Shown here piece by piece: positions 1 through 64,000 of a stretch of 64,000 nt of DNA. The DNA comes from Minisyncoccota bacterium (GTDB taxonomy: Bacteria > Patescibacteriota > Minisyncoccia > Phycocordibacterales > UBA918): contig JALHRC010000005.1 of assembly GCA_022841645.1 (NCBI GenBank), positions 2,804-66,803 of the forward strand. The letters run 5' to 3'. Positions within the stretch are counted from its first letter, which is position 1; each line of letters begins with the position of its first letter. Under the pieces are notes generated by a model. It was not told where the DNA came from. It did no database searches and worked only from the letters and a program-made list of their open reading frames with translations. A program made the translations under genes and the position numbers.

Positions 1-620
1 ACTGTTACCGTGCTTCCCAGCCGAGCAAATGCTTGAGCCATTTCAATTCCAATCGGACCACCACCAAGGACTAGTAGTCGGCGCGGTAGTACGTCCATGG
101 TAAAAATCGTTTCATTGGTATGGAGATTTTGCACCTGTTCAATTCCAGGTACCGTGAGGGTACGAGGACGCGAACCAGTGGCGAGCACGATGCGCTTGCT
201 GGTATAGACGGTATCCGCTACCTGCACCTGGTTTTTGCCTACAAACCTCGCTTCGCCTAATACCACCGTCATTCCCTGCGAGCGAAACCATGTTGCATTC
301 TCATGTTCTCGTATTGTCGACTGCACACCAGCAATGTACTCCCGCACTCGCTCCCACACCACCGCCCCGCCAACCGACAGCCCGTAGGCGGCCGCGCGCC
401 GCGCGGCCGCTACCTCACGCGCTATGTGGAGGAGGGCTTTGGAGGGGATACAGCCAAAGTTAAGACAATCACCCCCAATGGTCTCATCACGCTTATCGAT
501 AAGCAGCACCGAGAGTCCAATCCGGTTCATAAAGGCGGCTATGGTGAGTCCACCTGAACCAGCACCGATAACAATGAGGTCAAAGCTGGTCTTAGCGCTT
601 GTGACTTTCGTGGTGTCCAT
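1..620 (-). CDS. Pyridine nucleotide-disulfide oxidoreductase (dihydrolipoamide dehydrogenase / mercuric reductase-like), N-terminal 206 aa; the 3' end lies beyond the window
   Basis: The reverse-strand translation begins MDTTKVTSAKTSFDLIVIGAGSGG (FAD-binding GxGxxG) and contains the redox-active CLNFGCIPSK disulfide motif. A second Rossmann motif (VLGGGPIGIEMAQ) follows. The start codon sits at 618-620. Confidence 0.7.
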   Translation of the reverse strand, partial: MDTTKVTSAKTSFDLIVIGAGSGGLTIAAFMNRIGLSVLLIDKRDETIGGDCLNFGCIPSKALLHIAREVAAARRAAAYGLSVGGAVVWERVREYIAGVQSTIREHENATWFRSQGMTVVLGEARFVGKNQVQVADTVYTSKRIVLATGSRPRTLTVPGIEQVQNLHTNETIFTMDVLPRRLLVLGGGPIGIEMAQAFARLGSTVT

Positions 621-1269
621 AATGGCGTTGCAGATAGCGACCTAATAATACTACTCCACCCACGAGAACCAAGGCACCGACAATATGAAGCGGCTTTAAC
701 ATCGTGATAGCATCGCCAAAATAAACAAAGGCAAACGTACCAGGCACGATACCAAGCACCGTTGCGAATATATAGTCACGTGTCCGCACCGAAGTAAAAC
801 CAAGGGCATAATTGAGCGCACTAAACGGCACAATGGGAGTGAGGCGTAGAATCAGCACAGTCAAAAATCCCGAGCGAGTGAGGCGTGCATCATACAATGC
901 TAGCTTTTGGTGCCAGCGATTGGTTGCGGGGGCACGCTCTGTTTTATCGCCACGCCGAAATAGCCGAACGAGAAGAAATGAACCAGTAGCGCCAATACTC
1001 GCTCCCACCACCGTGGCCACCATACCAATAAGTGGCCCAAACAGCACACCACCAGTGAGGGTAAAAGCTACTCCGGGGAGAGCAAACATCACACCTCCTG
1101 CATACACAAAAACGTACACCAGAGGTGCATATACACCGTATCCGGCAACCAGTTCTCGTAGTGCCATTGGCGTGATGATTCCACTACGGTGTACGTAGAT
1201 CACAATGAAGACTGCTGCTACGATCACCACGATCGCTAGTAACGACCGCCACAAGACTGAAAGCATCAT
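592..1269 (-). CDS. DedA/TVP38 (SNARE-associated) family membrane protein
   Basis: The 225-aa product is polytopic and hydrophobic with DedA-like motifs (LVRLF..GDK..R, LRLTPIVPF..NYALG). It overlaps the upstream oxidoreductase start by 29 nt. Confidence 0.7.
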   Translation of the reverse strand: MMLSVLWRSLLAIVVIVAAVFIVIYVHRSGIITPMALRELVAGYGVYAPLVYVFVYAGGVMFALPGVAFTLTGGVLFGPLIGMVATVVGASIGATGSFLLVRLFRRGDKTERAPATNRWHQKLALYDARLTRSGFLTVLILRLTPIVPFSALNYALGFTSVRTRDYIFATVLGIVPGTFAFVYFGDAITMLKPLHIVGALVLVGGVVLLGRYLQRHYGHHESHKR

Positions 1270-1274
1270 AAGGT

Positions 1275-3257
1275 TTACTCAACCATGGACAGCCAGTGGG
1301 CGTAGCCAAGCGCCGACATCTCGGCCTTAGGAATAAAACGTAGTGCCGCACCATTCATGCAGTACCGTTTACCACCGCGGTCGATCGGCCCATCATCAAA
1401 GACGTGCCCAAGGTGCGAGTCGGCGAACCGTGACCGCACCTCAGTGCGCACCGAAAACAACTTCCGATCTTCGTGGTGCGTCACCACTTCATCACTTAGC
1501 GGTCGTACAAACGACGGCCACCCCGTACCCGAATCAAACTTATCGCGCGAGGAGAATAGCGGTTCGCCAGATATCATGTCAACGTACAAACCGGGTTCAT
1601 AGTGTTGGTCAAGCGCGCTGGTACCAGCACGCTCTGTAGCATCTTCGCGCATCACCCGAAAGGCCACCTCAGAAAGTAATGTTCGCAACTCTTCGTCGAC
1701 TGGTCGTATATACGTCTCCCATGAAGAAGGGGTAAATTGGTTACGAGTAGCTGAATCCATAGTGGTGTTTGTTGCCAGATTGTCCGAATAAGTAAATTTT
1801 TTAAGGTCACTTCCCCACGTTGATTCTATGAAGGCTGTTCGACCGGAAGCACTGCGATACAAACTATATCGTAGTGGATTCTTTAGAGCGTAGTCTTGGT
1901 GGTAGTCTTCGGCTGGGTAGAACGGCGGTCGCGCTACTACTAGCAGCGGAAGCGGCGCTGGAAAAATCCCACGAGCGTCAACGGCTGCGATCACCGCCAG
2001 TGCCGCTCTCTGTTCCTCCTTTGTTTGATAATAAATAGCTGGAGCATACTCACTGCCACGGTCTTTAAACGAACCATGAGCGTCAGTCGGGTCACCATGC
2101 TTAATAATATGTTCCACCAGATTCGCGTAGGATACGATTGACGGGTCATACACCACCTGCACGACTTCGCGGTGACCGCCGTCATCGTAGTTCTTGTAAT
2201 CTGGATTTTCGGTAGTACCGCCAGCATATCCAGAGACAACATCAATGACCCCCGTCACCTTCGCTAGATCGTGCTCGACGCACCAGAAACAGCCGTTGCC
2301 AAACAAGGCGTTGGCAGTTTTAGTTGGTTGTGGTGGTGCGGGTGGGGTTACTGGTTCTCGAAGTACTGCAACTATTTGACTACCACTAGTCATCATCTGG
2401 TCATCCACTTCTTTAGCATCAAGGGTTGTGCTGGTAGCCTCTGTCAAATCTGTAGTCGCTAACGTCACTCCACTCTCAGCACTCATTGGTTGAGGTAGCG
2501 GAAGCGGTGAGGGGACCGATTCGGCTGGTGCAAACTGACGCAGGAGTTCTTCTTCAAATTGGATAGTGGCTCCATAGCCACTATCAAGAACGAACGACTC
2601 AAACTGCTTGTCCCAGCCCATCACCACCGCCACTCCAACACACAGCAGGAGTACGCCAAGGCCCTGGCGCACTCGCGCAGTAGTGGTAAGCCGTTTTAAG
2701 AGTACGTTGACAAACTGCTGACCAAAGTAAGCAATCAGAAAGAGAACAAGGACCAATCCCAACACAAATCCTCCCAAATACCACAACCCCAGCGCAAGTG
2801 ATGCTGGTAATACGGTCGCAATAATAAAGAGATAGGTTGGACTACAGGTCGAGAACACCGGACCAAGTGCCACCCCCATCAGCACATCCCCGCGCCAGCT
2901 GTTAGCCTGGTAGCCGCCACCGACTGCCCGATTGCTTAGCCGTGCTATCCGGCCCACAAGCGGCACTCTACCCCACCACGTCGGTACCAGAAGCGACAAA
3001 CCAAGGAGCGCAAGCACGCCTCCGGAAAACCACGTCCAAACGCTTGGCGGAATGGTAATCAGTAGCGTCGTCGCTCTAAGAAGGAGCGTAAAGACAATCA
3101 CCGATGCAGCGAGCACGAGAATCACTACCACTGACCGCCGTGAGAGATGGCGCGCTCCTGGCTCACTTGCACCGATCACGACCGGCAACAGCGGCAAAAT
3201 ACAGGGGGCCAGGACCGTGAGTGCCCCAGCCAAAACGGAGATAAGAAAGAAGGACAT
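1275..3257 (-). CDS. msrAB: Tri-domain fusion: CcdA/DsbD-type thiol-disulfide transporter TM domain - MsrA - MsrB (membrane-bound peptide methionine sulfoxide reductase A/B)
   Basis: The N-terminal six-TM region carries the CcdA motifs LAPCILPLLP and FSTCSPTY. A Pro-rich linker follows. The MsrA motif GCFWCVEH and the MsrB motifs GTGWPSF, HLGHVFDDGP and RYCMNGAALRF complete the 660-aa product. Confidence 0.85.
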   Translation of the reverse strand: MSFFLISVLAGALTVLAPCILPLLPVVIGASEPGARHLSRRSVVVILVLAASVIVFTLLLRATTLLITIPPSVWTWFSGGVLALLGLSLLVPTWWGRVPLVGRIARLSNRAVGGGYQANSWRGDVLMGVALGPVFSTCSPTYLFIIATVLPASLALGLWYLGGFVLGLVLVLFLIAYFGQQFVNVLLKRLTTTARVRQGLGVLLLCVGVAVVMGWDKQFESFVLDSGYGATIQFEEELLRQFAPAESVPSPLPLPQPMSAESGVTLATTDLTEATSTTLDAKEVDDQMMTSGSQIVAVLREPVTPPAPPQPTKTANALFGNGCFWCVEHDLAKVTGVIDVVSGYAGGTTENPDYKNYDDGGHREVVQVVYDPSIVSYANLVEHIIKHGDPTDAHGSFKDRGSEYAPAIYYQTKEEQRAALAVIAAVDARGIFPAPLPLLVVARPPFYPAEDYHQDYALKNPLRYSLYRSASGRTAFIESTWGSDLKKFTYSDNLATNTTMDSATRNQFTPSSWETYIRPVDEELRTLLSEVAFRVMREDATERAGTSALDQHYEPGLYVDMISGEPLFSSRDKFDSGTGWPSFVRPLSDEVVTHHEDRKLFSVRTEVRSRFADSHLGHVFDDGPIDRGGKRYCMNGAALRFIPKAEMSALGYAHWLSMVE

Positions 3258-3264
3258 GAAATGA

Positions 3265-3906
3265 TCACTCTACCTGCGCTACGACACTCGCTAGCGTCGA
3301 GCCACCACTCCACTTTTTGATGAGTGTGCCGTCGGCGGACACCTGTACCAGGGTATGTTGGGTAGTCACTCCATACTTTTGTTTCAGTGCCGTGCTGGTA
3401 TCGTAGTCGACATTAAAAATAGTCAGCCCCGCTGGAATACTGGTCAATTGATTTTTAATGTCACCCTCCAGCGTACGACAGCTTGGACACCAGCTAGCGT
3501 AGAAAAACAATACCGCGTCGCCCGCCGTGGCTGCCGCTGCTACCGCAGCAGCAGAGTATGTGGTATAGCTACCTGTAGCAGCAGACGCTGGCATGTCCTT
3601 TTTCATGGTGTCGTCACCCATCATAGCTACACTTTTCGGTGTATCACTCATGTCATCTGCCATGGTGTTTGCAGAATTAGTAGATGACATCTCGGGTTTA
3701 GGAGGTGATATCGTCGTCGCGCCACTGTTCATTGCCGTTTCTTCATCCATCATCTCATCTGGTTTACCCTCCATCTCTGCTGCTCCAGTATCCGACACTT
3801 TCAACATCTCTGATGTAGCAACCGACGGTGCATTATTCGACTGACTTGCATACCACACGCCACCAAACAAGGCTACAACTACCACTCCAATTAAAAGATT
3901 AACCAT
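3265..3906 (-). CDS. Membrane-anchored thioredoxin-like protein (WCPSC active site) with a Met-rich linker
   Basis: It has an N-terminal TM helix and about 14 Met within an 80-aa acidic linker. The C-terminal thioredoxin fold carries FFYASWCPSCR. It lies immediately upstream of the CcdA-MsrAB fusion on the same strand. Confidence 0.8.
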   Translation of the reverse strand: MVNLLIGVVVVALFGGVWYASQSNNAPSVATSEMLKVSDTGAAEMEGKPDEMMDEETAMNSGATTISPPKPEMSSTNSANTMADDMSDTPKSVAMMGDDTMKKDMPASAATGSYTTYSAAAVAAAATAGDAVLFFYASWCPSCRTLEGDIKNQLTSIPAGLTIFNVDYDTSTALKQKYGVTTQHTLVQVSADGTLIKKWSGGSTLASVVAQVE

Positions 3907-4010
3907 AGTGCAAAAGTAGAGAAAGGTTTAAGGTCTTTACTAAACTGCTACAGTCAGTATAGCCGACTTTACATACATGTAAAGTCGGCTATACACAGTA
4001 TCCTCTACAT

Positions 4011-4379
4011 CTATTCAAGGTAGAGTCTTGAAATATGCTTGACGAGCACCATAGCAGCGAGGGCCACCGGAATCCACGGATCAATGGTGTGTGTGAGGGT
4101 CTGGAAAATAAGGGCACAGAGTAACACTGCCAATCCAGCCAGGTACGCCAGGCGTCCCGACTGCACCCGCAACTGCACTTCACGCTCATCGGCGGCTGTT
4201 TCAGAAAGAACGAAACTCGCCCAAACAACGAGCAGCACGGTCACACACACAAGAGCCACCAGCTCTCCCATCATTGGCATCCAAAACGGCACCAGATCGG
4301 CAATAACGATCAAGAAAAAACTAATTAAAATCGCAACGGTGGTGTGCATGATAGTTTTGTGCATGAAAATCTTATTCAT
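4011..4379 (-). CDS. Small polytopic membrane protein (DUF2178-like) co-transcribed with an XRE regulator
   Basis: The 122-aa product has 3-4 hydrophobic helices. Its start overlaps the stop of the XRE gene (ATGAATAA overlap). Confidence 0.55.
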   Translation of the reverse strand: MNKIFMHKTIMHTTVAILISFFLIVIADLVPFWMPMMGELVALVCVTVLLVVWASFVLSETAADEREVQLRVQSGRLAYLAGLAVLLCALIFQTLTHTIDPWIPVALAAMVLVKHISRLYLE

Positions 4380-4620
4380 ACGTCAGGGTAAATAAATCTT
4401 CTACTGCCACCTCAAAATAACGCGCGAGAGTAAGCGCAAGTAGCACCGAGGGCGTGTAATTACCCTTTTCGATAGAAATGATGGTTTGCCGCGTTACGCC
4501 CACAGCAATCGCCAACTCTTCCTGCGTTAGGCAGCGCTCGGTACGAAACTGATTAACACAATTAGTAACTTTATAATGCACACTCATCGACAGCAGCATA
4601 GCAAACTGCATCACAATCAC
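4372..4620 (-). CDS. XRE-family helix-turn-helix transcriptional regulator (an alternative start at 4587 gives 71 aa)
   Basis: It carries the Cro/C1-type HTH signature LTQEELAIAVGVTRQTIISIEKG. Confidence 0.75.
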   Translation of the reverse strand: MIVMQFAMLLSMSVHYKVTNCVNQFRTERCLTQEELAIAVGVTRQTIISIEKGNYTPSVLLALTLARYFEVAVEDLFTLTYE

Positions 4621-4713
4621 AATGGCTGTGAAGTGATGGTCGGCAGTCGGGAGTGGCTCATAGGGTCCATGCTAAAAACCCTGCCGCTTCTATCGTGCAC
4701 AATGACCACTCAC

Positions 4714-5079
4714 TCACCACGTCAATAAAAAGTCGGCTGGTTCTCCGGCGCGACCAATGCCATACCAGGTATAGCCTAGTGGGCCACGGCGCTCGGTCAC
4801 GGTGACCGTCCCCGCACTAGCTTCATGAGCGCGAACGACCGTCTGCGCCGTCACTATTTCACCGGCTACCAGGAAGGACACCCGGACACGTTGCCACGTT
4901 TGGCCATCAATAGTGGAATCAAGACCAGTGTAACGACCAGTTTCTACGACGACCGCCTCGCCACTCCCTACCACGCCACTTAAAAAGCGGTCAATACTCA
5001 CGAGTGCCCCCACCAAGAAAAATACTAAGGCAAGAAATGAAAGCGGGAGTAAAAGGATTCGGTCGCGCGAAGCGGGCAA
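4714..5079 (-). CDS. Hypothetical membrane-anchored protein
   Basis: The 121-aa product has an N-terminal TM helix followed by a beta-rich soluble part. No recognisable motif was found. Confidence 0.4.
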   Translation of the reverse strand: MPASRDRILLLPLSFLALVFFLVGALVSIDRFLSGVVGSGEAVVVETGRYTGLDSTIDGQTWQRVRVSFLVAGEIVTAQTVVRAHEASAGTVTVTERRGPLGYTWYGIGRAGEPADFLLTW

Positions 5080-5310
5080 TGGTGAGACAAGTCGCTCTCT
5101 CCCTAGCCACTAAGGGTGTAGGGCAACCGTCGTAAAAAGCGCCGCAATGCGTACGACCCTACGCCCAAGGCCAAGGTAAAAACGAATAATCCAATGTTTG
5201 AAATGACTGCTGCCCAACACCACTCAACAACGTGAACTACCATGGTTTTTATTATAGCAACTGTAAGGAGTCGTTTAGTAGCCCGTCATCACTGGGTATA
5301 ACTAATAATT

Positions 5311-5871
5311 ATGCCTACCACCATAAAAATGCCGTTATTGTATTCATTTATTTTAATTATTGCCGTCTTTTTCACTGTTCTTCCCACAGAGCGAGCAGAA
5401 GCCCTCAGCTGTCTGCCGGTAGCCGACTACCTTGAACAGGTAGTTGGTGGTGATGAGTTTGTCTTTATCGGGAGCATGAATGGCGGTAGCGATACTACTG
5501 GCTATTTTACCGAGCACGTGACTGTTACCAAGGCCCTTCAGGGCTATGTACCCGAGCAAATGATGCTCTACCACCGCACCGACGATACGTGGGGCTACTT
5601 CTGCAACCAGGGACCGGGCGAAAAGGGTGAGGCAGGACTCTACGTCGTCGGCTTTGATGAGTACGGCAAATATGTCGTGCACCAACGCCTCGCCCTCACT
5701 GATCCACTAGTAAAGACGCTTGAGAATGATCTTAAGGAGGCCGAAGTCACGGGTGGCATTAGCGAGCACTCGGCTAAGGACCTACGTAACCAGATTGCCG
5801 ACAAGATCCGTACCCTGTTTGCCGAAATTCTTCTCCTTATGAGCGAGTACCGCTACTGGGAAGGACGATAA
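5311..5871 (+). CDS. Hypothetical secreted protein
   Basis: It has an N-terminal signal-peptide-like segment (LLYSFILIIAVFFTVLPTERAEA), two Cys residues, and a TATAAC promoter-like sequence upstream. Confidence 0.5.
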   Translation: MPTTIKMPLLYSFILIIAVFFTVLPTERAEALSCLPVADYLEQVVGGDEFVFIGSMNGGSDTTGYFTEHVTVTKALQGYVPEQMMLYHRTDDTWGYFCNQGPGEKGEAGLYVVGFDEYGKYVVHQRLALTDPLVKTLENDLKEAEVTGGISEHSAKDLRNQIADKIRTLFAEILLLMSEYRYWEGR

Positions 5872-5892
5872 AGAACAGTCAATGTACGTTGG

Positions 5893-5928
5893 CGAAAGCG
5901 GGCGGTCCCTAAAGGGACCGCCCGCTTT
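5893..5928 (+). terminator. Intrinsic terminator hairpin (aaagcgggcggtccc-taaa-gggaccgcccgcttt)
   Basis: A perfect 15-bp stem lies directly downstream of the 5311..5871 CDS. Confidence 0.6.
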
Positions 5929-6087
5929 CATTTCCGGTCATCACTCTACCATAGCCGCTTTTCCCCACCCCTAGTTGACGAGAACGGGGATGGCGGAGTA
6001 TTGTTGATTTGCCAAGGGGTTCTAGAGCAATCTTAACCCCAAGGCGTATCGCCGCACTCACGCGGCAACAGCAGGAAGGACACGACG

Positions 6088-6273
6088 ATGAAGACCCGTT
6101 TCCACCCGCGCCTCGGCGCATCCATGGCGGTCGAACCCGGTGCGAAGAAGCTCGGCACGCACACCCGCCCGATGGCCGTCGGCGCCGCTGCGACGCTGCA
6201 TGGCCAGGCCGCCGAGATCGCGCTGTTCGCCACCGCCCCGTCCCACGCCGCCGGCGGCTTCCTCGGCACCTGA
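6088..6273 (+). CDS. Hypothetical 61-aa Ala/Gly-rich protein in the GC-rich pocket
   Basis: An SD (AGGAAGGA) lies 7 nt upstream of the ATG. The ORF is followed by a perfect 11-bp hairpin (ccctctcgcag-caaaca-ctgcgagaggg, about 6295-6322). Coding status is uncertain because of GC bias. Confidence 0.25.
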   Translation: MKTRFHPRLGASMAVEPGAKKLGTHTRPMAVGAAATLHGQAAEIALFATAPSHAAGGFLGT

Positions 6274-6563
6274 AGCGCCGGCTGCTTCGGCCCTCTCGCA
6301 GCAAACACTGCGAGAGGGATCCCCGTTCTTTCACCCAAACCAAGAAGGAAACACGCACGACTGCGGCGAGGTGACTTCCCTTTTGAGTTTCTCCCCAATC
6401 AGGGAAATGCACCTCGCCGCTCGGCCTTACTTTTGGCCCAGCGGTTTTTTCTTTATATACTTTTTCACTTTCGACTTTAAAATTTTTAACTTTTCTCTTT
6501 TTAATTCTTCATTTTCAACTCTTCACTTTTCACTTTTATCTCTTCCTATTCCCTCCCCTTCAT

Positions 6564-6593
6564 TTGACAGTAAAAGCTGCCTGCCAGTATAGT
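6564..6593 (+). promoter_or_regulatory. Near-consensus sigma70-type promoter: TTGACA-N18-TATAGT with an upstream AT-rich UP-like tract
   Basis: TTGACA lies at 6564-6569 and TATAGT at 6588-6593. A 130-nt T-rich tract with repeated cttttcac motifs sits at 6430-6560. Confidence 0.45.
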
Positions 6594-6668
6594 AAAAGCG
6601 CCTGGGGAGCAAACACTTCTTTGGCAGCTGGGCGGATTCCCCGCCCAACAAACCAACAGGAGAGAACG

Positions 6669-6896
6669 ATGGGATGTGGGCAGGGCGGAAGTGGGCGTGG
6701 CGCTCCCAGGTCGTCACCCGGTACGGGCAACAGTGACATCGCGCCGACGTTGTCGGTCTTCGGGCGGATGTCCGGTCAACGTGGCCCTGATGATGTCGGC
6801 GGCGGCAATGGCGGCAGAGCGCTCGTCCTCGGCGGCATGGCTACTGCGATCGTGAGCGCGAGCGACGGGCGGGCCGTGCCCCACGTGGTGCGCTGA
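6669..6896 (+). CDS. Hypothetical 75-aa Gly-rich protein with a long structured 3' UTR
   Basis: A strong SD (AGGAGA) lies 5 nt upstream of the ATG. Nested perfect hairpins follow downstream (6918-6952, 6967-6998, 7000-7030). The ORF could instead be a GC-bias artefact within an ncRNA. Confidence 0.25.
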   Translation: MGCGQGGSGRGAPRSSPGTGNSDIAPTLSVFGRMSGQRGPDDVGGGNGGRALVLGGMATAIVSASDGRAVPHVVR

Positions 6897-7052
6897 CAAT
6901 GCGAAAGAGCGGCCGGTAGCTCCGAAAGCTACCAGTAACCGGCATGACGGGAAAGGCCCAGCGGACGAGCACCGCTCGCACCGCTGGGTCTCCATTCCAA
7001 AAACGATTTGAGGGATGGAGCACTGCTCACCCACTACAATTGCCCGCACAGC

Positions 7053-7079
7053 CACCCGGCCGTCGGGCGGTTTTTATTT
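7053..7079 (+). terminator. Intrinsic terminator (ccacccg-gccgt-cgggcgg then TTTTTATTT)
   Basis: A GC stem plus T-run ends the transcription unit that starts at the 6564 promoter, about 475 nt. Confidence 0.45.
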
Positions 7080-7379
7080 ACGCCACATACATTCAACCGC
7101 CGGCACTCCAAAATATAGCGAGCGCCCTACCGGTCAACCACCTCTCTCCTACTATCATGCATGATAGTAGGAGAGACGATTAGAGAGTGCTGTATTAGTC
7201 GCGTAGTTTTGACAATATTTTATATTGGCATACTATGCAGCTGCCATTTAACGAAATGGTCCCTGAAACCTTTTTTAGGGCGCTAGCGAGCAGAGAGGGA
7301 GTTAAGTTGCCCCCCAACCCGGCTCTTAATCTCATTCGCGTCAAACTCTTCGGCCACCCCTCGGGGTGACCGAACTTTT

Positions 7380-8468
7380 TTATGACTCCTCGTCGAGGCG
7401 CGCCGGCTTATCGAGGGTGAGTACATCCACACCGGCCGACTCGCCCGTGATGCGCAGCACGTCCTTGTCTACCTTCGCTAGTTCTTTATACCCAGCGTTG
7501 TAGTGATTGACGCTCGTCGCAAGCGCGTTGCCGAGCTTTTGGTAGTAGTCTTCATACTTGCCAATATGCGTTCCTAGTTTTTCCACGTTCTTGATGATAT
7601 CGATAGCCTTCTCTTCGATCTCAAGCGCTTTAAGGCCCTGGAGCACGGTCTGCAGGTAGGCGAGGAATGACGTGGGCGAAACAATAATCACCCGATACTT
7701 CCCGGCTGCCCGTTGGATGAGGTTCTCTTCCCCGCCAGTAATGGTATTGGAGAGGAGGTCGTAGTAGACACCTTCCGAAGGAATAAACATGAAGGCAAAG
7801 TCCATCGTCTTTTCACTCGGTCGGATGTACTTGGCGGTTTCGGTAATGCGCAACTTAAGGTCATTGATGAAGGTTTTTTCTAAAGTAGCGCGTTCTGTCG
7901 CGTCGCGCGCTTCAATGAGGCGATTGTAGTTTTCGAGCGAAAACTTTGAGTCAATCGGAATCACTTTGTCTTTCACAAACACCACAGCGTCGACAATTTC
8001 GGCATTGCCAAAGGCGTACTGCATTTGAAAGCTGCCGGGTGGCAGCACATTTTGCAGTACCGTTTCGAGGTAGTACTCGCCCAAAATTCCCCGTTGCTTC
8101 GGATTTTTAAGCACGTCTTGCAGTTGCTTGAGCTGCTCCGCAAAACCAATCACTTGGCGGTTGGTTTCTCCGAGGCGCGTCAACCCTTCCGTTACCTCGC
8201 GCACAATTTTCGACGACTCCGAGAGTTGGCTCTCGACCGTGCGCTGGATGGTACGACTCGATTCGCCGAGGCGCGCGTCGAGCGTGCGGGTGGAATCAGC
8301 GAGCCGTTCGTTCATCGTACGCGCGAGTTCTTGCATACCTTGCTGGAGGAGCAGGATACTTTGATCGGCCTCGGCTGGCTTTTCAGTGCGTTTTCGAAGA
8401 AGTAGGTACACCAAAAAGCCGTTTCCGAGGAGGAGCGCGACCACCAACACAATAATCAGCCATTCCAT
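7380..8468 (-). CDS. rmuC: DNA recombination protein RmuC (the ORF extends to 8516; the start is chosen at MEWLII)
   Basis: An N-terminal TM helix is followed by a long coiled-coil and the RmuC core (IPIDSKF, MFIPSEGVYYD, VSPTSFLAYLQ). Confidence 0.8.
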   Translation of the reverse strand: MEWLIIVLVVALLLGNGFLVYLLLRKRTEKPAEADQSILLLQQGMQELARTMNERLADSTRTLDARLGESSRTIQRTVESQLSESSKIVREVTEGLTRLGETNRQVIGFAEQLKQLQDVLKNPKQRGILGEYYLETVLQNVLPPGSFQMQYAFGNAEIVDAVVFVKDKVIPIDSKFSLENYNRLIEARDATERATLEKTFINDLKLRITETAKYIRPSEKTMDFAFMFIPSEGVYYDLLSNTITGGEENLIQRAAGKYRVIIVSPTSFLAYLQTVLQGLKALEIEEKAIDIIKNVEKLGTHIGKYEDYYQKLGNALATSVNHYNAGYKELAKVDKDVLRITGESAGVDVLTLDKPARLDEES

Positions 8469-8567
8469 AATTGAATTGCCACCAGAATACCATACCCTCC
8501 CTTGCCCACCGGGCACCTAGGGTCTATGCTGGTTTTTGGAGGACGCGGTTCCTCACAGGAGGCAACG

Positions 8568-8741
8568 ATGACCATCGCTGAAAGGGCCGGGGCAGACACT
8601 CGCTACGACATACTCGGCGAGTACGTGTTGGCACTCCTCGGACTAATCGCTGGGCTCATGCTGATCTGCTTCGTTGGTTTTTCTTTCGAGTCAACGTCCC
8701 CACGGGGGACAACCTGCACAGTTGAAAGGACAGTCCGATGA
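8568..8741 (+). CDS. Small single-TM protein 1 of 6 (57 aa)
   Basis: An SD (AGGAGG) precedes the ATG. The TM segment is YVLALLGLIAGLMLICFVGF. The stop overlaps the next start (ATGA). Confidence 0.45.
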   Translation: MTIAERAGADTRYDILGEYVLALLGLIAGLMLICFVGFSFESTSPRGTTCTVERTVR

Positions 8742-8875
8742 GTCTTGAGTCAGCACCGCCAAAAACCGGTCGCGACTTGCTTGGCGCGTTGGTCGCCATT
8801 GTGCTCGCGCTACTGGTGTACTTCTCAAAACCACGCACCACCAACCCCAACGCTAGGGAGGAGAACCATGACTGA
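8738..8875 (+). CDS. Small single-TM protein 2 of 6 (45 aa)
   Basis: An SD (AAAGGA) precedes the ATG. The TM segment is LLGALVAIVLALLVYF. It overlaps both neighbours. Confidence 0.4.
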   Translation: MSLESAPPKTGRDLLGALVAIVLALLVYFSKPRTTNPNAREENHD

Positions 8876-8999
8876 AAACAGCGACCACTGGTGGATTTCG
8901 CCTTTGTTTCTTTTCATTTTGTTCGCGCTCATCCTGTGGGCGCGGAGCATCGCACTCAAGGATCACCGGTTTCCCCGTGATCCACGAAAGGGTGAATGA
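8868..8999 (+). CDS. Small single-TM protein 3 of 6 (43 aa)
   Basis: An SD (GGGAGGAG) precedes the ATG. The TM segment is WWISPLFLFILFALILWA. Confidence 0.45.
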   Translation: MTENSDHWWISPLFLFILFALILWARSIALKDHRFPRDPRKGE

Positions 9000-9000
9000 C

Positions 9001-9183
9001 ATGGCCATGATGGAGGAGCTGCTCGGGCGGGCCTATGGAAACTGGCACTGGCTGGCAATAATGGGCGTGGTGGTCCTGCTCATGCTCCTGGTGCCGAAGT
9101 CTCACTCCACCGGGATGTACACCGCCTCAACAGAGGAAGACAACGAAGCTGGGGAGGATGATCACCATGTTCCTGACCCCTAG
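9001..9183 (+). CDS. Small single-TM protein 4 of 6 (60 aa)
   Basis: An SD-like AAAGGGTG precedes the ATG. The TM segment is WHWLAIMGVVVLLMLLV, followed by an acidic tail. Confidence 0.4.
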   Translation: MAMMEELLGRAYGNWHWLAIMGVVVLLMLLVPKSHSTGMYTASTEEDNEAGEDDHHVPDP

Positions 9184-9382
9184 GGAGCTCGCAGAAGCGA
9201 CGCTGGACGCGTGCTGTTCGGGGTTCCGGTTGTGGCTCACTCTTATCTGGGGATCGTCGGCGGGATACATTATCCCCGTTCATGAACGTCGCGAACCGAC
9301 GATCAGGACCCTATCCGGTGCCAAAGTGATCTCGCTCTGCGAAGTGCGTGCACAGCGCAAGAAAGCAGGAGGGATGCGTTGA
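9167..9382 (+). CDS. Small protein 5 of 6 (71 aa)
   Basis: An SD (GGGGAGG) lies 9 nt upstream of the ATG. The product has a CC pair and an amphipathic or hydrophobic segment (FRLWLTLIWGSSAGYIIPV). Confidence 0.35.
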   Translation: MFLTPRELAEATLDACCSGFRLWLTLIWGSSAGYIIPVHERREPTIRTLSGAKVISLCEVRAQRKKAGGMR

Positions 9383-9524
9383 CTGCGTCCATCCCCTAAC
9401 TGCGCCCGGACCCTTATTGGCCCGGGCGCTCTACGTTAGTACCAGTATTTTCTTGGCAGATAAAAACGAACCGGTGTATAGTGCACGCGGCTACGCGTTG
9501 CAAACATTGGACAAGAGGGGTGTC

Positions 9525-9620
9525 ATGGGGTTGGAATGGCTCATTTTCGCTGGTGTGGTGGTGGTCGCGGTGGGCGGCTTCCTCTTCTGGCTCGTCGGTC
9601 GCTTGTTTTTCAGCGACTAA
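9525..9620 (+). CDS. Small single-TM peptide 6 of 6 (31 aa)
   Basis: An SD (AAGAGGGG) precedes the ATG. The TM segment is WLIFAGVVVVAVGGFLFWLVG. Confidence 0.4.
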   Translation: MGLEWLIFAGVVVVAVGGFLFWLVGRLFFSD

Positions 9621-9660
9621 TCGTCCGCGGGGCGGCTGGTAATGAACGAAACTTCGTTCA
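9617..9660. terminator. Long perfect hairpin (gcggctggtaatgaacgaa-ac-ttcgttcattaccagccgc), probably a bidirectional terminator
   Basis: A 19-bp perfect stem ends the small-protein operon and separates it from yqeY. Confidence 0.5.
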
Positions 9661-9681
9661 TTACCAGCCGCCCTTAAAGTT

Positions 9682-10152
9682 ATGCTAAACTACTCCCATA
9701 TGACCCTCCACGAAACACTCAAAGATACGCTCAAAGAGGCACTGAAGGCTCGCGACGAAGTACGCCTACGCACCGTGCGCAGCGTCCTTACGGCGATCAC
9801 GAACGAACTAGTCGCTACGGGCAAAACCCCTCAAGACATCATCGACGACAACGGCTTTCTTTCCGTGGTAAAGCGCCAGGCCAAGCAGCGCCGTGAGTCG
9901 ATCGCACAATTTGATGCTGCGGGCCGCACTGATCTCTCAGAGCCCGAGAAGGCCGAGCTCGCCATCCTTGAAGCCTACCTCCCTACCCTCATGAGCCAGG
10001 AAGCCATCCGTCCGATTGCTGAAGCCAAAAAGGCCGAACTCGGTGTTACAGACAAGAGCAAGCTTGGGCAGCTCGTGGGCGCCGTTATGAAAGAACTCCA
10101 GGGCAAAGCAGATGGCGGCGACGTGAAGGTGGTGGTGGAAAGTTTATTTTAG
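9682..10152 (+). CDS. yqeY: GatB/YqeY domain protein
   Basis: It carries YqeY signatures (LKEALKARD, LTAITNE, ILEAYLP, GQLVGAVMKEL). The start could instead be at 9700. Confidence 0.8.
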   Translation: MLNYSHMTLHETLKDTLKEALKARDEVRLRTVRSVLTAITNELVATGKTPQDIIDDNGFLSVVKRQAKQRRESIAQFDAAGRTDLSEPEKAELAILEAYLPTLMSQEAIRPIAEAKKAELGVTDKSKLGQLVGAVMKELQGKADGGDVKVVVESLF

Positions 10153-10163
10153 CTCCTTCGTCC

Positions 10164-10406
10164 ATGTCTGAAGCACTACCATCTCATTCCCGTGAAAACT
10201 TAGTTTCATTAGAGCAGGAGACTTTTGAGGCGCTGAGAGAGCAGCTTACTCCCAGTAGTAATCGTGAGGACGTACGCAGGCTTGTCTTTAGTTACCTACT
10301 TGAAAATAAACATATGATGCCAGCTGACAATGTTGAGACAATCACAGATATGATTATGAACCGGGTCGGAAACGACGAACCCTACCGTGGGCCACATTCA
10401 AAATAA
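10164..10406 (+). CDS. Hypothetical protein (80 aa)
   Basis: The ORF lies 12 nt after yqeY and has a weak SD. Confidence 0.3.
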   Translation: MSEALPSHSRENLVSLEQETFEALREQLTPSSNREDVRRLVFSYLLENKHMMPADNVETITDMIMNRVGNDEPYRGPHSK

Positions 10407-10507
10407 TTCTTAGCCAAATGCTTGACTGGTGTAACGTAGGTAGCGTATAACGTTTCCGTGCCACCCGGTGGGGATCGGGGCGAGGCACAAGCACCTGGGA
10501 GGGGTTC

Positions 10508-10840
10508 ATGCTTATCATTGAGTTGCGTCGTGACTGCTTGGCCGTCTGTGGCACCAGCGAGAAGCTGGGGCCAGGCAGGTACATGTCAGTGGAACTGGGC
10601 AAGGTCGGGGCGACGAGCGTGCAGTTCTGGCGCGATGAAGAAACTGCCAGCCGGGAAGTGCGCCTGATGTGCAGCAAACCTGGACGTCTCCTCGCACTAG
10701 TCAAGGAGGTAATCCGGCGCTGTCACGAAAAGTGTCGTATGGCTGCGGGTCAGGCACAGAAGCGCACCGGGACAGCGAAGCGCCCGGGCTCGGGCACAGC
10801 TCGTGGCCACACGGTCAGCGAGCGGTCGGGCATGCACTGA
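10508..10840 (+). CDS. Hypothetical protein (110 aa) in the second GC-rich pocket
   Basis: A promoter-like TTGACT-N18-TATAAC (about 10418-10447) and an SD (GGGAGGGG) precede the ATG. A GC hairpin plus T7 terminator sits at about 10865-10905. Confidence 0.35.
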   Translation: MLIIELRRDCLAVCGTSEKLGPGRYMSVELGKVGATSVQFWRDEETASREVRLMCSKPGRLLALVKEVIRRCHEKCRMAAGQAQKRTGTAKRPGSGTARGHTVSERSGMH

Positions 10841-10966
10841 ATCGGCGTCGCCGACACGAAGGTTCCGGGCGGCACGCATTCGCGCGCCGCCACGGAGCTT
10901 TTTTTATTTATACTTGCTCACCACTACCCTTTTACGCTATAACAGTGGCGGCAACTGGAGGGGGAC

Positions 10967-11251
10967 GTGGAAGAAAAACTGATCAAAGTAAAAATCTGCA
11001 GAACCGAAGTGGTAATTAGTGGCGAACGACCATGTCCATACTTTTATGACACCGCTGTGCGGGAATGCGTACGATTTTTCCTCGACACAGCCGCCAAGTA
11101 CCACTGTCGCATCGACATGCGCGCAAAAGATGACACCTATCGCATCGCGCTGGTGCGTCAAAACGGCTGCGACATAGCTGCAGTAGCAGTGGACGTAATC
11201 TGCTGGCTTAACCACCGACAGATTCCGCACACCGTGAAAAAAATACTCTAG
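10967..11251 (+). CDS. Hypothetical Cys-rich small protein (94 aa, GTG start)
   Basis: An SD (GGAGGGGG) lies 4 nt upstream of the GTG. The product has six Cys residues. A perfect terminator hairpin (ccccgagacgc-cag-gcgtctcgggg) follows at 11252-11277. Confidence 0.4.
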   Translation: MEEKLIKVKICRTEVVISGERPCPYFYDTAVRECVRFFLDTAAKYHCRIDMRAKDDTYRIALVRQNGCDIAAVAVDVICWLNHRQIPHTVKKIL

Positions 11252-11332
11252 CCCCGAGACGCCAGCGCGTCTCGGGGTTGCTACATTTTAAATAGTGTTG
11301 TAAAAATAGAAGCAGACGTTAGGAGAAACGCT

Positions 11333-11767
11333 ATGTCGAACGATCGAGAGGGGCGCATGCCGGCGCTCGCTGTAGGATACGAAATGCGCAAGATTCTCAG
11401 TGACCCCGCAACGCTGGAAATATACTTCACTGCCCTACTTCGGGCTTGCCGGCCGAAGGGAAAGCCGCAGGAAGCCTGCCCTGAGAGTCCAATAGTTGAC
11501 TGGGTGATGGCGGTCACCGAACTCCCCTACGAGATGTGGTTCCTTAAAGACCCACGGTGGGAGAATGCCTGGTGGGTCAAGTGGCGTTGCCCAGGAGACG
11601 AGACTTGGAAGTTCGGGGGAATCATCAGAACCCCTGACGGCGTGATTTGGATCAGTGATGCCAACAAGGAGATCGTCGAGTGGGTAGGACCACCAAATCC
11701 GTTCTTCGGAGATGAGAGGGTCGCGCCATCCACCGTTGATCCGTTTCGTGACGAAGGCAAACTATGA
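11333..11767 (+). CDS. Hypothetical Trp-rich protein (144 aa)
   Basis: An SD (AGGAGA) precedes the ATG. Confidence 0.5.
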   Translation: MSNDREGRMPALAVGYEMRKILSDPATLEIYFTALLRACRPKGKPQEACPESPIVDWVMAVTELPYEMWFLKDPRWENAWWVKWRCPGDETWKFGGIIRTPDGVIWISDANKEIVEWVGPPNPFFGDERVAPSTVDPFRDEGKL

Positions 11768-12020
11768 TGAAAGGACCCCAAGGCGGCGGCGCACATGCGT
11801 CGCCGTCTTCGCTGCTTTACTAGTCGGTCCAGAATACCTCGTGGGCTCTGCTTCGAGGCTGAATGGACAAAGAATACGTAACGGCTCTGCGCGTATCATG
11901 ACATTTAGTCATGATACGCCCTCTGCTAGCAAAAACACCCTGGTGCCGCCCGCGTAATGCCCCGCCCTGTTCTGCTACGAGGTGAGCGTGGCGGATGTTT
12001 TTACTAAAATCCCTTCTTCC

Positions 12021-13298
12021 TTACCACACCAGTGCTCCAGGATCGAGAATCAGAAACGCTCCCAGCGCCAGCATGAGAATGCCTCCAATGAGAAGTGAGT
12101 AGTTGGCGTACTGCCCTCCCACCGCTTGGAGGCGACTATAGCCCCAGATCGCGAGACCAAACACAATCACGTCATCGAACATGTAGCCCAGGGTGTACAT
12201 CAGGATGTAGAACTGGCGGTCGAGGAAGGAGAGCATATTCATCTCGAGAATTTTTGTATAAGCCTGCGGGATACCAATCGAGCACGCAAACTCGATCACG
12301 TTTACTGAAAAGGCTATCGCGATAATTGAAATAATAGAAACAATCGTAATCGGCTGGTTAGCAATCGCTTTAAATTTGGCAATCACCTTCCCCTGGGTCT
12401 CAAGGTCGGTCACGTCACAAATAAGCGCGGCATCGCGATTTTTATACCAACGCCAGAGGAAAAATGAACCGCCGCCGACCGCGAGTGCACCGACGAGCGG
12501 CGTTACGATCGCGTCCAGTGCTACCCAGTCCCAGGTCTTGTACCAGACATTGAGGATAAGGTTGTACATGATACCCTCGGCGAGCATAAAGAGGCCAGCG
12601 AGGAACACCATCTTGCGCCGACTACCGGCCTGCGAAAGGAGCACACAGAAGGTGACCAGCACCCACATCGCACACGGGTTAAAACCGTCGATTACCCCCA
12701 GGAGTACCGAAAGCGAGAACAGTGAAAACGTTTGCAAATCAACAATGCCTACGAATGGCAGATCAAACACAAATGATGCGCTGTCGGCACTACACGAAAT
12801 ATCGGTACACCCCGTGCCCGAAAGGCCCGACTGCACCGGCGCACGCTCAAGGTGATCTTCAATTGTCCGAATGTCCCCACTCTGCGCCGCCACGAACGCT
12901 TCGCGCAGTGCCTTTCCTGTCGTTTCGGGGCCATTAAAACCCACCACTACCCGCTCCCCTACCACAGTAATAGGCGTCACCTTGGTAAGGTCATGCTTTT
13001 TTACCAACTCACCAAAGAGACGCGCGGCTTCGTCATCTTCGATAACATTGAGGTAGACGTACGGCAGTCCCGTGCTTTTAAGCCAGGCAAACTGCTCTTG
13101 GCAGTAGCCACAACTATCGCGGCCAAACATGATAAGGGGTACCGCCTCGCCCTGCGTTATTTCAGCCGCTTCTGCCACTACTGGTACGGCGGCCGGTGCG
13201 CTACCAAAAAGCGCTGGCCCATACCACCACAAGGCGAGCACCATCCCCACCACCATCCAGCCACCCCACCACAGTTCCCGCGCACTAAATGACATCAT
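12021..13298 (-). CDS. Glutaredoxin/thioredoxin-fold domain (CGYC) fused to a CcdA/DsbD-family thiol-disulfide transporter
   Basis: An N-terminal signal anchor is followed by SCGYCQ (glutaredoxin-like) and then a polytopic domain with FNPCAMW and a second Cys-containing TM segment. Confidence 0.8.
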   Translation of the reverse strand: MMSFSARELWWGGWMVVGMVLALWWYGPALFGSAPAAVPVVAEAAEITQGEAVPLIMFGRDSCGYCQEQFAWLKSTGLPYVYLNVIEDDEAARLFGELVKKHDLTKVTPITVVGERVVVGFNGPETTGKALREAFVAAQSGDIRTIEDHLERAPVQSGLSGTGCTDISCSADSASFVFDLPFVGIVDLQTFSLFSLSVLLGVIDGFNPCAMWVLVTFCVLLSQAGSRRKMVFLAGLFMLAEGIMYNLILNVWYKTWDWVALDAIVTPLVGALAVGGGSFFLWRWYKNRDAALICDVTDLETQGKVIAKFKAIANQPITIVSIISIIAIAFSVNVIEFACSIGIPQAYTKILEMNMLSFLDRQFYILMYTLGYMFDDVIVFGLAIWGYSRLQAVGGQYANYSLLIGGILMLALGAFLILDPGALVW

Positions 13299-13315
13299 AC
13301 CGGTACTATAACAAA

Positions 13316-13915
13316 CTACACCTGGCCAAGAAAATCGCCATACCCCTCTGCCTCCATGTCTGCCTTAGGTATAAAGCGCAGTGCTGCCCCATTCATACAG
13401 TACCGTTTGCCTCCTCGTTCTTTTGGACCATCTTTAAAAACATGGCCGAGATGATTGTCAGCAATTACCGACCGCACTTCGGTACGCAGCTGCCAAAAGA
13501 GCGAACGATCATCGTGCTCGGCTACTACCCCTTCAGCAATTGGCTTCACAAAAGACGGCCAGCCAGTGCCGGAATCAAATTTATCTTTGGAAGAAAAGAG
13601 GGGTTCTCCCGAAAGCACATCAACATATATTCCTGGTCCATACTCCTTATCAAGCGGACTGCTTCCAGCGCGTTCAGTACCTTCGGCCTGCGTTACTTTA
13701 TAGGTGAGCGGATCAAGCGTCTGCCGCAAAACTTCGGGCGCAGGTTTACTGTACATATGCCAACTATTCATAGTGGTAGTAGGTGTCGTTGCTAGATTGG
13801 TAGTAGAAGCCGTTGCCACTATTTCGGCGATATTTTCTTGGTAGACGAGATAGGCACCGGCACCCACACCAAAGATCGCGGCTGCTGCAAGTGCCACTTT
13901 AGTACTCGGTGCCAT
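13316..13915 (-). CDS. msrB: Membrane-anchored peptide methionine sulfoxide reductase MsrB
   Basis: It has an N-terminal TM helix and the SelR motifs GTGWPSF, HLGHVFKDGP and RYCMNGAALRF. It lies 17 nt upstream of the Grx-CcdA gene on the same strand. Confidence 0.85.
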   Translation of the reverse strand: MAPSTKVALAAAAIFGVGAGAYLVYQENIAEIVATASTTNLATTPTTTMNSWHMYSKPAPEVLRQTLDPLTYKVTQAEGTERAGSSPLDKEYGPGIYVDVLSGEPLFSSKDKFDSGTGWPSFVKPIAEGVVAEHDDRSLFWQLRTEVRSVIADNHLGHVFKDGPKERGGKRYCMNGAALRFIPKADMEAEGYGDFLGQV

Positions 13916-13940
13916 ATACTAGCGTTAAACCTAACGAAAA

Positions 13941-14591
13941 ATGTCATCACTCACTACTACGCGCCAGGCGCTCGAACATTTCAAAGCCGTTGATAAGCGG
14001 ATGGCTGGCATCCTCGAGGCCAGTCTTCAAAGTAGAGCACCCATCACCCTCCCTGTCCCCAAGCCACCGGCTGAATATTTTGAGAGTGTCGTACGGTCGA
14101 TCGTGAGCCAGCAGATCAGTGTGAAGGCAGCCGAGGCGGTGTTCAGGCGAGTACGCGCGCGTGTGGTCGGCGATCAGGGCGGTGCCCTCTCGCCCGCCGC
14201 CGTTCTTACCGTCCCCGAAGACGAGCTGCGCGCCTGTGGCCTCTCAGGACAAAAAACCCGCTACATACGGCGCAATGCCGAAATCTGGCCTGCGCTCGAG
14301 ACTAGCCACTTCTCCGCCCTGTCAGACGAAGAAGTTATCACTGAACTCACCAAGCTCTACGGGGTGGGCCGCTGGACGGCTGAAATGTTTCTGATGTTTA
14401 CCCTCGCGCGCCCTGACGTATTTTCGTTTGGTGACCTTGGTCTCATGCAAAGTATTTATCAGCACTATAAAGAGCTACGCCCGCACCACACGAGAAAAGT
14501 GGCGGCGCTCGTCGCGGCCTGGTCACCCTACCGTACGCTCGCGGCTCTCGCTCTGTGGTGGCACAAAGACGGCGGGCCGGTGGTGCTCTAG
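13941..14591 (+). CDS. DNA-3-methyladenine glycosylase II (AlkA-like, HhH-GPD family)
   Basis: It carries the HhH-GPD motif (LYGVGRWTAEMFLMF..RPDVF..GDLGL). Confidence 0.75.
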   Translation: MSSLTTTRQALEHFKAVDKRMAGILEASLQSRAPITLPVPKPPAEYFESVVRSIVSQQISVKAAEAVFRRVRARVVGDQGGALSPAAVLTVPEDELRACGLSGQKTRYIRRNAEIWPALETSHFSALSDEEVITELTKLYGVGRWTAEMFLMFTLARPDVFSFGDLGLMQSIYQHYKELRPHHTRKVAALVAAWSPYRTLAALALWWHKDGGPVVL

Positions 14592-15068
14592 TGTTATGCA
14601 CGACGCGCACGCACTATGGGCAGAGCATAGCGCAGCGAGTGCCCCACGACTGGTCCCCAAGGCACGTTCGTGGCGGCGGAGCGCCTCTGACCGCACCAAG
14701 GCATCGGGCATAATGGCCAGCACCTCCTCCCAAAAGGCCGCACTGTGATTGAGATGACGCAGGTGGCAGAGTTCGTGCACGATGATGTAATCACTAAGAC
14801 ACGGGGGCAAAAATAGTAGCTTGTAGTTGAAGTTTAAATTTCCCTTGGCCGAACAGCTGCCCCAGCTGCGCCGCGTGTTGCGAATGGCAATGCGGCGCAC
14901 GGCAAAGCCGTGCGCCGCCGCCAGCACGTGCGTCCGGGTGGTAATAAATGCGCGCGCTGTTTCTTTGTGCGCCAAATATGCCTGTGTACTGGGCGAAGGC
15001 GCGCCCCGCGCTCGCCCCTTACGCGAGCGAGTACGGCGACGCCAGAACTGTTTCCACAATCCCTCCAT
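14523..15068 (-). CDS. YgjP/DUF45-type (M48/WLM-like) zinc metallohydrolase
   Basis: It has the HExxH motif IIVHELCHLRHLNHS within a YgjP-like context. It overlaps the convergent alkA-like gene by 69 nt. Confidence 0.6.
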   Translation of the reverse strand: MEGLWKQFWRRRTRSRKGRARGAPSPSTQAYLAHKETARAFITTRTHVLAAAHGFAVRRIAIRNTRRSWGSCSAKGNLNFNYKLLFLPPCLSDYIIVHELCHLRHLNHSAAFWEEVLAIMPDALVRSEALRRHERALGTSRGALAALCSAHSACASCITLEHHRPAVFVPPQSESRERTVG

Positions 15069-15070
15069 AG

Positions 15071-16761
15071 TTACTGAGCGCGCCGCGCCAGTGCCCGCAA
15101 CACCCGCAAGACGTTGTAATCGTATTTTTCCTCGAGTTCAAGAAAAAGGGGCTTGAGCGCCGCCTCACCGTGCACGGCAGCGGCCCGGGCGTAATCAGCG
15201 AGCGCCGCATCGAGATCAAAGGTGTGGCCAAGTACGACGCGCACCTGCTCCTTATTTAGCTCCCTTTCATCAATGAGCGTTTCGAGGTGAGTAAAAATAG
15301 TCGAGGCAGTGAGTCCCCGCGCGGCAGCGATGTCGGGGACGATGCGCCCTTCGACCGCAAGGAGTCGCGTCAATTCTTCAGTGCGTTCCTTTTTAAGCCG
15401 CGCTGCACTGCCCCGCGCCTTGAGCACCTCTCCCACTGCTGGCAAGCGGCCGCCGTTTCGCAGTACAAACGCCCGCTGTAGCTCGACCAGGTCTTCTTCT
15501 GTGCGTTCCGATAGCTCAGCCTCTAGGGTGGCTGCTTCAACACGAAATCGTTCGTCGTGCGCGACTACCCGTGGATCGACCATGAGGGCCTGTGGCCCCA
15601 CCCCCAGTACCTTGAGTCCCGCGAGTGTCCGCACCCGCGAGAGCGCTACATACCCCTGACCATAGACGAACGCGCGTGAAAGGTCGACTTCAGCGGCATC
15701 AAGCGACATCCCCTGACTCTTATGCACCGTAATCGCCCAGGCGAGACGCAAGGGGACCTGCATGATGGACGCGAGCACCTTACCCTCATCGACCACTTCC
15801 CACGACACGGGGCGGATAGTAATTTTCCGCTCGTCGGCAGTGAGAATCACCGGAAAGCCGTCATCTGGATCAAAGCCCACGACGCGGCCAAGCGTGCCAT
15901 TAACATAGCCGGTTTCAAAATTATTTTTCGTACACATCACCATCGCCTCTTCCTTGAGGACCAAGGCCTGCGGCGAAAGGCAGTTGCGCATCAGACTCTC
16001 CACCATAGGCTTACTGCCCTTTCCGGCCATAGTGAAGGTGCGACCATAGCCCTGGAGTACCTTTAATTCACGATCATTCACCGCGTCAACATCAGCGTTG
16101 TGGGTGTAGAGCCTCGTAGGGACAATGCCTTCGTGAGCGATAGCAGTTTGCTCGGAGAGGAGGGTGTAGTGGTCGTCCTCGACGGCGGCGCGGCGAATCG
16201 CCGAAAGGAGCCCCGCGAGCATTTCATCTTCATGACGCCACTGCTCACTTAAGTAACAGATAAGCGGCCGCGCCGCCTCCCACGCTCGACTGGCAAACGC
16301 ATAACGCATGGCCGCGCCATTACGGGCAATCGGTGGGAGCTGGAAAAAGTCTCCCACGAACACCACCTGCACACCGCCAAAAGGCTCGCTTTTCCCGCGC
16401 GCAGTTTTGAGAATCAGGTCGACCATATCGAGAATCGTGCCATCAAGCATCGAGATTTCATCAATTACGAGTACGTGCGTGCGCAAAAAGCGTTTTACCA
16501 GTTTCTCCTTCTGGGTAATTTGATCGAGGTCGTAACGCGAGAGCGTATCGCGTACCCCCAGACCACTCCAGGAATGAATCGTCATGCCACCGATGTGCGT
16601 CGCCGCAATACCGGTAGAGGCTGTCACCGCCACCGAAAGTCCCGCCGCCTCGAGCCAGGCAATGTACTGGTTGAGCACATACGTTTTACCTGCTCCCGGC
16701 TCGCCAGTTAAAAATACATTAGCGCCAGTTTTTAGTGCCGCGAGCGCGAGTGATTGAATCA
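15071..16761 (-). CDS. PIF1/RecD-like ATP-dependent DNA helicase with a C-terminal winged-helix extension
   Basis: It carries Walker A (GEPGAGKT), Walker B (VLVIDEISML), helicase motifs (VFVGDFFQLPP, TVHKSQG) and a C-terminal HTH-like tail. The first 204 codons of the raw ORF (to 17374) are antisense to the divergent oxidase gene and were rejected. Confidence 0.8.
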
Positions 16762-16811
16762 TTGGGAATAAGCGTACCACGTGTCGGCGCCGTGGGGTAC
16801 AATGATGCGTA

Positions 16812-18785
16812 ATGGTTGAACGTTCTTCAGTGGCAATACCAGTGGCAACAACCGAAGAGCTATCTTCGGTCACGAAAGTGACGCTCGCTCCTAAAGCACC
16901 CCGGCCAAAGACCACTGCTGGCAAAAAGCGCGTAGCAGCCAAGAAATCTCCGGCAAAAAAAGCACGCAGAGCGACTACTAAGAAGGCCACTGCAGCTGGC
17001 CACGAGCACGACCACAAAAGCAGTACGGCGCGGAGTGCAGCCTTCACACCCGCCATGCCCCAGCTTCGCCCAGGGCAGCGCATCAATTTTAAGCGGGACC
17101 CTTTGGGACATCTCCTCGTTGAGAAACTCCTTCGTGAAGCCGGCTTCCGCGGTACCGTTTCTTCTGAAAAAGCGACGCTCGAAAAATACAGCACTGATGA
17201 AAGTATTTTTTCCGTCACCCCGCAGGTAGTGCTCATTCCCAAGAATCGTCGCGACATCGAAATCGCTGCTGCCGTAGTGGCGCGCGAGACCAAGCGCTTC
17301 TCGTCACTCTCAGTAACGCCGCGCGCAGCCGGCACTGGCCTTTCTGGCGGTTCGCTCACCGACTCCATCATCATGGACGTCTGCCCGCACCTTCATCACA
17401 TCAGTGAGGTGGTAGTGAAGAAAGACAAAATCACTATTACCTGTGAGCCAGGTGCGATGTGGCGTGATGTCGAGAAAAAGCTGAAGGCCCATGATGCGTA
17501 CCTCCCTTCCTATACTTCTTCAAAAGACATCTGCTCGATCGGTGGCTCGATTGGCAACAACGCCGCTGGTCCTGACTCGCTACGCTACGGCCACTGCGCT
17601 GACTGGGTGGAATCACTTGAGATGGTACTTAGTGACGGCCACACCTACACCGTAAAGCCGCTTTCTCTGCGCGAGTATCAGGCACTCGCCAAGCAAAAGC
17701 ACGAACACGCCCGCATCGCCCGCGAAATTTTCAAACTCATCGAAGAAAACGAACAAACCATCATCACCGGCAAACCCCCAACACCGAAAAATACTGCCGG
17801 TTACAGCCTGTGGAGAGTTTTTAGCGATGGCGTCGCACAGTTTAAGAAGGGTGTCGGTACCTTCGACCTAACCCGCCTCATCTGCGGTAGCCAAGGCACC
17901 ATCGGTATCATTACCGAAGTCACTATGCGGGCCCTGCCAATTCACCACCAGACAACGCTACTGGCTATTCCGATCTTCGATCTACAAGACGCGGCCGCCG
18001 TGGTACAAAAAGCTCTGGTCTTTAACCCAATCAACATTGAAATTTACGACGCTCTCACTTTTGACATGGCGCTTAAGAACCCGACCTTCTTCAAAGCGCG
18101 CCTCGCCGGGCTTGCCTACTACCGCACCATGCTTTCGATGTACGGCACTTTCCATGTGCGCTACGGTCGCAAGACTCCCGAGTTTACTATTTTGGTTACT
18201 CTGGATGAAGACACCGTTGCCAAACATTCCCTCCCCGAGCTTGCTATCGCCATGAGCGGCGGCGGCGCCCGCGCCCGGGTAGTGACCAACAAAATCGAAA
18301 TCGAAATGCACCTCCAGATCCGCCGCGCGAGCTACCTTCTTTCGAAGCTCATCGACCCCGGCAAGCGTCCAGCGGCCTTCCTCGAAGACATGACCGTCCC
18401 GCCCGAGCACCTTGGAAAGTTTTTCCTTGAAATCAAGAACCTTTTAAAGGAATTTAATGTTACCTCGGCGGTGCATGGCCATGGCGGTAATGGTCACTTC
18501 CATTTCTACCCCTTACTCGATTTTACGAACCCCACCACCCCGCTTCTCGTCGAGCGGATGGCCGAGCGCTTCTACACCACGGCCATCAAGTACAAGGGAA
18601 ACATTTGTGGCGAGCACAACGATGGCATTATCCGTACACCGCACCTCTCTAAGATGTTCAGCCCGAAAATGCTGGAGCTCTTTAAAACTACCGAGCACAT
18701 TTTTGACCCCGATGATATCTTCAACCCAGGCAAGAAGGTCAATCCTCGTTTCGACATCAAGGAAACAATGCGAAAAACCAATTAG
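16812..18785 (+). CDS. FAD-linked oxidase (glycolate oxidase/D-lactate dehydrogenase-like, FAD_binding_4 + FAD-oxidase_C) with a Lys/Ala-rich histone-like N-terminal extension
   Basis: The first ~70 residues are a K/A-rich tail (~90-residue N-terminal extension before the FAD-binding domain). The FAD-binding PCMH domain follows (VVLIPKNRRDIEIAAAVV, RAAGTGLSGGS), then a C-terminal oxidase domain. The true start could be internal. Confidence 0.7.
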   Translation: MVERSSVAIPVATTEELSSVTKVTLAPKAPRPKTTAGKKRVAAKKSPAKKARRATTKKATAAGHEHDHKSSTARSAAFTPAMPQLRPGQRINFKRDPLGHLLVEKLLREAGFRGTVSSEKATLEKYSTDESIFSVTPQVVLIPKNRRDIEIAAAVVARETKRFSSLSVTPRAAGTGLSGGSLTDSIIMDVCPHLHHISEVVVKKDKITITCEPGAMWRDVEKKLKAHDAYLPSYTSSKDICSIGGSIGNNAAGPDSLRYGHCADWVESLEMVLSDGHTYTVKPLSLREYQALAKQKHEHARIAREIFKLIEENEQTIITGKPPTPKNTAGYSLWRVFSDGVAQFKKGVGTFDLTRLICGSQGTIGIITEVTMRALPIHHQTTLLAIPIFDLQDAAAVVQKALVFNPINIEIYDALTFDMALKNPTFFKARLAGLAYYRTMLSMYGTFHVRYGRKTPEFTILVTLDEDTVAKHSLPELAIAMSGGGARARVVTNKIEIEMHLQIRRASYLLSKLIDPGKRPAAFLEDMTVPPEHLGKFFLEIKNLLKEFNVTSAVHGHGGNGHFHFYPLLDFTNPTTPLLVERMAERFYTTAIKYKGNICGEHNDGIIRTPHLSKMFSPKMLELFKTTEHIFDPDDIFNPGKKVNPRFDIKETMRKTN

Positions 18786-18796
18786 TCAGAAACTTT

Positions 18797-19213
18797 TTAG
18801 TTAAGCAACGTTACGAGGTGTGGCATAAACACCAAGAGACCAATCACAAGCGCAGTGAGAGCGGCCAGCAACACCGCCCCGGCTGCCACATCCTTCGTGT
18901 CGCGAGCGTACGGGTGATACTCGGGTGAAGTAAGGTCTATATCAATTTCAATGGCGGTATTAAACGCCTCGGCCACGAAAACAAAACCAGCAGCCAGTAC
19001 AATCAGCGCCCACTCAAGAGTTGAGAGGGAAAAATATATTCCCAGCGCCACTACCACGAAGAGCGCCAACACATGGAGCCACGCATTGTGGGTCGTTCTA
19101 ATGAAAAGCAACACCCCACGGCCAGCGTGCGCAAAACTTTTTGCGCGCTTTAAAAGTGAAAATTCCTCCGGTGTGTCAATGCGTTCTTCCATAGTAATCA
19201 GTCTAGCACGCAA
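18797..19213 (-). CDS. dgkA: Diacylglycerol kinase / undecaprenol kinase (DgkA family)
   Basis: The 138-aa product has three TM helices and the conserved AEAFNTAIE and EL..LLK motifs. Confidence 0.8.
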   Translation of the reverse strand: MRARLITMEERIDTPEEFSLLKRAKSFAHAGRGVLLFIRTTHNAWLHVLALFVVVALGIYFSLSTLEWALIVLAAGFVFVAEAFNTAIEIDIDLTSPEYHPYARDTKDVAAGAVLLAALTALVIGLLVFMPHLVTLLN

Positions 19214-19230
19214 TAACAGAGCACGTTATG

Positions 19231-19854
19231 CTACTTAACATTCATTCCCGCAGCCGCAGCAAGGGCAATGAACTCTTCAAAGGAACCCGGCTGCGGCAGA
19301 TCATGCATCGGAAGAACCTTTCCTACCCGCTTAAATTGCTCTGCGAACGAGAGTGCTTCGGTGGGCCCAAAGGTATAGTGACCACCGACTGGTATCATAG
19401 CTACATCAACCTCGAGTGGTGACACATCAATACCCGAGGGAACGTACATGTCACCCGCAAAATAAATAGTTTCGCCGTCAGCAGAAAACAGGAAGCCGAA
19501 GTTCTCCTTTGGGTGCGCCGAGGTATTGGGGCCATGATCCACCACAAATACTTGCACTGAAATATCCCCAGTGGTGAACGTCTGCCCTGCCTGAATAGTA
19601 ACCATGTCGCCCACGAGCGTCTCCTCTCCCAGCCGCTCCTCACACTCGTGACTAAGATAGACCTGCTGTGGCGACAGTGCCCGCAGATGTTCGGGTGAAA
19701 AATGATCACCATGGAAATGGGACACGAGCGCCGCATCTACCCGAAGGCCGGCAAGCCTCTCAAGCGGGGTATAGCTACCAATATCTACCGCCAACCGAAA
19801 TCCGCTTTTCGTTTCGATAATACACCCCGACTGCTCTAGTTGTGTAATTATCAT
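19231..19854 (-). CDS. MBL-fold metallo-hydrolase
   Basis: It carries the HFHGDH motif and downstream His/Asp ligands. Confidence 0.75.
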   Translation of the reverse strand: MIITQLEQSGCIIETKSGFRLAVDIGSYTPLERLAGLRVDAALVSHFHGDHFSPEHLRALSPQQVYLSHECEERLGEETLVGDMVTIQAGQTFTTGDISVQVFVVDHGPNTSAHPKENFGFLFSADGETIYFAGDMYVPSGIDVSPLEVDVAMIPVGGHYTFGPTEALSFAEQFKRVGKVLPMHDLPQPGSFEEFIALAAAAGMNVK

Positions 19855-19885
19855 GCGGCGATTCTATCACAAGATACGGTGCCTG

Positions 19886-20368
19886 CTACTTACCCACAAC
19901 AAGATTAAGGGCGGCTAGTGCGTAGCGATAAGTATCGGCACGCAGACGTTCGTCACTATCGCGTAGCGCATCAAGCTCCACTCGAGTCAGCCAACGACAG
20001 TCGGTACCCTTATCGGCCTCAGTCTGAGGGTTGATCACACGTGAGGATGCGTGAGCCACAAAAATAAAACTAGAGTGATCGTGAGTAACGGTGATAGGGT
20101 GACGATTTACAAACAGAGGAGGCACAAGGTCTTTATTCCCGTCAGTATCCTCACGCTGCCATCCTGCCGGCCCAATCAGCTCAATGGGCAAGCCGACTTC
20201 CTCCCAGGTCTCTCGTACAGCAGCTTCGTTTGCATCCTCGCCTGGATCGATATGTCCGCCAGGAGCGCCCCAAATATTGTATTTTTCATGAAGGCGCAAC
20301 AAGACAGCATCTCCTTCTACAACGTAGACATCAACACAAAGATCGAGGTAGTAATTGTTATGCGCCAT
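19886..20368 (-). CDS. NUDIX hydrolase
   Basis: It carries the Nudix box [24 protein letters not shown]. Confidence 0.75.
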
Positions 20369-20373
20369 AATAT

Positions 20374-20898
20374 TTATGCTAGCGGGTACTCAATAAAAAC
20401 ATGAGGCTCACTACTGTCGTACCACTCATCAATCGTGCGTACGGCCTTGGCACCAAACGCCTCGTAAAGGCGCACATGTTCAACAGGCACATGCGCCACT
20501 ACTTTGGTGTACCCGCGTCTCATCGCTTCATCGGTAAGTGCCTTGATGACACCCGACGTATGTAAAACGCGATGTGGTGGAGCAATTGCAAACGTTTCAA
20601 TGTACAGATCGGTAGAACGCGGGGTAAATTGTTGATCGTTCTCTACCAAACTCGCATCCGTCGCAGTAGTGGGTATAGCCAAAATATAACCAACGGTTTC
20701 CTTCTGTGCGCTACGTATAACAGCCACCACGTTATCTGGATTCTGTAGTGACTCTGATAGCTCCTCCATGTCATCATCTGACACTTCCCAGTCAAACGTA
20801 CTGCGCTCAAGATTAACTATCTGCTCAACTTCCTCTGCGCTTGGGTTTTCAAGGACGCTCACTGATGGGCGACCCAGCGATTCTGGTGATTCACTCAT
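20374..20898 (-). CDS. Putative GNAT-family acetyltransferase
   Basis: It has a GNAT-like core ([24 protein letters not shown]). Assignment is weak. Confidence 0.4.
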
Positions 20899-21005
20899 GG
20901 TGATATTGTTTATGACTGACTTTCGCCACTACGACCTTTACTACTTGAGCGATTAATGTGTCATTTTGTAGTAACATAAACTATAATTTGTACAAGCACT
21001 ACCCA

Positions 21006-21188
21006 TTAAGCCTTCTCCTTCCAATCTCTAATGGTAAAGGTCTGTCCACGCTTTTCTACCACCACTTTTTGATCTTTCTTCCATCCCAACTCGCGCACCT
21101 GCTCGATGGGGAGCGTTACATACATGCTCCCGCCGCCTGTTTTCGACAGCTTGCGAATATGTCGCTCTTCTTGTTTACGATTTGCCAT
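21006..21188 (-). CDS. AbrB/MazE/SpoVT-family DNA-binding protein (antitoxin-like, 60 aa)
   Basis: It carries a swapped-hairpin beta-barrel signature (MYVTLPIEQVRELGWKKDQKVVV). Palindromic operator P1 lies 16 nt upstream of its ATG. Confidence 0.6.
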   Translation of the reverse strand: MANRKQEERHIRKLSKTGGGSMYVTLPIEQVRELGWKKDQKVVVEKRGQTFTIRDWKEKA

Positions 21189-21203
21189 ACCCTATTCTAT
21201 CAC

Positions 21204-21243
21204 CCGCGTACACCAATAAATACGTATTTATTGGTGTACGCGG
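21204..21243. promoter_or_regulatory. Operator/promoter module P1: a perfect 40-bp palindrome (ccgcgtacaccaataaatacg|tatttattggtgtacgcgg) followed by a TAGAAT -10-like box and the start codon
   Basis: It sits 16 nt upstream of the AbrB-like ATG. A near-identical module, P2, lies upstream of the 22543..23175 gene. Confidence 0.6.
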
Positions 21244-21248
21244 TACTG

Positions 21249-22553
21249 TCACGGTCTTCGCGCTTTGAAAACAAGGCCACTAGGAACCTTTCTTCCTCCA
21301 TCAGGTACCCACAGGTGAGGATGTTGTGGCAGTGTCGGCCAGCGCACGTAGTGATAGTTACCGTATGACTTTATCTTTCGAGACCCATCATCGGCGCTGA
21401 TTTCCCTGGTAACAATTTTTGCTGACTGACCTCCATCGAGAAAATAGGCCCACGATACACCCAACTCTGCCATGTGCGTTGCCACCTCATGGGGTGAAAT
21501 ACCTGCACACAGTGCGGACCGTGGTAGACCATCAAACAGTCTGGTGTGCAACGTTCCTCGTCCATCCATATAAATAACATTACGAGCAATTCGATTTGTT
21601 CCAAAAGGCACATTATCGCCAAGTGAAGAATCGTGATTTATGGGATGGTCACTGGTATGCAAGAAGTGAGCAACATTGGGTCCAATACAAAATCCTGAAG
21701 TAACGCCACTAATGTCGATTCCCTGGATACTGGAAAGGGTGATCGCATCCCCGGGCGTTACGGTGCTCGGGGCCAGTACTTGTAATACACCCAACTCTTG
21801 ATAAACAGAGCTGCCTCCCCCCGGTCGGGTAGCCTTCACATATAAATCCCCTTCACTATTCTGCGCAATCACCATATCAATGACACCATTCTTAACCGGC
21901 GTAGTAACAGGCTTCATGACCCGCATCGACCCAGCCTTGTCAGATTTTTCATGCTTCACAACACCGGAAGCAGACGTATAAAGTACGGCCTCCCCATTTG
22001 TGGCTTCTGACTGAGAACCTCGCCAGGTATACCTGCTGCCGCCAATTACTACCTCACCCGCAGCAGTCACTTCCGCTACTGCAACCCCTCCTTCTACGCT
22101 ATATAAAAATGGCCTATCAGCAACTGGCAGCGAACTGATCATTCCGTTGCGTATCTCTAGTTGCAAATTATGATTACCATGTTGCTCGACCGCCATTTGA
22201 TCAGCTAACAAAAAGAAGCCGCCATTGGTCACTGCCACAACCGAGGGGTCGTTCTGGATAATTCGCTTTAGGAGCAGTGGGGTGTCGGTAGAAAACAATT
22301 CAACAGTCACCCTTTCGCTCGATGTGCGAGCGAGATCATAAAAGTTCACATACGAACCATCAGTTCCTAGCGAAAGCGAACCCATCTCAAGTTGCAGACC
22401 AGGAGCAAGATCAACGATCTCGCTCGATTGCTTTCGCTCCAAAGCACTTCTGGTATGCAAAAGTGTCTCCAGGGGAGGAACATCTATACCATTCTCTTCC
22501 GCAAAGCGCCGGCGCCGTTCCTCATTGAACCGTTTATACATCTCATGCGCCAT
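21249..22553 (-). CDS. Phosphodiester glycosidase family protein (DUF2233/NAGPA-like)
   Basis: It has the VTNGGFF motif and beta-rich repeats. The start is chosen at MAHEMYKRF, overlapping the upstream stop by 11 nt. The 73-codon N-terminal extension of the raw ORF was rejected. Confidence 0.6.
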   Translation of the reverse strand: MAHEMYKRFNEERRRRFAEENGIDVPPLETLLHTRSALERKQSSEIVDLAPGLQLEMGSLSLGTDGSYVNFYDLARTSSERVTVELFSTDTPLLLKRIIQNDPSVVAVTNGGFFLLADQMAVEQHGNHNLQLEIRNGMISSLPVADRPFLYSVEGGVAVAEVTAAGEVVIGGSRYTWRGSQSEATNGEAVLYTSASGVVKHEKSDKAGSMRVMKPVTTPVKNGVIDMVIAQNSEGDLYVKATRPGGGSSVYQELGVLQVLAPSTVTPGDAITLSSIQGIDISGVTSGFCIGPNVAHFLHTSDHPINHDSSLGDNVPFGTNRIARNVIYMDGRGTLHTRLFDGLPRSALCAGISPHEVATHMAELGVSWAYFLDGGQSAKIVTREISADDGSRKIKSYGNYHYVRWPTLPQHPHLWVPDGGRKVPSGLVFKARRP

Positions 22554-23175
22554 GATGTCCTTTTGTGAGTGCACTAATAACTGCGTCCTGCTGTAGTAAG
22601 TAGCGGACTGGATACGTGATATTTTTTGGGAGTGCTGACAGAGAATACCAAGCGAACCGACTCCCTTCTTCATCGAGCATAACCGATGGATCAGTAATAG
22701 TAGCGTGATAGAGATGCCAGGTGTGAATATCTGCTCCGCCCATGCACTCGTCACCCTCAATTGTTCCCTCAAAAATTAACCGCGCATCGTCTAATAGAAT
22801 ACCTACTTCTTCAAAAGCTTCTCGCAGTGCTGCTTGTTTTGGCTTCTCAGATGGTGTCATGTGTCCACCAGGGATGGTCCACAGAAAAGGATATTTGGTG
22901 CGCAAAAAGAAGAGCAACTCGCCTCGGCCATTTTCAATAATAATTCCAGCCCCTTCGTGTACCAAATTGTCACACGTATCAAAATACTGAATCATGTGAG
23001 GATCCCAGATATTTACTCGATCAGCTATGTGGTGGCAGGCCTTGCAATAAAATTGTACCCGTGGACCATCTACAGTATCCACCGTCAACTTCTCAACTGA
23101 CGCGGCGCCGCACTGGAAACAATACTTGGTGTGAACATTAGGAAGTGTGGCAGGAAAATTAGCTCGTTTAGCCAT
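22543..23175 (-). CDS. NUDIX hydrolase with an N-terminal zinc ribbon (NudC-like)
   Basis: It has a Cx2C..Cx2C zinc ribbon (CFQCG..CKAC) and the Nudix box GGHMTPSEKPKQAALREAFEEVGI. The start is chosen at ATG 23173-23175 (MAKRANF). Confidence 0.7.
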   Translation of the reverse strand: MAKRANFPATLPNVHTKYCFQCGAASVEKLTVDTVDGPRVQFYCKACHHIADRVNIWDPHMIQYFDTCDNLVHEGAGIIIENGRGELLFFLRTKYPFLWTIPGGHMTPSEKPKQAALREAFEEVGILLDDARLIFEGTIEGDECMGGADIHTWHLYHATITDPSVMLDEEGSRFAWYSLSALPKNITYPVRYLLQQDAVISALTKGHHGA

Positions 23176-23192
23176 ATCCCATTCTACCACCG

Positions 23193-23228
23193 ACGTACAC
23201 CAATAAATACGTATTTATTGGTGTACGT
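23193..23228. promoter_or_regulatory. Operator/promoter module P2: a perfect 36-bp palindrome (acgtacaccaataaatacg|tatttattggtgtacgt), a TAGAAT box and the start codon
   Basis: It sits 17 nt upstream of the NudC-like ATG. Sequence identity with P1 extends through the -10-like box into the first codons (MA[N/K]R). Confidence 0.6.
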
Positions 23229-23241
23229 GGATGGACGGTGC

Positions 23242-23492
23242 TCACCGGCTCTTTCGGCCAATAATTTGCAGCCAGTTAGTCGCATTTGATCCTTTGTTAC
23301 CTTCCCAGATAATTTCGAGCTCAAGTTTTAGAAAATGGGACCGGAGCTCCTCCAGCGTAAAGTAACTAAAGAAACGCTCGTACTCATATCCGTAATCATT
23401 CTCGACCCTTACCTCTTCGGCCACCAGGTGTCGGCATTGTGGTCCCGCACCCAATCCTCGGCGATGCGGTCGTAGGTAGCTTTCAAATCCAT
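23242..23492 (-). pseudogene. Remnant of a class I SAM-dependent methyltransferase (frameshifted and internally deleted)
   Basis: An N-terminal fragment (MDLKATYDRIAEDWVRDHNADTWW) in one frame is followed by a C-terminal-like fragment (EVRVENDYGYEYERFFSYFTLEELRSHF) in another. Together they total under 100 aa. Confidence 0.4.
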
Positions 23493-23545
23493 GAGTCCAG
23501 TATAGCAATGCGGTGAAGTCGAACCAAACCGCCAGCTTGGCACAC

Positions 23546-23575
23546 AAAAAGCATCCTGCAGGATGCTTTTTGTTA
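23546..23575. terminator. Perfect hairpin terminator (acaaaaagcatcctgcaggatgctttttgt)
   Basis: A 13-bp stem is flanked by A and T runs, making it bidirectional. Confidence 0.55.
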
Positions 23576-23809
23576 GTTCATGAGTTGTCAGCCTTGAGTG
23601 TTCTACTCGCTCTTCGATTTCTCTACTTTTTAACTTCGGCGGCTGGAGCGGGATGAGTACTTGGTGCTGGGGTAGCTGGAGTCGTTGCGACTTTTTTCTC
23701 GTCAGACATAACAATGTATGTTAGCTACTAAGCCGCGGCTAGACCATTATACTCCCGAAAATCATAATCACCTAACCTCTATTTTTCTGCAACTACTCAA
23801 ACGGCCGAC

Positions 23810-24259
23810 CTAAAGAAAGAAGCTCGCCATCAGAGCAACGAGCATGAGAATCACGAGGTGAGAAAAAATATCAGAGAAGAATTTTTTCCACACAATCGTG
23901 CGATCACAATTACTCCACAGGAGTGCCGAACCAACGACTGGCACCATAAAACACAACCAGTTAAGCGCCACAAAACCTGCCGCCACCCCAAATGGCACAC
24001 CATTTTGCATACTGGTCTGCACAATAAACACCACCGCCACTGCGGTAATGAGCGAGAGTACAAACTGACCTGCGTACAGCTTCCACATGGTTGGCTTGGC
24101 CTCGGCAATTTTTCGCTGCTGTTCCTCGGGTGTGAGCTTATCAAAACCAAGATACTGCATATGCAGTCTTCCCATCGGCGTGCCTGGACTGTACCAGATC
24201 GTACCGACTACCGCAGCAATCACGGCGCCGCCGAGGGCGAGCAAAATAATAGTGATCAT
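23810..24259 (-). CDS. Hypothetical polytopic membrane protein (DUF1761-like)
   Basis: The 149-aa product has four hydrophobic helices. Confidence 0.5.
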   Translation of the reverse strand: MITIILLALGGAVIAAVVGTIWYSPGTPMGRLHMQYLGFDKLTPEEQQRKIAEAKPTMWKLYAGQFVLSLITAVAVVFIVQTSMQNGVPFGVAAGFVALNWLCFMVPVVGSALLWSNCDRTIVWKKFFSDIFSHLVILMLVALMASFFL

Positions 24260-24362
24260 AAGCTACAAAAAGGTTAGATAAAATGAGAACTCAAGAGTAA
24301 TCATACCTCCACGTATCTGTTGTGCAGGTCGCTGGGCTGTGACTATGTGGCTTCTGAGGGGT

Positions 24363-24689
24363 CTAGCGCAGCTTAACGGCAGTACCGTAGACCAGTATCT
24401 CTGCCCCACCGGTAAGGACTTGCGCCGTAGAATAGCGCAGACACACCACCGCATCGGCGCCCAGTGCGCGAGCTTCCGTCAGCATACGCTCAGTAGCCTC
24501 TTCACGGGCCGCATTAAACGCCACCACATACCCTTTTACTTCTCCGCCGACGAGCGAGCGTAGGGCGGCCATGATGTCGCTACCAATATGGCGGGTTCTG
24601 ATGGTACTGCCCTTGACGAGTCCCACTACCTGCGCAATCTCGCGCCCAGCGATAGTCTCGGTCGTCACCATAAAAATGTCGCTTTTCAT
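24363..24689 (-). CDS. YbjQ/UPF0145 family protein
   Basis: It has UPF0145-like motifs (ETIAGREI..VGLVKGSTIRTRHIGSDI..LVGGE..GADAVVCLRY). The start is chosen at MKSDIF. Confidence 0.7.
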   Translation of the reverse strand: MKSDIFMVTTETIAGREIAQVVGLVKGSTIRTRHIGSDIMAALRSLVGGEVKGYVVAFNAAREEATERMLTEARALGADAVVCLRYSTAQVLTGGAEILVYGTAVKLR

Positions 24690-24768
24690 ACGCTCAGTAT
24701 ACCAAATTTGACCTCCCTCTTCCAAAAATAAAACTCGTCTCTATATTTCAAAAAAGCACCGCTGGTGC

Positions 24769-25296
24769 TTGCTATACTGGCAGTACATGACCAGCCACCA
24801 CCCTGCCTGGCGACTTATCGGCGTCACTCTCGCATCCGGCTACAGCCTCTACTACGCCAGCACAGCAACGGCGTGGCATTTTATTGACTACACCAATCTA
24901 ATTTTCCACGAAGCCGGACATGCCCTCTTCATGTTCTTTGGGGAATTTATCCAGATCGCCATGGGATCGGGGCTCCAGGTGCTCCTACCTCTCTCGATCG
25001 CTACGTATTTTTTCACGAAGGACCAACCCATTTCTGGCGCAATTTGTCTTATGTGGACCGGCATCAATTGTATAAATGTGTCAATCTACGCCGGCGACGC
25101 TTCCACTCTTGCGCTGCCGCTCCTCGGTGGCGAAGCAGTCATACACGACTGGAATTACCTACTGGGGGCGCTCGGCCTCCTCCACCGCACTTCCGAGGTG
25201 GCGGCAGTGCTTTATAGCCTCGGCATCATAGCCATCATCGCCGGCATCGGACTCTCCTATCACTTTGCACTTCAACAGTATGAGAGAACTATTTAA
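24769..25296 (+). CDS. Hypothetical membrane protein with an intramembrane HExxH motif (putative M50-like metalloprotease fold)
   Basis: It has the HEAGHALF motif and six hydrophobic helices. Confidence 0.4.
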   Translation: MLYWQYMTSHHPAWRLIGVTLASGYSLYYASTATAWHFIDYTNLIFHEAGHALFMFFGEFIQIAMGSGLQVLLPLSIATYFFTKDQPISGAICLMWTGINCINVSIYAGDASTLALPLLGGEAVIHDWNYLLGALGLLHRTSEVAAVLYSLGIIAIIAGIGLSYHFALQQYERTI

Positions 25297-25373
25297 CAGT
25301 GCGGTCACGTCGTCCACCAGAACTATCCAAGTCAAGACCCCAAGCGAAATACCGACCCTCTCCGCTGCGTACA

Positions 25374-26510
25374 ATGATTAGTATGCCCAAAGCACTATTA
25401 GTGATCGTACTAGCACTTGTGTTGGTCTGCGGTGGAGCACTCTTCTTGCTCAATAAATTTGTTTTTCAGCGCTTCACTGATATACCAGTGCAAGTGTTCA
25501 CCCAAAATGTCAGCCCCGCCGCAGAACACGACGACGCGCCACCCCTTACTACCTACGTACGCGACAGGCGTGTCATCTGGGCAATTGACTTTTTACCAGA
25601 TGGCCGGATGATCTTTACCGAGCGTGCAGGTACCGTAAGTGTCGTCGAGACAAACGGTGAAGTAAACGAAGTAGCCAGTGTTCACGTACACACTACTAGC
25701 GAAAGTGGCCTTCACGGCATCGCGGTGGATCCAAAATTTTCCGAGAATCGTTTCGTCTATCTCTATTACACCTATCGCAGTGACGACATGGGTACCCAGA
25801 ACCGCGTCTCACGTTATGTCCTTGAAGATACGGGCCTTGCCGGTGAGACAATCATCGTCGACAACATCCCTGGCGCTTCTACCCACGACGGCGGACGACT
25901 GAAGTTTGGTCCCGACGGGTTTCTCTATATCACCACCGGAGATGCGCAGGCACCCTCACTATCACAAGACCAAGCGTCTTTGGCGGGCAAAATCCTGCGA
26001 GTGACGAGAGACGGCGCAGCCGCGCCAGGAAATCCGTTTAATACTCGCATCTATTCCTTCGGCCACCGCAACCCGCAGGGCATTGCCTGGGACAACGACG
26101 GTAAACTGTGGGCCACCGAGCATGGACCTTCGGCACGTGACGAACTTAATCTCATTGAAGCCGGTGGTAATTACGGCTGGCCAGAGCTTACGGGCACCGA
26201 CACGAAAGACGGCTTCCAGTCTCCGATCATTCAATCGGGTGCCGGCACCTGGGCCCCGGGAGGACTAGCGTTTGCGGAGGATGCCATCTTTTTTAGTGGC
26301 CTGCGTGGTAGCGCTCTCTACGAATACAACCACGCTACCGGCGAGCTCACGGAACACCTCAAAGATAATCTCGGAAGAATTCGCGACGTCGTACTTGGAC
26401 CCGACGGCTCTCTGTACATCGCCACCAGTAATCACGACGGACGTGGCGTACCCACGCGTGATGATGACCGAATTTTAAGGATTAATCTTCAAAAACTCGA
26501 CGAACTTTGA
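25374..26510 (+). CDS. PQQ-dependent sugar (glucose/sorbosone) dehydrogenase, membrane-anchored (SGDH family)
   Basis: It has beta-propeller SGDH motifs (GLHGIAVDP, FGHRNPQGIAWD, GWPE). The start is chosen at MISMPKALL. Confidence 0.7.
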   Translation: MISMPKALLVIVLALVLVCGGALFLLNKFVFQRFTDIPVQVFTQNVSPAAEHDDAPPLTTYVRDRRVIWAIDFLPDGRMIFTERAGTVSVVETNGEVNEVASVHVHTTSESGLHGIAVDPKFSENRFVYLYYTYRSDDMGTQNRVSRYVLEDTGLAGETIIVDNIPGASTHDGGRLKFGPDGFLYITTGDAQAPSLSQDQASLAGKILRVTRDGAAAPGNPFNTRIYSFGHRNPQGIAWDNDGKLWATEHGPSARDELNLIEAGGNYGWPELTGTDTKDGFQSPIIQSGAGTWAPGGLAFAEDAIFFSGLRGSALYEYNHATGELTEHLKDNLGRIRDVVLGPDGSLYIATSNHDGRGVPTRDDDRILRINLQKLDEL

Positions 26511-26571
26511 TTGGGTCTAATTTTCACTACACTTACCAAGACCCATCACTGGATCTTTCACTGCACATGTT

Positions 26572-27624
26572 CTAGTTTTTTGACAGTTCATTCTGATACC
26601 GCTCACCAAACATTACCCAAAGGGAAAGGAAAAAAGCGGCGATGATGGGACCGATCACAAAACCCGAAATTCCAAACGTAGCGAGTCCACCCACCGTGGC
26701 AAGCAGGGTGATACTGTCAGGCATTTTTGATCCCCGCCCAACCAGAATCGGTCGCAGAAACTCGTCCACCAGACTCACGAGTAATACGCCCACGACTAAT
26801 ATACTGACACCCTCCCACACCGAGCCCGTAGCAAGCAGTATGACACTGGCCGGAAACCAGATAACTGCTGGGCCGACTGCGGGAATGATCGACAGTAATG
26901 CCATCGCGACTCCCCACAGTACCGGGCTCGACACACCCACCGCCCAAAAGGTGAGGCCGCCCAATAGCCCCTGCAGAGCGGCGATGGCAACGGTTCCTTT
27001 CATAACGGCCCGAGAGGTCTCGGAAAAACGCGAAAACAGGCGCCGTTCGTATGTATCACCAATCGGTAGATAGCGCACCAGTGTCTCTTGCAACTTTTCT
27101 GCGTCACGGAAAAAGAAAAACAGAAGGTACAGCATGATGGAAATCGCGATAAGAAGCGAGAAGGTCTGCTGACCAATCGCCAAAAGTGATGAGGCAAGTG
27201 CCTGTGAGGCGCCCGCCACCCCTTCCCGGAGTCGAGTGACTACTGCTTCCTGTGATATACCATAGGGCTCTAGATACGTGACAAATTGCCCCGCTTGATC
27301 GAGTAAACTAAATCCTTCGATCCCGCCCGCTCCTTCGGTCAGGTTTTGGTAAAGTCCTAGCGATTCCCGCACCACGAGCCCACCGACGATAATAAGTGGC
27401 ACTACCACTGTTAACACCACCGCTACAATGGCTACGATTGACGCTAGTGAAGCGCGACCGCGCAGCAACCGATTAATTTTGAGATAGAGCGGATAAAAAA
27501 CAATGGCGATAACAATAGCCCAGAATACTGGCAATAAGTACGAACCAATCACCCAGAAAAAAGTGGAGGTGGTGGCAATGAGTAAACTGAAAAAGAAGAA
27601 CTGCTGGATATAAGCAAACTTCAT
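26572..27624 (-). CDS. AI-2E family transporter (PerM/YhhT-like)
   Basis: The 350-aa product has eight TM helices in the AI-2E arrangement. Confidence 0.75.
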   Translation of the reverse strand: MKFAYIQQFFFFSLLIATTSTFFWVIGSYLLPVFWAIVIAIVFYPLYLKINRLLRGRASLASIVAIVAVVLTVVVPLIIVGGLVVRESLGLYQNLTEGAGGIEGFSLLDQAGQFVTYLEPYGISQEAVVTRLREGVAGASQALASSLLAIGQQTFSLLIAISIMLYLLFFFFRDAEKLQETLVRYLPIGDTYERRLFSRFSETSRAVMKGTVAIAALQGLLGGLTFWAVGVSSPVLWGVAMALLSIIPAVGPAVIWFPASVILLATGSVWEGVSILVVGVLLVSLVDEFLRPILVGRGSKMPDSITLLATVGGLATFGISGFVIGPIIAAFFLSLWVMFGERYQNELSKN

Positions 27625-27750
27625 AGGGAGTAAATTATGTAGTGAACTACGGGTAGTAATCGTTACCGTATAGTATATCCCTTAAGGGTCACTGGGTGAC
27701 CAACCTGGCCAGACCGTAGACACCGAGAGGGTTCTCTCGTCCAAGTGCGT

Positions 27751-27936
27751 CTAACACACCTTCCCCCGACCCGAGCCACCTGGCTTTTTGCCACCGCCAT
27801 CCTGTTTGTTTACCGTAGCCCAGGCTCTGGCTTCTGCCTCATCTTCGGGCATGCCCTTTTTTAGGTACCCCTTTTCAATATGAGAGGCCTGACGCTTTTG
27901 CTTGTCGGTGTACTTTGATTTATTCCCCTGTGTCAT
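27751..27936 (-). CDS. Small basic Lys/Gly-rich hypothetical protein (61 aa)
   Basis: It has a short conserved-looking KGY/KKG-rich sequence. No recognised family motif was found. Confidence 0.35.
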   Translation of the reverse strand: MTQGNKSKYTDKQKRQASHIEKGYLKKGMPEDEAEARAWATVNKQDGGGKKPGGSGRGKVC

Positions 27937-27979
27937 AAACGATGCGTACTCCTAACTGGCACATAATGCCACCCTCCAA

Positions 27980-28072
27980 TTACCGAAAGAACAGGAAGTA
28001 AATGATCGCAGCCAGGATAAGTCCGCCGCCAAAGAAAGAGGCAATTCCATATGAAGCAATGAGTTCAATCAT
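27980..28072 (-). CDS. Putative 30-aa hydrophobic peptide (MIELIASYGIASFFGGGLILAAIIYFLFFR)
   Basis: A TTTACT-N16-TATACT promoter-like sequence lies upstream. The SD (AGGAGGT) is 25 nt from the ATG, which is too far for canonical initiation. The ORF is below the ORF-track length cutoff. Confidence 0.2.
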   Translation of the reverse strand: MIELIASYGIASFFGGGLILAAIIYFLFFR

Positions 28073-28257
28073 ACGTTGTGATATTTACTAGGTAACTACC
28101 TCCTAAGTATACCAAATGAGCGAATTCAGTAAATAATATTTAATAACAAATATCTGATGCATAGGCTCCACGACTCCCTGAATCGCACTCTGGTGAGCAG
28201 GGTGGGCACACAGAGGAAATTATGCGCTATACTGTACCCATAAAATAATGTATCACT

Positions 28258-28641
28258 ATGCACCAAGGAAACTGGAAATGTAGTAGCTGCGGCGGAGCCA
28301 TCACTGAATTGCCGTTTATGCCCCGAAGCGAGTCCGGCCTTACCTGCCGTACCTGCTACGCCAAGAAAAAAGGCGGCGGCACTGCAGGTGCTGCACCTGC
28401 TTTTACCAGCAACAGTAGTGCCGAAGCGCCCGACATTCCTTTCGACGCTCCTCTAGCGAACGAACCCCACGGCACTGACGACCTTGGAATGGGTGAGGTA
28501 CCCGTAAGCTCAGAGCGACCAAAGGTAGCGGGTAATTGGCGTTGTGCTGGGTGTGGCGCCACTATCACCTCCCTTCCCTTTACTCCGCGCGACACGAGTA
28601 ACTTGAAGTGCCTCGATTGTTACAAGCGCAGTAAGGCTTAG
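28258..28641 (+). CDS. Tandem zinc-ribbon protein (two GNW[KR]C-x2-CG..I..LPF-x8-12-C-x2-CY repeats)
   Basis: Two internally repeated Cx2C-x17-Cx2C units are separated by a low-complexity linker. Confidence 0.5.
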   Translation: MHQGNWKCSSCGGAITELPFMPRSESGLTCRTCYAKKKGGGTAGAAPAFTSNSSAEAPDIPFDAPLANEPHGTDDLGMGEVPVSSERPKVAGNWRCAGCGATITSLPFTPRDTSNLKCLDCYKRSKA

Positions 28642-28653
28642 TGAGCCCCGCGC

Positions 28654-28689
28654 AACAAAAAACTTCCGCCGGGCGGAAGTTTTTTGTTG
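28654..28689. terminator. Perfect hairpin terminator (caacaaaaaacttccgcc-cgg-gcggaagttttttgttg)
   Basis: A 16-bp stem sits between convergent genes. Confidence 0.6.
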
Positions 28690-28800
28690 CCTCTGTTTGT
28701 ACGTGGAAGAAATAGTAAAAACATCCGCCACGCTATCCACGCCGCAGAGCGGACGTGGCATTCTGGACCGACTAGTAAACCTACAAACACGGCGACCGCT

Positions 28801-29835
28801 TTAAAACTGAGCCACAATCTTCTTATTCTGTGCATCAATACGCACCTGTTGTCCGTACGGCATGGGGATTTGTGGGTCAGTGTGGCCAAAGTTCATATTC
28901 TGAACAATGGGAATATGTTGGTTGTATAAGCGCACAGCATGCACGACAGCCTCTTGCTGCTGCTTTCGGTAAGCCTCTTTCTGTTCTGTGGTATGAGGCT
29001 TATCAAATTCCCACGCTTTTGCTCGACCAACGAGCACGCCCTGCACACGCCCAAGAGTTCCCCGCTCACCAAAAGCGCGCAGTACACGGAACACATAGTC
29101 GGCTGAAGGGATCTCTTCAGACGTCTCAAGTAGTAGAACAATCTTCTCAAATTGCTCGAGGGTGGGGATCGGCACACCATGGCGTAACATTTCATCAACT
29201 GACTCGACACAGCCACCCCACAGCACCCCTTCTCCGGCGTGCTCCCCATTCCAAATATGACCTTCGTTCGACCAATGTGGCCGCTTTGCTTTTAGAAGCT
29301 CGATATTGCCCCAATCAAGGCCCTGGTCGTTATAGGTTTCTGAGGCAGTTAATTCAAACTCCCCCTCCTCAAAGAGGGCCCGTTTGAGATAATCGACAGT
29401 GTACGTATCCATTTCGCCCTGCATGGCGTACTGCGTAAATAGGGATCCGCCATAATACGAGGGAATACCATTTAAAAACAGGAAGTTACAGAGGTGCGAA
29501 TTATCACTGTAGCCAAAGAATGGCTTGGGGTTCGCAACAAACGGGTCGGCAGATAGATTCTTAACATACGTCACTTGGTCATCACCACCAATACTGGCAA
29601 TCACCGCTTTAATATTCGGATCAGAAAAGGCAGCCACTAAGTCGGTCGTGCGCTCGGCGGCCGAAGCGCCAATTTTCGCTGTCGTCGGATACTCTACCGG
29701 CACCAGACCAAAGACGGTGGTAAGTCTCTCAAGTCCGAGTTTATACACTTCCGGAAAGCGTCCCGGTGCAGCAAAACTCGGTGACACAATTGCCACCGCA
29801 TCTCCCTTCACTAACTTTGGTAGTTTCTTTAACAT
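28801..29835 (-). CDS. LD-carboxypeptidase (peptidase S66, MccF-like)
   Basis: It has S66 motifs (VAIVSPS, FFGYSDNSHL, catalytic Ser context). The start is chosen at MLKKLPKL. Confidence 0.7.
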   Translation of the reverse strand: MLKKLPKLVKGDAVAIVSPSFAAPGRFPEVYKLGLERLTTVFGLVPVEYPTTAKIGASAAERTTDLVAAFSDPNIKAVIASIGGDDQVTYVKNLSADPFVANPKPFFGYSDNSHLCNFLFLNGIPSYYGGSLFTQYAMQGEMDTYTVDYLKRALFEEGEFELTASETYNDQGLDWGNIELLKAKRPHWSNEGHIWNGEHAGEGVLWGGCVESVDEMLRHGVPIPTLEQFEKIVLLLETSEEIPSADYVFRVLRAFGERGTLGRVQGVLVGRAKAWEFDKPHTTEQKEAYRKQQQEAVVHAVRLYNQHIPIVQNMNFGHTDPQIPMPYGQQVRIDAQNKKIVAQF

Positions 29836-29879
29836 TAACGTAGTGTATGTCAGCCATCGCTTTATGCAATAGCACTTCC

Positions 29880-31148
29880 CTACGCATTCATTCCTGCAAT
29901 ATAGCCTGTGGTCCAACACAGCTGGAGCGAGTAGCCGCCCGAAGGACGACGAATGTGGAGCAAGTCACCGGTGATAAAAAGATTGCCAATCTTTCGTGAA
30001 CGCATCGTTTTAGTGTCGACTTCACCCAGGTGCACCCCACCGTCAGCGACCACCGCTCGATCAAAGCCCATCAGCCCGGTGATGGTGAGCGGTAGGGCCT
30101 TCAGCGACCGACAGAGAAACCGTCGTTCTTCCTTGGTAACACTATGCACTTTCTTTTCAGGGTCAATGGTCGGAAGCGCGGAGAGCAGTGCCGAATAGAC
30201 CCCGGGCAAAAGCGTCTTCAGGGCATTTTTCAAGGTTTTATTTTTCTCGGTAGTAAAAAGGGCGAGCATCTCGGCCGCGAGCGCCGCTTCATCGAGGTCA
30301 GGAAAACAATCGAGCTTTGCTGTCACACTCCCCTTCCATAAAAGATCAGCCACCCTGGGGGAGGCATTGAGAACCGTCGGCCCAGAAATGCCAAAGTGGG
30401 TAAAGAGAATATTCCCCGTTTCGGCAAAGGCCTTTTTCTCATCTACGAGAAACGTCACTTTACCGCGCAGGCTTTTTCCTGAAAGCGCGTGCGACCACCC
30501 CTCGCTGGTCGCCAGTGGCACTATGGTGGGCGACGGTGGACTGACTGTATGTCCGAGGTCAGAAAGCCAGGCAAAGCCGTCACCGGTCGAGCCAGTTTCC
30601 GGGTGCGAAACGCCGCCAGTCGCAAGAACATACGACCGCGCGGTATACTCGACACCTCCCGCCGTCACGCTGGTGATGGTGCCGTCACGCACCATCACCT
30701 TTGTCACCGCTGCAGCTGTCTTTACCACCACCCCGGCTGTCTTGAGTGCTTTTTCAAATACACGTACTACGTCTGGAGCTTTTTGGCTTTTTGGAAACGC
30801 TCGCAAGTTTTCTTCGACGACAAGGGGGAGCTGTCGTTCTTCGAAGAACGCGAATGTTTCCGGCACTCCAAAACGCGCAAAGGCAGCGTAGAGGGCCTGT
30901 TCGGCCTCACCATATTTTTTAAGCAGTGTACGCACATCCATCTCGGCGTTTGTGATATTGCACCGCCCACCGCCCGAGATACGCACCTTATTGCCTAGTT
31001 CTCGGTTTTTCTCGAGTAGGAGCACCCGTTGCCCACGTTCGGCGGCCACAGCAGCGGCCATCAGGCCCGAAGCTCCACCCCCAATGACAATGACATCATA
31101 TGTTTCATTGCCGCCAATCTTTTTAGCAACCCCACTTTTCATGGTCAT
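29880..31148 (-). CDS. HI0933/BaiN-like NAD(P)/FAD-dependent oxidoreductase
   Basis: It has an N-terminal FAD Rossmann motif (DVIVIGGGASGLMAA) and HI0933 family signatures (GGGRCNITN, LFITGDLL). Confidence 0.8.
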   Translation of the reverse strand: MTMKSGVAKKIGGNETYDVIVIGGGASGLMAAAVAAERGQRVLLLEKNRELGNKVRISGGGRCNITNAEMDVRTLLKKYGEAEQALYAAFARFGVPETFAFFEERQLPLVVEENLRAFPKSQKAPDVVRVFEKALKTAGVVVKTAAAVTKVMVRDGTITSVTAGGVEYTARSYVLATGGVSHPETGSTGDGFAWLSDLGHTVSPPSPTIVPLATSEGWSHALSGKSLRGKVTFLVDEKKAFAETGNILFTHFGISGPTVLNASPRVADLLWKGSVTAKLDCFPDLDEAALAAEMLALFTTEKNKTLKNALKTLLPGVYSALLSALPTIDPEKKVHSVTKEERRFLCRSLKALPLTITGLMGFDRAVVADGGVHLGEVDTKTMRSRKIGNLFITGDLLHIRRPSGGYSLQLCWTTGYIAGMNA

Positions 31149-31724
31149 TTAGTATATACCCGAGGCCATAAACTTCCTTAGGTTCGCACCCTGCCTCCAG
31201 ACCACTCCCTCTCGCAGTAAATAAAATAGTGGTGTGAACCAGCCAGTAGCGCTAAGCTCCAAGACGGTGGCATCAATTATGCGCAACTCTCCAGAGTCAA
31301 TAATAAAGATATTGGTGAGACCGCCAGTAAACACGCCTTCTCGGCCGATCAGATCAATATGACACTTCTCAGAATCAACCATTACGCTATACCTACGCAT
31401 TAGCTCGGCAAACTGATTTTTTATACCTATGTCCTCTAAATCCTTACGCATGAGCGGACGGCCGACAATCTTTGGCTGGATATGCACGACATGTCTACCA
31501 CTAGCAGATACCGCGATGTCTGTCTCCAAAACAAAATTCTCCAAATATTTCTTGCACAACTCATAATCTTGCCTTGCCTTTCCTGCAGCTTTACGACCGA
31601 GAAAGTAATACAATAGCGAAAACTTTATGACTTGATTGTTTCCATAGTCATACACTATATGCTCACCTCCCCATGCAAGAAGTTTACCGATTTTTGATCT
31701 ATCGTACGTAATCATTGGATTCAA
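31149..31724 (-). CDS. Hypothetical protein with a protein-kinase-like (RIO/Kdo-kinase-like) catalytic motif
   Basis: It has HIDLIGREGVF..NIFIIDSG..IID, resembling the catalytic loop and DFG-equivalent of atypical kinases. Assignment is weak. Confidence 0.35.
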   Translation of the reverse strand: MNPMITYDRSKIGKLLAWGGEHIVYDYGNNQVIKFSLLYYFLGRKAAGKARQDYELCKKYLENFVLETDIAVSASGRHVVHIQPKIVGRPLMRKDLEDIGIKNQFAELMRRYSVMVDSEKCHIDLIGREGVFTGGLTNIFIIDSGELRIIDATVLELSATGWFTPLFYLLREGVVWRQGANLRKFMASGIY

Positions 31725-31888
31725 GAAGTGTAATAAGTTCTAGTGTTCAATACTCTCTTTCAATATACCGGTCTAAAAGTAGAGGTACCGCCGCCCACAC
31801 TAACGTCGTAGAACGTCGAATCATTCCCCTCCTTTACTTTCAAACTTCTCATGCCCTTTGAGTATATACCCTCTAAACGTCATAACTT

Positions 31889-31926
31889 CATGTACTGCAT
31901 TAAATACGTATTTAATGCAGTACATG
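31889..31926. promoter_or_regulatory. Palindrome P3 (catgtactgcattaaatacg|tatttaatgcagtacatg), same core TAAATACGTATTTA and GTAC ends as P1/P2
   Basis: It is a perfect 38-bp palindrome in the intergenic region about 165 nt upstream of the kinase-like gene. Confidence 0.45.
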
Positions 31927-31977
31927 AGAATATAGCTAGAACGTTACCAAAGCCTGATCTGGTTCACGGCAATAAAA

Positions 31978-32505
31978 CTATTCTTCAACTGCCTCAAGCA
32001 GCGTAAAGGCAGCGCCTTTTGCTTCGATATCGGCCATGGTTAACCCGCCCTTACTCGCACCATAGCGCTCCATGAGCACCTTCTTCAATGACTCAGGGTC
32101 AGTGATAGTTCCAATCGAGTGCTCAAAGTATTTGGGCGAAAGTGTATCGATGGGCAGATTATGTTCCGCGAGAGTGCACTTCATGACCCGCGCCCCTACG
32201 AGAGAGAGGAGCGGTGGCCTCTCCTCGCTGTGGGCAGTTTTGTACGTGCCGTGACGAATGATCGTAACCAAAAGATAGTTGCTGCCAGCACGGTGAATGG
32301 TGGCGCCCAAATTAAAGTGACCAATCACCGGCTGGCCATCCGCTACCGCGGCAAACTCGGCCTTGGGTATGCGAATAAGACACGCCACGCCATAGCGCTT
32401 GAGCACCTCCTCGTACGGCACCAGCACCTCCTTCTCTCCCTCGAGCAAAAATACCATTCTCGGTGGCGTAGGCGGCACGGTAGCGGTAGCGAGGGTTTCA
32501 GACAT
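31978..32505 (-). CDS. Hypothetical protein (175 aa)
   Basis: It is a clean ORF with no recognisable motif. Confidence 0.45.
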   Translation of the reverse strand: MSETLATATVPPTPPRMVFLLEGEKEVLVPYEEVLKRYGVACLIRIPKAEFAAVADGQPVIGHFNLGATIHRAGSNYLLVTIIRHGTYKTAHSEERPPLLSLVGARVMKCTLAEHNLPIDTLSPKYFEHSIGTITDPESLKKVLMERYGASKGGLTMADIEAKGAAFTLLEAVEE

Positions 32506-32570
32506 GGTGGGAAAACTAGTATAAACAAGCTGCTACTTTTTGCCAGGCCAGTACTTCCCAGTCACCCCTA

Positions 32571-32786
32571 TCAATTCAACACCACAATCATCGCATTAAG
32601 GTAGGTGGCAAATGCTACCCACAGCAGGTACGGGACAAGCAGCGCAGCAGCAAGCGTGCTCCAGCGAGCAAAGACCACGAGCGTAGTAACGAAAGTAGCA
32701 AAAGTGCCGCAATAACTACGAGCGCTAGCTCTATTGAGCACATGGTAGTAGTGGTTCCCTACATTAACCCGAGCAGCTCGCGGCAT
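32571..32786 (-). pseudogene. Chimeric remnant: 24 codons of a RAYT/IS200-like transposase N-terminus fused to the C-terminal end of a TspO/MBR-like protein
   Basis: The N-terminus (MPRAARVNVGNHYYHVLNRASAR) matches the HUH Y1 transposase N-terminal pattern. The C-terminus (LVPYLLWVAFATYLNAMIVVLN) resembles a TspO C-terminus. Confidence 0.4.
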
Positions 32787-32828
32787 TGATTAACTGTATC
32801 ATAAAGGCTCCTGACCCTTTTTGCGAAG
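32719..32828 (-). mobile_element. Repeat copy A: about 110-bp fragment carrying the promoter and 5' end of a RAYT/IS200-like transposase gene
   Basis: It is about 80% identical to copy B at 34427..34546 in the same orientation. Confidence 0.45.
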
Positions 32829-32905
32829 CTAATCTCCGGAGCTGCAAAACATCACTCTAAAAATTGGTACGGCTGCTAGCTGCCTGGGCTGATGTTAGAA
32901 ACCAT

Positions 32906-33337
32906 TTAATGCATTAACCCATTAGCTACTAGGTAGCGAGCCACTGCTACTCTCGTGTACTCACTTGCAAAGATGACGCGTATAGCCTCATATTCCTGCT
33001 GCCCAGCTAGGTACTTATAGAGATATGAATTGACCATAGCTAGACGAGAAATTTCTTCCCCCAACGCTTCGTCACCTATAGCGAGGTAGGGTGCAAGGTA
33101 TCTCTTAAGTTTTCTTCCCTCCTCACTGGAAGCCATTTGCTTTAGTGCATGGTCTGCACTCGCTGAACCTTCACTATCACCATCAGTGTAAAGGAGGTGC
33201 GTTACATCAGTCTGTAACCGAGACATTATCCGCATCATTTCCTCCATCCTAGGATCAATAATAAATCCTTGGATTGGTAAATTTGAGACGTAATAGCCTT
33301 TTGACATTGCACTAGTGTAGCATTTATGGTTGTCCAT
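32906..33337 (-). CDS. Hypothetical protein (143 aa)
   Basis: It is a clean ORF with no recognisable motif. Confidence 0.4.
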   Translation of the reverse strand: MDNHKCYTSAMSKGYYVSNLPIQGFIIDPRMEEMMRIMSRLQTDVTHLLYTDGDSEGSASADHALKQMASSEEGRKLKRYLAPYLAIGDEALGEEISRLAMVNSYLYKYLAGQQEYEAIRVIFASEYTRVAVARYLVANGLMH

Positions 33338-33366
33338 TTGGGACTAGGCTGGAACACTTCCCTGTC

Positions 33367-33681
33367 TTGGACGATGTTAGAACTCTTCTGGTTCCCATGC
33401 GCTACAATAACGATATGCAGTCGCTGGAATATGTAACCGTTTTAATAGGTGCCACATTGCCAGCTCTAAGCTTTCTAATGCAATATCATTTCAGTGCTAA
33501 AGCCGGTACCCTGGATGCATTCAAAAGACACCAAATGGTGTACTGGGGGGACTGGCTTCTTGTACCCTTCGCTGCAATAGTTGGGCTACTCGTCAACTGG
33601 GCGAACATTGCATGGCTGTTAGCACCCTGCCTAAAAGTCAATATCTGCTGGCCGTCTGGGACGAGATTAGAATTTTTATAG
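33367..33681 (+). CDS. Hypothetical membrane protein (104 aa)
   Basis: It has two or three hydrophobic helices. Confidence 0.35.
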   Translation: MDDVRTLLVPMRYNNDMQSLEYVTVLIGATLPALSFLMQYHFSAKAGTLDAFKRHQMVYWGDWLLVPFAAIVGLLVNWANIAWLLAPCLKVNICWPSGTRLEFL

Positions 33682-34317
33682 AAAAGTCTTAATATCAGAA
33701 AGTTCATGCACAACTTTCCAAGCGGATTCTTTCACAACCTCCGGCGCATTGGTAAAAGTAACTCCTCGATTAGTTGCCTTGAAAAGCTCAATATCATTTG
33801 CTCCATCACCAATACAGAGACACTCCGACATGTCTATTCCCTCCCGTGAACAGAAGTTTTCTAGATGCTGGAGCTTTGCGTATTTTTCCTCTCCCTGACT
33901 CGCCACTTCCGAGAGAAATCCCGCATCATCAAAAAGTAATCTGGTGTTGGCTTTACGTAGTGGAATAGTCAATTTATCAGCAACTAAATCTACCAGCACA
34001 TCAAAAGAACCAGAAATAATTGCCGATTGATAGTTCTTTTGATGAAGATACGTGACCAGATCTGTGGCTCCCTCCTTCAACTCATAAGCGGATAAGGCAG
34101 TGATTATATTTTCTCTCGTAGCAAGTCCACGCTCCTTGTACAAAGTCACTAGCTTGGACGTCCACTCGTCGTATGGCAACTCCCCTCTCACGTACGCTTC
34201 GTACATTTCCAAGTCCTCTTCAGGAGTAATACCGAGTGCGATATTTAAAACATACCAACTGTTTTGCTTTATGAGAGTCTCATCCATATCAAAACAGATG
34301 AGTTTGACCTTATTCAT
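33676..34317 (-). CDS. HAD-superfamily hydrolase (subfamily IB, phosphoserine-phosphatase-like)
   Basis: It has the HAD motifs I (ICFDMDETL), II (SGS), and III/IV (K..GDGANDIE). Confidence 0.75.
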   Translation of the reverse strand: MNKVKLICFDMDETLIKQNSWYVLNIALGITPEEDLEMYEAYVRGELPYDEWTSKLVTLYKERGLATRENIITALSAYELKEGATDLVTYLHQKNYQSAIISGSFDVLVDLVADKLTIPLRKANTRLLFDDAGFLSEVASQGEEKYAKLQHLENFCSREGIDMSECLCIGDGANDIELFKATNRGVTFTNAPEVVKESAWKVVHELSDIKTFL

Positions 34318-34368
34318 AGTGAAAGTATAGCAAAAGTTCTGCCGTCACCGACCGGTACCAAATTTTCG

Positions 34369-34494
34369 CTATGAGAAACAAGTTTCAAAGAGCCCGTACG
34401 CTTCCTTCGTATCAAATAAAATCAAACGAGCGCTGGCTCGGTTGAGCACATGGAAATAGTGGTTTTTTACATCCACCCGAGCAGCCCGTGGCAT
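34369..34494 (-). pseudogene. Remnant of a RAYT/IS200-like transposase 5' end (41 codons, MPRAARVDVKNHYFHVLNRASAR...)
   Basis: It is the N-terminal Y1-transposase pattern only and lies within repeat copy B (34427..34546). Confidence 0.4.
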
Positions 34495-34546
34495 TGATAG
34501 ATTGTATCACAAAAGGCTCCTGACCCCTTTTTGCCCCTTTTTGCAA
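34427..34546 (-). mobile_element. Repeat copy B of the RAYT/IS200-like 5' fragment
   Basis: It aligns with copy A and has an internal tandem duplication (cccctttttg x2). Confidence 0.45.
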
Positions 34547-34566
34547 TTGTTGCTTTCATAAGCTAA

Positions 34567-34782
34567 CTAAATGAAATCTTGAGGAGTGAGTTGCGACTGC
34601 CGCAAAATGGAACGAAATGTGCCGTGCGGTATCTCTTTCTTATTGGCCGGAACAATCACTGTGAGAGTTTCCTCCTCGCCGATTTTGCGGTATTTCACAT
34701 GACTGCCCCTTTGGGACACAAAGTTAAAATTGTTTCTCTCTAGAATGGAAATTATACGGTCAGAGGAATGTAATCTCGGCAT
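34567..34782 (-). CDS. hicA: HicA family mRNA interferase toxin
   Basis: It has the YcfA/HicA signature (IISILERNNF..RGSHVKY). It lies 3 nt downstream of hicB. Confidence 0.75.
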   Translation of the reverse strand: MPRLHSSDRIISILERNNFNFVSQRGSHVKYRKIGEEETLTVIVPANKKEIPHGTFRSILRQSQLTPQDFI

Positions 34783-34785
34783 GCA

Positions 34786-34989
34786 TTACACCGAGACTAT
34801 TTCAGGTTCTTCTACTATAAAAACGACATCATCGGATGCGTCTTCAAAATAAAGTTCAAGAGCTTCTCGGAGATTTTTGAGTGCTTCTTCCTTTGAAGAT
34901 CCGAAGCTTGAAATATCCACATTTAAAGACTGAGCAACGTATTGATTGCCTTCTTTCCAAACTACATTTTTAAAATCTGCAATATCCAT
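34786..34989 (-). CDS. hicB: HicB family antitoxin (UPF0150)
   Basis: It is a small acidic protein upstream of and adjacent to hicA with HicB N-terminal-domain-like sequence. Confidence 0.65.
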   Translation of the reverse strand: MDIADFKNVVWKEGNQYVAQSLNVDISSFGSSKEEALKNLREALELYFEDASDDVVFIVEEPEIVSV

Positions 34990-35090
34990 ACCTTACAATA
35001 ATACAATACTTTAGACTAAAAGTATAGCAAACACGAGCAGAAAATTGGGGGGCATCCACTATTTCCCGTATTCTTGTGATGTAGTTTTTG

Positions 35091-35161
35091 CTGCCGGTCA
35101 GGGACTCGAACCCCAATAGCTGGTACCAGAAACCAGAGTCCTACCATTAGACGAACCGGCA
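35091..35161 (-). tRNA. tRNA-Gln (anticodon CUG)
   Basis: It folds as a cloverleaf with U1-A72, G73 discriminator, D-loop AATGGTA, anticodon loop UUCUGGU and TpsiC loop TTCGAGT. Confidence 0.8.
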
Positions 35162-35218
35162 ATGTCTTCTTATCAGCCCTCTTCTGGTCGCACTATAGTG
35201 CCAGAAAATGACAAAAAC

Positions 35219-35851
35219 TCAAGGCTTGAGGTGCGAACTGCGGCCGTGGGAAAGGAGGTGCCAGGTGCACTTCTCTTTTCCGTCTTCAGTGCTACAGCGC
35301 AAGTGCGTTACACCAGTATTCTTGTGCGTCAGGATACGCAAAAAGCGCCACGCGGCTTGCGGAAGCGGCATGCGCTTCTCCCGACTGCGGTACGCAACAA
35401 AAAAGTTAATGAGGACGGAGTGTGAGACCACAACTATTCGTGCGTCTTTCGGAAACGATTCTAGGTACTGCCGGGCCGCCAAAAGACGCTCTATAAACTG
35501 CACGTACGTCTCGCCATCGCCGTAGCTGGCGCCATAAAACCAACCTATGATGTACTTGAGCGTCTCGAGTCCCACAAAGCGCCGACCAATGATTTCGGTC
35601 GGGCGATGCAGTTCTTCAAACAGTACTTGTGTGTCGGGGATGAGCCCGGTCGCGTCCGCAATCGCCCGCGCCGTTTCTACCGCCCGAAGATTGGTACTAG
35701 TGATGAGGTGGGTCGGAGCAAAATCAACCACCACTGAAAGCAGCTGCTCGACCTGTACCTTTCCTATTTCATTAAGCTTCGTATTGGGGTGCTGGTGTCG
35801 CCGCGCCCGGTTGCCATCGGTTTGTCCGTGGCGGATCAAGAGTACGTCCAT
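35219..35851 (-). CDS. Histidine phosphatase family protein (phosphoglycerate-mutase-like)
   Basis: It carries the RHG catalytic motif (LLIRHGQTDGN) and a downstream His. Confidence 0.75.
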   Translation of the reverse strand: MDVLLIRHGQTDGNRARRHQHPNTKLNEIGKVQVEQLLSVVVDFAPTHLITSTNLRAVETARAIADATGLIPDTQVLFEELHRPTEIIGRRFVGLETLKYIIGWFYGASYGDGETYVQFIERLLAARQYLESFPKDARIVVVSHSVLINFFVAYRSREKRMPLPQAAWRFLRILTHKNTGVTHLRCSTEDGKEKCTWHLLSHGRSSHLKP

Positions 35852-35854
35852 AGC

Positions 35855-36901
35855 CTACTTGCCCTCCTTGGTTGTCACATCGATAATGGCGAGCTCAAAG
35901 GGCAGTGACGGTATGGGGGAACGAGCCAGCTGCTCGGAAGCGGTGAGAAAACGCAGGAGGAGGTGGGAATTAAGCGGTGAGGCGGCGCCACTTTTCGCGA
36001 GCGTGGTGAGCGACTCTCTCGCCGCCTCACCGAAGGGAGCAAGGATGTCCGCGGTGCTCCCCGGCATATGCCGAAGCAGCAGCACCGCGCGGACATGCTC
36101 GAGAAACAGCCGCATAAAAATATCCATACTCACATGGGTGGCGGTAGCGTCGGCGACAGCCGAGAGCGCCTCGGCAGTGTCTTTCTCGTGAAGGGCGCCA
36201 AGGAGGCGCAGGAGAAGGGCCACCCTGGGCGCACCGATGATGGCCGCTACTTCATCGGCACTTCCGATGGTGTCGCCAGAGGCGAGGATGACCTTCTGTG
36301 TGATTCCGAGCGCGTCGCGGAAGGAACCATCGGCCGCCACGGCAATCAAATCGGCCGCGTCGGGCGCAAGAGCGAAGCCTTCCTTGCGGGCCACTTCAGT
36401 TACTGTTTCTGCGAGAACCGCCCGACTGGGCGCCCGAAAGCGAAAGACCTGACAGCGCGAAGTAATGGTATCGAGGAGCTTGTCTTCTTCGGTGGTCGCT
36501 AAAATAAACACCACATGCGCGGGCGGTTCTTCGAGGGTCTTGAGGAGCGCATTGAACGCCTCTTTAGTGAGCATGTGCACCTCGTCGATGATGTACACCT
36601 TGTACTTTGATTCGTACGGCACAGTGTGGACCGCTTCGCGTAGTTCACGCACGTCGTCGATACCACGATTACTCGCGGCATCAATTTCGTAGAGATCGAG
36701 CTCGCTGGTACCCAGAGCGCGGGCAAATAGCCGGGCTGTACTGGTCTTCCCCGTACCACGCGAGCCACAGAAAAGGAGCGCGTGCGGAATCTCGCCCTTC
36801 TTGAGTGCTCCTTCAAGCACACGAATAATGTGCTCTTGGTCACGCACTTCGGCAAAGGTCTGCGGGCGGTATTTGCGGTAGAGGGCGGTGGCGGCGGTCA
36901 T
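35855..36901 (-). CDS. dnaX: DNA polymerase III subunit gamma/tau (short form, no tau extension)
   Basis: It has YRPQTFAEV, Walker A (GSRGTGKTS), DEVHML and SRCQ motifs. The start is chosen at [14 protein letters not shown]. Confidence 0.85.
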
Positions 36902-36923
36902 AACGCGGTCTAGTATACCAGGT

Positions 36924-37799
36924 TTATTCAAAACGAATGGACGTGGCCACAAATTCCCGTAGCGTCGCTGTGTCGGCTGCCAAATTCTCACTCCCCAGTA
37001 TCACGTAGCCAATCGGCCGCCGGCCGGCCCGGAAGGGTTCGTCGAAGAAGGCAAGAATGGTCCGGCCGGCGGCCTGCGTATACCCATGCTTGCCCCCGAG
37101 GTACGCTCCTTCGCTCGCCACCGGACTATTGTTTACCCAGCCTGTCTTTGCCCCAATATGCTGCGAGAGACTCGAGAGGCTCATAAGATACTTCTCTTCT
37201 TTAAACAGTCGTGTACCTAAAAGCGTGAGATCGTAAGCACTCGCTACATTGCGGTCACTGAGACCCGAGGCGTCCACAAACTGCGTCGCACCGGTGCCGG
37301 CAGAACTGGCGTAGGCGTTCATGGCAGCAATGAGCGCACCCTCCTCTGCACGCTCGAGGGCAGCGGCAGCGTCGTTCGATGACTCGAGGAGCAAGGGAAA
37401 TAAAAGTTCACGATAGCTGTACTGCTCGCCGGCCTCGAGCTTCCCTGCCCGCCCCTCGGCGGCTACATCAGCGGCCGTGACAACCGTCGTGGCTTCCAGG
37501 TCGACCAGTGAGCGGAGAGCGGCGGCAGCGGGCAGCTTGGTCACTGAGGCTATGGGGTACGGCGTCTCGATATCTGCCCCAGCGAGCAAGGCACCGGTGC
37601 TCGCGTCAAACACAGCAAATGCTCGCGCGGTCGAAAGAGCCGGCGGCGCGGCGTCAATATGAAAGACGGGTGTCGGCGACAGAGTACTCTCATAGTGCTC
37701 CGCTGCAACAATTGCCAGATACAAACTAAAAGCTACCGAACATAAAAAGATGAGCGATACCTTACCGACCAAAAACCAAAAAACGAAACGACGAACCAT
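36924..37799 (-). CDS. D-alanyl-D-alanine carboxypeptidase (peptidase S11, PBP5/6-like)
   Basis: It has SxxK (ASVTK), SxN (SSN) and KTG motifs and an N-terminal signal anchor. Confidence 0.75.
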   Translation of the reverse strand: MVRRFVFWFLVGKVSLIFLCSVAFSLYLAIVAAEHYESTLSPTPVFHIDAAPPALSTARAFAVFDASTGALLAGADIETPYPIASVTKLPAAAALRSLVDLEATTVVTAADVAAEGRAGKLEAGEQYSYRELLFPLLLESSNDAAAALERAEEGALIAAMNAYASSAGTGATQFVDASGLSDRNVASAYDLTLLGTRLFKEEKYLMSLSSLSQHIGAKTGWVNNSPVASEGAYLGGKHGYTQAAGRTILAFFDEPFRAGRRPIGYVILGSENLAADTATLREFVATSIRFE

Positions 37800-37830
37800 A
37801 ACAGTGACTCCCCCATACTAGCAACTCCCC

Positions 37831-37858
37831 GCCGTTTGGCGGGGAGTTGTGTCCACTG
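37831..37858. terminator. Perfect hairpin terminator (caactccccgcc-gttt-ggcggggagttg)
   Basis: A 12-bp GC-rich stem sits between convergent or tandem genes. Confidence 0.55.
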
Positions 37859-37872
37859 TCTAATGCCGGGGT

Positions 37873-38382
37873 CTATTTCTTGGTTACCTTCTTCGAGACA
37901 GCCTTCGCTGGAGCCTTCCTGGCGACTGCTTTGACTGCCGTCTTCACGGCGGCTTTTGCCTTAGCTTTCGCCTTAGGAGCTTCTGGCATCGCACGTTTGG
38001 CAGCGGCTACAGCGCCTACTGCATTTTTAGCGATTACTTTCCAACCATCCTTCATTTCCTTCTGAAACTTAGCGAGGTCAGTCTTGGAAATTTTCTTAAT
38101 TTCGGCATGTGCCTTGCCTACCTTATCGATAAGATCTTTGTATTCCTGCTCGCTCATCGTCTTGGCTTTCTCAAGGCCCTTTACCACTTCTTTCTTGGCA
38201 TCCTCTACCCACCCAGCAACGGTCTTGCGATTTTGCTTGGCATTCTTACTGCCGTAAAGAAAGTAGGCTCCGGCAGCGGCTACCGCCGCTGCGGTAAGTC
38301 CTGCCCCCACACCCACCTTTGCACCCGTACTTATCTTTGCTTTCTTATCGACCGCAGCTGACTGTTTTTTTGGTGTTGCCAT
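37873..38382 (-). CDS. Membrane-anchored Lys/Ala-rich (histone H1-like tail) protein
   Basis: A TM helix is followed by a coiled region and a C-terminal KAKAKAAVKTAVKAVARKAPAKAVSKK tail. Confidence 0.5.
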   Translation of the reverse strand: MATPKKQSAAVDKKAKISTGAKVGVGAGLTAAAVAAAGAYFLYGSKNAKQNRKTVAGWVEDAKKEVVKGLEKAKTMSEQEYKDLIDKVGKAHAEIKKISKTDLAKFQKEMKDGWKVIAKNAVGAVAAAKRAMPEAPKAKAKAKAAVKTAVKAVARKAPAKAVSKKVTKK

Positions 38383-38403
38383 AGGAATGATAGTTAGAAG
38401 TTT

Positions 38404-38700
38404 TTATTCGTCATCTTGTGTGTCCACAGACTCGGCCGCCTTGCCCTTGCGAGAACGCGCGCGTGGTGAGGCGCCGAAGAGACCTAAGATGCGGGCCACG
38501 CCGCCGCGCATGAAATTGCGCACAAAAGCGACATCATCGGCAATCACCTCACTACCCTCTTCGATACGTTCAACGATACGTCGCAGCGAACGGACGATCT
38601 TGTACGCGTGGTACAAGATAAAGCATACGAACACACAAAACAGAACGGTCGCCACACTAGCAATAACAAAGAATATATTGGCGTGCAGTATTTCGTTCAT
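38404..38700 (-). CDS. Hypothetical membrane protein (98 aa)
   Basis: It has one TM helix and a basic C-terminus. Confidence 0.4.
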   Translation of the reverse strand: MNEILHANIFFVIASVATVLFCVFVCFILYHAYKIVRSLRRIVERIEEGSEVIADDVAFVRNFMRGGVARILGLFGASPRARSRKGKAAESVDTQDDE

Positions 38701-38839
38701 TACTTCTAGTGTACCAGTGAATCGCTAAAGCACGAAAGCCTATACACAAACGTGATCAAAAATGAGAGGTCGGTGAGGAAAGTAAAGTGAGTAATGCATA
38801 AGGGCGCTGGCTTCGCCAGCGCCCTACTTCCTCTCCATC

Positions 38840-39451
38840 TCACGAATCCTCCACCCAAGCCCGCAATTTAGCGAGCTTTTTTGGTGCAAGAATTGCGTGA
38901 CCACTGCGATGTCGATCAAACATGACCTGGTAGATTTCCGCAGGTGTTGCGAGGACAGTGAGTGGTACGCCCACGTCGGCAAACCGCTTTTTTGCTTCGG
39001 CCGGCCGGTGAGCAACCAAACACAACGCTTCAGTAACTACCGCCCCCGCCCGACGCAACGTCTCGATCGCCCCGATCAGCGATCCACCTGTTGTCACGGC
39101 ATCTTCGATGACCACCATCCGCCGACCCCTGACCGGCCCTCCTTCGATCAACTTGCGCAAGCCATGCGATTTTGCTTCGCCACGAACGGCAAAGTGAGCT
39201 CGCTTGGTAAGCAGCGCAACCGCGGGAGAGAACATGACGCCACCCAAAGCCACTCCGGCTAGAGCATATTTATCCAGTTCGGATAGGTATTCAGCAATGG
39301 CTACAGCAGCAGCCGGAAAACACCGTTCGTCACCGCACACCTTACGACAATCAACATACACCGAGAGAAGACGACCTGACTTGCCTCTGGTCGGTCTACT
39401 GCGGACCTTCACTGCACCAGCTATCACCACTATTTCTGCTATGGTAGGCAT
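38840..39451 (-). CDS. Phosphoribosyltransferase (orotate PRTase-like)
   Basis: It has a PRPP-binding motif (MVVIEDAVTTGGS). Confidence 0.7.
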   Translation of the reverse strand: MPTIAEIVVIAGAVKVRSRPTRGKSGRLLSVYVDCRKVCGDERCFPAAAVAIAEYLSELDKYALAGVALGGVMFSPAVALLTKRAHFAVRGEAKSHGLRKLIEGGPVRGRRMVVIEDAVTTGGSLIGAIETLRRAGAVVTEALCLVAHRPAEAKKRFADVGVPLTVLATPAEIYQVMFDRHRSGHAILAPKKLAKLRAWVEDS

Positions 39452-39524
39452 TTTGTTTTTCTCCCCAACCGCGTCTCTAAAAAACTACTCTAGCGCATTG
39501 CACAAAAAACACAATCAGGCTGAT

Positions 39525-40640
39525 TTACTGACCCGTCAGAAATGCGTGGACAACGGCTTCGACGTCGGCGGGAGTTTCGGTGGCCATAAGTGCGCTGCGC
39601 AGTTCGGCAGCACCAGGGAAACCACCCACGTACGCTTTGTAGTGCTTCTTCATGGTGGCAAAGTTTTTAAAAGGCAGAAGTTCGCAAAATAGTCTCGTGT
39701 GTTCGCACAGTACCAAGAGGCGTTCGCGTAGCGTCACGTACTCTACACCCGCTTCACTGGTGTCGTGTTCCATTATTGTGTCGCGATTGACGCCATGGGT
39801 CGGCAGCGCCGTAAGGCGCGTGGGTAAACGACGCGTTGGATGAAAAAACCACGGGTTCCCAAACATTGCGCGGCCTACCATCGCACCGTCGGCACCGGAA
39901 AGCTGCGCTTTCCGGTGCCCGTCCTCAAGCGAAAGCACATCCCCATTCCCGATAATTAGCGTATTTACGCCAAGGCTATTGCGGATCTCGACCGCGCGCG
40001 CCACCCGCTCCCAGCGCGCCGGTACCTTGCTCATCTCCTTGCGCGTACGGGCGTGAATGGTGAGGGCGGCCGGTGCAGAGGCCAAGAGGTGCGGAATCCA
40101 TTCTTCAAGTTGATCTTGATTGTAGCCAATACGCGTTTTGACCGAGACCGGAATGCCATCTACCTCCCCCATGCGGGCGCCGCGTTTGGCGGCTGCAATA
40201 ATGTCACTCGCTACCCGCGGTGTTTTAATCATCGCTGCCCCGCACCCCTGCTTTTCAATCGAAGCGTCCGGGCAGCCCATGTTGATATCGACACCATCAA
40301 AACCCAGCTCACGACACAGTGCCGCTGCGTATTCCATATGACCCACATCACTCGAGAAAAGCTGTGCCACAATCGGCCGCTCTTCATTGGTATAGATAAG
40401 GTCAGCCAGCAGTTTTTTCTTCCCCTCCGGGGTAGCGCGCACGAGGCCATCGGCCGAGACAAACTCGGTCCACATGACGTCGGGTCCTCCCACAGTGCCG
40501 TCAGTACGCTCGTGCGCGCTGTATTTGGCAATCAACCGCCGAAACGGCGCGTCGGTGACGTCAGCCATCGGCGCCACAACGACAAAGGGTTTTGGTAGCT
40601 TTTCCCAAAAATTCATAGGGGTACTGTACGGTGAATGCAA
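39525..40640 (-). CDS. dus: tRNA-dihydrouridine synthase
   Basis: It has the Dus TIM-barrel motifs (VVAPMADVTD, catalytic Cys in INMGCP, K..R). Confidence 0.85.
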   Translation of the reverse strand: MHSPYSTPMNFWEKLPKPFVVVAPMADVTDAPFRRLIAKYSAHERTDGTVGGPDVMWTEFVSADGLVRATPEGKKKLLADLIYTNEERPIVAQLFSSDVGHMEYAAALCRELGFDGVDINMGCPDASIEKQGCGAAMIKTPRVASDIIAAAKRGARMGEVDGIPVSVKTRIGYNQDQLEEWIPHLLASAPAALTIHARTRKEMSKVPARWERVARAVEIRNSLGVNTLIIGNGDVLSLEDGHRKAQLSGADGAMVGRAMFGNPWFFHPTRRLPTRLTALPTHGVNRDTIMEHDTSEAGVEYVTLRERLLVLCEHTRLFCELLPFKNFATMKKHYKAYVGGFPGAAELRSALMATETPADVEAVVHAFLTGQ

Positions 40641-40757
40641 TAAAAAGCAAGTATTTAAAGGTCTTTCCGGGTAAAAGTGTTTGACTTATAGTAAAAAACT
40701 GTTATTATACTTTTGCAACAACATCGTTGCAGCCCGCAGGATGTCAGGAGACACGAG

Positions 40758-41150
40758 ATGGGTGCTTTGTCACATGAACTGCTCGACCGAGGGTTTTTCT
40801 CCGCTCTCGGCACAACTGAGCGCGCAAGTTTCCCGAACGGGGGATACCTGGTGGAGCACAAGGGGCCCTACACCTGGGACACCAACAACGGGGTTCTGGT
40901 CGTTTACGATGAGGAGGGGCGACCGTGGCTGAGGCGCACCATGACCAGTGAGGGACAGCCTTTCGTCGAGTCGGATGCGTGGCGAAAAATCTGCTCGTGC
41001 GTTCTCGTCGACAGCGCCTGGAGCAGGAACACCAAACCGGAACTGACTCGGGGTGCCTACGTTCCCCACTCGAATGATGGCGGCCTGTTCCTGAAGGCCC
41101 TCGAGTTACTCTTCCAGGCAGGCAAGCGGGAGCTCATGATCAACCGCTGA
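40758..41150 (+). CDS. Hypothetical protein (130 aa)
   Basis: An SD (AGGAGA) precedes the ATG. A GC hairpin plus T-run terminator follows at about 41167-41215. Confidence 0.45.
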   Translation: MGALSHELLDRGFFSALGTTERASFPNGGYLVEHKGPYTWDTNNGVLVVYDEEGRPWLRRTMTSEGQPFVESDAWRKICSCVLVDSAWSRNTKPELTRGAYVPHSNDGGLFLKALELLFQAGKRELMINR

Positions 41151-41212
41151 TAGACCCCCAACAGATGCCGCAGCCGCCCCCGGCATTTCTAAGTGGGCGG
41201 CATTTTCGTTTT

Positions 41213-42193
41213 TTAATTTTCCTCCGTACTAAAAATCGCCGTAGCAGCTTGTAGCTCATTAGTGAGGGCAACATCTTCATCCACCGGTATTGTCGCCATC
41301 ATCTCGTTGGTAGTGCTCGCTGTACTGGAGGCAGCCAAGAGTGAGACGTCCACCTCACTTACATACACTTTATTACCAAAACGTAGGTCGATGTAGTGAA
41401 AGTCACTTTCGCGCAGGTGCGTGAATTCTTTAGCAGCTAAAATGGTATGGAGATTGTCAGCGACCTGCTTGGCTGGATCCTTAAGCGTCACCCGCAGCTC
41501 GCCGCCGGTCGTAAGACGATAGTACACGTCTCCCACCGCATCGACCTCCACCGCCGCCACATATAATTCATCTTCAGCTAACAGCTCGACAAACGTAATG
41601 GTATTCCAAAACTCATCAAGCGACAGCACCACTTGACCTAGCTCGGGCGCGGCCGCAGCACTGCGATAACGGACAAAGCTTCCCCCTTTTAGCTGCGGCG
41701 CTGGGGCAAAGGCATACCCTTCGTCATTTATAAATAGACAGCTACCGTCACTCTGGATTTCCGCCTCAATACACCACAGCGCAAACGGACGATGCTCATT
41801 GTAGCTAATATGGAGCTCGTTCTTTCCTCTGCGATCGATTACCACATCACGTATGCGCTCGACCTTCTCCACCTCAGCCAGCATGGCGGCCTGCGGATAA
41901 AAGAGAAAAAACCGTTTGGGGATGAGGGCGCTGTAGGTACCCTCAAGCACCGTCTCTGCACGCATCTCCACTTCGGAGGCATCAATGGTTTCGCCGCCAG
42001 AGGCAGTAACGCTTGTCAAAGTGAGTGACGGAAGGCGAGTGAGCTGATAGATCCCTGTAATCACTAACGCCAGCGAGGCAAGAACACCGACACCAATTAC
42101 TGTTTGCTTTATCAACACTCGCGCCGTTGGAGAGAGCTCAAAGCGCTTTTTTGGTGGTTTGGTAAGTGGGCCAAGGTTTTTTGGCATTGGCAC
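41213..42193 (-). CDS. Putative cell-division protein FtsQ/DivIB-like (POTRA-containing), membrane-anchored
   Basis: It has an N-terminal TM helix and a periplasmic POTRA-like domain. Assignment is weak. Confidence 0.4.
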   Translation of the reverse strand: MPMPKNLGPLTKPPKKRFELSPTARVLIKQTVIGVGVLASLALVITGIYQLTRLPSLTLTSVTASGGETIDASEVEMRAETVLEGTYSALIPKRFFLFYPQAAMLAEVEKVERIRDVVIDRRGKNELHISYNEHRPFALWCIEAEIQSDGSCLFINDEGYAFAPAPQLKGGSFVRYRSAAAAPELGQVVLSLDEFWNTITFVELLAEDELYVAAVEVDAVGDVYYRLTTGGELRVTLKDPAKQVADNLHTILAAKEFTHLRESDFHYIDLRFGNKVYVSEVDVSLLAASSTASTTNEMMATIPVDEDVALTNELQAATAIFSTEEN

Positions 42194-42300
42194 TAGCTTA
42201 CCACGCTAGAAGAAGGCTTTTAAGCGAGGGTTGGCGGCAATTCTTGCCCAGACTACATTCAGTACGATTGGTTTGTAGTTCGAGTTGCAGGCAGGACCAT

Positions 42301-42338
42301 GGCTAGTACCGTTATCATATATGATAACGGTACTAGCC
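42301..42338. terminator. Perfect 38-nt palindrome (ggctagtaccgttatcatat|atgataacggtactagcc) overlapping the serS stop codon
   Basis: A 19-bp loop-less stem may act as a terminator or a protein-binding site. Confidence 0.4.
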
Positions 42339-43592
42339 AATATGAGCTTTTCCTAAATACTTCTGGAGTGCCTCCGGCACCTTGATAGTGCCATCAGCCT
42401 GCTGGAAATTCTCCACGAGTGAGACAAGGATGCGCGGCGTGGGAATGGCGGTGCAGTTAAGCGAGTGGGCGTAACGCATCTTCCCTTCCTTATCGCGATA
42501 GCGAATGTTGAAACGGCGGGTCTGAAAATCGTGGAAGTACGAGGCAGAGCTGATCTCGCGATATTTCTGCTCGTCTGGCACCCACAGTTCGATGTCATAT
42601 TTCTTCACTTGCCCCTGACCGATGTCACCACCACAATTTAAGACCGTGCGGTACGGGATACCGAGTGATTCGATAAACTCTTCGGTATTACGATTGATCG
42701 TCTCGTGCCACTGCACACTCTCCTCGTGCGAGGCTTCGCAGAGCACGACTTGCTCTACCTTGAAAAATTCATGGACACGGATAAGCCCTTTGACGTCTTT
42801 GCCGTGGCTCCCCGCCTCACGCCGGTAGCAGGGTGAGAAGGCCAGGAATTTAATCGGAAACTGCGCGTGGTCGAGTACCTCGTCGGCAAAGTAGCCCATG
42901 GTAGAGACTTCGCTCGTGCCAATCAGGTAGTCGTCGTCTTGCGTGCGGTAGACGTCGTCGGCATCATTGGGGAGATGTCCCGTGCCATAGAGATTGCTCT
43001 TGCGCACAATCGACGGCACCAGGAGTGGATCAAAACCTTTCGTCTGAAAAAACTCATTGGCGTAATTCCAAATAGCCCAGGAGAGACGCGCTCCGTCACC
43101 AAGGAGGTAGTAGCCGCGGAAGCCGTGTACTTTCGTACCGCGTTCAAAGTCCACCATCTTATGTCGGACCATCAGTTCGGTGTGATCGAGGGGCGTGAAG
43201 GAAAATTGTGTCTGCTCACCCCAATTTTTCACCTCCACGTTATCGGCGTCGCTGTCGCCATCAGGGACCGACATGTCGGGGATGTTCGGCACCTGGAGCA
43301 TGAGCGCCTGCCACTCCTCCATAATTGGTTTGACCTTTTCTTCCTCGGCTTGGATGTCGGCTTTGAGGGTTTGCATCTGTGTGATCAACTCCTCACGCCG
43401 CGCGCTGTCGGCCTGCGCGATTTCTTCAGAGACTTTATTTTGCTCGGCCTTCTTGCCCTCAACGGCACTTAAAAGCGCGCGGCGCTCATCATCGATAGAA
43501 AGCAGCCGATCAATATCGACCTTGATCTTTTTCTTCCGTGCCGCCTCCTTCACAAGATCAGCATTCTCCCTGATGAATTTAATATCGAGCAT
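42333..43592 (-). CDS. serS: Seryl-tRNA synthetase
   Basis: It has an N-terminal coiled-coil tRNA-binding arm and class II motifs 1-3 (e.g. GTSEVS, FRRE..GS..GL..HEF, GG). Confidence 0.9.
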   Translation of the reverse strand: MLDIKFIRENADLVKEAARKKKIKVDIDRLLSIDDERRALLSAVEGKKAEQNKVSEEIAQADSARREELITQMQTLKADIQAEEEKVKPIMEEWQALMLQVPNIPDMSVPDGDSDADNVEVKNWGEQTQFSFTPLDHTELMVRHKMVDFERGTKVHGFRGYYLLGDGARLSWAIWNYANEFFQTKGFDPLLVPSIVRKSNLYGTGHLPNDADDVYRTQDDDYLIGTSEVSTMGYFADEVLDHAQFPIKFLAFSPCYRREAGSHGKDVKGLIRVHEFFKVEQVVLCEASHEESVQWHETINRNTEEFIESLGIPYRTVLNCGGDIGQGQVKKYDIELWVPDEQKYREISSASYFHDFQTRRFNIRYRDKEGKMRYAHSLNCTAIPTPRILVSLVENFQQADGTIKVPEALQKYLGKAHIG

Positions 43593-43599
43593 ACGCGGC

Positions 43600-43955
43600 T
43601 ATATATAAAAGTGTATGCGAAAGATTATACATGAAAAAAGAAAAAAGCCGGGTCGAGGGATGCGCTGCGGCAAACCCCCTTCCCGGCCTGCCAGCGAATT
43701 TCACGCCGACATTTTTACCATTTGACCGGCTAGCTTTTCTGGCCGCCGGAACTCTACTATGTAGTAATTTGCTTTGACTCTCTACCCGAGCTTACCACCC
43801 CGTCGGGCGGCGTCTGGCTGCTACAGGTCGGGTGAGGGCGCAACTCCCCTTCTTGCACGCCCGTGAAGTGCCGCTTTAGTAAGCAAGCCACCTTCCGGGA
43901 CTTGTCGTAGCCGCTGCAGCGACTAGTGAGGACGACGGTCCAGAATGATCACCTC
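43600..43955 (-). promoter_or_regulatory. Structured about 330-nt leader upstream of serS with its own promoter and an attenuator-like terminator; T-box riboswitch candidate
   Basis: On the minus strand a promoter TTGACT-N16-tgTATAAT sits at about 43958-43990. The GC-rich hairpin-dense RNA has a GGAA tetraloop, a specifier-like AAAGCG (AGC is a Ser codon), and a T-box-like AAAUUCGCUGGCAGGCCGGG whose UGGC would pair with the tRNA-Ser GCCA end. A GCCGGG/CCCGGC stem plus UUUUUUCUUUUUU lies 45 nt before the serS ATG. No ORF is present. Confidence 0.3.
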
Positions 43956-44016
43956 ACATCCTTATTATACACAATCAACTACAAAAGTCAATAGGCAGAG
44001 TGCTACAATAAAATCA

Positions 44017-44889
44017 ATGGTGTTTGAGACCATTACCAAGCTTCTTCCGAGCGAGTGGCCACCTGCCTTCGCCCCACTGTTTGAGACGCCCGAACCACCG
44101 AAAGAACTGTGGGCGCTTGGTACTTTGCCCCCGCCGGACCTCACCCTCCTTACCGTCGTTGGCTCCCGCAACTACACCACCTACGGCAAGCAGGTAATCG
44201 AGCACCTCATTGGTGGACTGCGTGGTTATCCGATTGGCATCATCTCGGGTCTCGCTCTCGGGGTCGACGGCCTCGCGCACGAGGCGGCACTAGCAAATGG
44301 CCTCTATACCCTGGCGGTACCGGGGAGTGGACTGGGTGAGGACGTGCTCTATCCAGCGAGTCACAAGAAGTTAGCGGGGAGGATAGTCGAACAGAGCGGC
44401 GGCCTCCTCTCGGAATATCCACCCACGGCCGCCGCCGCGCGGTGGACCTTCCCGGCGCGCAATCGCATTATGGCTGGCCTTGCGAAAGCCACCCTGCTTA
44501 TCGAGGCCAGCAGTAAGTCGGGTACCCTCATCACTGCTCGCATGGCCGTCGACTATAATCGCGAACTCCTCGTTGTCCCTGGCAATATCTTTTCCAAAAA
44601 CTCGTACGGGGTGCACCAATTTATAAAACTCGGCGCCACGCCAGTCACTTCCGCCGAGGACATTCTCTACGCCCTTGGCCTTACCCCCGAAGAGCGCCCG
44701 CCCGTCCCATTACGTACTCTCTCACCCGAAGAACAAAAGGTACTAGCGCTCCTTAACGAACCGCGCGACCGCGATGAACTGATTCGCCTCCTCGCCCTCC
44801 CTACTGCCGAAGCCACCACCCTCCTTATGATGATGGAAATAAATGGTCACATCGCCTGCGACATCAACACCTACCGCTCACTTCGCTGA
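44017..44889 (+). CDS. dprA: DNA processing protein DprA (Smf)
   Basis: It has the DprA Rossmann-like domain (VVGSRNYTTYG, IISGLALGVDG, VVPGNIFS) and a C-terminal winged helix. The start could instead be at 43945. Confidence 0.8.
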   Translation: MVFETITKLLPSEWPPAFAPLFETPEPPKELWALGTLPPPDLTLLTVVGSRNYTTYGKQVIEHLIGGLRGYPIGIISGLALGVDGLAHEAALANGLYTLAVPGSGLGEDVLYPASHKKLAGRIVEQSGGLLSEYPPTAAAARWTFPARNRIMAGLAKATLLIEASSKSGTLITARMAVDYNRELLVVPGNIFSKNSYGVHQFIKLGATPVTSAEDILYALGLTPEERPPVPLRTLSPEEQKVLALLNEPRDRDELIRLLALPTAEATTLLMMMEINGHIACDINTYRSLR

Positions 44890-44895
44890 GCCGCA

Positions 44896-46356
44896 TCAAC
44901 TCATCTGCACTCGGAGAGCGAGCTTGGTGCCAGTCGCATCGATAAATAGCAGCGCGACCGCATCACCCGACCAGAGGTCGTGAAGGCGGCGTGGCAAATT
45001 GGGGTCAACGATCAAATCACCCGAGGTACTGGGAATGGTAACAGCTTGTTCATAGTCCCAACCACCAGAGAAACCACCGGAGCGCACTCCCCCTTCGTGA
45101 AATTGAAAAAGAAGCGTGTAGGGCGAACCATCAGCATGGCGTGGCCACCCATTTCCTTGTGCCCACGCTGGCCAACCGCCCAATTTATCGCACAGAAGCG
45201 GACCAGCGTCGTCACTGTTGACGGTACTACTCGCAGTATCAGCCACAGCCGGCGCATCTTGGTCATCAGGATCTTCTTGATACTCGTCCCATCCGGTAAT
45301 CGCACCCGGAGCAATCACCGCATGTCTGTCTGCAACGGGGTCATGGAGTGTTGTGAGTCCAGTCGATTTTTCTAGTACCAAAGCACACACTCCCTCATCA
45401 CTCTCAGCAAACACCTTACAACCACGATCGGCATTGGCGCAGACAAATAGTTGCGCCAGCCCGGCAGTCGGTGACGGGAGCGGAGCCGGAATCGCTTCGA
45501 GGTCGAGTGTCAGGAGGTGTACCAAGGGCTCACCGCAGGAGCGACAACGCGGCCACTCTCCACCCGCTAGACGCAGCGCCGTCGTACCGCCTAGCATACT
45601 GTTTGCTCCATCAGAAGAACCGACTGTCGGTATAAAGACCGGTCGTGGATCGATCGTTGGGACTGGCCGCTTGGAAAGCGGTGGCGCGAGGCGCGGGGAG
45701 GGCAGCGGCGCTGGGGTAGGTACTTCGGGCAGCAGCTCTTTGTGTACCACCACACTACCATCGTGCGACACGTGCACAACCGGCACAAAACCGCTCGCCG
45801 TACGCAGCTGCAGTGAAACCAATCGGGGTTTTCCCTCCGCGTTTATTCCAGCCTCGAGGGCCAGACCAAATTGCACCATTGATAATTCGCTGTGCTGGGC
45901 GTCGAGATATTCCCGCGCCGCAGCAAGACTCGAGGCTGCACATCCAATGAGTAACTGCTGCCCGGTCATAGCTGCATTTACCACCAGTTGCAAATCTTCA
46001 TCAGACATTAGTTCTTTTGCGGGCAGTTCAATAATGGCAATCGTATCGGGATCTTGGCGCATGAGGGCCCGCAGCGCCGCTCCAAAATTAAGTGGAGCAG
46101 CCGCTCCATCCCCTGCCGGTGCCGAACGCACGAGCACTTCCCCACTACTAGTCGTGGTAACTAGAAAAACATTTTTGTTTAGAGCGGGAAAGGTGTCAGT
46201 CAGGCGCGTGGTGATCGGTGCCAACGCTTCTTTAGCACCATACACCAACACATGGGCATATCCCTGAGTGTATAAAAGAAATCGCAGCACGCGGGTAAAG
46301 TCACGCTGTGATTCGTCCTCTAGAAAATCATCAAGGGCGGTGAGATCGTTTGACAT
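44896..46356 (-). CDS. Hypothetical two-domain protein with a C-terminal DUF1963 (YwqG-like) domain
   Basis: The C-terminal region (GGWPAWAQGNGWP..LLFQF) is typical of DUF1963. The N-terminal domain is unassigned. Confidence 0.5.
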   Translation of the reverse strand: MSNDLTALDDFLEDESQRDFTRVLRFLLYTQGYAHVLVYGAKEALAPITTRLTDTFPALNKNVFLVTTTSSGEVLVRSAPAGDGAAAPLNFGAALRALMRQDPDTIAIIELPAKELMSDEDLQLVVNAAMTGQQLLIGCAASSLAAAREYLDAQHSELSMVQFGLALEAGINAEGKPRLVSLQLRTASGFVPVVHVSHDGSVVVHKELLPEVPTPAPLPSPRLAPPLSKRPVPTIDPRPVFIPTVGSSDGANSMLGGTTALRLAGGEWPRCRSCGEPLVHLLTLDLEAIPAPLPSPTAGLAQLFVCANADRGCKVFAESDEGVCALVLEKSTGLTTLHDPVADRHAVIAPGAITGWDEYQEDPDDQDAPAVADTASSTVNSDDAGPLLCDKLGGWPAWAQGNGWPRHADGSPYTLLFQFHEGGVRSGGFSGGWDYEQAVTIPSTSGDLIVDPNLPRRLHDLWSGDAVALLFIDATGTKLALRVQMS

Positions 46357-46480
46357 ACGTACTTATACTACCACACAGCAAACCAAAGTGGGTCATTGCG
46401 CCACATAGCACGTAGATACACGCTTTTCTAAGTAATTATTTGACAGATATATGTAAAGTGGGTAATTGTTACAGCTATCC

Positions 46481-48874
46481 ATGAAGAAAAACACCCTCGT
46501 CATCGTCGAGTCGCCCTCAAAGGCTAAAACTATTGAAAAATACCTTGGCCCCGGCTATAAGGTGATGTCGTCGATTGGTCACGTCCGTGACCTCCCTAAA
46601 AGCAACACCGACGCAGTCGATACCGAGCATGGCTTTGTCCCTACGTATATTGTATCGCCCGGAAAGAATAAGGTGATTGCGGGACTACGTGCCGCGGCCA
46701 AAAGCGCTGACGAAGTGCTCCTGGCGTCCGACCCCGACCGCGAAGGAGAAGCGATCGCCTGGCATGTGGCAGAACTCATCAAAGACCAAAACGACAACTT
46801 AAAGCGCGTCGTCTTTCACGAAATTACAGAAGAGGCGGTAAAAAACGCCATCGCCCACCCGCGCGATCTTGATCTCAATCTCAAAGAAGCACAGGAAGCA
46901 CGGCGCGTACTCGATCGCCTGGTGGGCTACGACCTCTCGGGCCTCATCTGGAAAAAGGTGCGCTATGGCCTATCAGCCGGGCGGGTACAATCGCCAGCGC
47001 TGCGCATCGTGATGGAGCGCGAGCGACTAATTCGAGAGTTCATCCCCGAAGCGTTCTTTGTGCTGACCGCAGAGACACTCACGCCCCAAAAAACTCCTCT
47101 CACGCTTGTTTGTAGCGAGGAGCCCAAGGAGCGCAGTGAGGCCGAACGTATCGAACGAGTAGGTAAGAAGCACCCGTGGGCAGTGGCCGCCATTACCGAA
47201 AGCGAACAAGCTCGCCTGCCCCGCGCGCCCTTCACCACCTCTACCCTGCAGCAAACGGCGTCAACGCGTCTGGGCTTTTCGCCGTCACGCACCATGGGTG
47301 CGGCGCAGAAGCTCTACGAAGCTGGGCACATCACCTACATGCGTACCGACTCAACGACCCTCAGTGCCACCGCACAGAAGGATATGATTGCGCTCATTGC
47401 GAAAGAATTTGGAAAAGATTACGTCAGTCCCCGCCAGTACAAAACCAAAAGTAAGTCTGCTCAAGAAGCGCACGAGGCGATTCGACCCACCCGCGCCTTC
47501 ACCCGCAGTGCTGGTAGCACCGCCGACCAGAAGGCGCTGTATGAGCTCATTTGGGGGCGCGCTATCGCCTCGCAAATGCGGGAGGCCCGCACGCTGCGCA
47601 CTAAGGTAAGTGGCAATGTAACCGGGACGAGCGAAGCCATTCCCAACTTTGAAGTCCACGGTTCGCGCATTATCGACGAAGGCTGGCTCCGGGCCGACCC
47701 GCGCGCCCGCGGTGAGGAAGTGGAAGTACCCAAGCTAAAAGTCGGTGATCCCCTTTCCCTCACCGCACTTTCAATCGAAGACAAATTCACCCAGCCACCT
47801 AGTCGCTATACCGAAGCGGGTCTCATTAAAGAACTCGAGAAGCGCGGCATCGGGCGCCCCTCGACCTACGCTTCCATCATGAACACCATCACCGAGCGTG
47901 GCTATGTGGTGAAGGAGGGTCGTACCCTTATCCCGACCGCCACTGGTGACGTAGTCTCCACTTTCCTCGAGCAACATTTTGCCGACTACATTAGCGACAC
48001 CTTCACGAGTGAGATGGAAGACGAGCTCGATGAAATCGCTGAAGGCAAACGCACGTACGTGAAAACCTTGGAAGATTTTTATCGTCCGTTTCAGAAGGCC
48101 GTAGCAAGCAAGGAGTCGATTGAAAAACTCACCAACCTGGGGCCAGGACCAAAGAAGTTCCCCTGCCCTAAATGTGGGAGCACGATGGTGATAAAGCTCG
48201 GCAAGTCGGGCACCTTCCTTTCCTGCGACCGCTTCCCCGACTGCGATGGTGCCCGCCTTATTGACGGTAGCGAGGTCAAGCCCGAGGAACCGATTGGTCT
48301 CCATCCCGAGACCCAAGAGCCGATCTTCGTCATGAATGGTAAGTACGGTCCCTACCTACAGCTCGGCCTGACGCCTGAGAAAGTAAAAAAGGTGAAGGGC
48401 AAGAAAACTCCTAAAGTTGAGGCGGTTCCTCCACCGCGGCGCGCTGCTTTGCCGCCCAGTGTAGACCCCAGTACCGTCACGCTCGAACAAGCGATTATGT
48501 TCCTTAAGCTCCCGCGTACCCTTGGCGAACATCCCGACACGGGCGAACCAGTGGTGGCGAACACTGGCAAGTTTGGTCCTTACATCGCACATGCCGGCGA
48601 CTACCGTTCACTTAAAGGCGCCGACAACCCCTACGACATTACCTTTGAGCGCGCGCTAACGATTTTCAAGGAGCCAAAGAAAATGCGTAAGGGAGAAAAA
48701 CTTCTTAAAGAACTCGGGGTAAACCCCACCACCAAGAAAATGGTAAACGTTTTTGAATCAAAGTCTGGTCGCTACCTCAAAAAAGGCTTTCGCCGTATCA
48801 GCATCCCCGACGAAGTAAAGACTGAAGATATCACCATCGAACTTGCGATGTCACTCCTTAAGGGTGGGCGCTAA
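46481..48874 (+). CDS. topA: DNA topoisomerase I
   Basis: It has the TOPRIM motif (LVIVESPSKAKTI), the catalytic Tyr region (GHITYMRTDS) and C-terminal C4 zinc ribbons (CPKCGS..C..C). Confidence 0.9.
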   Translation: MKKNTLVIVESPSKAKTIEKYLGPGYKVMSSIGHVRDLPKSNTDAVDTEHGFVPTYIVSPGKNKVIAGLRAAAKSADEVLLASDPDREGEAIAWHVAELIKDQNDNLKRVVFHEITEEAVKNAIAHPRDLDLNLKEAQEARRVLDRLVGYDLSGLIWKKVRYGLSAGRVQSPALRIVMERERLIREFIPEAFFVLTAETLTPQKTPLTLVCSEEPKERSEAERIERVGKKHPWAVAAITESEQARLPRAPFTTSTLQQTASTRLGFSPSRTMGAAQKLYEAGHITYMRTDSTTLSATAQKDMIALIAKEFGKDYVSPRQYKTKSKSAQEAHEAIRPTRAFTRSAGSTADQKALYELIWGRAIASQMREARTLRTKVSGNVTGTSEAIPNFEVHGSRIIDEGWLRADPRARGEEVEVPKLKVGDPLSLTALSIEDKFTQPPSRYTEAGLIKELEKRGIGRPSTYASIMNTITERGYVVKEGRTLIPTATGDVVSTFLEQHFADYISDTFTSEMEDELDEIAEGKRTYVKTLEDFYRPFQKAVASKESIEKLTNLGPGPKKFPCPKCGSTMVIKLGKSGTFLSCDRFPDCDGARLIDGSEVKPEEPIGLHPETQEPIFVMNGKYGPYLQLGLTPEKVKKVKGKKTPKVEAVPPPRRAALPPSVDPSTVTLEQAIMFLKLPRTLGEHPDTGEPVVANTGKFGPYIAHAGDYRSLKGADNPYDITFERALTIFKEPKKMRKGEKLLKELGVNPTTKKMVNVFESKSGRYLKKGFRRISIPDEVKTEDITIELAMSLLKGGR

Positions 48875-48922
48875 GCATTTCATTACCTTGCCAAGCACAC
48901 TTACACTCACTAGAATGAGCAA

Positions 48923-50527
48923 ATGATAACCGCTAAGCAAATTATCGCGACGGTCAGTGCAGCCACCCCCACTGACGCAGAACTCATTGAACGAGCGTTT
49001 GCCTTTGCCGAAAAAGCCCACGAAGGGCACACCCGCTACTCGGGCGAGCCCTACATGAACCACGTAGCAGCGGTGGGCCTCAAGCTCGCTGAGATGGGTA
49101 TGGGACCACGCACCATCGCGGCCGGCCTCCTGCATGACACCGTTGAGGACACTCCAGTGACTTCGGAGGATATTAAGAGAGAATTTGGCGACGAAATCCT
49201 GTTTCTCGTTGAGGGGGTAACCAAACTTTCTTCGGTGCGTTACTACGGTAGCGACCGCCACAACGAGTCCCTACGAAAACTTTTCGTCGCAACGAGTCAG
49301 GACATCCGCGTCCTCATCATTAAGCTCGCGGACCGACTCCACAACATGCTCACCCTGGAGTATGTAAAGCCAGAGAAACAACTACGCATCGCGCGCGAGA
49401 CACTCGAGATATATGTACCCGTTGCCCACCGCCTTGGAATGGGTCGAATTCGCAAGGAGCTTGAGGACTTGGCCTTCCCCTACGTCTACCCCGATGAGCA
49501 CAAGCGCGTCGCGGCACTCCTCGAGCAAAAATTTGGCAGCAGCAACGAGGTGCTTGAGCGCGAACGCAAGGTACTGCAAAAGCGTCTGGCTGATGTAAAA
49601 CTGCTCGACTTTTCTACTTCTTTCCGCGTCAAGGGTCTCTACTCACTCTTCCATAAACTCAAGCGCAAAGAATGGGACATCAATACTGTCTACGATCTGC
49701 TCGCCATGCGGGTGATTGTTTCTTCGATGGAAGACTGCTATCGCACGCTCGGTATCGTCCACGAGCTGTGGCGACCCCTGCCCGGACGAGTAAAAGACTA
49801 CATTGCCTTCCCTAAACCAAATGGCTACCAATCGATTCACACCACCGTCACCACGCACAATGGTACGATTATGGAAATCCAGATCCGCACGCGCAAGATG
49901 CACCACGAAGCCGAGTTTGGTGTCGCTTCACATATTGCCTACAAGGCTCCGGCGGTAGAAGGCGCCAAAGCACCCGTCTCACCCTTCAGTACACTCTTAC
50001 CACTCCTCTTTCGACCTTTTTCGTGGCGACAAAGTGCCAGCGCGAAAATTGAGGAGAAGCGCGAGACTCCCCACCAGCAAAAAATTCCCTTGTGGATTTC
50101 AGAAATTGGGCAGATTTACCAGAAGGACAAGGCCCCGACGGCGCAGTTTATTGAGGATATTCGCAACGACTTTTTTAGTAACCGCATCTTCGTCTTTACC
50201 CCCACCGGCGACGTGGTTGATCTCCCGGTTGGTGCCACCCCTATCGACTTTGCTTATGCTATCCATTCAGAAGTAGGTAATCACACTTTTGGTTCGAAGG
50301 TAAATAAGAAACTTGTGCAACTTGATAGTGAACTAAAGAACGGTGACATTGTCGAAATTGAAACACGCAAATCTGCCGCCCCGACCAAGCGGTGGCTCGA
50401 TTTTGCCAAAACGTCGCTAGCGCGTCGCCGTATTCGCAACGCTCTCGGACTCGATAACGGTCCAACGCATGAAAACAAGAATCCTGAAGAAAAGCGCCGG
50501 CCGCCTAGACGCGCGGGGAAAAACTAG
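48923..50527 (+). CDS. Bifunctional (p)ppGpp synthetase/hydrolase (short Rel/SpoT homolog with HD, synthetase and TGS domains)
   Basis: It has an HD domain (HD..EDT), the synthetase motifs (RVKGLYSLFHKL, GYQSIHTTV) and a C-terminal TGS-like segment. Confidence 0.85.
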   Translation: MITAKQIIATVSAATPTDAELIERAFAFAEKAHEGHTRYSGEPYMNHVAAVGLKLAEMGMGPRTIAAGLLHDTVEDTPVTSEDIKREFGDEILFLVEGVTKLSSVRYYGSDRHNESLRKLFVATSQDIRVLIIKLADRLHNMLTLEYVKPEKQLRIARETLEIYVPVAHRLGMGRIRKELEDLAFPYVYPDEHKRVAALLEQKFGSSNEVLERERKVLQKRLADVKLLDFSTSFRVKGLYSLFHKLKRKEWDINTVYDLLAMRVIVSSMEDCYRTLGIVHELWRPLPGRVKDYIAFPKPNGYQSIHTTVTTHNGTIMEIQIRTRKMHHEAEFGVASHIAYKAPAVEGAKAPVSPFSTLLPLLFRPFSWRQSASAKIEEKRETPHQQKIPLWISEIGQIYQKDKAPTAQFIEDIRNDFFSNRIFVFTPTGDVVDLPVGATPIDFAYAIHSEVGNHTFGSKVNKKLVQLDSELKNGDIVEIETRKSAAPTKRWLDFAKTSLARRRIRNALGLDNGPTHENKNPEEKRRPPRRAGKN

Positions 50528-51681
50528 ACGCCAAAATTTTTGATTGAGTAGAGATCGCTCTCGTCAATTTCCGGTTCTGATTCGGTAAGCGTAGTTTCGG
50601 GTGGTACTTCCATAACCGCTTCGCTCTCGTGTTCATACAGTGCACCGAGAGATTCACTGTGCGCAACGTCGGGTGGCAAGGCTGTCGCGGCAGGCAGAGC
50701 GCCTGAAGCTTCAGCGGAAATCACTAGTGGCGTGGCCGCAGTCAAGGCAGCTGCACCTCCGGTTGCGCTGGCCGCTTCGTGGCTACGCACCCGCTCGAGC
50801 ATGCTTTCGAGGTCGGCAATGGAGAAATAGTCGATAGTCAGTCGGCCCCCAAAATCAGTACGCTGGATCTTTACCCGCGTCCCCAGGCTGTCCATAAACT
50901 TCTTTTCCATGTCCATCAGATCAGCCTCCTGCTCAAGGTAGTCCTTCTTGCGCACTTTCTCGGTAGCAATACTGCGCGCAATCCGCTCCACCTCGCGCAC
51001 CGACAGCTTCTTTAGCAAAATCTCTTTAAAGAGCACTTCTTGCTCCTCTGGTCTATCAGACAGCATGAGGAGTGTACGCGCATGTCCCTCACTGAGTTTC
51101 CCGAGCTGTAATGCCTCAAGCACGGCCGGTGGAAGTGCCAGTAGGCGAATAGTGTTGGAGACATACTCGCGGCTGCGACCGACTTTTTCAGCCACCTGCG
51201 TGTGCGAGAGGCCAAAGACATTGGACAGCTGTTGAAACGCCATGGCGCGGTCCACCGCATTAAGATCCTCGCGCTGCAGGTTCTCGATAATGGCGAGTTC
51301 AAGTTTTTCTTGTTCTGTCTGTTCACCTTCACGAATAATGACCGGTACCAGGGTGAGCCCCGCGATCTTCGACGCACGTAAACGCCGCTCACCGGCGATC
51401 AATTCGTACTCTGAGTAGAAGGTGCCGTCTTCACGACTGCGCTCGTGCCGTGTCACCGTAAGTGGCTGCAGAATGCCGTACATACGCACTGAATCAGCCA
51501 GTTCTTTGAGCTTCTGCTCATCAAACTCCCGCCGCGGCTGAAACGGATTGGGAACAATTTTCTCTACTTCTACCCAGTAGATGGAGTCGCCATGAAATGC
51601 CATAGGAAAATACGCCGGATTACCTCCGCACCACCCGGTGCGAATTTCTGCCATTTTATCACGCCCCATGAGGCCAGGCAC
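50524..51681 (-). CDS. parB: ParB/Spo0J-like chromosome partitioning protein with an extended acidic C-terminus
   Basis: It has the ParB box (GERRLRA) and an HTH (LSHTQVAEKVGRSREYVSNTIRLL). Confidence 0.8.
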   Translation of the reverse strand: MPGLMGRDKMAEIRTGWCGGNPAYFPMAFHGDSIYWVEVEKIVPNPFQPRREFDEQKLKELADSVRMYGILQPLTVTRHERSREDGTFYSEYELIAGERRLRASKIAGLTLVPVIIREGEQTEQEKLELAIIENLQREDLNAVDRAMAFQQLSNVFGLSHTQVAEKVGRSREYVSNTIRLLALPPAVLEALQLGKLSEGHARTLLMLSDRPEEQEVLFKEILLKKLSVREVERIARSIATEKVRKKDYLEQEADLMDMEKKFMDSLGTRVKIQRTDFGGRLTIDYFSIADLESMLERVRSHEAASATGGAAALTAATPLVISAEASGALPAATALPPDVAHSESLGALYEHESEAVMEVPPETTLTESEPEIDESDLYSIKNFGV

Positions 51682-51743
51682 ACTGTTTATAACTGGGCGT
51701 TTTTCTGCTAGACTCTGTGGGATCTAGGGATTGTTTGTAGTAT

Positions 51744-51826
51744 GCCGCGGTGGCGGAATGGTAGACGCTGCGGACTCAAAATCCGTTTCCTTCACCGGAG
51801 TGAGGGTTCAAGTCCCTCCCGCGGCA
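51744..51826 (+). tRNA. tRNA-Leu (anticodon CAA)
   Basis: It has a 7-bp acceptor GCCGCGG/CCGCGGC with discriminator A, anticodon loop CUCAAAA, a long variable arm and TpsiC TTCAAGT. Confidence 0.85.
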
Positions 51827-51960
51827 CACTGCACGTAATGTTTATGGATCCGTTTTTTACAATGAGCTCAATCATGCTTGACTTGTTTATATTATCAGAG
51901 TTGCCTTAGGAGACGATAATCTTCCACGACGGAAAGTCTATTTAGGATACACTCCGCGCC

Positions 51961-52875
51961 ATGCCGAAACCAACACTCATCGCTATCGTCGGCCCTACCG
52001 CCTCGGGCAAAAGTGCACTTGCAGTCGAGCTAGCCCTTGAGCTGGGTGGCGAGGTGATTTCTGTGGATTCACGGCAGGTGTATCGTGGCATGGACATTGG
52101 CACTGGCAAGATTACCCAGGCAGAGATGCGCGGCATTCCCCACCACCTGTTTGATCTTGTCGATCCGGTAAATGACACGTACACCGCCACCGACTTTGAG
52201 CGCGACGCCAACGCTGCTATCAGTGATATTCTTGCGCGCGGTAAACAGCCGATTCTCTGTGGTGGCACTTTCTTTTACCTCGACGTTTTGCGTGGACGCA
52301 TGTCACCAGCTCCTGTCCCTCCGAACCCGCAACTTCGTGCACAGTTAGAGGCACTTTCCCTTTCTGAACTAGAAGTGCGACTGACACAACTCGACCCCGA
52401 ACGGGCGGCCACCATCGACAGCGAAAACCCCCGTCGCCTGATTCGGTCTATCGAAATCGCTACCGCCCTTGGTCATGTGCCAAAGGCTACGCCGGTGGAA
52501 TCACCATACGACTGGCACAGTATCGGCATTGATGTACCGCCAGCGACTTTGCGCCAGCGGATTAGTGAACGACTCGACGAACGATTAGCAGCGGGCATGG
52601 TTGATGAGGTGGTGAAGCTCCACGACGATGGAGTGTCGTGGGATCGGCTCGTATCGTTTGGCCTCGAGTACCGCTACATTGCCGAACATCTACAAGGCAA
52701 GCTTTCATACGGCAACATGCGCACCCAGCTTTTTTTCGCAATTTGTGGGTACGCCAAACGCCAGCGCACGTGGCTCCGCCGCGACCCGAACATACGGTGG
52801 TATCCGTTTCCGGTTGACGTACAAACGGTACTCAAGGAACTTTCTAACTACAATTCCCCAGAACCCTTCGGTTAA
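51961..52875 (+). CDS. miaA: tRNA dimethylallyltransferase
   Basis: It has the P-loop IAIVGPTASGKS and MiaA motifs (DSRQVYRGMDIGTGK). Two perfect palindromes follow (52860-52885, 52896-52917). Confidence 0.9.
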   Translation: MPKPTLIAIVGPTASGKSALAVELALELGGEVISVDSRQVYRGMDIGTGKITQAEMRGIPHHLFDLVDPVNDTYTATDFERDANAAISDILARGKQPILCGGTFFYLDVLRGRMSPAPVPPNPQLRAQLEALSLSELEVRLTQLDPERAATIDSENPRRLIRSIEIATALGHVPKATPVESPYDWHSIGIDVPPATLRQRISERLDERLAAGMVDEVVKLHDDGVSWDRLVSFGLEYRYIAEHLQGKLSYGNMRTQLFFAICGYAKRQRTWLRRDPNIRWYPFPVDVQTVLKELSNYNSPEPFG

Positions 52876-52946
52876 CCGAAGGGTTCGCACTCTTAGTTCA
52901 GCCCGTTAGTACGATCGATCGTACTAAGTGCGCCTGCCTCTTTTTT

Positions 52947-53017
52947 AAAATTCTGTTCTCGAAAACCGATCAATGTGGTAAGATGGCCCGCATCACGGGC
53001 CTATAGTTTAGTGGTAA
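52947..53017 (+). repeat. 71-nt duplicate of the tRNA-Trp promoter region plus the first 21 nt of tRNA-Trp (identical to 53184..53254)
   Basis: There is exact 71/71 identity. The copy stops in the D-loop and is followed by unrelated sequence. Confidence 0.7.
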
Positions 53018-53030
53018 GAAGCTAGTCGCT

Positions 53031-53180
53031 TCTTCCTTTCTGCGCTCACTCGGAAATCCAAACCTCATCGGCTTGGACTTCGCTCGTTTCGCTTGAAGAA
53101 AGCCTCCGGCAGGTCTTCCTTTCTGCGCTCACTCGGAAATCCAAACCTCATCGGCTTGGACTTCGCTCGTTTCGCTTGAA
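53031..53180 (+). repeat. Tandem direct repeat: two identical 67-nt units (53031-53097 and 53114-53180) separated by 16 nt
   Basis: The unit is tcttcctttctgcgctcactcggaaatccaaacctcatcggcttggacttcgctcgtttcgcttgaa, seen twice. Confidence 0.7.
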
Positions 53181-53233
53181 AGTAAAATTCTGTTCTCGAA
53201 AACCGATCAATGTGGTAAGATGGCCCGCATCAC

Positions 53234-53304
53234 GGGCCTATAGTTTAGTGGTAAAATTCTGGTCTCCAAAACCAGCGTCCTCCGTTCGAGTCGGAGTGGG
53301 CCCG
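53234..53304 (+). tRNA. tRNA-Trp (anticodon CCA)
   Basis: It has acceptor GGGCCUA/UGGGCCC with discriminator G, anticodon loop CUCCAAA and TpsiC TTCGAGT. A TGn-TAAGAT promoter-like sequence lies upstream. Confidence 0.85.
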
Positions 53305-53580
53305 CAGTCATATACAAAAAGTTAAGCACGGCACTTGCTTTGATCAGTTTTTATTTCGCCTGCCCTCACGGTATTTCGGTCAAAACCTTTCCCTAATCGA
53401 CCTTTTTCCAAGTGATGGCGAACATACAACCCCTTTAACTAGTTGGTGGAGCGCAATGCCAATGAGCACTACGGCTGTCAGCATCGGGGCCTTCCCAGGT
53501 ACACATAGTATTGGGCGATACACGATAACCAGTAAACCCCCCAAAACTCCGTAACCGCTCGTAGGCAGTTTGCCCTGTTC

Positions 53581-54318
53581 TCATCCAGTCATAAAAACAG
53601 GGCTATTACGTGAACTCAAATCAAGCGCTTGCCCTCCCCCGTGAGCACCCACACCGGTTGGATTACCTGGCGTGCGCACACCACTCGATACTTGTACGCC
53701 GCAAGATTGCTGCATCGCAATTTGACATTCTCTCGCCAATCGGGCAATTTCTTCAAGGCGAGCCGTCGATACTCCCGCTAGCTGCACTCCAGGCTGCACA
53801 ATTACTCCGGCCGCCGTAAGAATGCGCTGTGCATCAGCTGCGGTCGCCGGGTCAGGTGCTTGGCCAGGAAAACGTGGCGCTATCGCCGCACCTTGCGGCG
53901 ACTCTGGCCGATTAACATCGGGCACGGTTTGCGCAAAACACTCAATACGACTCCACGGCAATGGTCCACCTTGCATACCCTGCACTCCCAAACCCCGGAT
54001 CAACGTATCAACAGCAATCCAGGCACCTAAAATAATGAGCAGCCCAATGAACGCACTTACAAAACTTTCCTTTGCATCTTTTAGAGCGCTAGGGTTGCCA
54101 GCAGACGTCACCAGTTTGAAACCAGCTATGACAGCCAGCACCCCAAACCCGACTAAAAGTACTCCAATGAGCCAATCAATAATTGTGTTTGCCATCATCA
54201 CAAAGTCGCACGCACTGCACGTGGCTCCACTACAGGGTACAAAACCTTGTGCCTGAGTAAGATTGGGAATAAATACAAGGACAACTAGTAACTTTGTCGC
54301 TAACCACAATCGAAGCAT
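53581..54318 (-). CDS. Pilin-like protein with VirB2/TrbC-like topology (signal peptide, CxxC, two-helix hydrophobic hairpin) plus a C-terminal soluble domain
   Basis: Its N-terminal 95 residues are paralogous to 54909..55832 (LVP.C.G..C..C, DWL, AGFKL[VL]TS[AG]GNP, second hydrophobic helix). Confidence 0.4.
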   Translation of the reverse strand: MLRLWLATKLLVVLVFIPNLTQAQGFVPCSGATCSACDFVMMANTIIDWLIGVLLVGFGVLAVIAGFKLVTSAGNPSALKDAKESFVSAFIGLLIILGAWIAVDTLIRGLGVQGMQGGPLPWSRIECFAQTVPDVNRPESPQGAAIAPRFPGQAPDPATAADAQRILTAAGVIVQPGVQLAGVSTARLEEIARLARECQIAMQQSCGVQVSSGVRTPGNPTGVGAHGGGQALDLSSRNSPVFMTG

Positions 54319-54323
54319 AAAAT

Positions 54324-54887
54324 TTATTCAACGAGAGTAACTGCACTGGGACAAAAGCTGAGACCCACGTTTTGACCACCATAAAGCTCACTTGCATTGT
54401 TGGGTACAACAACACTCACCCGTAGCGTACATAGCTCACTGGTACCTAGTTTAACAAGACTTATTAGCCGATTTTCTGCTTCGCGTCGGTAAAACGAAAG
54501 GGGCTTCTGCCAAAGACTGATGGTGAAGCTTGTATCAAAATCGCTATACGTTATGGTATAGGGAGGTAATGGCAAACTTGGATCTAACGTTCCTGCCAAG
54601 TAATAAAATCCTTCATTATTTACGTCCGGTTCTACCCCTGCGTCTTCTCGAAAGTCGGTAAGTAAAATTTCAGTGTTGTCATTTCTGGTAATCGTAAGTG
54701 GGGTTCTAACTGAGGATGTTGCATTCGGCAGATTCTGTTGGTTGTCGGGTGGGAAGATGGTCACTGGCAGCACTGGCTGCTCATATACCTCGCCCTCATC
54801 AACACCAACGACCAGAATCTGCCCCAACACAAACATGGTCAGGATGAGAACTGCAGTCGCAATAGTTAAAAGAAATGTTTTTTTCAT
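54324..54887 (-). CDS. Hypothetical secreted or membrane-anchored protein (187 aa)
   Basis: It has an N-terminal signal anchor and sits between the two pilin-like paralogs. Confidence 0.4.
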   Translation of the reverse strand: MKKTFLLTIATAVLILTMFVLGQILVVGVDEGEVYEQPVLPVTIFPPDNQQNLPNATSSVRTPLTITRNDNTEILLTDFREDAGVEPDVNNEGFYYLAGTLDPSLPLPPYTITYSDFDTSFTISLWQKPLSFYRREAENRLISLVKLGTSELCTLRVSVVVPNNASELYGGQNVGLSFCPSAVTLVE

Positions 54888-54908
54888 AACTAGTTAATTT
54901 AAGTGATA

Positions 54909-55832
54909 TTAACGACACCCATTACGAGGATTAGTATATGCGCCCCAATGATTAAACCCTTGTCGTGTGCGCAACAAATCTTGCGCTACAGCAGTGTTGC
55001 AATCAATATTTTGGGCTGCCCGTACACATTGGACATATAAATCTCGATTGAGAATGACGGCGTCGTAATTTCTGCCCCGAAAAGCACTCGTGCAATCGAG
55101 ATTTCGCCCACCGTTAAGACGCGTGCAAGCTGGTTGATTTAAATTATGAACAGTAAGGTTGACTTGATACAGACCAACCGAAAATGAATCACCGGAAGCA
55201 CGTAATCGATCGGTTGAACTAAGCGCACCAGGCATGCATGCACTTTCACCCCGAATAATGCATGACATTGTTTCAGCTGCCGCGCCCCAAGTGCCACGAA
55301 GAGCATCTGGTGAGCAGGCGCCGCTAGCTAAACGTGTTGGATCAATTAAATTGCTCGAGCTAGCATTTGTAGGAGAAAGTCCACCCTGGAGATCTGGCTG
55401 CGCCACACACTGAATCTGATTCCAGGTACCGTATATTTGTCCAGTAACCAGCGCCTTAAGCAAGGTATCAATAAGTAGCCAAGCCGCCAAAAGAACTAAA
55501 AAACCAATTGCTACGTCGTAAAAGCGTTGTTTAGCCCAGCTCCTTGCCTCAGGGTTACCGCCAGATGTAAGTAGCTTAAAGCCCGCCATCATAAAGATAA
55601 GGGCGGCAACCATTGCGAGAATAAGTACCAGCCAGTCGACAACATTGTTGATGAGCAGTACTAAATGACAGAACTGGCAGGGATTTGCTATTCCACCACA
55701 CTGTGGCACGAGCCCCGCTGCCATAGTGGTGTCTGGCGTAAATAAAAATACCGTCGCCAGAACGACGCCAAGCCCCGCCGCCAAAAACCAACGTCTCATT
55801 ACGCCCATGGTACCATGGCGCCTCACTTCCAA
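54909..55832 (-). CDS. Pilin-like (VirB2/TrbC-like N-terminus) protein with a Cys-rich C-terminal domain bearing lytic-transglycosylase-like motifs
   Basis: Its N-terminus is paralogous to 53581..54318. The C-terminal domain has ES (RGESACMPG), GLYQ (SVGLYQVN) and AYT (NHWGAYTNP) motifs reminiscent of the SLT family, plus 12 Cys. The start could instead be at the internal MGVMRR. Confidence 0.4.
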   Translation of the reverse strand: MEVRRHGTMGVMRRWFLAAGLGVVLATVFLFTPDTTMAAGLVPQCGGIANPCQFCHLVLLINNVVDWLVLILAMVAALIFMMAGFKLLTSGGNPEARSWAKQRFYDVAIGFLVLLAAWLLIDTLLKALVTGQIYGTWNQIQCVAQPDLQGGLSPTNASSSNLIDPTRLASGACSPDALRGTWGAAAETMSCIIRGESACMPGALSSTDRLRASGDSFSVGLYQVNLTVHNLNQPACTRLNGGRNLDCTSAFRGRNYDAVILNRDLYVQCVRAAQNIDCNTAVAQDLLRTRQGFNHWGAYTNPRNGCR

Positions 55833-55888
55833 AATATCTGCCTGTGTGCTACCTTGTACGGGCTTTTATAGCACGAAGAAGAGTAGTT

Positions 55889-55936
55889 GCGCCGGTGGTG
55901 GAGTGGATGAAAAGTGAAGCGTTTCACTTTTCATCC
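55889..55936 (+). repeat. 18-nt fragment matching the tRNA-Tyr 5' end (gcgccggtggtggagtgg) fused to a perfect 14-bp hairpin
   Basis: It matches the acceptor/D-arm of tRNA-Tyr (17/18). The hairpin is ggatgaaaagtgaa-gcg-ttcacttttcatcc. Confidence 0.5.
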
Positions 55937-56061
55937 AGTCTTCCGCTAGTGCGGAAGAAGGGTCGTTGTGAGTACATGCGGAGCTTGCACGAACAGACCC
56001 TAGGAGGAATCGCGGACGAACGCCCATAGAAATCAAAGCGTTCCAATTAAAATCTATATTA

Positions 56062-56098
56062 CGTCGGTGGTGGAGTGGTCAATCACAACAGACTGTAA
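56062..56098 (+). repeat. 37-nt exact duplicate of the 5' half of tRNA-Tyr (through the anticodon), followed by a hairpin-rich 150-nt insert
   Basis: It is identical to 56252..56288. Serial perfect hairpins follow downstream (atgtgtcttc/gaagacacat, gtcgc/gcgac, aaatct/agattt). Confidence 0.65.
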
Positions 56099-56250
56099 GA
56101 CTGACGCTTCGCGCACCAGGCAGTCTTTCTGGCAGATGTGTCTTCCACCGAAGACACATTAAAAAGTCGCTATAGCGACACACCAGTAAATCTTACAGAT
56201 TTCCAGTCTAGATAGATTACGAAAAACATTTGAGTTACAATTGCATATCT

Positions 56251-56333
56251 GCGTCGGTGGTGGAGTGGTCAATCACAACAGACTGTAAATCTGTCGGCTT
56301 CGGCCTACGAAGGTTCGAATCCTTCCCGGCGCA
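56251..56333 (+). tRNA. tRNA-Tyr (anticodon GUA)
   Basis: It has acceptor GCGUCGG/CCGGCGC with discriminator A, anticodon loop CUGUAAA, a long variable arm and TpsiC TTCGAAT. Two terminator hairpins follow. Confidence 0.85.
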
Positions 56334-56455
56334 CAGGTCGTGAAAAACTTGACGTTTTTCCTCAGAAAGCTCTTGTATATCAAGGGCTTTTTTGGTGCCG
56401 AACCTACCTAGACTATCGCCAAGCTTCTTATAAACATTTTGAAAGCCGATTAGTT

Positions 56456-56854
56456 ATGTTTTGCACTAACTGCGGAAACAAAATCGACATAAATGAAAAG
56501 TTTTGCACAAATTGTGGACTTGAAGGTTTGGGCATTAACAACAAAAACCCACAAACTGCTCGAGAAACAGCTATCAGCGTAAAGAAAGATGAAAAATTGT
56601 ATCACAGATTAGGTGTGGTAATTTATGTGATAGCCCACCTTCCATTACTTGTTATTGTTCCTGTGGTTTGGTCAGAAAATGCAAGGTACTACAGTAGCTA
56701 CACTAAAACATACTCCGGCTCTGATTTTGAAGCGTTTTTGTATTCAGTCTTAACTATTATTATTTGCCTCTTAGTGCTTCGTCTGATTAAAATGGCGACT
56801 AAATATATTGTGATAGGTATAAAGCCCAAGATGCGAGATTTGATATTTTTCTAA
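56456..56854 (+). CDS. Zinc-ribbon domain membrane protein (132 aa)
   Basis: It has an N-terminal CTNCG-x10-CTNCG zinc ribbon and two TM helices. Confidence 0.5.
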   Translation: MFCTNCGNKIDINEKFCTNCGLEGLGINNKNPQTARETAISVKKDEKLYHRLGVVIYVIAHLPLLVIVPVVWSENARYYSSYTKTYSGSDFEAFLYSVLTIIICLLVLRLIKMATKYIVIGIKPKMRDLIFF

Positions 56855-56884
56855 AAAGAACCAACCAAGTACAACAACACTAGG

Positions 56885-57214
56885 ATGGCAACTTTTAAAG
56901 TCACACAGGAAGCAAAAGAACTTTTTGACAAGCTTGTCGCGGAAGGGATTTTTGCTGAACTAGAATACTGGGACGGGTACAAACACGTCGATATACACAT
57001 CCCATTAGCAAAACTTTACATTGAAGTCGATGGAGCCCAACACTTCACAAATCCCAACCAAATAGCCAGTGATTTTCTCAGAGACCACTACTCAGACAAT
57101 AGTGGCTACGACACCTTCAGAATTCCAAACCAAATAGTTAGAGATAAAATGAATACTGTAGTAAAAGCTATTTTAAAGATTGTTTCTGAACGATCTCACC
57201 ATCAGATTTTGTAA
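56885..57214 (+). CDS. DUF559 endonuclease-domain protein (Vsr/restriction-endonuclease-like fold)
   Basis: It has the VDIHIP..KLYIEVDGAQHF motif characteristic of DUF559. Confidence 0.55.
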   Translation: MATFKVTQEAKELFDKLVAEGIFAELEYWDGYKHVDIHIPLAKLYIEVDGAQHFTNPNQIASDFLRDHYSDNSGYDTFRIPNQIVRDKMNTVVKAILKIVSERSHHQIL

Positions 57215-57334
57215 AGGCAAGATACAAACCAGAAAGACTTTCTAAATCCAATTGAGCTTGAGAGTCAGAAATCGCAACCTTATACTGTCTAAACATGTAA
57301 TCTTGATATTTTGTTACTAATTTTACAGTAAACC

Positions 57335-58315
57335 TCATACAATTTTGGTGTCTGGTGACTCAAAAAGATCAGGATGTGTCAAAACTTTAGTCCCAATTTT
57401 TGAACATATTACTTTTTTTTGCGCGCAAGCTACACGCAAAGAAAGTATTGGCTTACCTGTGATTTTTGACACTTCTGATAAAGACAATAATTTTTTTATA
57501 TCATTAAATCTATTACAAATAACCACATCAAGTGCTATTGCTAGACTCTTATTAATAATCTCTTCTAGTTGCAAGGGTGGCTTTACAAACGGATCTTTGA
57601 AATTGTTTTTGATAATCGTTTGAACTATTGGATCGGCATGTTCGAGCGCATCTATATATTCTTTTCTGTCTTTTTCGCTACCCTTTATAGCAATGTTTGG
57701 ATAACCGTGCGCAACTAAAATAAAATTCATCAAGATTCTACCGACACGCCCATTACCATCAGGAAAAGGGTGAATTTGCTCAAACATATCGTGGACTATT
57801 GCAAGCTTTCTCACCAAATAATCCGTAGGCGTAGGCGTATTAGCAACCTCAATAAGCCCTTCAATATGACGCTCAATTTCAAAAGGTGATGAAGTTTTGA
57901 CCTTCGCACCTGTAATCTCTATGTCTCCCTTTCGCCATTCTCCAGGTGTGTAAGAAAAATTTGGGTCTCCTCTAAACATCAAAGAGTGAATTTGACGAAT
58001 AATTGCTTTAGACAATTTAAACTCTTTTGTCTGGAATTGCTGAAAAGCTAATTCGTACGCCGCAAATGCGGCATCAAAATAACCAAGTACTCGATACTCA
58101 GTTTTTGAGTATTTTGGATTATCAATAATATCAATAATATCTGTTCGACTGACAAAATACCCTTCTATCATTAATGAGTTTCTTGTATCCTCTTTAAGAA
58201 GATCCATCCACTCTTTATTTCGAACAGAAACACCACTCAACCCTCCCACATGAAAAAACCACTCAAATCTAAGATTTGCAGTTGAATTTGGTATGATTCT
58301 TCGTTTTATTGTCAT
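57335..58315 (-). CDS. Fic family protein (AMPylator-type motif HPFPDGNGRVGR)
   Basis: It has the canonical Fic motif HPFx[DE]GNGRxxR at HPFPDGNGRVGRIL. An extremely AT-rich multi-TATAAT upstream region spans 58316-58520. Confidence 0.75.
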   Translation of the reverse strand: MTIKRRIIPNSTANLRFEWFFHVGGLSGVSVRNKEWMDLLKEDTRNSLMIEGYFVSRTDIIDIIDNPKYSKTEYRVLGYFDAAFAAYELAFQQFQTKEFKLSKAIIRQIHSLMFRGDPNFSYTPGEWRKGDIEITGAKVKTSSPFEIERHIEGLIEVANTPTPTDYLVRKLAIVHDMFEQIHPFPDGNGRVGRILMNFILVAHGYPNIAIKGSEKDRKEYIDALEHADPIVQTIIKNNFKDPFVKPPLQLEEIINKSLAIALDVVICNRFNDIKKLLSLSEVSKITGKPILSLRVACAQKKVICSKIGTKVLTHPDLFESPDTKIV

Positions 58316-58537
58316 GTAAATTTTCTATTTACTAAGCAAGATCTAATACTTTTATTTACAAAGCATTATTTTAAGCCCTCTTTACTCAATGTTGATATAA
58401 TATCATATAATACTAAACTCGCAATAATCTATTATAATATAGTTTATATGGCTTAAAATATAAGTATATTACAAAAGTATAATAATCTCTTATTTTATCA
58501 TAATTATACATTTATATTTGAATATTACCCCACACAA

Positions 58538-58561
58538 AAGTGTCGAACCAACTCCAGCTCG
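58538..58561 (+). repeat. 24-nt direct repeat R1 (aagtgtcgaaccaactccagctcg) at the 3' flank of the rhuM-doc gene
   Basis: It is 23/24 identical to R2 at 59581..59604. Confidence 0.6.
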
Positions 58562-58573
58562 GCGCACAGAAAA

Positions 58574-59554
58574 CTACCGCAACATTTGTGTTACAAGCGC
58601 TACCATCTGCTCTTTCTTCTTTGGATCACTTTCGGCTATCAAAAGCGTAAGGGCAGTGAGTGCTGCTGGATTAATATTCTTTGCTCCTTTCACTCCCACC
58701 TTACGTAAGAACCACACAAAGGCAAACGCTCCTGAGCGCTTGTTGCCATCAGAAAATGGATGGTTCTTTACCATAAAGTAGAGCAGGTGTGCCGCTTTTT
58801 CCTCGACAGTTGGGTACACCGACTTACCACCAAATGACTGCATGACGTTACCGACGATACCTTCAATATTTCCTTCTCGCCGCTCGCTAGCAAACAAATC
58901 AGTGGCCTCCCCTTTCTTTATAAGTTCGCGCTTTAGTTCACTGATTACCAAGAGTAAATCACCTCCAACAAGCGCGACCTTCTTTTTAGTTACCCCCTTT
59001 AGTTCAAGGGTCTCCTTATCATACGCATCAAGGGAAACCCAGGTACCAGCAAATTCTTTTATTAGCTCAAGGACGGCTTTGGGGTCAAGGGTAACCTGAT
59101 CAGGTAACAAAGCTTGTACATCCGACACCGCTTTCATAAAAGCATCGTAATTTTGTGCAACTCGTTTTCGGTTTACGGTATACCCTTTGGTGACATGTTC
59201 ACGCAGAGTCTTAGTAGCCCACTGTCGAAAAGTAGTGGCTTTTTTGCTATTTACTCGATAACCAACAGAAAGAATCATATCGAGGCTGTAGTGATTTACT
59301 TCGCGCTCAATCTGACGCTTTCCTTCAAGCTGAAGTATCCGGAATTTCCGGATAGTTGCTTTTTCGACCAACTCTTCCGTCTTATAGATATTCTTAATGT
59401 GCTCGTTAATAGTTCGCACATCTACATCAAAAGCTAGGGCGATCTGTACTTGTGTTGCCCACACTGTTTCCATTTCCGAATCGCCCCGCAACTCCAAAGC
59501 ACCAGACTTAGTCTGGTAAATTACCATTTTTTGTTCCGACTTTTTCTTAGCCAT
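58574..59554 (-). CDS. RhuM-family N-terminal domain fused to a Doc-type Fic domain (HPFSDGNKR)
   Basis: It has a RhuM-like N-terminus (KMVIYQTKSGALELRGD..VWATQ..IA) and a Doc-type motif HPFSDGNKRSGAFAF. Confidence 0.7.
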   Translation of the reverse strand: MAKKKSEQKMVIYQTKSGALELRGDSEMETVWATQVQIALAFDVDVRTINEHIKNIYKTEELVEKATIRKFRILQLEGKRQIEREVNHYSLDMILSVGYRVNSKKATTFRQWATKTLREHVTKGYTVNRKRVAQNYDAFMKAVSDVQALLPDQVTLDPKAVLELIKEFAGTWVSLDAYDKETLELKGVTKKKVALVGGDLLLVISELKRELIKKGEATDLFASERREGNIEGIVGNVMQSFGGKSVYPTVEEKAAHLLYFMVKNHPFSDGNKRSGAFAFVWFLRKVGVKGAKNINPAALTALTLLIAESDPKKKEQMVALVTQMLR

Positions 59555-59580
59555 ATTAAGTGCATTTTAACATGAAGCAG

Positions 59581-59604
59581 AAGTGTCGAACCATCTCCAG
59601 CTCG
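59581..59604 (+). repeat. 24-nt direct repeat R2 (aagtgtcgaaccatctccagctcg) at the 5' flank of the rhuM-doc gene
   Basis: It is 23/24 identical to R1 and lies 26 nt upstream of the start codon. Confidence 0.6.
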
Positions 59605-59667
59605 TCACCACTTACGATCACTGCAAGCTCTACCAATCATACCTAAAATCATTGCTATACTGGACCT

Positions 59668-61578
59668 ATGTCAGTTTCTGCCGCGCAAAAACACAATCGT
59701 ATCCAGCTACTCACTGCCGTTCTGATGATAGTTATGCTCAGCAGCTATTTTGCCTACACTTCTCTTAAGAATAATCTCCCTCCCCCACCACCGGAGGCTA
59801 TGTATAGAAGTAAAGACGTGCCTACCATGGAGCGTGTCACGGATCTTTTGTCGTACATGTCACTTGAAGAGAAGATCGGACAGATGGCTCTCGTAGAGAA
59901 AAATAGTCTGCGCGCGGTTGAAGATATCTCAGCTTATGGCCTCGGTGCGCTCTTAAGTGGCTTTGGTGGGAGACCTGAAGATAATAGTCCCGCGGGATGG
60001 AAGACGATGGTTGAAACCTTTACTTCGGCAGCACGCTCGTCCCGCCTCGGCATACCCATCTTGTATGGCATCGACGCCATACATGGCCACAGTAATATTC
60101 CCGGTGCCACTATCTTTCCACACTTTATTGGACTTGGAGCGAGCGGTGACGCAACCCTCGTCGAAAACGTTGCGCGCGCCACCGCCAATGAACTTCTCGC
60201 GACCGGCGTACGCTGGAGCTACTCCCCCACCTACGACATGCCCGAAGATATTCGCTGGGGCCGCGTCTACGAAACTTTTTCTGACGACCCAGTGCTCGTA
60301 AGTAAGCTCGGAAGCGCCTATATCCGTGGCTTACAGAAAGCTCAAGGTCAACGTGCGGGAACTTCTTCTCAAGTAATGGTGCTCGCAACACCCAAACACT
60401 ACCTTGGTGCCGGTGGGATGCTGTGGGATACGTCGAGTAACGAGAACTTTAAAATTGATCAGGGTCTAACGCCGGAAGACGAGGCCAAATTGCGTGAGCA
60501 GTATCTGCCGCCATTTAAGAAAGCAATTGAAACCGGAGCGCTCAGTGTGATGGCGGGACTCAATAGCTGGGGTGATACAAAAATTGCCGCTTCCTCATAC
60601 CTCATTACCACCGTACTCAAAGCAGAACTTGGATTTAAAGGTTTTGTCGTCTCTGACTGGTACGGGGTGTACGAGATTCCGGGAAGTGATTACGAGGCTG
60701 CGGTCACCGCGATTAATGCGGGCGTCGATGTGGTCATGCTGCCGTTTGATTACCAGGACTTTGTGAGAAATGTGCGCCGGGCAGTACGACGAGGCGACAT
60801 ACCGGAAGAAAGAATTAATGACGCGGTACAGCGCATTTTAACTGCCAAATTTGAGTTGGGATTATTTGACAATGACACCACAAGAGACATCTCAGAGATT
60901 GGCTCACCGGAGCACCGTGCACTTGCCCGCGAAGCAGTCGCGAAGTCGCTGGTACTTTTAAAAAATGACGCCCGCCTCCTCCCGCTTCGCAGGACTACCG
61001 CTACGATCCGGGTCGCAGGAAGCGCTGCCGACAACATCGGGCGACAAACGGGCGCGTGGACAGTCGAGTGGCAAGGCATCGACGGCAACTGGTTGCCTGG
61101 CGCGACGTCAATTCTCGCCGGCATCAAGGAGGCAGCTCCACCTGGAACGACCGTGGAATTTGATAGCGGCGCATACTTTCCAGAAAATTCACCGAAGGCC
61201 GCTGTCGGTATCGCCGTCGTAGGCGAGGCTCCGTACGCCGAAGGCTGGGGCGATACTCCAATCCCCTCTTTAACTGAGGAAGACCGGGCGACGATCGAAC
61301 GCCTCAGAGCGGCAAGCGAGGTAGTGGTCGTGGTCTTGGTGACCGGCCGACCACTCTTTATAACCAACGAGATAAAAGATTGGGACGCAGTTGTCGTGGC
61401 CTGGCTTCCTGGCAGCGAGGGCGCTGGCGTGGCCGATGTGCTGTTTGGCAAAAGGCCCTTTACCGGAAAACTTCCCCTTCCCTGGCCGAGAACAACCGAG
61501 CAGCTCCCGATCACGGGCAGTGCCACAGCTGACGGCACTAATCCCCTATTTCTCCGTTACTATGGCCTAGGTATCTAA
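59668..61578 (+). CDS. Glycoside hydrolase family 3 (beta-glucosidase / beta-N-acetylhexosaminidase-like)
   Basis: It has an N-terminal signal anchor and GH3 N- and C-domain motifs (KHYLGAG, GFKGFVVSDW with the catalytic Asp, C-terminal alpha/beta sandwich). Confidence 0.85.
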   Translation: MSVSAAQKHNRIQLLTAVLMIVMLSSYFAYTSLKNNLPPPPPEAMYRSKDVPTMERVTDLLSYMSLEEKIGQMALVEKNSLRAVEDISAYGLGALLSGFGGRPEDNSPAGWKTMVETFTSAARSSRLGIPILYGIDAIHGHSNIPGATIFPHFIGLGASGDATLVENVARATANELLATGVRWSYSPTYDMPEDIRWGRVYETFSDDPVLVSKLGSAYIRGLQKAQGQRAGTSSQVMVLATPKHYLGAGGMLWDTSSNENFKIDQGLTPEDEAKLREQYLPPFKKAIETGALSVMAGLNSWGDTKIAASSYLITTVLKAELGFKGFVVSDWYGVYEIPGSDYEAAVTAINAGVDVVMLPFDYQDFVRNVRRAVRRGDIPEERINDAVQRILTAKFELGLFDNDTTRDISEIGSPEHRALAREAVAKSLVLLKNDARLLPLRRTTATIRVAGSAADNIGRQTGAWTVEWQGIDGNWLPGATSILAGIKEAAPPGTTVEFDSGAYFPENSPKAAVGIAVVGEAPYAEGWGDTPIPSLTEEDRATIERLRAASEVVVVVLVTGRPLFITNEIKDWDAVVVAWLPGSEGAGVADVLFGKRPFTGKLPLPWPRTTEQLPITGSATADGTNPLFLRYYGLGI

Positions 61579-61602
61579 GCCTGTACCAACAGACCCGATG
61601 CA

Positions 61603-63210
61603 ATGCTACACTGGAAGCCAATGACCATTACTCCGCTCACTCGTTTTATCCTGCTCGCGACCGTTACCGCAACCGGTGCGGGCGTACTGATTCTCGAGGT
61701 ACTCGCCGTACGGCTCCTCTCGCCCCACTTTGGGACGTCGATGTACGTACTTTCGAGTGTTCTTACCATTGTTCTCGCCGCGCTGGCCTGTGGCTACTAC
61801 GCCGGTGGGCGCCTTTCCGACCGCTACCCCACACCACTCCCTCTCTACCTCATTCTTGCCCTCGGGGGTCTTGCGATCGCGTTCTCGTACGCGCTCGCTA
61901 AGGTGTTCCTCCCCTTTGCACCGCAATTATTCCCTATCACTACCGGGCCACTCATCCTCTCGCTTTGCCTCTTCTTTATTCCGGCATTTCTCCTCGGCAT
62001 GGATTCACCGTACGTCATCAAGCTGCTCACCCACGGGCGCGACGGTGCCACTGCCGGTGCCGAGACTGGTACGACTTTTTTTTGGAGTACCGTCGGCAGC
62101 ATCGCGGGTAGTTTATCGGCCGGATTTTTCTTCATCCCGTTTGTCGGCATTGAGGCAACGTTGCTCGGTGTAGCCGTAGTACTCTCGCTCGGGGCGGCTC
62201 TCGCTGAAACCTTCCTACGATCAACCACCATCGTACCGATGCCAAAAGTAGCTAAACGGCAGTTTTTACTTATTATCGCAGCGGCCACTATCCTCCTTAC
62301 CATCGCCACCTTCACTATGGAGCGACCGTCAAAAGACGGCCCGGGAGTAACGACTATTTATGAAAAAGACGAGCGCTACGGACACGTCCGTGTGTACGAA
62401 CTTGCCTTCTCTCCTCTGCGCCCACCGGCGCGATTTTTACAGCGCGAAGTGAACTCTGAGTCAGCTATTTTCCAAGATAGCTACGAGCACCCTTTTGAAT
62501 ATACACGTTTTGCCGACCTCTACCCGCAGCTCCGACACGGCACCACAACGCGAGCCCTCGTACTCGGTGGCGGTGCTTATAGCATTCCCCGCTCACTCCT
62601 GGCTAACAATCCTGATCTTTTGGTTGACGTCGCCGAACTTGACCCAGCACTCTACCCACTGGCTCAAACGTATTTTGATCTGCGCGTGACTCCACGACTA
62701 CGCAACTTCGTGACCGATGCGCGGTTGCTCATAAATACCGCCGACACTACCTACGACTTTATTTTCATGGACACGTTTAATTCTGGCCTCTACATTCCCG
62801 CCCACCTCACTACGCTGGAATATTTTGCGGCGGTGCGAGAGCGACTCAGTAAGGACGGTCTTCTTATGATCAACTTCATTGGCGCTCGTGATTTGCCGGG
62901 TACGACCCTGACCGATTCTTTTCGCACGACACTACAAGCAGTATTTCCAAATGTGCAGGGATTTGTGGCCCGACCAGAGGAACTACACGAGCTTCAGAAT
63001 ATTATGTTTATTGCTGACGCGACTGACGAATCTCTAGATGTTTCTGGTATCACTGTCGCTACTAACCAGCGCGACGACGCTCCCCTTACCGAACTACAGA
63101 TTCCACTCACCGCACGCGACGAAGCAGCGCAGGTACTATTCACTGATGATCGTTCACCGGCCGAGTACTTGGTCGCCAAGCAGCTCGCGGCCGCCAAAAA
63201 AGCCCGCTAG
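61603..63210 (+). CDS. Fused polytopic membrane domain - spermidine synthase-like aminopropyltransferase
   Basis: It has about seven TM helices and a C-terminal class I fold (VLGGGAYSIPRSL, DVAELDPAL, FIFMD). Confidence 0.7.
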   Translation: MLHWKPMTITPLTRFILLATVTATGAGVLILEVLAVRLLSPHFGTSMYVLSSVLTIVLAALACGYYAGGRLSDRYPTPLPLYLILALGGLAIAFSYALAKVFLPFAPQLFPITTGPLILSLCLFFIPAFLLGMDSPYVIKLLTHGRDGATAGAETGTTFFWSTVGSIAGSLSAGFFFIPFVGIEATLLGVAVVLSLGAALAETFLRSTTIVPMPKVAKRQFLLIIAAATILLTIATFTMERPSKDGPGVTTIYEKDERYGHVRVYELAFSPLRPPARFLQREVNSESAIFQDSYEHPFEYTRFADLYPQLRHGTTTRALVLGGGAYSIPRSLLANNPDLLVDVAELDPALYPLAQTYFDLRVTPRLRNFVTDARLLINTADTTYDFIFMDTFNSGLYIPAHLTTLEYFAAVRERLSKDGLLMINFIGARDLPGTTLTDSFRTTLQAVFPNVQGFVARPEELHELQNIMFIADATDESLDVSGITVATNQRDDAPLTELQIPLTARDEAAQVLFTDDRSPAEYLVAKQLAAAKKAR

Positions 63211-63230
63211 CGCGCGGGCGTTTTTGGCGG
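63191..63230. terminator. Bidirectional terminator hairpin (ccgccaaaaaagcccgc-tagcgc-gcgggcgtttttggcgg)
   Basis: A nested perfect stem with a T-run on both strands sits between convergent genes. Confidence 0.6.
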
Positions 63231-63250
63231 CGTTTCTGCCTATCCACTAT

Positions 63251-64000
63251 TTACACTGCGGTTCCCACTGGGCGGCGTCGTTTTGAAAGCGGGCTCCGTA
63301 TCGGACGCTTCCTCACATCAAACACGAGTTCATCCTTCTTCATCGCCACCTTCACAATTCCGCCATGGAGCATCCCTTCACCGATCATCATGTTCGCGAC
63401 GGGGGTGAGAATCTTGCTTTGGATAACACGCTTTAGGGGACGTGCGCCAAACTTAGGATCGTAGCCCTCTTTGGCAAGGAATTCGAGCACCTCATCGGTC
63501 ACCGAGAGAAGAATTTGCTTCTTCTCCAGCCGCTTCTTTACATCCTCTACCTGGATACCGACGATACTGCGAATCGTTTCGGGCGAGAGAATGTCAAAGA
63601 CAATAATTTCATCAAGACGATTAAGAAACTCGGGGCGGAAGAAGAGCTTGAGACTCTCCATCACCTTGCCCTTGGCATGTGAGTACTGCGCCTGCTCTCC
63701 CTTCTCAATCGCAAAGCCGAAGTTTGACATGCGGTCGATGTGCTCGGCACCAATATTCGAGGTCATGATGATGACGGTATTGCGGAAGTTTACCTTGCGA
63801 CCCTTGGCATCGGTCAAGTGACCAGAATCAAGCACCTGAAGGAGAATATTGAATACTTCTGGGTGCGCCTTCTCTACCTCGTCGAGCAAAATGACGGAGT
63901 ACGGACGATGACGCACCCGCTCAGTGATAGTACCTCCTTCCTCATGCCCAACGTAGCCTGGTGGTGAGCCAATGATCTTAGACACCGCGTGCTTTTCCAT
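63251..64000 (-). CDS. Clp-family AAA+ ATPase (ClpB/ClpC-like), C-terminal 249 aa; the 5' end lies beyond the window
   Basis: It has the D2 AAA+ sensor and ClpB_D2-small motifs (SPPGYVGHEEGG, VILLDEVEKAHPEVFNILLQVLD, RNTVIIMTSN, VVFD...L). Confidence 0.8.
   Translation of the reverse strand: MEKHAVSKIIGSPPGYVGHEEGGTITERVRHRPYSVILLDEVEKAHPEVFNILLQVLDSGHLTDAKGRKVNFRNTVIIMTSNIGAEHIDRMSNFGFAIEKGEQAQYSHAKGKVMESLKLFFRPEFLNRLDEIIVFDILSPETIRSIVGIQVEDVKKRLEKKQILLSVTDEVLEFLAKEGYDPKFGARPLKRVIQSKILTPVANMMIGEGMLHGGIVKVAMKKDELVFDVRKRPIRSPLSKRRRPVGTAV

Follow-up and report, generated by a model that had tools for sequence, protein, structure and literature searches.

In the 64,000-nucleotide stretch of DNA analysed here (the window), a CcdA/DsbD-type membrane electron conduit and the reductases MsrA and MsrB are joined in one polypeptide, encoded directly downstream of the gene for a membrane-anchored thioredoxin (Trx) with a methionine-rich tether. 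This layout is an uncharacterised variant of the known CcdA-Trx-MsrAB pathway and is common in the Patescibacteria (CPR). Taking electron path, oxidant sink and XRE control together, the operon probably serves extracytoplasmic methionine-sulfoxide repair and oxidant scavenging in this lineage. The features of the locus are as follows:

1..620, minus strand: 5' part of a class-I flavoprotein disulfide oxidoreductase (478 aa in full, CLNFGC redox motif)
592..1269, minus strand: DedA/VTT-family membrane protein (Pfam VTT_dom, E 1e-29)
1275..3257, minus strand: CcdA-MsrA-MsrB fusion (660 aa, single ORF)
1329..1676, minus strand: MsrB (SelR) domain of the fusion, residues 528-643 (Pfam SelR, TIGR00357)
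1866..2309, minus strand: MsrA domain of the fusion, residues 317-464 (Pfam PMSR, TIGR00401)
2310..2522, minus strand: Pro/Thr/Ala-rich linker from CcdA to MsrA, residues 246-316, disordered and length-variable
2523..3257, minus strand: CcdA/DsbD-type transmembrane electron-conduit domain, fusion residues 1-245, six TM helices
3265..3906, minus strand: membrane-anchored thioredoxin (213 aa; Pfam Thioredoxin)
3268-3561, minus strand: classical Trx fold, residues 116-213, with WCPSC
3562-3837, minus strand: acidic Met-rich Trx tether, residues 24-115, with 12 Met
3838-3906, minus strand: N-in TM anchor of Trx, residues 1-23
3956..3994, minus strand: promoter and overlapping palindromic candidate operator with perfect 18-nt arms, GTATAGCCGACTTTACAT-GT-ATGTAAAGTCGGCTATAC
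3956-3961, minus strand: -10 element TATACT
3978-3983, minus strand: -35 element TTTACA
4011..4379, minus strand: conserved membrane protein with 4 TM segments (~120 aa; invariant motifs FWMP..M, DER, GR and DPW)
4372..4620, minus strand: small XRE-family HTH regulator (Pfam HTH_3, E 3e-10)

The sequence-only reading had proposed a single chain running from a CcdA conduit through a linker to MsrA and MsrB, and profile searches bore out both the fusion and its order: a CcdA/DsbD-type domain of six helices comes first, followed by a disordered linker rich in Pro and Thr, MsrA and MsrB, the two reductase domains scoring above their cutoffs. MsrA matched PMSR (PF01625; E 6e-46, 156.9 bits, cutoff 23.7) as well as TIGR00401 (130.7 bits, cutoff 108.1), and Cys323 and Cys326 of its active site GCFWC are invariant across 24 homologues. 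MsrB was detected with SelR (PF01641; E 7e-42, 142.4 bits) and TIGR00357 (176.5 bits, cutoff 113). Its catalytic Cys633 (in RYCMNG) is invariant and is the sole Cys of the domain, and the usual position of the recycling Cys is occupied by an invariant Thr578 (GTGWPSF); the domain is therefore assigned to the 1-Cys, zinc-free subtype. The features of 2-Cys zinc-type MsrB proteins, namely the recycling Cys in GCGWPSF and two CxxC pairs, were sought in the domain and were absent. Within NCBIfam, the best match of the MsrAB part was the PilB-type Trx-MsrA-MsrB model NF010625, which remained below its cutoff (295 bits, cutoff 522) and was covered at model positions 203-520 only, the Trx domain being missing from the fusion protein.

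The CcdA domain was not recognised in a single-sequence Pfam/NCBIfam scan of the fusion protein (DsbD_2, PF13386: 17.9 bits, cutoff 24.9), so that profile and fold evidence was needed for this assignment. Because CcdA domains of this kind often receive no Pfam domain call, the source annotations encountered in this analysis name the proteins only 'MsrA' or 'MsrB'. The N-terminal 245 residues contain six hydrophobic segments and two Cys that are invariant in 24 homologues, Cys19 in TM1 (APCILPLLP) and Cys138 in TM4 (FSTCSPTY), the latter in a TCSP motif instead of the usual PCxxP. TM6 is followed by a conserved juxtamembrane motif, DK..E..(I/V)LDSGYGATI. A profile built from 20 homologues aligned over its full length with Thermus CcdA (5VKV; E 1.5e-7, residues 5-224), including both Cys. 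When the 20 homologues were searched individually at E <= 0.01, DsbD_TM (PF02683) was found in 16 and DsbD_2 in 19, and sibling fusions on the same CcdA scaffold score above the Pfam cutoff. A Foldseek search of the PDB with the AlphaFold model of the domain, which is of moderate quality (pLDDT 66.6), returned 5VKV as its sole meaningful match, with a probability of 1.00 and a TM-score of 0.53-0.57; the next match had a probability of 0.16. Judged by these profiles and folds, membership in the CcdA/DsbD family holds at the level of the family and not of the single sequence.

Conduit and reductases are separated by a flexible region (12% Pro and 12% Thr in residues 217-316), of which residues 219-312 have an AlphaFold pLDDT below 50, and which in the homologue alignment shows large gaps and zero conservation. 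The model of the full-length fusion is of moderate quality (pLDDT 67, pTM 0.38) and is uninformative about how MsrAB or Trx might dock on CcdA. An extracytoplasmic position of MsrAB, as earlier supposed, is supported by four independent indicators. Lys and Arg are distributed unevenly over the CcdA domain: loop 1 has 2, loop 3 has 5 and loop 5 has 4, whereas the N-terminus and loops 2 and 4 have 0 each. In the split relative L001, the separate MsrAB carries an N-terminal TM anchor of its own, and in sibling proteins the C-terminal position that MsrAB holds here is taken by a DipZ-type Redoxin+Thioredoxin_10 module. Finally, the charge bias of the Trx anchor is N-in/C-out in 92% of 73 homologues. 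Since no explicit published orientation of the CcdA termini was found, the predicted topology is based on these indicators and on the layout of DsbD, in which TM1 comes after a periplasmic domain.

The adjacent gene, 7 nt from the fusion ORF and on the same strand, encodes the expected membrane-anchored thioredoxin with an acidic, Met-rich linker. Its Trx domain (PF00085; E 1.3e-10, 41.7 bits, cutoff 23.5) carries the active site WCPSC at residues 139-143 (Cys140, Cys143), and among solved structures it is closest to classical thioredoxins and PDI a-domains. The tether between anchor and Trx domain contains 16 Asp and Glu versus 6 Lys, and 13% of its residues are Met, while the fusion protein has 1.8%. 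At most 12 Met fall within any 80 residues, slightly fewer than the approximately 14 first counted, and neither MxxM nor MxM occurs in this tether.

Transcription of trx would start from the promoter TTTACA-17-TATACT, the -35 element of which is overlapped by the palindrome. This motif is unique in the window (0 expected by chance). Its core, ATGTAAAG/CTTTACAT, precedes trx in 33-36 related loci, with a -10 hexamer 16-17 nt after TTTACA in 34 of 34 cases, and in loci L019 and L068 the XRE gene is preceded by a second copy. The adjacent XRE protein is probably the repressor that binds this palindrome. The 4-TM gene is present upstream of trx in 31 related loci, and it co-occurs with the XRE gene and the palindrome; no Pfam or PDB family was found for its product, which is a candidate signal-sensing partner of the regulator. 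Regulator gene, 4-TM gene and palindrome occur together in 24 MsrAB-fused loci, versus none of the 8 DUF3179-fused loci with adequate upstream flank, and it is the Met-rich, Msr-linked loci that they accompany. A sole role of the palindrome as a plain intrinsic terminator was rejected because the copy in the window lacks a T-run, the conserved core carries the -35 element and copies exist upstream of the XRE gene; in the clade in which runs of A and T border it, it could partly act as a terminator hairpin for upstream genes.

On the other side of the fusion gene, the DedA gene starts 5 nt past the stop codon. It was rejected as a conserved part of the module, as it is clade-specific and was found in only ~6 of 80 related loci. 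The flavoprotein oxidoreductase gene has an overlap with the DedA gene and is cut off by the end of the window, the full gene being available on locus L081. Its product matched NCBIfam NF004991 below the cutoff (403 bits, cutoff 620), with further sub-cutoff matches to lipoamide dehydrogenase, MerA and, more distantly, RclA. No cytoplasmic electron donor was identified within the window; the flavoprotein is a possible source of cytoplasmic reductant.

From this arrangement we infer the following direction and partners of electron transfer. Electrons from a cytoplasmic thiol reductant would cross the membrane via Cys19 and Cys138 of CcdA and pass to the CPSC site of the anchored thioredoxin, which in turn would re-reduce the Cys323-Cys326 disulfide of MsrA and the Cys633 sulfenate of the 1-Cys MsrB. 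As both reductases would hang outside on a flexible linker from the CcdA C-terminus, conduit, shuttle and terminal reductases would be kept within nanometres of each other. The exposed Met residues of the ~90-residue Trx tether would most likely be oxidised sacrificially by HOCl or peroxide and restored by the neighbouring MsrA and MsrB, and through such cycles of oxidation and repair the cell surface would have an oxidant sink that works catalytically and is driven by NAD(P)H. Expression would be controlled at the promoter by the XRE repressor bound to the palindrome, possibly with the 4-TM protein as sensor. A further-reaching version, which we regard as tentative, describes a self-contained, membrane-tethered antioxidant machine: the thioredoxin would be both reductant and substrate, its Met-rich tail being oxidised by HOCl or peroxide and repaired by the CcdA-tethered MsrA and MsrB, which its own CPSC site would re-reduce with electrons arriving through CcdA, and the invariant Met cluster FWMP..M of the 4-TM protein would sense the oxidant and operate the XRE/4-TM switch.

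The role of Trx as electron intermediate would agree with the S. pneumoniae path CcdA -> Etrx -> MsrAB2, which was demonstrated experimentally (PMC3914529), given that trx and ccdA are adjacent. Indeed, in 78 of 80 loci trx immediately precedes ccdA, in most with a gap of 0-10 nt, whatever is fused to CcdA; other C-terminal fusions on the same scaffold are MsrA alone, DUF3179 and DipZ-type Trx. Since this pair is conserved with other fusions to CcdA or with none, the thioredoxin is not specific to Msr. One could thus imagine that CcdA reduces the fused MsrA (CFWC) and MsrB directly in cis, as the membrane domain of DsbD does with the C-terminal domain fused to it, and that the neighbouring Trx serves other envelope clients or acts mainly as a Met-rich scavenger. 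DsbD and DipZ offer a parallel for the covalent joining of client and conduit, and retention of the trx-ccdA pair with unrelated fusion partners or with a stand-alone CcdA fits such a division of labour. However, this is unlikely: the characterised CcdA/DsbD membrane domains all pass electrons to partners with a thioredoxin fold (PMC8238504), as is also the case in the pneumococcal pathway (PMC3914529), whereas MsrA and MsrB do not have this fold. Moreover, the linker is disordered, 70-100 residues long and variable in length, and the split relative L001 retains the gene order trx-ccdA-msrAB.

For the tether, 41 homologous linkers were compared. They are unalignable and length-variable, resemble expanded short repeats such as (K/E)AMME(K/Q)K, and pooled contain 15.7% Met (up to 28% in relatives), 39% Lys, Glu and Asp, 0.1% His and no Cys. 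The median Met content is 15% in MsrAB-fused loci versus 2.4% in DUF3179-fused loci, the linkers of comparable length in the latter having 0-4% Met. This association gave Mann-Whitney p-values of 1e-5 and 5e-5, which ignore phylogeny and are not independent evidence. It is partly phylogenetic: most Met-rich cases belong to one subclade, and there are exceptions in both directions (~6 MsrAB-fused loci with Met-poor linkers and some stand-alone CcdA loci with Met-rich ones). Met-rich linkers are found in 6 separate CcdA clusters. The repeat-like appearance and the concentration in one subclade are what would be expected of a low-complexity spacer that gained its Met by repeat expansion in a single lineage, with the fusion merely anchoring MsrAB to the membrane. 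We consider this quite unlikely, as the composition is kept despite complete sequence turnover, Met-rich linkers recur in the 6 clusters, DUF3179-associated linkers of similar length are Met-poor, Met spacing is strongly non-random, and Met richness co-varies with a dedicated regulator and its operator, the median Met fraction being 0.18 in loci that have the palindrome and 0.03 in those that lack it.

The same spacing bears on the sequence-only reading's two suggestions for the tether, a sacrificial sink for reactive oxygen species and a Cu(I)-binding region of the MxxM type. Among the 41 linkers, MM and the spacings i+5 to i+7 are enriched, while i+2 (MxM) was observed once versus ~45 expected and i+3 (MxxM) 6 times versus ~37. 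Such strong depletion speaks for an oxidant sink rather than for Cu(I) binding. Binding or buffering of Cu(I) or another soft metal, as by the Mets motifs of Ctr1, CopA and PcoC, in an operon that would primarily be a copper-stress device, would suit the dense Met in an exported acidic segment, and in E. coli, Met-rich copper proteins of the periplasm such as CusF are among the clients of Msr (PMC9302797). It is nevertheless very unlikely, since the linker in the window is devoid of MxM and MxxM, both spacings are nearly absent and His and Cys essentially missing throughout the homologues, copper-handling genes were not found among the recurrent neighbour-gene clusters, and the Met-rich trait follows Msr-linked loci and the XRE/palindrome unit. 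Of the two suggestions, the copper role was thus not supported, and the sacrificial sink, by analogy with MrpX, is the better supported and most likely the role of the tether.

The fusion itself, the rarity of which had been implied, is widespread. Homologues spanning 100% of its length form more than 100 protein clusters, the architecture was present in 43 of the 80 reference-genome loci examined, and all labelled sources are Patescibacteria, in which CcdA-MsrAB is a standard architecture. That a frameshift or an assembly error joined separate ccdA and msrAB genes into the 660-aa ORF, as a stand-alone CcdA in L001, the nearest of the reference genomes (66% identity), and in the 80%-identical database protein P0207 might suggest, is effectively refuted by this breadth, by the identical ORF, without stop or frameshift between CcdA and MsrA, on six contigs (sequencing runs SRR28154521, SRR28154523 and SRR28154524 are the source of three), and by L001, a true fission and not a broken gene because its separate MsrAB bears its own TM anchor. 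As had been stated, CcdA is a separate protein in the characterised systems (pneumococcal CcdA/Etrx/MsrAB2 and neisserial Trx-MsrAB). A 2026 review table of MsrAB fusions contains no CcdA-MsrAB protein, and nothing relevant came up when the literature was searched for such a polypeptide or for Msr systems of CPR bacteria.

Extracytoplasmic repair along CcdA -> Trx -> MsrAB was previously described from a handful of pathogens, always with separate proteins. Here, a huge and mostly uncultured lineage routinely welds the conduit to the terminal enzymes, gives its shuttle thioredoxin a methionine tether resembling MrpX in composition and places the operon behind a dedicated conserved promoter-operator. 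With four to five genes the system is compact and heterologously expressible. It could be used to study partner choice by CcdA, to probe protein-borne Met as catalytic oxidant sinks, and to learn how episymbiotic bacteria of ultra-small size and minimal genome withstand oxidants at their surface. If the self-contained antioxidant machine sketched above were true, it would do with thiols what MrpX/MsrPQ does, and it might be one of the major defences of the Patescibacteria envelope against oxidants.

Among known systems, CcdA1/2-Etrx1/2-SpMsrAB2 of S. pneumoniae (PMC3914529) combines the same three functions in clustered genes and in a single-membrane envelope, and shares the logic of cytoplasmic reducing power passing via CcdA and a surface thioredoxin to an extracytoplasmic MsrA-MsrB fusion; similar systems occur in S. 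gordonii, F. nucleatum and H. influenzae. In contrast to the pneumococcal system, CcdA and MsrAB form one polypeptide here, MsrB is of the 1-Cys type, and the thioredoxin has a classical fold on a TM anchor and a Met-rich tether instead of being a TlpA/ResA-type lipoprotein; regulation is apparently exerted by the XRE/4-TM unit. Neisseria PilB (Trx-MsrA-MsrB, NF010625) shows the same MsrA-MsrB order and is likewise extracytoplasmic and ultimately fed by the DsbD family, but fuses the thioredoxin and not the conduit, and its MsrB has the recycling Cys that is missing here. In DsbD and in DipZ, the latter a CcdA-type membrane domain with a thioredoxin-like domain at its C-terminus, a periplasmic client or partner is also attached covalently to the C-terminus of the membrane conduit, and sister CPR lineages have DipZ-type fusions with the very CcdA subtype found here. 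The domain fused here, however, is the terminal enzyme MsrA-MsrB and not a thioredoxin-fold relay, and the conduit has six TM helices rather than eight and no N-terminal Ig-like domain.

For the tether, a close parallel is the hypochlorite-scavenging system MrpX with YedY (MsrP) of Azospira suillum (PMC4436054), which combines an exported Met-rich charged segment, an extracytoplasmic Msr and a dedicated stress regulator, as the present operon is predicted to do. In MrpX, Met makes up 20% and charged residues 44% (Melnyk et al., 2015, PMC4436054), compared with 13% Met in this tether and a family mean of 16% Met and 39% Lys, Glu and Asp, a likeness in composition of a low-complexity region. Whereas MrpX is soluble and unattached, and a molybdoenzyme fed from the quinone pool recycles it, the Met segment described here belongs to the thioredoxin itself, and its recycling would be thiol-based, by MsrA and MsrB via CcdA.

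Two adjacent ORFs encode a membrane-anchored thioredoxin (Trx) and a fusion of CcdA, a linker, MsrA and MsrB:

3265..3906, minus strand: 213-aa Trx ORF with N-terminal TM anchor, acidic linker and Trx domain
1275..3257, minus strand: 660-aa fusion ORF, 7 nt downstream of the Trx ORF

In the 660-aa protein, Pfam assigned PMSR (MsrA) to residues 317-464 (E 6e-46) and SelR (MsrB) to residues 528-643 (E 7e-42), and the NCBIfam domain models TIGR00401 and TIGR00357 both exceeded their cutoffs. The domain order proposed by the sequence-only reading was thus recovered for PMSR and SelR, whereas DsbD_2 scored 17.9 bits on the single sequence, below the Pfam cutoff of 24.9. Since the single sequence stayed under this threshold, homologues were collected and an alignment of 20 CcdA-domain sequences was built. 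Its profile matched the sequence of the Thermus thermophilus CcdA NMR structure 5VKV over the whole length (E 1.5e-7) with both cysteines aligned, and individual matches were obtained to DsbD_TM for 16 and to DsbD_2 for 19 of the 20 members. For the AlphaFold model of the domain (pLDDT 66.6), 5VKV was the sole meaningful PDB neighbour (probability 1.00, TM-score 0.53-0.57; next match, probability 0.16), and stand-alone 246-aa relatives carry the CcdA label in their sources. At the level of profile and fold, the N-terminal domain therefore belongs to the CcdA/DsbD family. It comprises six hydrophobic segments within the first 245 residues and two cysteines in Pro-containing motifs, Cys19 (APCILPLLP) and Cys138 (FSTCSPTY), the second of which is deviant in reading TCSP and not PCxxP.

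For comparison, two peptide motifs from the CcdA domain were used to find 465 species-representative genomes, and 80 loci were fetched. Four indicators concur on an N-out/C-out CcdA domain, which places MsrA-MsrB outside the membrane, as had been proposed from the sequence. Lys and Arg number 2, 5 and 4 in CcdA loops 1, 3 and 5, and none are found at the N-terminus or in loops 2 and 4. In L001, the locus of the closest reference genome, CcdA stops after the conserved juxtamembrane segment, and MsrAB is encoded separately, with an N-terminal signal-anchor of its own. In other CPR lineages, the C-terminal position of the same CcdA subtype is occupied by a DipZ-type Redoxin+Thioredoxin_10 module. 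Finally, net charge around the anchors of the partner thioredoxins is +1.2 on the N-terminal side and -1.1 on the C-terminal side, a pattern seen in 92%. An explicit published statement on the orientation of the CcdA termini was not found in the literature; in DsbD, the first Cys-bearing helix comes after a periplasmic domain.

The MsrA domain has an invariant GCFWC (Cys323, Cys326), which we take to fit a CxxC-type MsrA whose second Cys recycles the first. MsrB retains the catalytic Cys633 in RYCMNG, but the position of the 2-Cys recycling Cys holds an invariant Thr (GTGWPSF) and the zinc-binding Cys are absent; MsrB is therefore of the 1-Cys type. Judged from these residues, an external thiol would have to resolve the MsrB sulfenate directly. 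In the 213-aa protein, residues 1-23 form a TM anchor, which an acidic linker of 90 residues joins to a Trx domain (Pfam Thioredoxin, E 1.3e-10) with the motif WCPSC. A TM-anchored CPSC/CPTC thioredoxin homologue lies immediately 5' of ccdA in 78/80 loci, usually at 0-10 nt, independent of what CcdA is fused to. By analogy with the pneumococcal CcdA-Etrx-MsrAB2 pathway, which was established by experiment (PMC3914529), the upstream Trx would be the expected relay partner of CcdA. We propose that a cytoplasmic reductant would reduce Cys19/Cys138 of CcdA, which would pass electrons to Cys140/Cys143 of the anchored Trx, and that Trx would reduce the MsrA disulfide and the MsrB sulfenate, MsrAB being tethered to the conduit. 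In a rival, less likely scheme, CcdA would reduce the fused MsrAB directly in cis.

In the relay through Trx, the Met-rich tail of Trx would act as a renewable oxidant sink. The sequence-only reading had counted about 14 Met in 80 residues of the linker and had named a Cu(I)-binding MxxM-type region as one of its possible roles; the richest 80-residue window holds 12, and neither MxxM nor MxM spacing occurs in this linker. Together, 41 linkers contain 15.7% Met, 14% Lys, 13% Glu, 12% Asp and 0.1% His, with zero Cys, a composition close to that of MrpX, the sacrificial hypochlorite scavenger of Azospira (20% Met, 44% charged; PMC4436054). The rival that the tether is a functionless spacer has to be weighed against this composition and against the spacing of Met, which is strongly non-random when compared with shuffles of the linkers:

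Observed and expected Met spacings in the linkers
MM (i+1): observed 88, expected 56
i+2: observed 1, expected 45
i+3: observed 6, expected 37
i+5: observed 55, expected 24
i+6: observed 55, expected 19
i+7: observed 29, expected 16

That i+2 and i+3 spacings are nearly absent argues against MxM/MxxM Cu(I) sites, and the tethers did not classify as Mets-motif copper sites, so that a copper-binding tether is disfavoured. Tether Met content has a median of 15% (range 0-28%) in MsrAB-fused loci and of 2.4% in DUF3179-fused loci. Met-rich tethers fall mostly in one subclade, yet are found in six CcdA clusters (65% identity); their association with Msr is thus partly phylogenetic.

An assembly artefact as the source of the 660-aa ORF is effectively excluded, as the identical product is found on six contigs, three of which were examined and come from three different sequencing runs. 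The best 120 matches in a database of 5.8 billion proteins are nearly all about 600 aa long, the majority cover the query end to end and are annotated PMSR, SelR and DsbD, and organism names, where given, are all Patescibacteria. A survey of fusion frequency, called for by the earlier reading, gave CcdA-MsrA-MsrB in 43/80 loci, CcdA alone in 18, CcdA-DUF3179 in 9, CcdA-MsrA in 6 and CcdA-DipZ-type Trx in 4. In CPR, CcdA-MsrAB therefore counts as a standard architecture and is one among several modular C-terminal fusions. Fission is seen in L001 and in the homologous protein P0207 (80% identity). Literature searches found no paper describing a CcdA-MsrAB fusion, and a 2026 review tabulates only Trx-MsrAB, TM-MsrAB2 and plain MsrAB with separate CcdA among MsrAB fusions; the module is widespread in CPR and apparently unstudied.

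A candidate regulatory unit lies upstream of trx:

3957-3994: perfect palindrome (18-nt arms) in the interval between trx and the genes 5' of it
3956-4620, minus strand: XRE-HTH gene, 4-TM gene and palindrome over a TTTACA/TATACT promoter

The palindrome motif, which occurs once in the 64-kb window, includes the strand's best sigma-70-like promoter match (TTTACA, 16-17 nt, TATACT). Its core, ATGTAAAG...CTTTACAT, was found 30-65 nt 5' of trx in 33-36 related loci, and a -10-like hexamer follows the TTTACA within it after 16-17 nt in 34/34 cases, the arrangement of an operator that overlaps a promoter. Half-site order is inverted in the window's clade (L012, L024, L036; L001 by near match) relative to most other loci. 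The palindrome co-occurs with two genes directly upstream, one for a small XRE-HTH protein and one for a 4-TM protein of about 120 aa, and among loci L002-L079 the unit is found across CPR 5' of Met-rich-Trx/Msr operons. Among loci with adequate flank, all three elements occur in 24 MsrAB-fused ones versus 0/8 DUF3179-fused ones, and the median tether Met fraction is 0.18 with and 0.03 without the palindrome. The XRE gene of L019 and L068 is itself preceded, at 40-60 nt, by a second palindrome copy, which suggests that this gene may be autoregulated. The 4-TM protein has invariant FWMP..M, DER, GR and DPW motifs; no named family was found for it. In eight L054-type loci without the unit, an ArsR-family HTH gene lies about 10 nt 5' of trx (one checked: Pfam HTH_5 E 4e-9) and may be an alternative regulator.

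In window 1-1269 (minus strand; L081:4989-7584), the operon extends into a DedA/VTT membrane protein and a 478-aa flavoprotein disulfide oxidoreductase of class I with the motif CLNFGC, whose genes overlap. The flavoprotein is under the cutoff of every named NCBIfam family and has distant relatives including RclA and the HOSCN-reductase MerA. Just past the window edge, a 169-aa MsrA of the cytoplasmic type is encoded convergently. In many MsrAB-fused loci (L007, L013, L014, L019, L027, L046 and others), small stand-alone msrB and msrA, whose products are probably cytoplasmic, occur immediately 3' of the fusion gene; such an operon thus unites methionine repair inside and outside the cell in one island. 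At 12021-13915 on the minus strand lies another extracytoplasmic Msr locus (module 2):

13316-13915, minus strand: TM-anchored 1-Cys MsrB, 63% identity to the fused MsrB domain
12021-13298, minus strand: 425-aa protein with TM anchor, glutaredoxin-like CGYC domain and polytopic membrane domain

The 425-aa protein (Pfam Glutaredoxin sub-threshold, E 1e-3; membrane-domain motif FNPCAMW) is a member of a large, well-conserved CPR family, "glutaredoxin family protein", sometimes labelled "glutaredoxin/CcdA" by JGI, and may serve as a further conduit for reductant across the membrane. The region 56000-60000 (GC 0.38-0.41 vs about 0.52 elsewhere) may be foreign DNA or an island and holds two adjacent ORFs:

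57335-58315, minus strand: 326-aa ORF
58574-59554, minus strand: 326-aa ORF

The same CcdA subtype carries DUF3179 (Pfam E 3e-69; conserved motif FCPLCGSA) in L020, L029, L043, L050, L055, L056, L065, L078 and L080, with Trx partners that have Met-poor linkers and are without the XRE/palindrome unit. This fusion suggests DUF3179 as an extracytoplasmic client of CcdA-supplied electrons. In the close MsrA-MsrB relatives P0024, P0027, P0030 and P0031 (66-68% identity over the Msr part), Pfam annotation lists DM13 (PF10517) and no DsbD/CcdA domain, which hints at an alternative electron-input module.

The CcdA-MsrAB fusion alone will be no great surprise to specialists; together, the Met-rich thioredoxin and a dedicated candidate regulator make a coherent system that is attractive and readily testable by experiment. 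Its parts classify as CcdA/DsbD, MsrA, MsrB of the 1-Cys subtype and thioredoxin, and the arrangement is not of the PilB-type Trx-MsrAB. Functionally, the module would be a pneumococcal-type CcdA-Trx-MsrAB pathway plus a candidate MrpX-like element.

Follow-up and report, generated by a model that had tools for sequence, protein, structure and literature searches.

The window analyzed here is a 64,000-nt stretch of a Candidatus Kaiserbacteria (CPR) chromosome. Downstream of rmuC, whose product finds its best matches in Kaiserbacteria and other Parcubacteria MAGs, lies a GC-rich pocket in a neighborhood encoding RmuC, MsrAB, and thioredoxin. Synteny breaks at this locus in the window, and its gene content varies among relatives. 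It holds the two highest 200-nt GC peaks of the window (0.755 within 6008-6391 and 0.71 within 6618-7014, against a mean of 0.518 and a standard deviation of 0.067). The high GC described in an earlier note was thus borne out, but the flanks are about 52% GC and not 55% as stated there. The pocket is also discontinuous, with two GC blocks parted by a T-rich trough (54% T, 4% G).

We found that the pocket contains two related units, unit A (5975-6450) and unit B (6564-7079), whose bodies have a GC content of 65% (6010-6440) and 64% (6600-7080), respectively (Table 1). Both are oriented convergently to rmuC. The earlier note had recognized a single unit of 475 nt (6600-7075); unit B is indeed complete, but the second complete unit was missed, together with its own promoter and its own terminator-like hairpin. 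Each unit is predicted to be an independent transcription unit, with -35 and -10 elements spaced by 18 nt at one end and a GC hairpin with a T-run at the other, and five promoter-like sites were found in 5700-7600 versus 0.7 expected. The other elements listed previously were recovered, i.e., the consensus promoter, the SD with the 75-aa ORF, and the hairpin-dense tail with its terminator in unit B, and the SD-preceded 61-aa ORF and the perfect 11-bp hairpin in unit A. The T-tract upstream of the unit B promoter, which had been called UP-like, could not be established as such; it is a degenerate heptamer repeat that was not found in the relatives. A leader peptide or attenuator was rejected as an identity for the units, because each has its own terminator and the next gene, rmuC, is convergent.

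Two further elements lie between unit B and rmuC. One is a perfect palindrome, which appears to be associated with the unit family. The other is possibly a third, degenerate unit; its transcript would be about 140 nt long, and the hairpin and T-run at its end adjoin the rmuC stop codon.

The sharp shift in composition at the pocket edges could point to an assembly chimera, and a Logan contig stops 34 bp past the upstream gene p186, inside its terminator hairpin. However, contigs from seven SRA runs, i.e., seven independent assemblies, matched the window at 100% identity throughout the pocket and over both junctions, so that a chimera at the pocket edges, as the earlier note had considered, is contradicted. 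Moreover, the contigs break at perfect palindromes, a type of sequence that a de Bruijn assembler cannot get through. We also considered a type I toxin-antitoxin locus. The minus strand has a single weak promoter-like site (7137-7110, 9/12 positions) and no terminator for it. The peptides are hydrophilic and devoid of a membrane helix, unlike type I toxins. We regard a chimera or a toxin-antitoxin locus as extremely improbable.

Table 1. Coordinates of the features in and around the pocket (SD, Shine-Dalgarno sequence; window positions)
Feature	Position	Strand	Details
Terminator hairpin of upstream gene p186 (5311-5871)	5894-5929	+	17-nt perfectly complementary arms; left edge of pocket
Unit A promoter	5975-6004	+	TTGACG-N18-TATTGT; 9/12 positions; position matches promoters of homologous units
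Unit A 5' leader	6011-6066	+	Two stem-loops (6011-6045, 6051-6066); folds, z -2.4 to -2.7
Unit A SD	6073-6080	+	AGGAAGGA; unpaired in fold
Unit A mini-ORF m61	6088-6273	+	61 aa, MKTRFHP...AAATLHG..., TGA stop; "MKT" subtype
Unit A 3' UTR	6274-6450	+	z -4.8 for 6316-6465
Perfect 11-bp hairpin, unit A 3' UTR	6291-6318	+	
Family-motif remnant, unit A 3' UTR	about 6346-6351	+	GAAGGA
Long hairpin, unit A 3' UTR	6363-6420	+	
Terminator-like hairpin, unit A 3' UTR	6417-6444	+	Followed by T6 (6445-6450)
T-rich spacer	6445-6560	+	54% T, 4% G; degenerate 7/14-nt repeat; upstream of unit B promoter
Unit B promoter	6564-6593	+	TTGACA-N18-TATAGT; 11/12 positions; aligns with relatives' promoters
Unit B leader	6597-6664	+	Stem-loops 6597-6629 and 6630-6646; fold z -3.2
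Unit B SD	6657-6664	+	CAGGAGAG, the family SD; unpaired in fold
Unit B mini-ORF m75	6669-6896	+	75 aa, Gly-rich, TGA stop; gene call in public assemblies
Unit B 3' UTR GC-rich hairpins	6909-6991	+	6915-6933 nested in about 6909-6945; 6954-6991
Family hairpin, unit B	7011-7035	+	GAGGG-AUG-GAGC-ACU-GCUC-A-CCCAC, asymmetric internal loop; regex and alignment
Unit B intrinsic terminator	7038-7079	+	Stems 7055-7067 and 7058-7072, then T-run; terminator scan and fold
Perfect 34-nt palindrome	7143-7176	.	Half-site conserved in L206, upstream of the L206 unit
Candidate third, degenerate unit	7209-7378	+	Promoter TTGACA-N16-TACTAT (7209-7236), 10/12 positions

Homologous units in related genomes

Eight relatives with RmuC proteins 82 to 86% identical to that of the window (L089, L090, L091, L154, L206, L209, L210, and L211) carry one or, in L210, two homologous units at the same locus, downstream of rmuC and in the same orientation. 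On the far side of the unit, rplU is present in six of them, whereas the L206 contig ends earlier and L209 has another gene. Together with units A and B, the family comprises 11 units from 9 genomes. The fourfold-degenerate sites of rmuC are only 34 to 56% identical between these genomes, i.e., saturated.

The family shares the promoter block CTTGACR-N13-ATGAAAAYATGG, a leader start AAAUGCG (AAAAGCG in unit B), and the SD CAGGAGAG, and all members have the SD-N5-8-ATG arrangement. All 11 leaders form a stem-loop that leaves the SD free (Stouffer Z -6.7) and starts near the 5' end, as judged from promoter-derived 5' ends where the leader start could be placed. Hairpins occur at the same 3' position in all relatives but have unrelated sequences. 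The ORFs range from 27 to 101 aa and encode hydrophilic peptides that are mostly unalignable, although the N-terminus of m61 and its AAATL motif are common to the peptides of L206, L091, and L154.

Beyond these genomes, the unit was not found in the sets we searched. A distant relative has rmuC directly adjoining rplU with nothing between them. The rmuC-anchored loci from 80 species genomes showed neither synteny nor similarity to the pocket, and a motif regex, the covariance model, and a scan for GC3-rich ORFs found no family members there; the sole covariance-model match in these loci, in L011, was rejected since it lies inside dnaB. Of the 107 stretches returned by a metagenome pattern scan for the 3' motif, only L154 was genuine, and the other 106 were chance matches to coding sequence. 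In viral contigs, searches with the motif, the palindrome, and the promoter block produced nothing beyond chance matches; the metagenome and viral scans thus yielded, besides chance matches, one Kaiserbacteria contig. This distribution suggests that the family is restricted to one narrow Candidatus Kaiserbacteria clade.

Searches for known families were likewise negative. Rfam reported only four tRNAs in the whole window at gathering thresholds, chance matches far below gathering in 5800-7500 at E values up to 10, and no match in the relatives at E values up to 1. ARAGORN, run on the window, also detected the four tRNAs but no tmRNA, consistent with the previous failure to see RNase P, tmRNA, or SRP signatures in the pocket. 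Pfam, NCBIfam, PHROGs, and PDB gave no significant match for any candidate frame or family peptide. A word-index search with m61 of a 5.8-billion-protein database found only m61 itself, a profile built from five peptides found only family members, and an exhaustive phmmer search of 1.84 billion representatives returned two weak, low-complexity matches to repetitive junk translations. BLAST against phages gave no match, and that against plasmids gave a single 43-nt chance match.

Codon periodicity and third-position composition

Nine of the 11 family ORFs have a GC3 of 0.83 to 0.97 versus a GC1 and GC2 of about 0.5 to 0.7, a periodicity that is individually significant in eight of those nine (P from 5e-3 down to 1e-10); the exceptions are unit B and L211. 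Periodicity in relatives, one of the checks on coding that the earlier note had named, was therefore found, with the open frame kept throughout. In m61, GC by codon position is 0.69/0.61/0.89 (P = 0.002), and it is the window's only SD-preceded short ORF with a GC3 of at least 0.8. For m75 the values are 0.68/0.67/0.74 without significant periodicity (P = 0.65), and a GC3 of 0.8 to 0.9 is confined to its 3' third. In the GC3 comparison that had been proposed, m61 accordingly stands above the host-gene range (0.27 to 0.73), as do the other periodic family ORFs, but m75, at 0.74, shows no such codon pattern.

Other features agree with a translated frame. In L154, the periodicity read from the sequence ends at the TGA. 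The L091 and L154 ORFs differ by several indels, but the frame is kept and both encode the block ARPHDPSGNEPNFDELIG. Purines occupy codon position 1 at a frequency of 0.64 in m61 and 0.59 to 0.74 in the family ORFs versus 0.60 in host genes; on this basis, and given the SD-ATG arrangement and the direction of promoters and terminators, we rejected coding on the antisense strand. Taken together, periodicity, start context, and frame across indels mark the family and unit A as coding, but not unit B, and the coding status of m75 is uncertain. In composition, the peptides favor G, A, T, R, and P, whereas L, I, V, F, and W are depleted. An AlphaFold2 model had a mean pLDDT of 56, with no secondary structure and a confidence too low for a fold search, and the peptide is predicted to be disordered. 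The pN/pS was 0.96 to 1.5 for five pairs, where pS is lowered by codon bias and the alignments are poor.

Because the rmuC fourfold sites are saturated and the GC3 of ribosomal protein L21 is only 0.51 to 0.68 in these genomes, the GC3 of the family ORFs must be actively maintained. The cause could lie in selection for a stable mRNA, in biased gene conversion if the locus is a recombination hot spot, or in some regional influence; translational codon selection was rejected, since L21 lacks such a bias.

The earlier note had also raised acquisition from a high-GC donor. Such a donor could be a host bacterium, a plasmid, or a phage, and the capture would have occurred at a recombination-prone site. 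The composition of the pocket is indeed atypical in its GC peaks and its GC3, and the codon usage and the exclusive TGA stops (11/11 family ORFs versus 16/63 host ORFs) resemble those of high-GC bacteria. The breakpoint with variable content, the distant relative without a unit, and a neighboring 156-aa ORF in L091 with a GC3 of 0.84 would also fit a capture. However, nine genomes share the unit, its locus, and its promoter, leader, and 3' motifs while their synonymous sites are saturated; any acquisition would therefore be ancient, and the GC3 should have decayed. No donor-like sequence was found in the plasmids, phages, and protein databases or in the viral and metagenome scans, and no mobility genes were noticed beside the pocket. 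We thus consider a foreign origin very unlikely, and a recent one does not hold. The 65% GC can therefore be attributed to G/C third positions and GC-rich stems, not to foreign DNA.

Structured regions of the transcript

The two units fold more stably than their dinucleotide shuffles, with z scores of -5.4 (6000-6445) and -3.1 (6595-7085). This stability stems from the UTR hairpins and not from the ORF; synonymous-codon shuffles detected no selected structure inside the ORF beyond composition (Stouffer Z +1.1). A conserved 3' hairpin, GARGG-AYG-GAGC...GCUC-A-CCYUC with a 3x1 internal loop, is present in 8 of the 11 units, including unit B, and is lost in unit A, L210b, and L211. It is part of the RNAalifold consensus, in which four sequences have AU, two have GC, and one has GU at the pair 17-39. 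The covariance model R1 scored 65.6 bits on the unit B hairpin, a training member, and recovered the untrained L206 with an E value of 2.4e-6. Within the motif hairpin, a double change is seen at one pair, and overall at four of 17, a thin covariation signal from 11 units; the hairpin's inner stem is invariant and so shows little covariation. The terminator stems covary between L090 and L154. A K-turn reading of the hairpin was rejected, because the nucleotides beside the bulge do not form tandem G·A pairs and two members have a G in place of the key A.

That each whole unit is instead a structured noncoding RNA was a second alternative of the earlier note; its ORFs would then be accidents of stop-poor, GC-rich sequence. 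In a genome of medium GC, an intergenic island of high GC flanked by a strong promoter and a terminator is what such an RNA would look like; the folding z scores and the peptides, which have no domains and no homologs outside the family, agree with it as well. However, the third-position periodicity of the nine ORFs cannot come from a noncoding RNA, the start arrangement is kept in all members, and the L091/L154 indels preserve the frame. The location of the stable structure in the UTRs and the negative Rfam and ARAGORN scans also speak against it, and we judge it improbable.

A partial role for RNA deserves more weight. The units may act mainly as regulatory RNAs or have a dual function, for instance as an sRNA derived from the 3' UTR or as an RNA that binds a protein. 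The functional parts would then be the leader and the 3' hairpin with its terminator, and the ORF would be dispensable, as perhaps in unit B, or its translation would serve solely to protect or position the RNA. The leader and the 3' hairpin are better conserved than the peptide, and they and the promoter blocks persist where the peptides are unalignable. A pN/pS of about 1 leaves purifying selection on the peptide undemonstrated, ORF length varies widely, and unit B and L211 are without codon periodicity. In addition, the L091 and L154 ORFs share a 51-nt stretch with a single change despite saturated neutral sites, which points to constraint at the nucleotide level. On the other hand, no target or partner could be identified from sequence, Rfam gave no match, the ORF has no structure beyond composition, the invariant inner stem covaries little, and unit A and L210b keep a periodic ORF without the 3' motif. 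On balance, we hold a mainly regulatory RNA to be possible but unlikely. Nonetheless, part of the transcript possibly has a role at the RNA level, most so for unit B; protein binding or processing may be what the conserved 3' hairpin contributes.

Interpretation and comparison with known systems

The small-protein gene with structured UTRs is the best supported of the three readings proposed earlier, as a promoter, an SD-ATG, an open frame, and a terminator are kept in eight relatives; the high expression that went with it is deduced from sequence. With moderate confidence, we interpret the pocket as two diverged tandem paralogs, A and B, of a monocistronic small-gene unit of this Kaiserbacteria clade. 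The units are neither a known noncoding RNA nor recent foreign DNA. Rather, they probably represent a clade-specific, highly expressed, stabilized small-protein mRNA, although we infer the transcription level, mRNA stability, translation, and cellular role from sequence features. A sigma-70-type promoter would produce a transcript with a 5' stem-loop, an unpaired SD and ATG, a short ORF ending in UGA, one to three GC-rich stem-loops, the conserved 3x1-loop hairpin in 8 of the 11 units, and an intrinsic terminator. The terminal stem-loops and the AU-poor coding region would make the mRNA long-lived and efficiently translated, and efficient translation would in turn yield an abundant small, disordered protein.

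More tentatively, the units could represent translated RNA elements of a new kind: what counts would be translation and a high GC content, and not the peptide sequence. We find this idea rather doubtful. It rests on the constancy of the frame, the start, the UGA stop, the roughly 95% G/C third positions, and the flanking RNA motifs, while the peptide drifts at a pN/pS near 1 and its length changes nearly fourfold. Such an element could be a ribosome-engaging stable RNA or a dual-function riboregulator specific to one lineage of ultra-small CPR bacteria. Another option is that GC-biased gene conversion acts locally with a strength unusual for a bacterium.

The units share design features with several known systems. 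Like the dual-function sRNAs RNAIII/hld of Staphylococcus aureus, SgrS/SgrT of Escherichia coli, and SR1/SR1P of Bacillus subtilis, they are predicted autonomous transcripts of several hundred nt with a strong promoter, extensive stem-loops, and a short ORF, and their noncoding parts are conserved at least as well as the peptide. However, they have no sequence or Rfam similarity to these sRNAs and no identified base-pairing region or target. To our knowledge, neither an extreme G/C third-position bias nor peptide turnover with a pN/pS near 1 is a feature of these three. With mRNAs stabilized by stem-loops, such as by the 5' stem-loop of E. coli ompA or by 3' REP and terminator hairpins, the units have in common a stem-loop near a 5' end that is placed from the promoter, several GC-rich hairpins before the terminator, and an unpaired SD, an analogy of design only.

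The units also resemble RNase P RNA, tmRNA, SRP RNA, 6S RNA, OLE, GOLLD, ROOL, and raiA in being an intergenic GC island with a promoter and a terminator, but they matched none of these covariance models at any threshold, and HEARO, also among the Rfam families scanned, was not matched in the window. Unlike in GC-rich structured noncoding RNAs, much of their GC excess lies in the third codon positions of an ORF. Finally, they are like lineage-specific orphan small ORFs for disordered proteins in being short, hydrophilic, rich in G, A, T, R, and P, without domains, low in structural confidence, narrow in taxonomic range, and fast in sequence and length change. They differ from these in their conserved, elaborate UTR architecture and in a GC3 held at about 0.9 or higher where ordinary genes, including that of L21, are at 0.5 to 0.7.

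A GC-rich intergenic island is a signature used in GC-IGR searches for new noncoding RNAs (PMC8632094), and our finding calls for caution in such searches, as an island of this kind can turn out to be a small ORF that lacks annotation and has structured UTRs. The general point is evolutionary: with synonymous sites in the ORF at about 90 to 97% G/C versus 50 to 70% in ordinary genes, the locus is a clean natural setting in which selection on mRNA stability or composition could be told apart from translational selection and from GC-biased gene conversion. Because the genomes of CPR bacteria (Patescibacteria) are small and poorly understood, a conserved orphan unit such as this one is a candidate for lineage-specific biology.

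Two tandem units in the GC-rich pocket

Sequence and composition profiles agree that the GC-rich pocket described in the earlier note is real. With a window mean GC of 51.8% (standard deviation 0.067 in 200-nt windows), it holds the top two 200-nt GC peaks of the whole 64 kb, 0.755 (within 6008-6391) and 0.71 (within 6618-7014). Both short ORFs, each with an SD-like sequence upstream, the perfect 11-bp hairpin, the consensus promoter, and the terminator were likewise found as described. The note, in treating one 475-nt stretch as the unit, overlooked that the first GC block has its own promoter and terminator-like hairpin; there are therefore two complete tandem units, A and B. Promoter-like sites number five in the pocket region versus 0.7 expected, and both halves of the pocket are more stable than dinucleotide shuffles (z -5.4 for the first and z -3.1 for the second). 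The T-rich tract separating the units is a degenerate heptamer or 14-mer repeat (consensus ATTTTTAACTCTTC) with no counterpart in relatives, and its period is about 7 nt, whereas 10 to 11 nt is expected of phased bending tracts.

Features of the pocket, its surroundings, and two related loci (window coordinates unless a contig is named)
Feature	Position	Strand	Details
XRE-type HTH gene	4372-4620		flanking gene
Hypothetical 186-aa gene, thioredoxin, msrAB			flanking genes
Unit A promoter	5975-6004		TTGACG-N18-TATTGT; promoter scan
Unit A mini-ORF (m61)	6088-6273		61 aa; TGA at 6271-6273
Perfect 11-bp hairpin	6291-6318
Unit A terminator-like hairpin + T6	6417-6450		sequence and fold
T-rich trough/tract	6445-6560		between unit A terminator and unit B promoter; 54% T, 4% G
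Unit B promoter	6564-6593		TTGACA-N18-TATAGT; 11/12 positions; promoter scan
Unit B family SD	6657-6664
Unit B mini-ORF (m75)	6669-6896		75 aa; TGA at 6894-6896
Unit B conserved 3' hairpin	7011-7035
Unit B terminator	7055-7072 + T-run		terminator scan
Weak promoter-like site	7137-7110	minus	TTGACC-N16-TATTTT; 9/12 positions
Perfect 34-nt palindrome	7143-7176		TCTCTCCTACTATCATG/CATGATAGTAGGAGAGA
Third promoter-like site	start of 7209-7378 region		TTGACA-N16-TACTAT; 10/12 positions
rmuC	7380-8516	minus	flanking gene
Palindrome counterpart in L206	about 4711-4740	minus	precedes the -35 element of the unit by ~25 nt
156-aa predicted membrane protein in L091	2982-3452	minus	between unit and rmuC; GC3 0.84

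A chimeric assembly, which had been raised as a possible source of the pocket, was unsupported: contigs of seven independent SRA runs from one project match the window at 100% identity throughout the pocket and over both junctions. The public contigs end only at two perfect palindromes, at 5894-5929 (L001, inside the palindrome at 5905) and 7143-7176 (L082, L083, and L087, at 7172). De Bruijn assembly of short reads is expected to fail at perfect palindromes, which explains the apparent breaks at the pocket edges without chimerism. As for known structured RNAs, an Rfam scan of the window at gathering thresholds returned just four tRNAs, a scan of 5800-7500 at E up to 10 gave no credible match, and ARAGORN found no tmRNA in the window.

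A homologous unit beside rmuC in related genomes

On its sequence organization, the pocket is two tandem, diverged copies of a predicted small-ORF transcription unit specific to a Kaiserbacteria subclade. Related RmuC proteins come from MAGs of Candidatus Kaiserbacteria and other Parcubacteria; among species-representative genomes the best is 74% identical, and the rmuC loci of 80 species representatives shared neither synteny nor sequence with the pocket. We compared the contigs of closer relatives (81 to 87% BLAST identity) from an RmuC protein search, together with L154, which a DNA pattern scan of metagenomes turned up instead. Each of the eight relatives (L089, L090 [identical in sequence to L092-95], L091, L154, L206, L209, L210, and L211) carries a homologous unit immediately downstream of rmuC and convergent with it, as in the window, and L210 likewise has two tandem units. 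In six of the eight, the unit stands between rplU (L21) and rmuC, divergent from rplU; of the other two, the L206 contig ends first and L209 has a different gene there. In L011, a more distant relative, rplU comes directly after rmuC with nothing between, indicating that the unit is an insertion specific to this subclade. No rplU, recR, or dnaB was found throughout the 64-kb window, which places the pocket at a synteny (rearrangement) breakpoint, still attached to rmuC. In L089, precomputed Pfam hits mark a DnaB helicase gene at 8642-11308 (minus strand) whose intein has a LAGLIDADG homing endonuclease domain.

The units share a promoter block, CTTGACR-N13-ATGAAAAYATGG, which would correspond to a -35 element and an extended -10 with a 17-nt spacer between them. 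The leader begins AAAUGCG (AAAAGCG in unit B) and at once enters a stem-loop, variable in sequence, that closes just before the SD, a fold taken by 11 of 11 leaders (Stouffer Z -6.7 versus shuffles). The unpaired SD, CAGGAGAG or, in the 'MKT' subtype, GAGGACG, lies 5 to 8 nt upstream of the ATG of a mini-ORF of 27 to 101 aa. One to three GC-rich perfect hairpins, unrelated in sequence between genomes, follow the ORF, and then an A-rich linker. The next element, a conserved hairpin whose internal loop is 3x1 (GARGG-AYG-GAGC-loop-GCUC-A-CCYUC), is present in 8 of 11 units, and the stem of the intrinsic terminator covaries, e.g., CCAUCG/CGGUGG in L090 versus CCGUCU/AGACGG in L154. RNAalifold recovers the conserved hairpin, with one pair being AU in four sequences, GC in two, and GU in one; in L206 its outer stem is one base pair shorter, lost from both sides. 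A covariance model of seven members detected this L206 copy, outside its training set, at E 2.4e-6 and gave no real match in other Parcubacteria loci totaling about 1 Mb. Unit B retains the family SD and the conserved hairpin. Unit A is of the 'MKT' subtype, with a start region, GGACACGACGATGAAGACC, resembling those of L206 and L210b (one of the L210 units) and a peptide having MKTxxH and AAATL(T)HG in common with L206, L091, and L154, and it has lost most of the conserved hairpin motif.

The 13-nt half-site CTCCTACTATCAT of the palindrome downstream of unit B is identical in L206 despite saturated neutral sites. This palindrome, 32 nt upstream of the third promoter, might act as the operator of a dimeric regulator, and the window has an XRE-type HTH gene at 4372-4620. 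Another inverted repeat (CTTCTCCCTAGGT...ACCTAGGGAGAAG), different from this one, occupies the equivalent place in L210, and the palindrome pattern had no match in viral contigs. Downstream of the third promoter come about 140 nt containing small hairpins, an SD-like GAGAGGGAG, and a possible 19-codon TTG ORF, and the region ends in a hairpin and T-run abutting the rmuC stop codon; this region, preceded by the conserved palindrome, may represent a small RNA or a third unit that has degenerated. The weak minus-strand site would drive transcription antisense to the unit B 3' end.

Coding evidence and nature of the peptides

Third-position G/C was 0.83 to 0.97 in 9 of 11 ORFs, versus 0.47 to 0.72 at positions 1 and 2, and eight of those nine were individually significant (p 5e-3 down to 1e-10). 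The unit A ORF has 0.69/0.61/0.89 by codon position, and no other SD-preceded short ORF of the window reaches a GC3 of 0.8; host ORFs of the window have a GC3 of 0.27 to 0.73. In L154, the in-frame codons past the TGA return immediately to A/T third positions. Purines at codon position 1 amount to 0.59 to 0.74 in the family ORFs and 0.60 in host genes, and this likeness to real genes favors the sense strand. Despite several indels between L091 and L154, both translate into the identical block ARPHDPSGNEPNFDELIG, and GDPxA, NGET, and RxH islands are common to L089, L090, L091, and L154. All 11 mini-ORFs stop at TGA, often in a TGAC context, whereas TGA ends only 16 of the 63 long host ORFs of the window. 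From the periodicity, purine, indel, island, and stop evidence, we take the mini-ORF to undergo translation both in unit A and across the family. The unit B ORF (0.68/0.67/0.74; p=0.65) is periodic in its last third only and may be decaying or driven by its Gly-rich composition. Two caveats go with the coding reading. The pN/pS of 0.96 to 1.5 among alignable pairs marks the predicted peptide as fast-evolving and does not demonstrate classical purifying selection, and conservation is higher in the UTR motifs than in the peptides.

Searches of Pfam, NCBIfam, PHROGs, and PDB with the peptides and all alternative frames returned nothing significant; a 5.8-billion-protein database returned only family members, and an exhaustive phmmer search of 1.84 billion representatives gave just two junk low-complexity matches. 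A metagenome scan for the motif yielded one real match out of 107, another Kaiserbacteria rplU-unit-rmuC contig. AlphaFold2 predicted no structure (mean pLDDT 56), and the composition is enriched in G, A, T, R, and P and depleted in L, I, V, F, and W, as would suit a disordered protein and unlike a type I toxin. A leader or attenuator is excluded by the unit closing with its own terminator and by the next gene being convergent.

The feature is real and previously undescribed, though narrow. Among the options in the earlier note, a small-protein gene with a structured UTR is the best supported; a structured noncoding RNA may apply only to unit B or to an additional role of the UTR motifs. Most likely, the unit would produce an abundant, long-lived mRNA giving rise to a small disordered protein. 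The closest analogies, which we take to be of function and not of membership, are small-protein or dual-function RNAs (RNAIII, SgrS, and SR1) and mRNAs stabilized by terminal stem-loops.

Origin of the third-position G/C bias

Fourfold synonymous sites of rmuC are just 34 to 56% identical among these genomes and hence saturated. A GC3 of about 0.9 is therefore too high for the fading trace of an old transfer and, judging from these sequences, must be actively maintained; phage and plasmid collections yielded nothing similar to the pocket and pattern scans of viral contigs gave chance matches only, leaving the proposal of recent foreign DNA unsupported. Ordinary translational selection is an unlikely cause, as ribosomal protein L21 on the same contigs has a GC3 of 0.51 to 0.68. 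A specific RNA fold within the ORF is also unlikely, given that synonymous-codon shuffling leaves stability unreduced (Stouffer Z +1.1). Selection for an AU-poor, nuclease-resistant coding region is possible and fits the stem-loops at both transcript ends. Also possible is GC-biased gene conversion acting locally at a site prone to recombination, in keeping with the synteny breakpoint, tandem duplications, and variable neighbors, and with the adjacent ORF for a predicted membrane protein in L091, whose high GC3 suggests a regional GC-raising effect or co-acquired DNA. We regard this maintained G/C bias at synonymous sites as the most interesting aspect of the locus.

Follow-up and report, generated by a model that had tools for sequence, protein, structure and literature searches.

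The 1.2-kb block between the RmuC and YqeY genes of a Kaiserbacteria-like CPR bacterium carries six small open reading frames (S1 to S6; Table 1), and we put at roughly one in two the probability that it is a genuine operon for membrane microproteins, acquired or young, lying within a lineage-specific insertion of two transcription units. It is found in this uncultured bacterium only. It is a well-documented hypothetical operon, a common thing in metagenome-assembled genomes, and is described here within a 64,000-nucleotide stretch of DNA (the window).

The block (approximately positions 8500 to 9673) is a lineage-specific insertion in a divergent promoter region that is normally very short. 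Of 80 species-level Paceibacteria relatives, 73 have RmuC and YqeY side by side in divergent orientation, mostly less than 200 bp apart; the two genes are separated by 43 bp in L001, the closest relative (RmuC 75 to 79% identical), and by ∼1,230 bp here. The block is missing from close relatives at this conserved syntenic site, as expected of a genomic islet, and the closest available relatives lack the entire segment and do not carry degraded copies of it. The RmuC/YqeY gap is a recurrent insertion point in Paceibacteria, and the cargo in other members includes RadC-like, P-type ATPase, ABC transporter, and toxin-antitoxin genes; no clusters of small transmembrane (TM) proteins were found among the gap insertions of these other genomes. 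Neither an integrase nor a transposase was found in the insertion or its neighborhood, and there are no convincing direct repeats flanking the block; the RmuC 5′ end and S6 share no more than a weak similarity in inverted orientation. The closest RmuC match in JGI metagenomes is 65% identical, and exact look-ups with YqeY and RmuC for cassette-free variants returned the same contig only. Over the whole block, six Logan contigs from independent assemblies agree at 100% identity with zero SNPs, and frameshift errors are thereby excluded.

Table 1. Features of the RmuC/YqeY interval, with positions in the window. Codon-score p values are relative to spurious ORFs of the same length; SD, Shine-Dalgarno motif.
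Feature	Position	Strand	Description
RmuC gene	7380-8468	−	Conserved host gene, left boundary, divergent from the cassette; Pfam RmuC E 2.9e-52
Possible S1-S5 promoter	8502-8530	+	TTGCCC-17 nt-TATGCT; weak inference read from the sequence, 8/12 matches, under the scan threshold
S1	8568-8741	+	57 aa; single TM helix at residues 20-38; SD AGGAGG 5 nt upstream; codon score 0.03, p 0.19 (equivocal)
S2	8738-8875	+	45 aa; single TM helix; overlaps S1 in ATGA; SD AAGGA; codon score 0.19, p 0.033
S3	8868-8999	+	43 aa; single TM helix and basic C-tail; overlaps S2 by 8 nt; SD AGGAG; codon score 0.09, p 0.11
S4	9001-9183	+	60 aa; single TM helix and strongly acidic C-tail (net −7); 1-nt gap from S3 stop; SD GGTGA; codon score 0.32, p 0.008
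S5	9167-9382	+	71 aa; only weak hydrophobicity, C-terminal half basic (net +6), three Cys; overlaps S4 by 17 nt; SD GGAGG; codon score 0.04, p 0.165
GC-rich hairpin	9402-9429	+	11-bp arms; after S5, likely S1-S5 terminator; −22.8 kcal/mol, z −2.7
Sigma-70-like promoter	9453-9482	+	TTGGCA-18-TATAGT; ahead of S6; 10/12 matches
S6	9525-9620	+	31-aa hydrophobic peptide; SD GAGG; codon score 0.31, p 0.008
Inverted repeat	9630-9673	+	21-bp perfect, 2-nt loop; host-style terminator insulating the YqeY promoter; −42.7 kcal/mol, z −9.4
YqeY gene	9700-10152	+	Conserved host gene, right boundary; Pfam YqeY E 1e-39; −10-like TAAACT ending 8 nt before ATG

The observation in the earlier note is borne out, with three corrections. 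The six small ORFs lie head-to-tail on the plus strand and tile 8568 to 9620, every ORF has its own SD (motifs of 4 to 6 nt, placed 4 to 9 nt ahead of each ATG), and stop and start codons overlap or lie next to each other along S1 to S5 as listed in Table 1. Five of the six have one clear hydrophobic helix, with a single 19-residue window of mean Kyte-Doolittle hydropathy 1.9 to 2.8 in S1, S2, S3, S4, and S6 and a maximum of 1.1 in S5. The ORFs were also thought to be of the kind that gene callers miss, which does not apply here, as the NCBI and/or Logan callers had called them. Judged on overlaps and short gaps with a ribosome-binding site for each gene, S1 to S5 appear to form a translationally coupled polycistronic operon, and from the overlapping or abutting stop and start codons their products are expected in fixed proportions. 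The charges flanking the helices suggest an N-out/C-in topology for S1 and S3. No significant paralogy was detected among S1 to S6. The AlphaFold2 model of S5 has a pLDDT of 54, which is uninformative and too low for a fold search; a helix-turn-helix or excisionase assignment of S5, considered because of its N-terminal LTPRELAEA, has no Pfam or NCBIfam support.

The single six-gene operon originally proposed does not hold, as the 11-bp hairpin and the promoter-like site both lie between S5 and S6 and the layout is therefore five plus one. The perfect hairpin described at the end of the block is present, although it is 21 bp long and not 19 bp. Long perfect hairpins of this type occur at many gene ends across the window and are the ordinary terminators of the genome, which rules out an interpretation of these structures as integron attC sites. 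A both-strand consensus scan of 8300 to 9800 gave the plus-strand site at 9453 to 9482 only and thus no antisense promoter, a weak exclusion given the nature of such scans. The block has no Rfam match, the best at an E value of ≤1 being an insignificant small RNA (E 0.96), and no alternative antiterminator fold was detected.

Coding signals in the cassette are better than chance. Arrays of at least five tiled, SD-led small ORFs arose in none of 2,000 dinucleotide-preserving shuffles and are absent from 1.46 Mb of related loci, where there is one four-ORF case (locus L159) that does not code for TM proteins. For each of the six ORFs the annotated frame is the best among the six reading frames; against spurious ORFs of the same length the codon scores combine to a p value of 2e-4, with S1, S3, and S5 individually borderline (p 0.11 to 0.19). 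The concatenated cassette has a codon score of 0.15, under the host mean of 0.26. Its GC3 (0.684) is above that of all 35 host genes, and the flanking RmuC and YqeY have similarly high GC3 values; its GC content lies at the 85th percentile, and its dinucleotide signature is ordinary and host-like. The composition is thus not clearly foreign.

The signals for translation initiation differ between the cassette and its host. An SD motif of at least 5 nt precedes five of the six cassette ORFs and only 1 of 31 host genes (Fisher p 8e-5), whereas a −10-like TANNNT element 5 to 12 nt before the ATG, as in leaderless genes, is present in 15 of 31 host genes and none of the six cassette ORFs. Across the window the density of plus-strand SD motifs peaks at 8 to 9 kb, and while an SD is found by chance at 7% of ATGs in the genome, all of the cassette starts have one at the correct spacing. 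Host genes are largely leaderless and SD-free, whereas the cassette is SD-led and coupled. The anti-SD motif has been detected in 48% of Parcubacteria 16S genes (PMC9297842), and if this host belongs to the approximately one-half that are without it, the SD motifs would be inoperative and the ORFs might be silent relics. The 16S gene, with the 3′ end that would carry the anti-SD, is absent from the window and from all fetched loci. This contrast between cassette and host signals provides a place to ask whether this Parcubacterium still uses SD-dependent initiation; were the cassette an SD-dependent operon in a leaderless host, it would be a natural marker of two translation-initiation modes coexisting in a CPR cell.

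No relatives of the six proteins were found among ∼15 billion proteins. An exhaustive phmmer search with the six concatenated against 1.84 billion (1.84e9) representatives returned the six self matches, which serve as a positive control, and nothing more; at this database size a query of 31 to 71 aa needs an estimated ∼41 bits, and moderately similar homologues could escape. S5 searched alone matches only itself. Each protein falls in its own cluster at 90% identity, the extra members being an S4 variant with a different start codon and a 392-aa protein that is unrelated to S6 and was wrongly grouped with it, and even at 50% identity each of the six remains by itself. Searches of 160 related loci by tblastn and blastn found nothing. 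In keeping with the earlier impression that no family is recognizable, Pfam-A, NCBIfam, PHROGs, PADLOC, and PDB sequences all lack a significant match, with PADLOC and PDB giving none at all; besides the VirB3 match of S3 described below, the best matches under the cut-offs are to DUF2905 (E 0.039), CbtB (E 0.25 to 0.49), a sigma-factor model (E 0.048), and holin and spanin PHROGs (E 0.3 to 0.5). There are no relatives, and no donor sequence, in IMG/VR (2.9 million viral contigs) or in phage and plasmid collections. Purifying selection cannot be demonstrated because no homologue exists.

S6 resembles the N-terminal membrane anchor of the neighboring RmuC, ranking first among 863 TM windows and 157 RmuC N termini, a similarity based on ∼25 hydrophobic residues together with a pair of short DNA matches whose individual E values are 0.27 and 4.2. 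It has the look of an inverted and since diverged copy of the first 25 RmuC codons. S6 alone stands out in this comparison, and a derivation of S1 to S5 from the RmuC anchor is unsupported.

In the operon reading that we favor, the first unit (S1 to S5) would be a leadered polycistronic operon of five SD-led coupled genes closed by the GC-rich hairpin, and the second would be S6, with its own sigma-70-like promoter and the host-type 21-bp terminator hairpin. S1 to S4 are predicted to be single-pass membrane microproteins that would insert in the membrane, and S5 a basic, Cys-containing protein whose positively charged C-terminal half could pair with the acidic tail of S4; the gene for S4 is overlapped by that of this putative partner. 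Hetero-oligomeric assembly of the cassette products is plausible, as is horizontal acquisition or a recent origin of the genes. Our best guess is that they make up a small accessory membrane complex that derives from a mobile or phage-like source and serves no housekeeping function. A bolder version, which we would entertain only as a long shot, is that this is a functional SD-dependent operon of previously unseen membrane microproteins acquired by a largely leaderless Parcubacterium, that S6 was born from a duplicated RmuC anchor segment, and that the complex could mediate phage exclusion or the interaction of an episymbiont with its host cell.

One or more TM helices are predicted in 76 of the 106 protein families enriched in the CPR, and annotation is poor for most of these families (PMC6744442). 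The cassette resembles such ORFan small membrane proteins of the CPR/Patescibacteria in coding for TM proteins without assigned function in a Kaiserbacteria-like genome, but its six proteins are family-less and lie in a lineage-specific insertion, not in the conserved CPR core. Very small single-TM proteins with charged C termini and overlapping, coupled genes recall phage lysis cassettes with holin/antiholin and spanin genes, but there is no endolysin or phage gene near, the PHROGs matches are only those noted above, and IMG/VR has no relatives; the neighbors are RmuC and YqeY, and the orphan ORFs beyond YqeY have no family match. The hydrophobic peptides of type I toxin-antitoxin systems include Hok, Fst, TisB, and Ldr, which S6 resembles in being nearly all hydrophobic and in having its own promoter and a strong 3′ hairpin. 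In contrast to these toxins, no antisense promoter or small RNA was found at the cassette, and S1 to S5 are polycistronic, which type I toxins are not known to be. Leaderless bacteriocins of the aureocin A70 and enterocin L50 type are encoded in multi-peptide operons, and the cassette similarly has several peptides of 30 to 60 aa head-to-tail in one operon; however, its peptides are not uniformly cationic (net flank charges of −7 to +6) and are not mutually similar, and no ABC exporter, C39 peptidase, or immunity gene was found in the neighborhood. The TM helix of S3 weakly matches VirB3-like type IV secretion subunits (PF05101; E 0.027, 15.2 bits), although this is under the 23.9-bit Pfam cut-off, covers 28 residues, and is without a VirB4 or other type IV secretion gene near. 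No ORF has the G|F-x-x-x-E motif of type IV pilins and pseudopilins, the G17|E18 of S1 places Glu at +1, and there is no pilin Pfam match. The holin-, bacteriocin-, immunity-, or toxin-like roles suggested in the earlier note thus gain no support: an endolysin, an exporter, and an antisense promoter are all lacking, as are significant matches in PHROGs and PADLOC.

Several other explanations of the block need to be weighed. It is possible, if rather doubtful, that the block is a silent relic, a recent piece of foreign DNA from an SD-using donor (such as a phage, a plasmid, or a host bacterium) whose ORFs and SD motifs have stayed intact only through the short time elapsed, the ORFs being barely or not translated and functionless. 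This would fit SD motifs that are rare in host genes and universal in the cassette, the restriction of the anti-SD to a part of the Parcubacteria, the absence of the cassette from all relatives and protein collections, a codon score under and a GC3 over those of host genes, and the neighboring segments (5930 to 7140 and 10164 to 11960), which also lack homologues in close relatives, carry SD-led ORFs, and include one ORF that is a database singleton. However, S6 has a host-style long perfect hairpin and a good promoter match, the dinucleotide signature is host-like, the five coupled ORFs remain intact along with every SD motif, and the viral, phage, and plasmid collections offer no donor. That the block is a membrane module of a phage or mobile element, acting by membrane oligomerization in holin/antiholin lysis, superinfection exclusion, or as a small toxin with its immunity, seems to us unlikely. 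Tiny single-TM proteins with charged tails, overlapping genes, and an insertion site where the cargo varies among other Paceibacteria are all compatible with it, as are the faint and not significant holin and spanin matches; it would nonetheless have to do without an endolysin, integrase, exporter, or other phage gene within the insertion, without family matches for the orphan ORFs beyond YqeY, and without an antisense promoter, a significant PHROGs or PADLOC match, or a counterpart among viral contigs.

Chance ORFs in a noncoding spacer, with the region being regulatory or junk DNA, are improbable. The codon scores of S1, S3, and S5 are reached by 11 to 19% of spurious ORFs and there is no conservation, but the array does not arise in shuffled sequence, the best frame and combined codon score speak for coding, every start has a correctly spaced SD, and Rfam offers no match. 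We regard as more remote a role for S6 alone, either as a type I toxin-like peptide or as a leader peptide or attenuator for YqeY, for which its small size, hydrophobicity, and own promoter could be invoked together with the very strong hairpin directly upstream of YqeY. YqeY retains its leaderless-type −10 element downstream of that hairpin, however, and hairpins of this kind serve the genome as generic terminators; moreover, neither an antisense promoter nor an antiterminator fold was found, and the small RNA match is insignificant. Least credible is that the gene of a single polytopic membrane protein has become a pseudogene through frameshifts, or that the array is an assembly artifact, with one helix kept per fragment. 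The ORF frames do alternate along the array (0, 2, 0, 1, 2) with a single helix per ORF, but all six independent assemblies agree exactly, an ATG and an SD are present for each ORF separately, and the concatenated query, which would score additively on an intact homologue, found none in the phmmer representatives or PDB. The alternative raised in the earlier note, one longer gene after error correction, is unsupported by the Logan contigs and the phmmer search.

If the genes are expressed, six family-less membrane microproteins join the large pool of uncharacterized CPR genes. The contrast in expression signals also offers a concrete setting in which to ask how newly arrived genes come to be expressed in reduced genomes of this kind.

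The small ORFs S1 to S6 lie between the conserved host genes RmuC and YqeY. RmuC homologues place the host in the Paceibacteria/Parcubacteria of the CPR, with the closest RmuC in Candidatus Kaiserbacteria MAG L001 (75 to 79% identity) and none closer than 65% in JGI metagenomes. YqeY is directly upstream of RmuC and divergent in 73 of 80 species-representative relatives, and the gap is <200 bp in about 50 of these; in L001 it spans only 43 bp, containing two back-to-back leaderless-type promoters. The corresponding gap in the window is about 1230 bp, and the six-ORF block is therefore inserted in a divergent promoter region that is otherwise conserved. Cargo seems to be tolerated here: about 18 relatives have gaps of >400 bp, filled with ordinary genes that are unrelated (RadC-like, P-type ATPase, ABC transporter, and toxin-antitoxin genes), none resembling the S1-S6 cassette. 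The cassette is not flanked by direct repeats, and neither an integrase nor a transposase was found. We note that insertions recur in this gap among Paceibacteria, with cargo-bearing gaps of 0.8 to 3.6 kb in L015, L018, L032, L040, L042, L050, L051, L052, L064, L067, L069, and L073.

Coordinates of the cassette, its flanking genes, and associated signals
Feature	Coordinates	Strand	Details
RmuC	7380-8468	-	Pfam E 2.9e-52
S1	8568-8741	+	ATG start, 57 aa
S2	8738-8875	+	ATG start, 45 aa
S3	8868-8999	+	ATG start, 43 aa
S4	9001-9183	+	ATG start, 60 aa
S5	9167-9382	+	ATG start, 71 aa
GC-rich hairpin 3' of S5	9402-9429		-22.8 kcal/mol, z -2.7
Sigma-70-like site between S5 hairpin and S6	9453-9482		TTGGCA-18-TATAGT, 10/12 matches
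S6	9525-9620	+	ATG start, 31 aa
Terminal inverted repeat	9630-9673		21 bp perfect, 2-nt loop; -42.7 kcal/mol, z -9.4
YqeY	9700-10152	+	Pfam E 1e-39

The earlier note described a single operon of six tiny membrane proteins, and much of that layout holds. The six ORFs are arranged head-to-tail with junctions as described (an ATGA overlap at S1/S2, and overlaps of 8 nt at S2/S3 and 17 nt at S4/S5), and S3 and S4 are separated by 1 nt. Each start is preceded at 4 to 9 nt by a Shine-Dalgarno (SD)-like motif (AGGAGG, AAGGA, AGGAG, GGTGA, GGAGG, and GAGG, from S1 to S6). Five of the six products (S1, S2, S3, S4, and S6) have one hydrophobic helix (mean Kyte-Doolittle 1.9 to 2.8 in a 19-residue window), with S5 reaching a maximum of just 1.1. 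Charge flanks suggest an N-out/C-in topology for S1 and S3. The S4 C-terminal tail has a net charge of -7 and the C-terminal half of S5 +6, and it is plausible that these products of overlapping genes interact.

The single operon does not stand, as a hairpin and then a sigma-70-like site separate S5 from S6, and the layout is most simply read as two predicted transcription units, S1-S5 and S6. The terminal hairpin has longer perfect arms than the 19 bp first reported, and its exact 21-mer has no second copy within the window. Perfect 15- to 24-bp palindromic hairpins with 0- to 3-nt loops and no U-tract are scattered over the window, many at gene 3' ends (e.g., 3957-3994, 5894-5929, 21204-21243, 28652-28690, 42300-42339, and 52861-52886). 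These appear to be the standard terminators of the genome, and by its form the 9630-9673 hairpin is a putative terminator in the usual host style rather than a special element. Further long perfect intergenic palindromes are at 7143-7176, 23187-23234, and 31888-31927, and arm lengths over the listed intergenic set are 13 to 24 bp.

The translation signals of the cassette contrast with those of the host. An SD motif of at least 5 nt at proper spacing precedes five of the six cassette ORFs and only 1 of 31 host genes (Fisher p 8e-5), whereas a leaderless-type, -10-like TANNNT ending 5 to 12 nt 5' of the start is present for 15 of the 31 host genes (e.g., 9674-9699, the starts of 12021-13298 and 33676-34317, and the start at 59668) and none of the cassette ORFs; the backgrounds over all ATGs are 7% (SD) and 10% (TANNNT). 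Operon-internal host genes likewise lack SD motifs, and plus-strand SD-motif density over the window peaks in the 8- to 9-kb bin. Because about half of the host genes have TANNNT and almost none an SD, the motifs imply that leaderless mRNAs are common throughout this Kaiserbacteria-like genome. An extended -10, TATGCTAAA(A/C)T, recurs 5' of YqeY in the window and 5' of RmuC in L001 (5949-5991). The anti-SD motif is detected in just 48% of Parcubacteria 16S genes, and SD helix formation is suggested not to occur in those lineages (Tsurumaki et al., RNA 2022, PMC9297842); neither the window nor the related loci analyzed contain a 16S gene. Whatever the host anti-SD status, the predicted expression signals of the cassette are unlike the host's, which provides the chief argument that its origin is foreign or otherwise unusual. 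In composition the cassette deviates only mildly, with an ordinary dinucleotide signature, a GC of 0.564 (85th percentile), and a GC3 of 0.684 that exceeds all 35 host genes (RmuC and YqeY are at 0.645 to 0.649).

We think it quite improbable that the ORFs arose by chance. Among 2000 dinucleotide-preserving shuffles of 8449-9700, none gave at least five tiled SD-led small ORFs and one gave four; related genomes, scanned on both strands over 1.46 Mb, have no array of at least five, and the products of their sole array of four (in L159) are not TM proteins. A codon log-likelihood model, for which 34 long genes of the window were the training set, scores the annotated frame highest among the six frames for every one of the six ORFs. 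Against a fairer control of same-length spurious out-of-frame ORFs inside known genes, S2, S4, and S6 are clearly coding-like (p 0.008 to 0.033) and S1, S3, and S5 borderline (p 0.11 to 0.19), with a combined p of 2e-4. The concatenated score (0.15) is below the host mean (0.26), and cassette codon usage is therefore somewhat atypical. A frameshifted pseudogene is less probable still. Six contigs, independently assembled and from different sequencing runs, match the window at 100% identity over the block and both junctions, ruling out frameshift errors and a chimeric join. If the six ORFs were pieces of a broken polytopic gene, an intact homologue should align colinearly with several of them, so that a phmmer search with the six proteins concatenated is a proper test; no such match was found, arguing against this origin.

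That search recovered all six proteins themselves (E 7e-9 to 1e-38, a valid positive control) and nothing else at E ≤0.001 among all 1.84 billion 50%-identity representatives, although by our estimate queries of 31 to 71 aa need about 41 bits at this database size and moderately similar homologues would escape. S5 alone matched only itself at E up to 10. Searches of 160 related loci (tblastn and blastn) and of Pfam, NCBIfam, PHROGs, PADLOC, and PDB sequences gave only noise, sub-threshold in these five databases; IMG/VR scans with S1, S4, and S5 gave no match, nor did phage and plasmid collections searched with the block by blastn. All six are present in a 15-billion-protein collection, each in its own 90%-identity cluster, and the only additional members are an S4 start-codon variant and one spurious 392-aa protein. 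The latter, clustered with S6, is unrelated and looks like an HsdS subunit (type I restriction specificity); the co-clustering is an artefact, not kinship.

The cassette is outside every described sequence family, in agreement with the earlier note, whose suggested holin, bacteriocin/immunity, or small-toxin roles lack specific support (no endolysin, exporter, antisense promoter, or family match). We favor, at roughly even odds (about 0.5), a genuine operon specific to this lineage, either acquired or of recent evolution, in which four single-pass membrane microproteins and the basic partner S5 would be made in coupled stoichiometry and the hydrophobic peptide S6 expressed separately; to judge from their sequences, these proteins probably come together in the membrane. 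The main rival, which we consider only about half as probable, is a silent relic of recent foreign DNA, with SD motifs that are non-functional in this host. As a genuine operon, the cassette would work most like other translationally coupled small-membrane-protein operons, and it falls within a wide and familiar class, the taxonomically restricted small TM proteins abundant in CPR genomes (PMC6744442). It is a well-documented but hypothetical operon, and only two aspects are unusual: the contrast between SD and leaderless signals, and a possible derivation of S6 from RmuC.

This possible derivation is raised by an alignment of S6 (M-G-LEWLIFAGVVVVAVG-GFLFWLVGR...) to the membrane anchor at the N-terminus of the neighboring RmuC (MEWLIIVLVVALLLGNGFLVYLLLR), and by two colinear short DNA matches, GGAATGGCTnATT and TGGTGGTCGCG, in inverted orientation and 1.06 kb apart. 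The BLOSUM62 local score is 49, and none of 863 TM-like windows drawn from the window and related loci scores above 44; S6 against 156 RmuC N-termini of other genomes gives a mean of 24.8 and a maximum of 44. S6 may have arisen when the 5' end of RmuC was partly duplicated in inverted orientation, but the evidence, from about 25 mostly hydrophobic residues, is only suggestive. S1 to S5 have no comparable similarity to RmuC or among themselves.

Several other segments of the window are also of note. Downstream of RmuC, a GC-rich (0.60) segment (5930-7140) without counterpart in close relatives or Rfam match contains two small ORFs with SD motifs, of 61 aa (6088-6273) and 75 aa (6669-6896), and a 130-nt pyrimidine/AT-rich low-complexity tract at about 6440-6570. 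A second orphan block just 3' of YqeY (10164-11960) comprises ORFs of 80, 110, 94, and 144 aa, three of the four with SD motifs and at least two followed by hairpins, with sigma-70-like promoters readable upstream (e.g., TTGACT-18-TATAAC at 10422-10451); among 5.8 billion clusters, that of the 144-aa protein has no other member. The low-GC (0.42 to 0.44) region at 31000-35000, with strongly SD-led ORFs lacking Pfam domains (31149-31655, 31978-32421, and 32906-33235), is possibly another acquired segment. The minus strand at 4011-4620 encodes a pairing that is common for small regulators and membrane proteins: a multi-TM protein of 122 aa (4011-4379), whose start is overlapped by an 82-aa Xre-type HTH_3 regulator (4372-4620).
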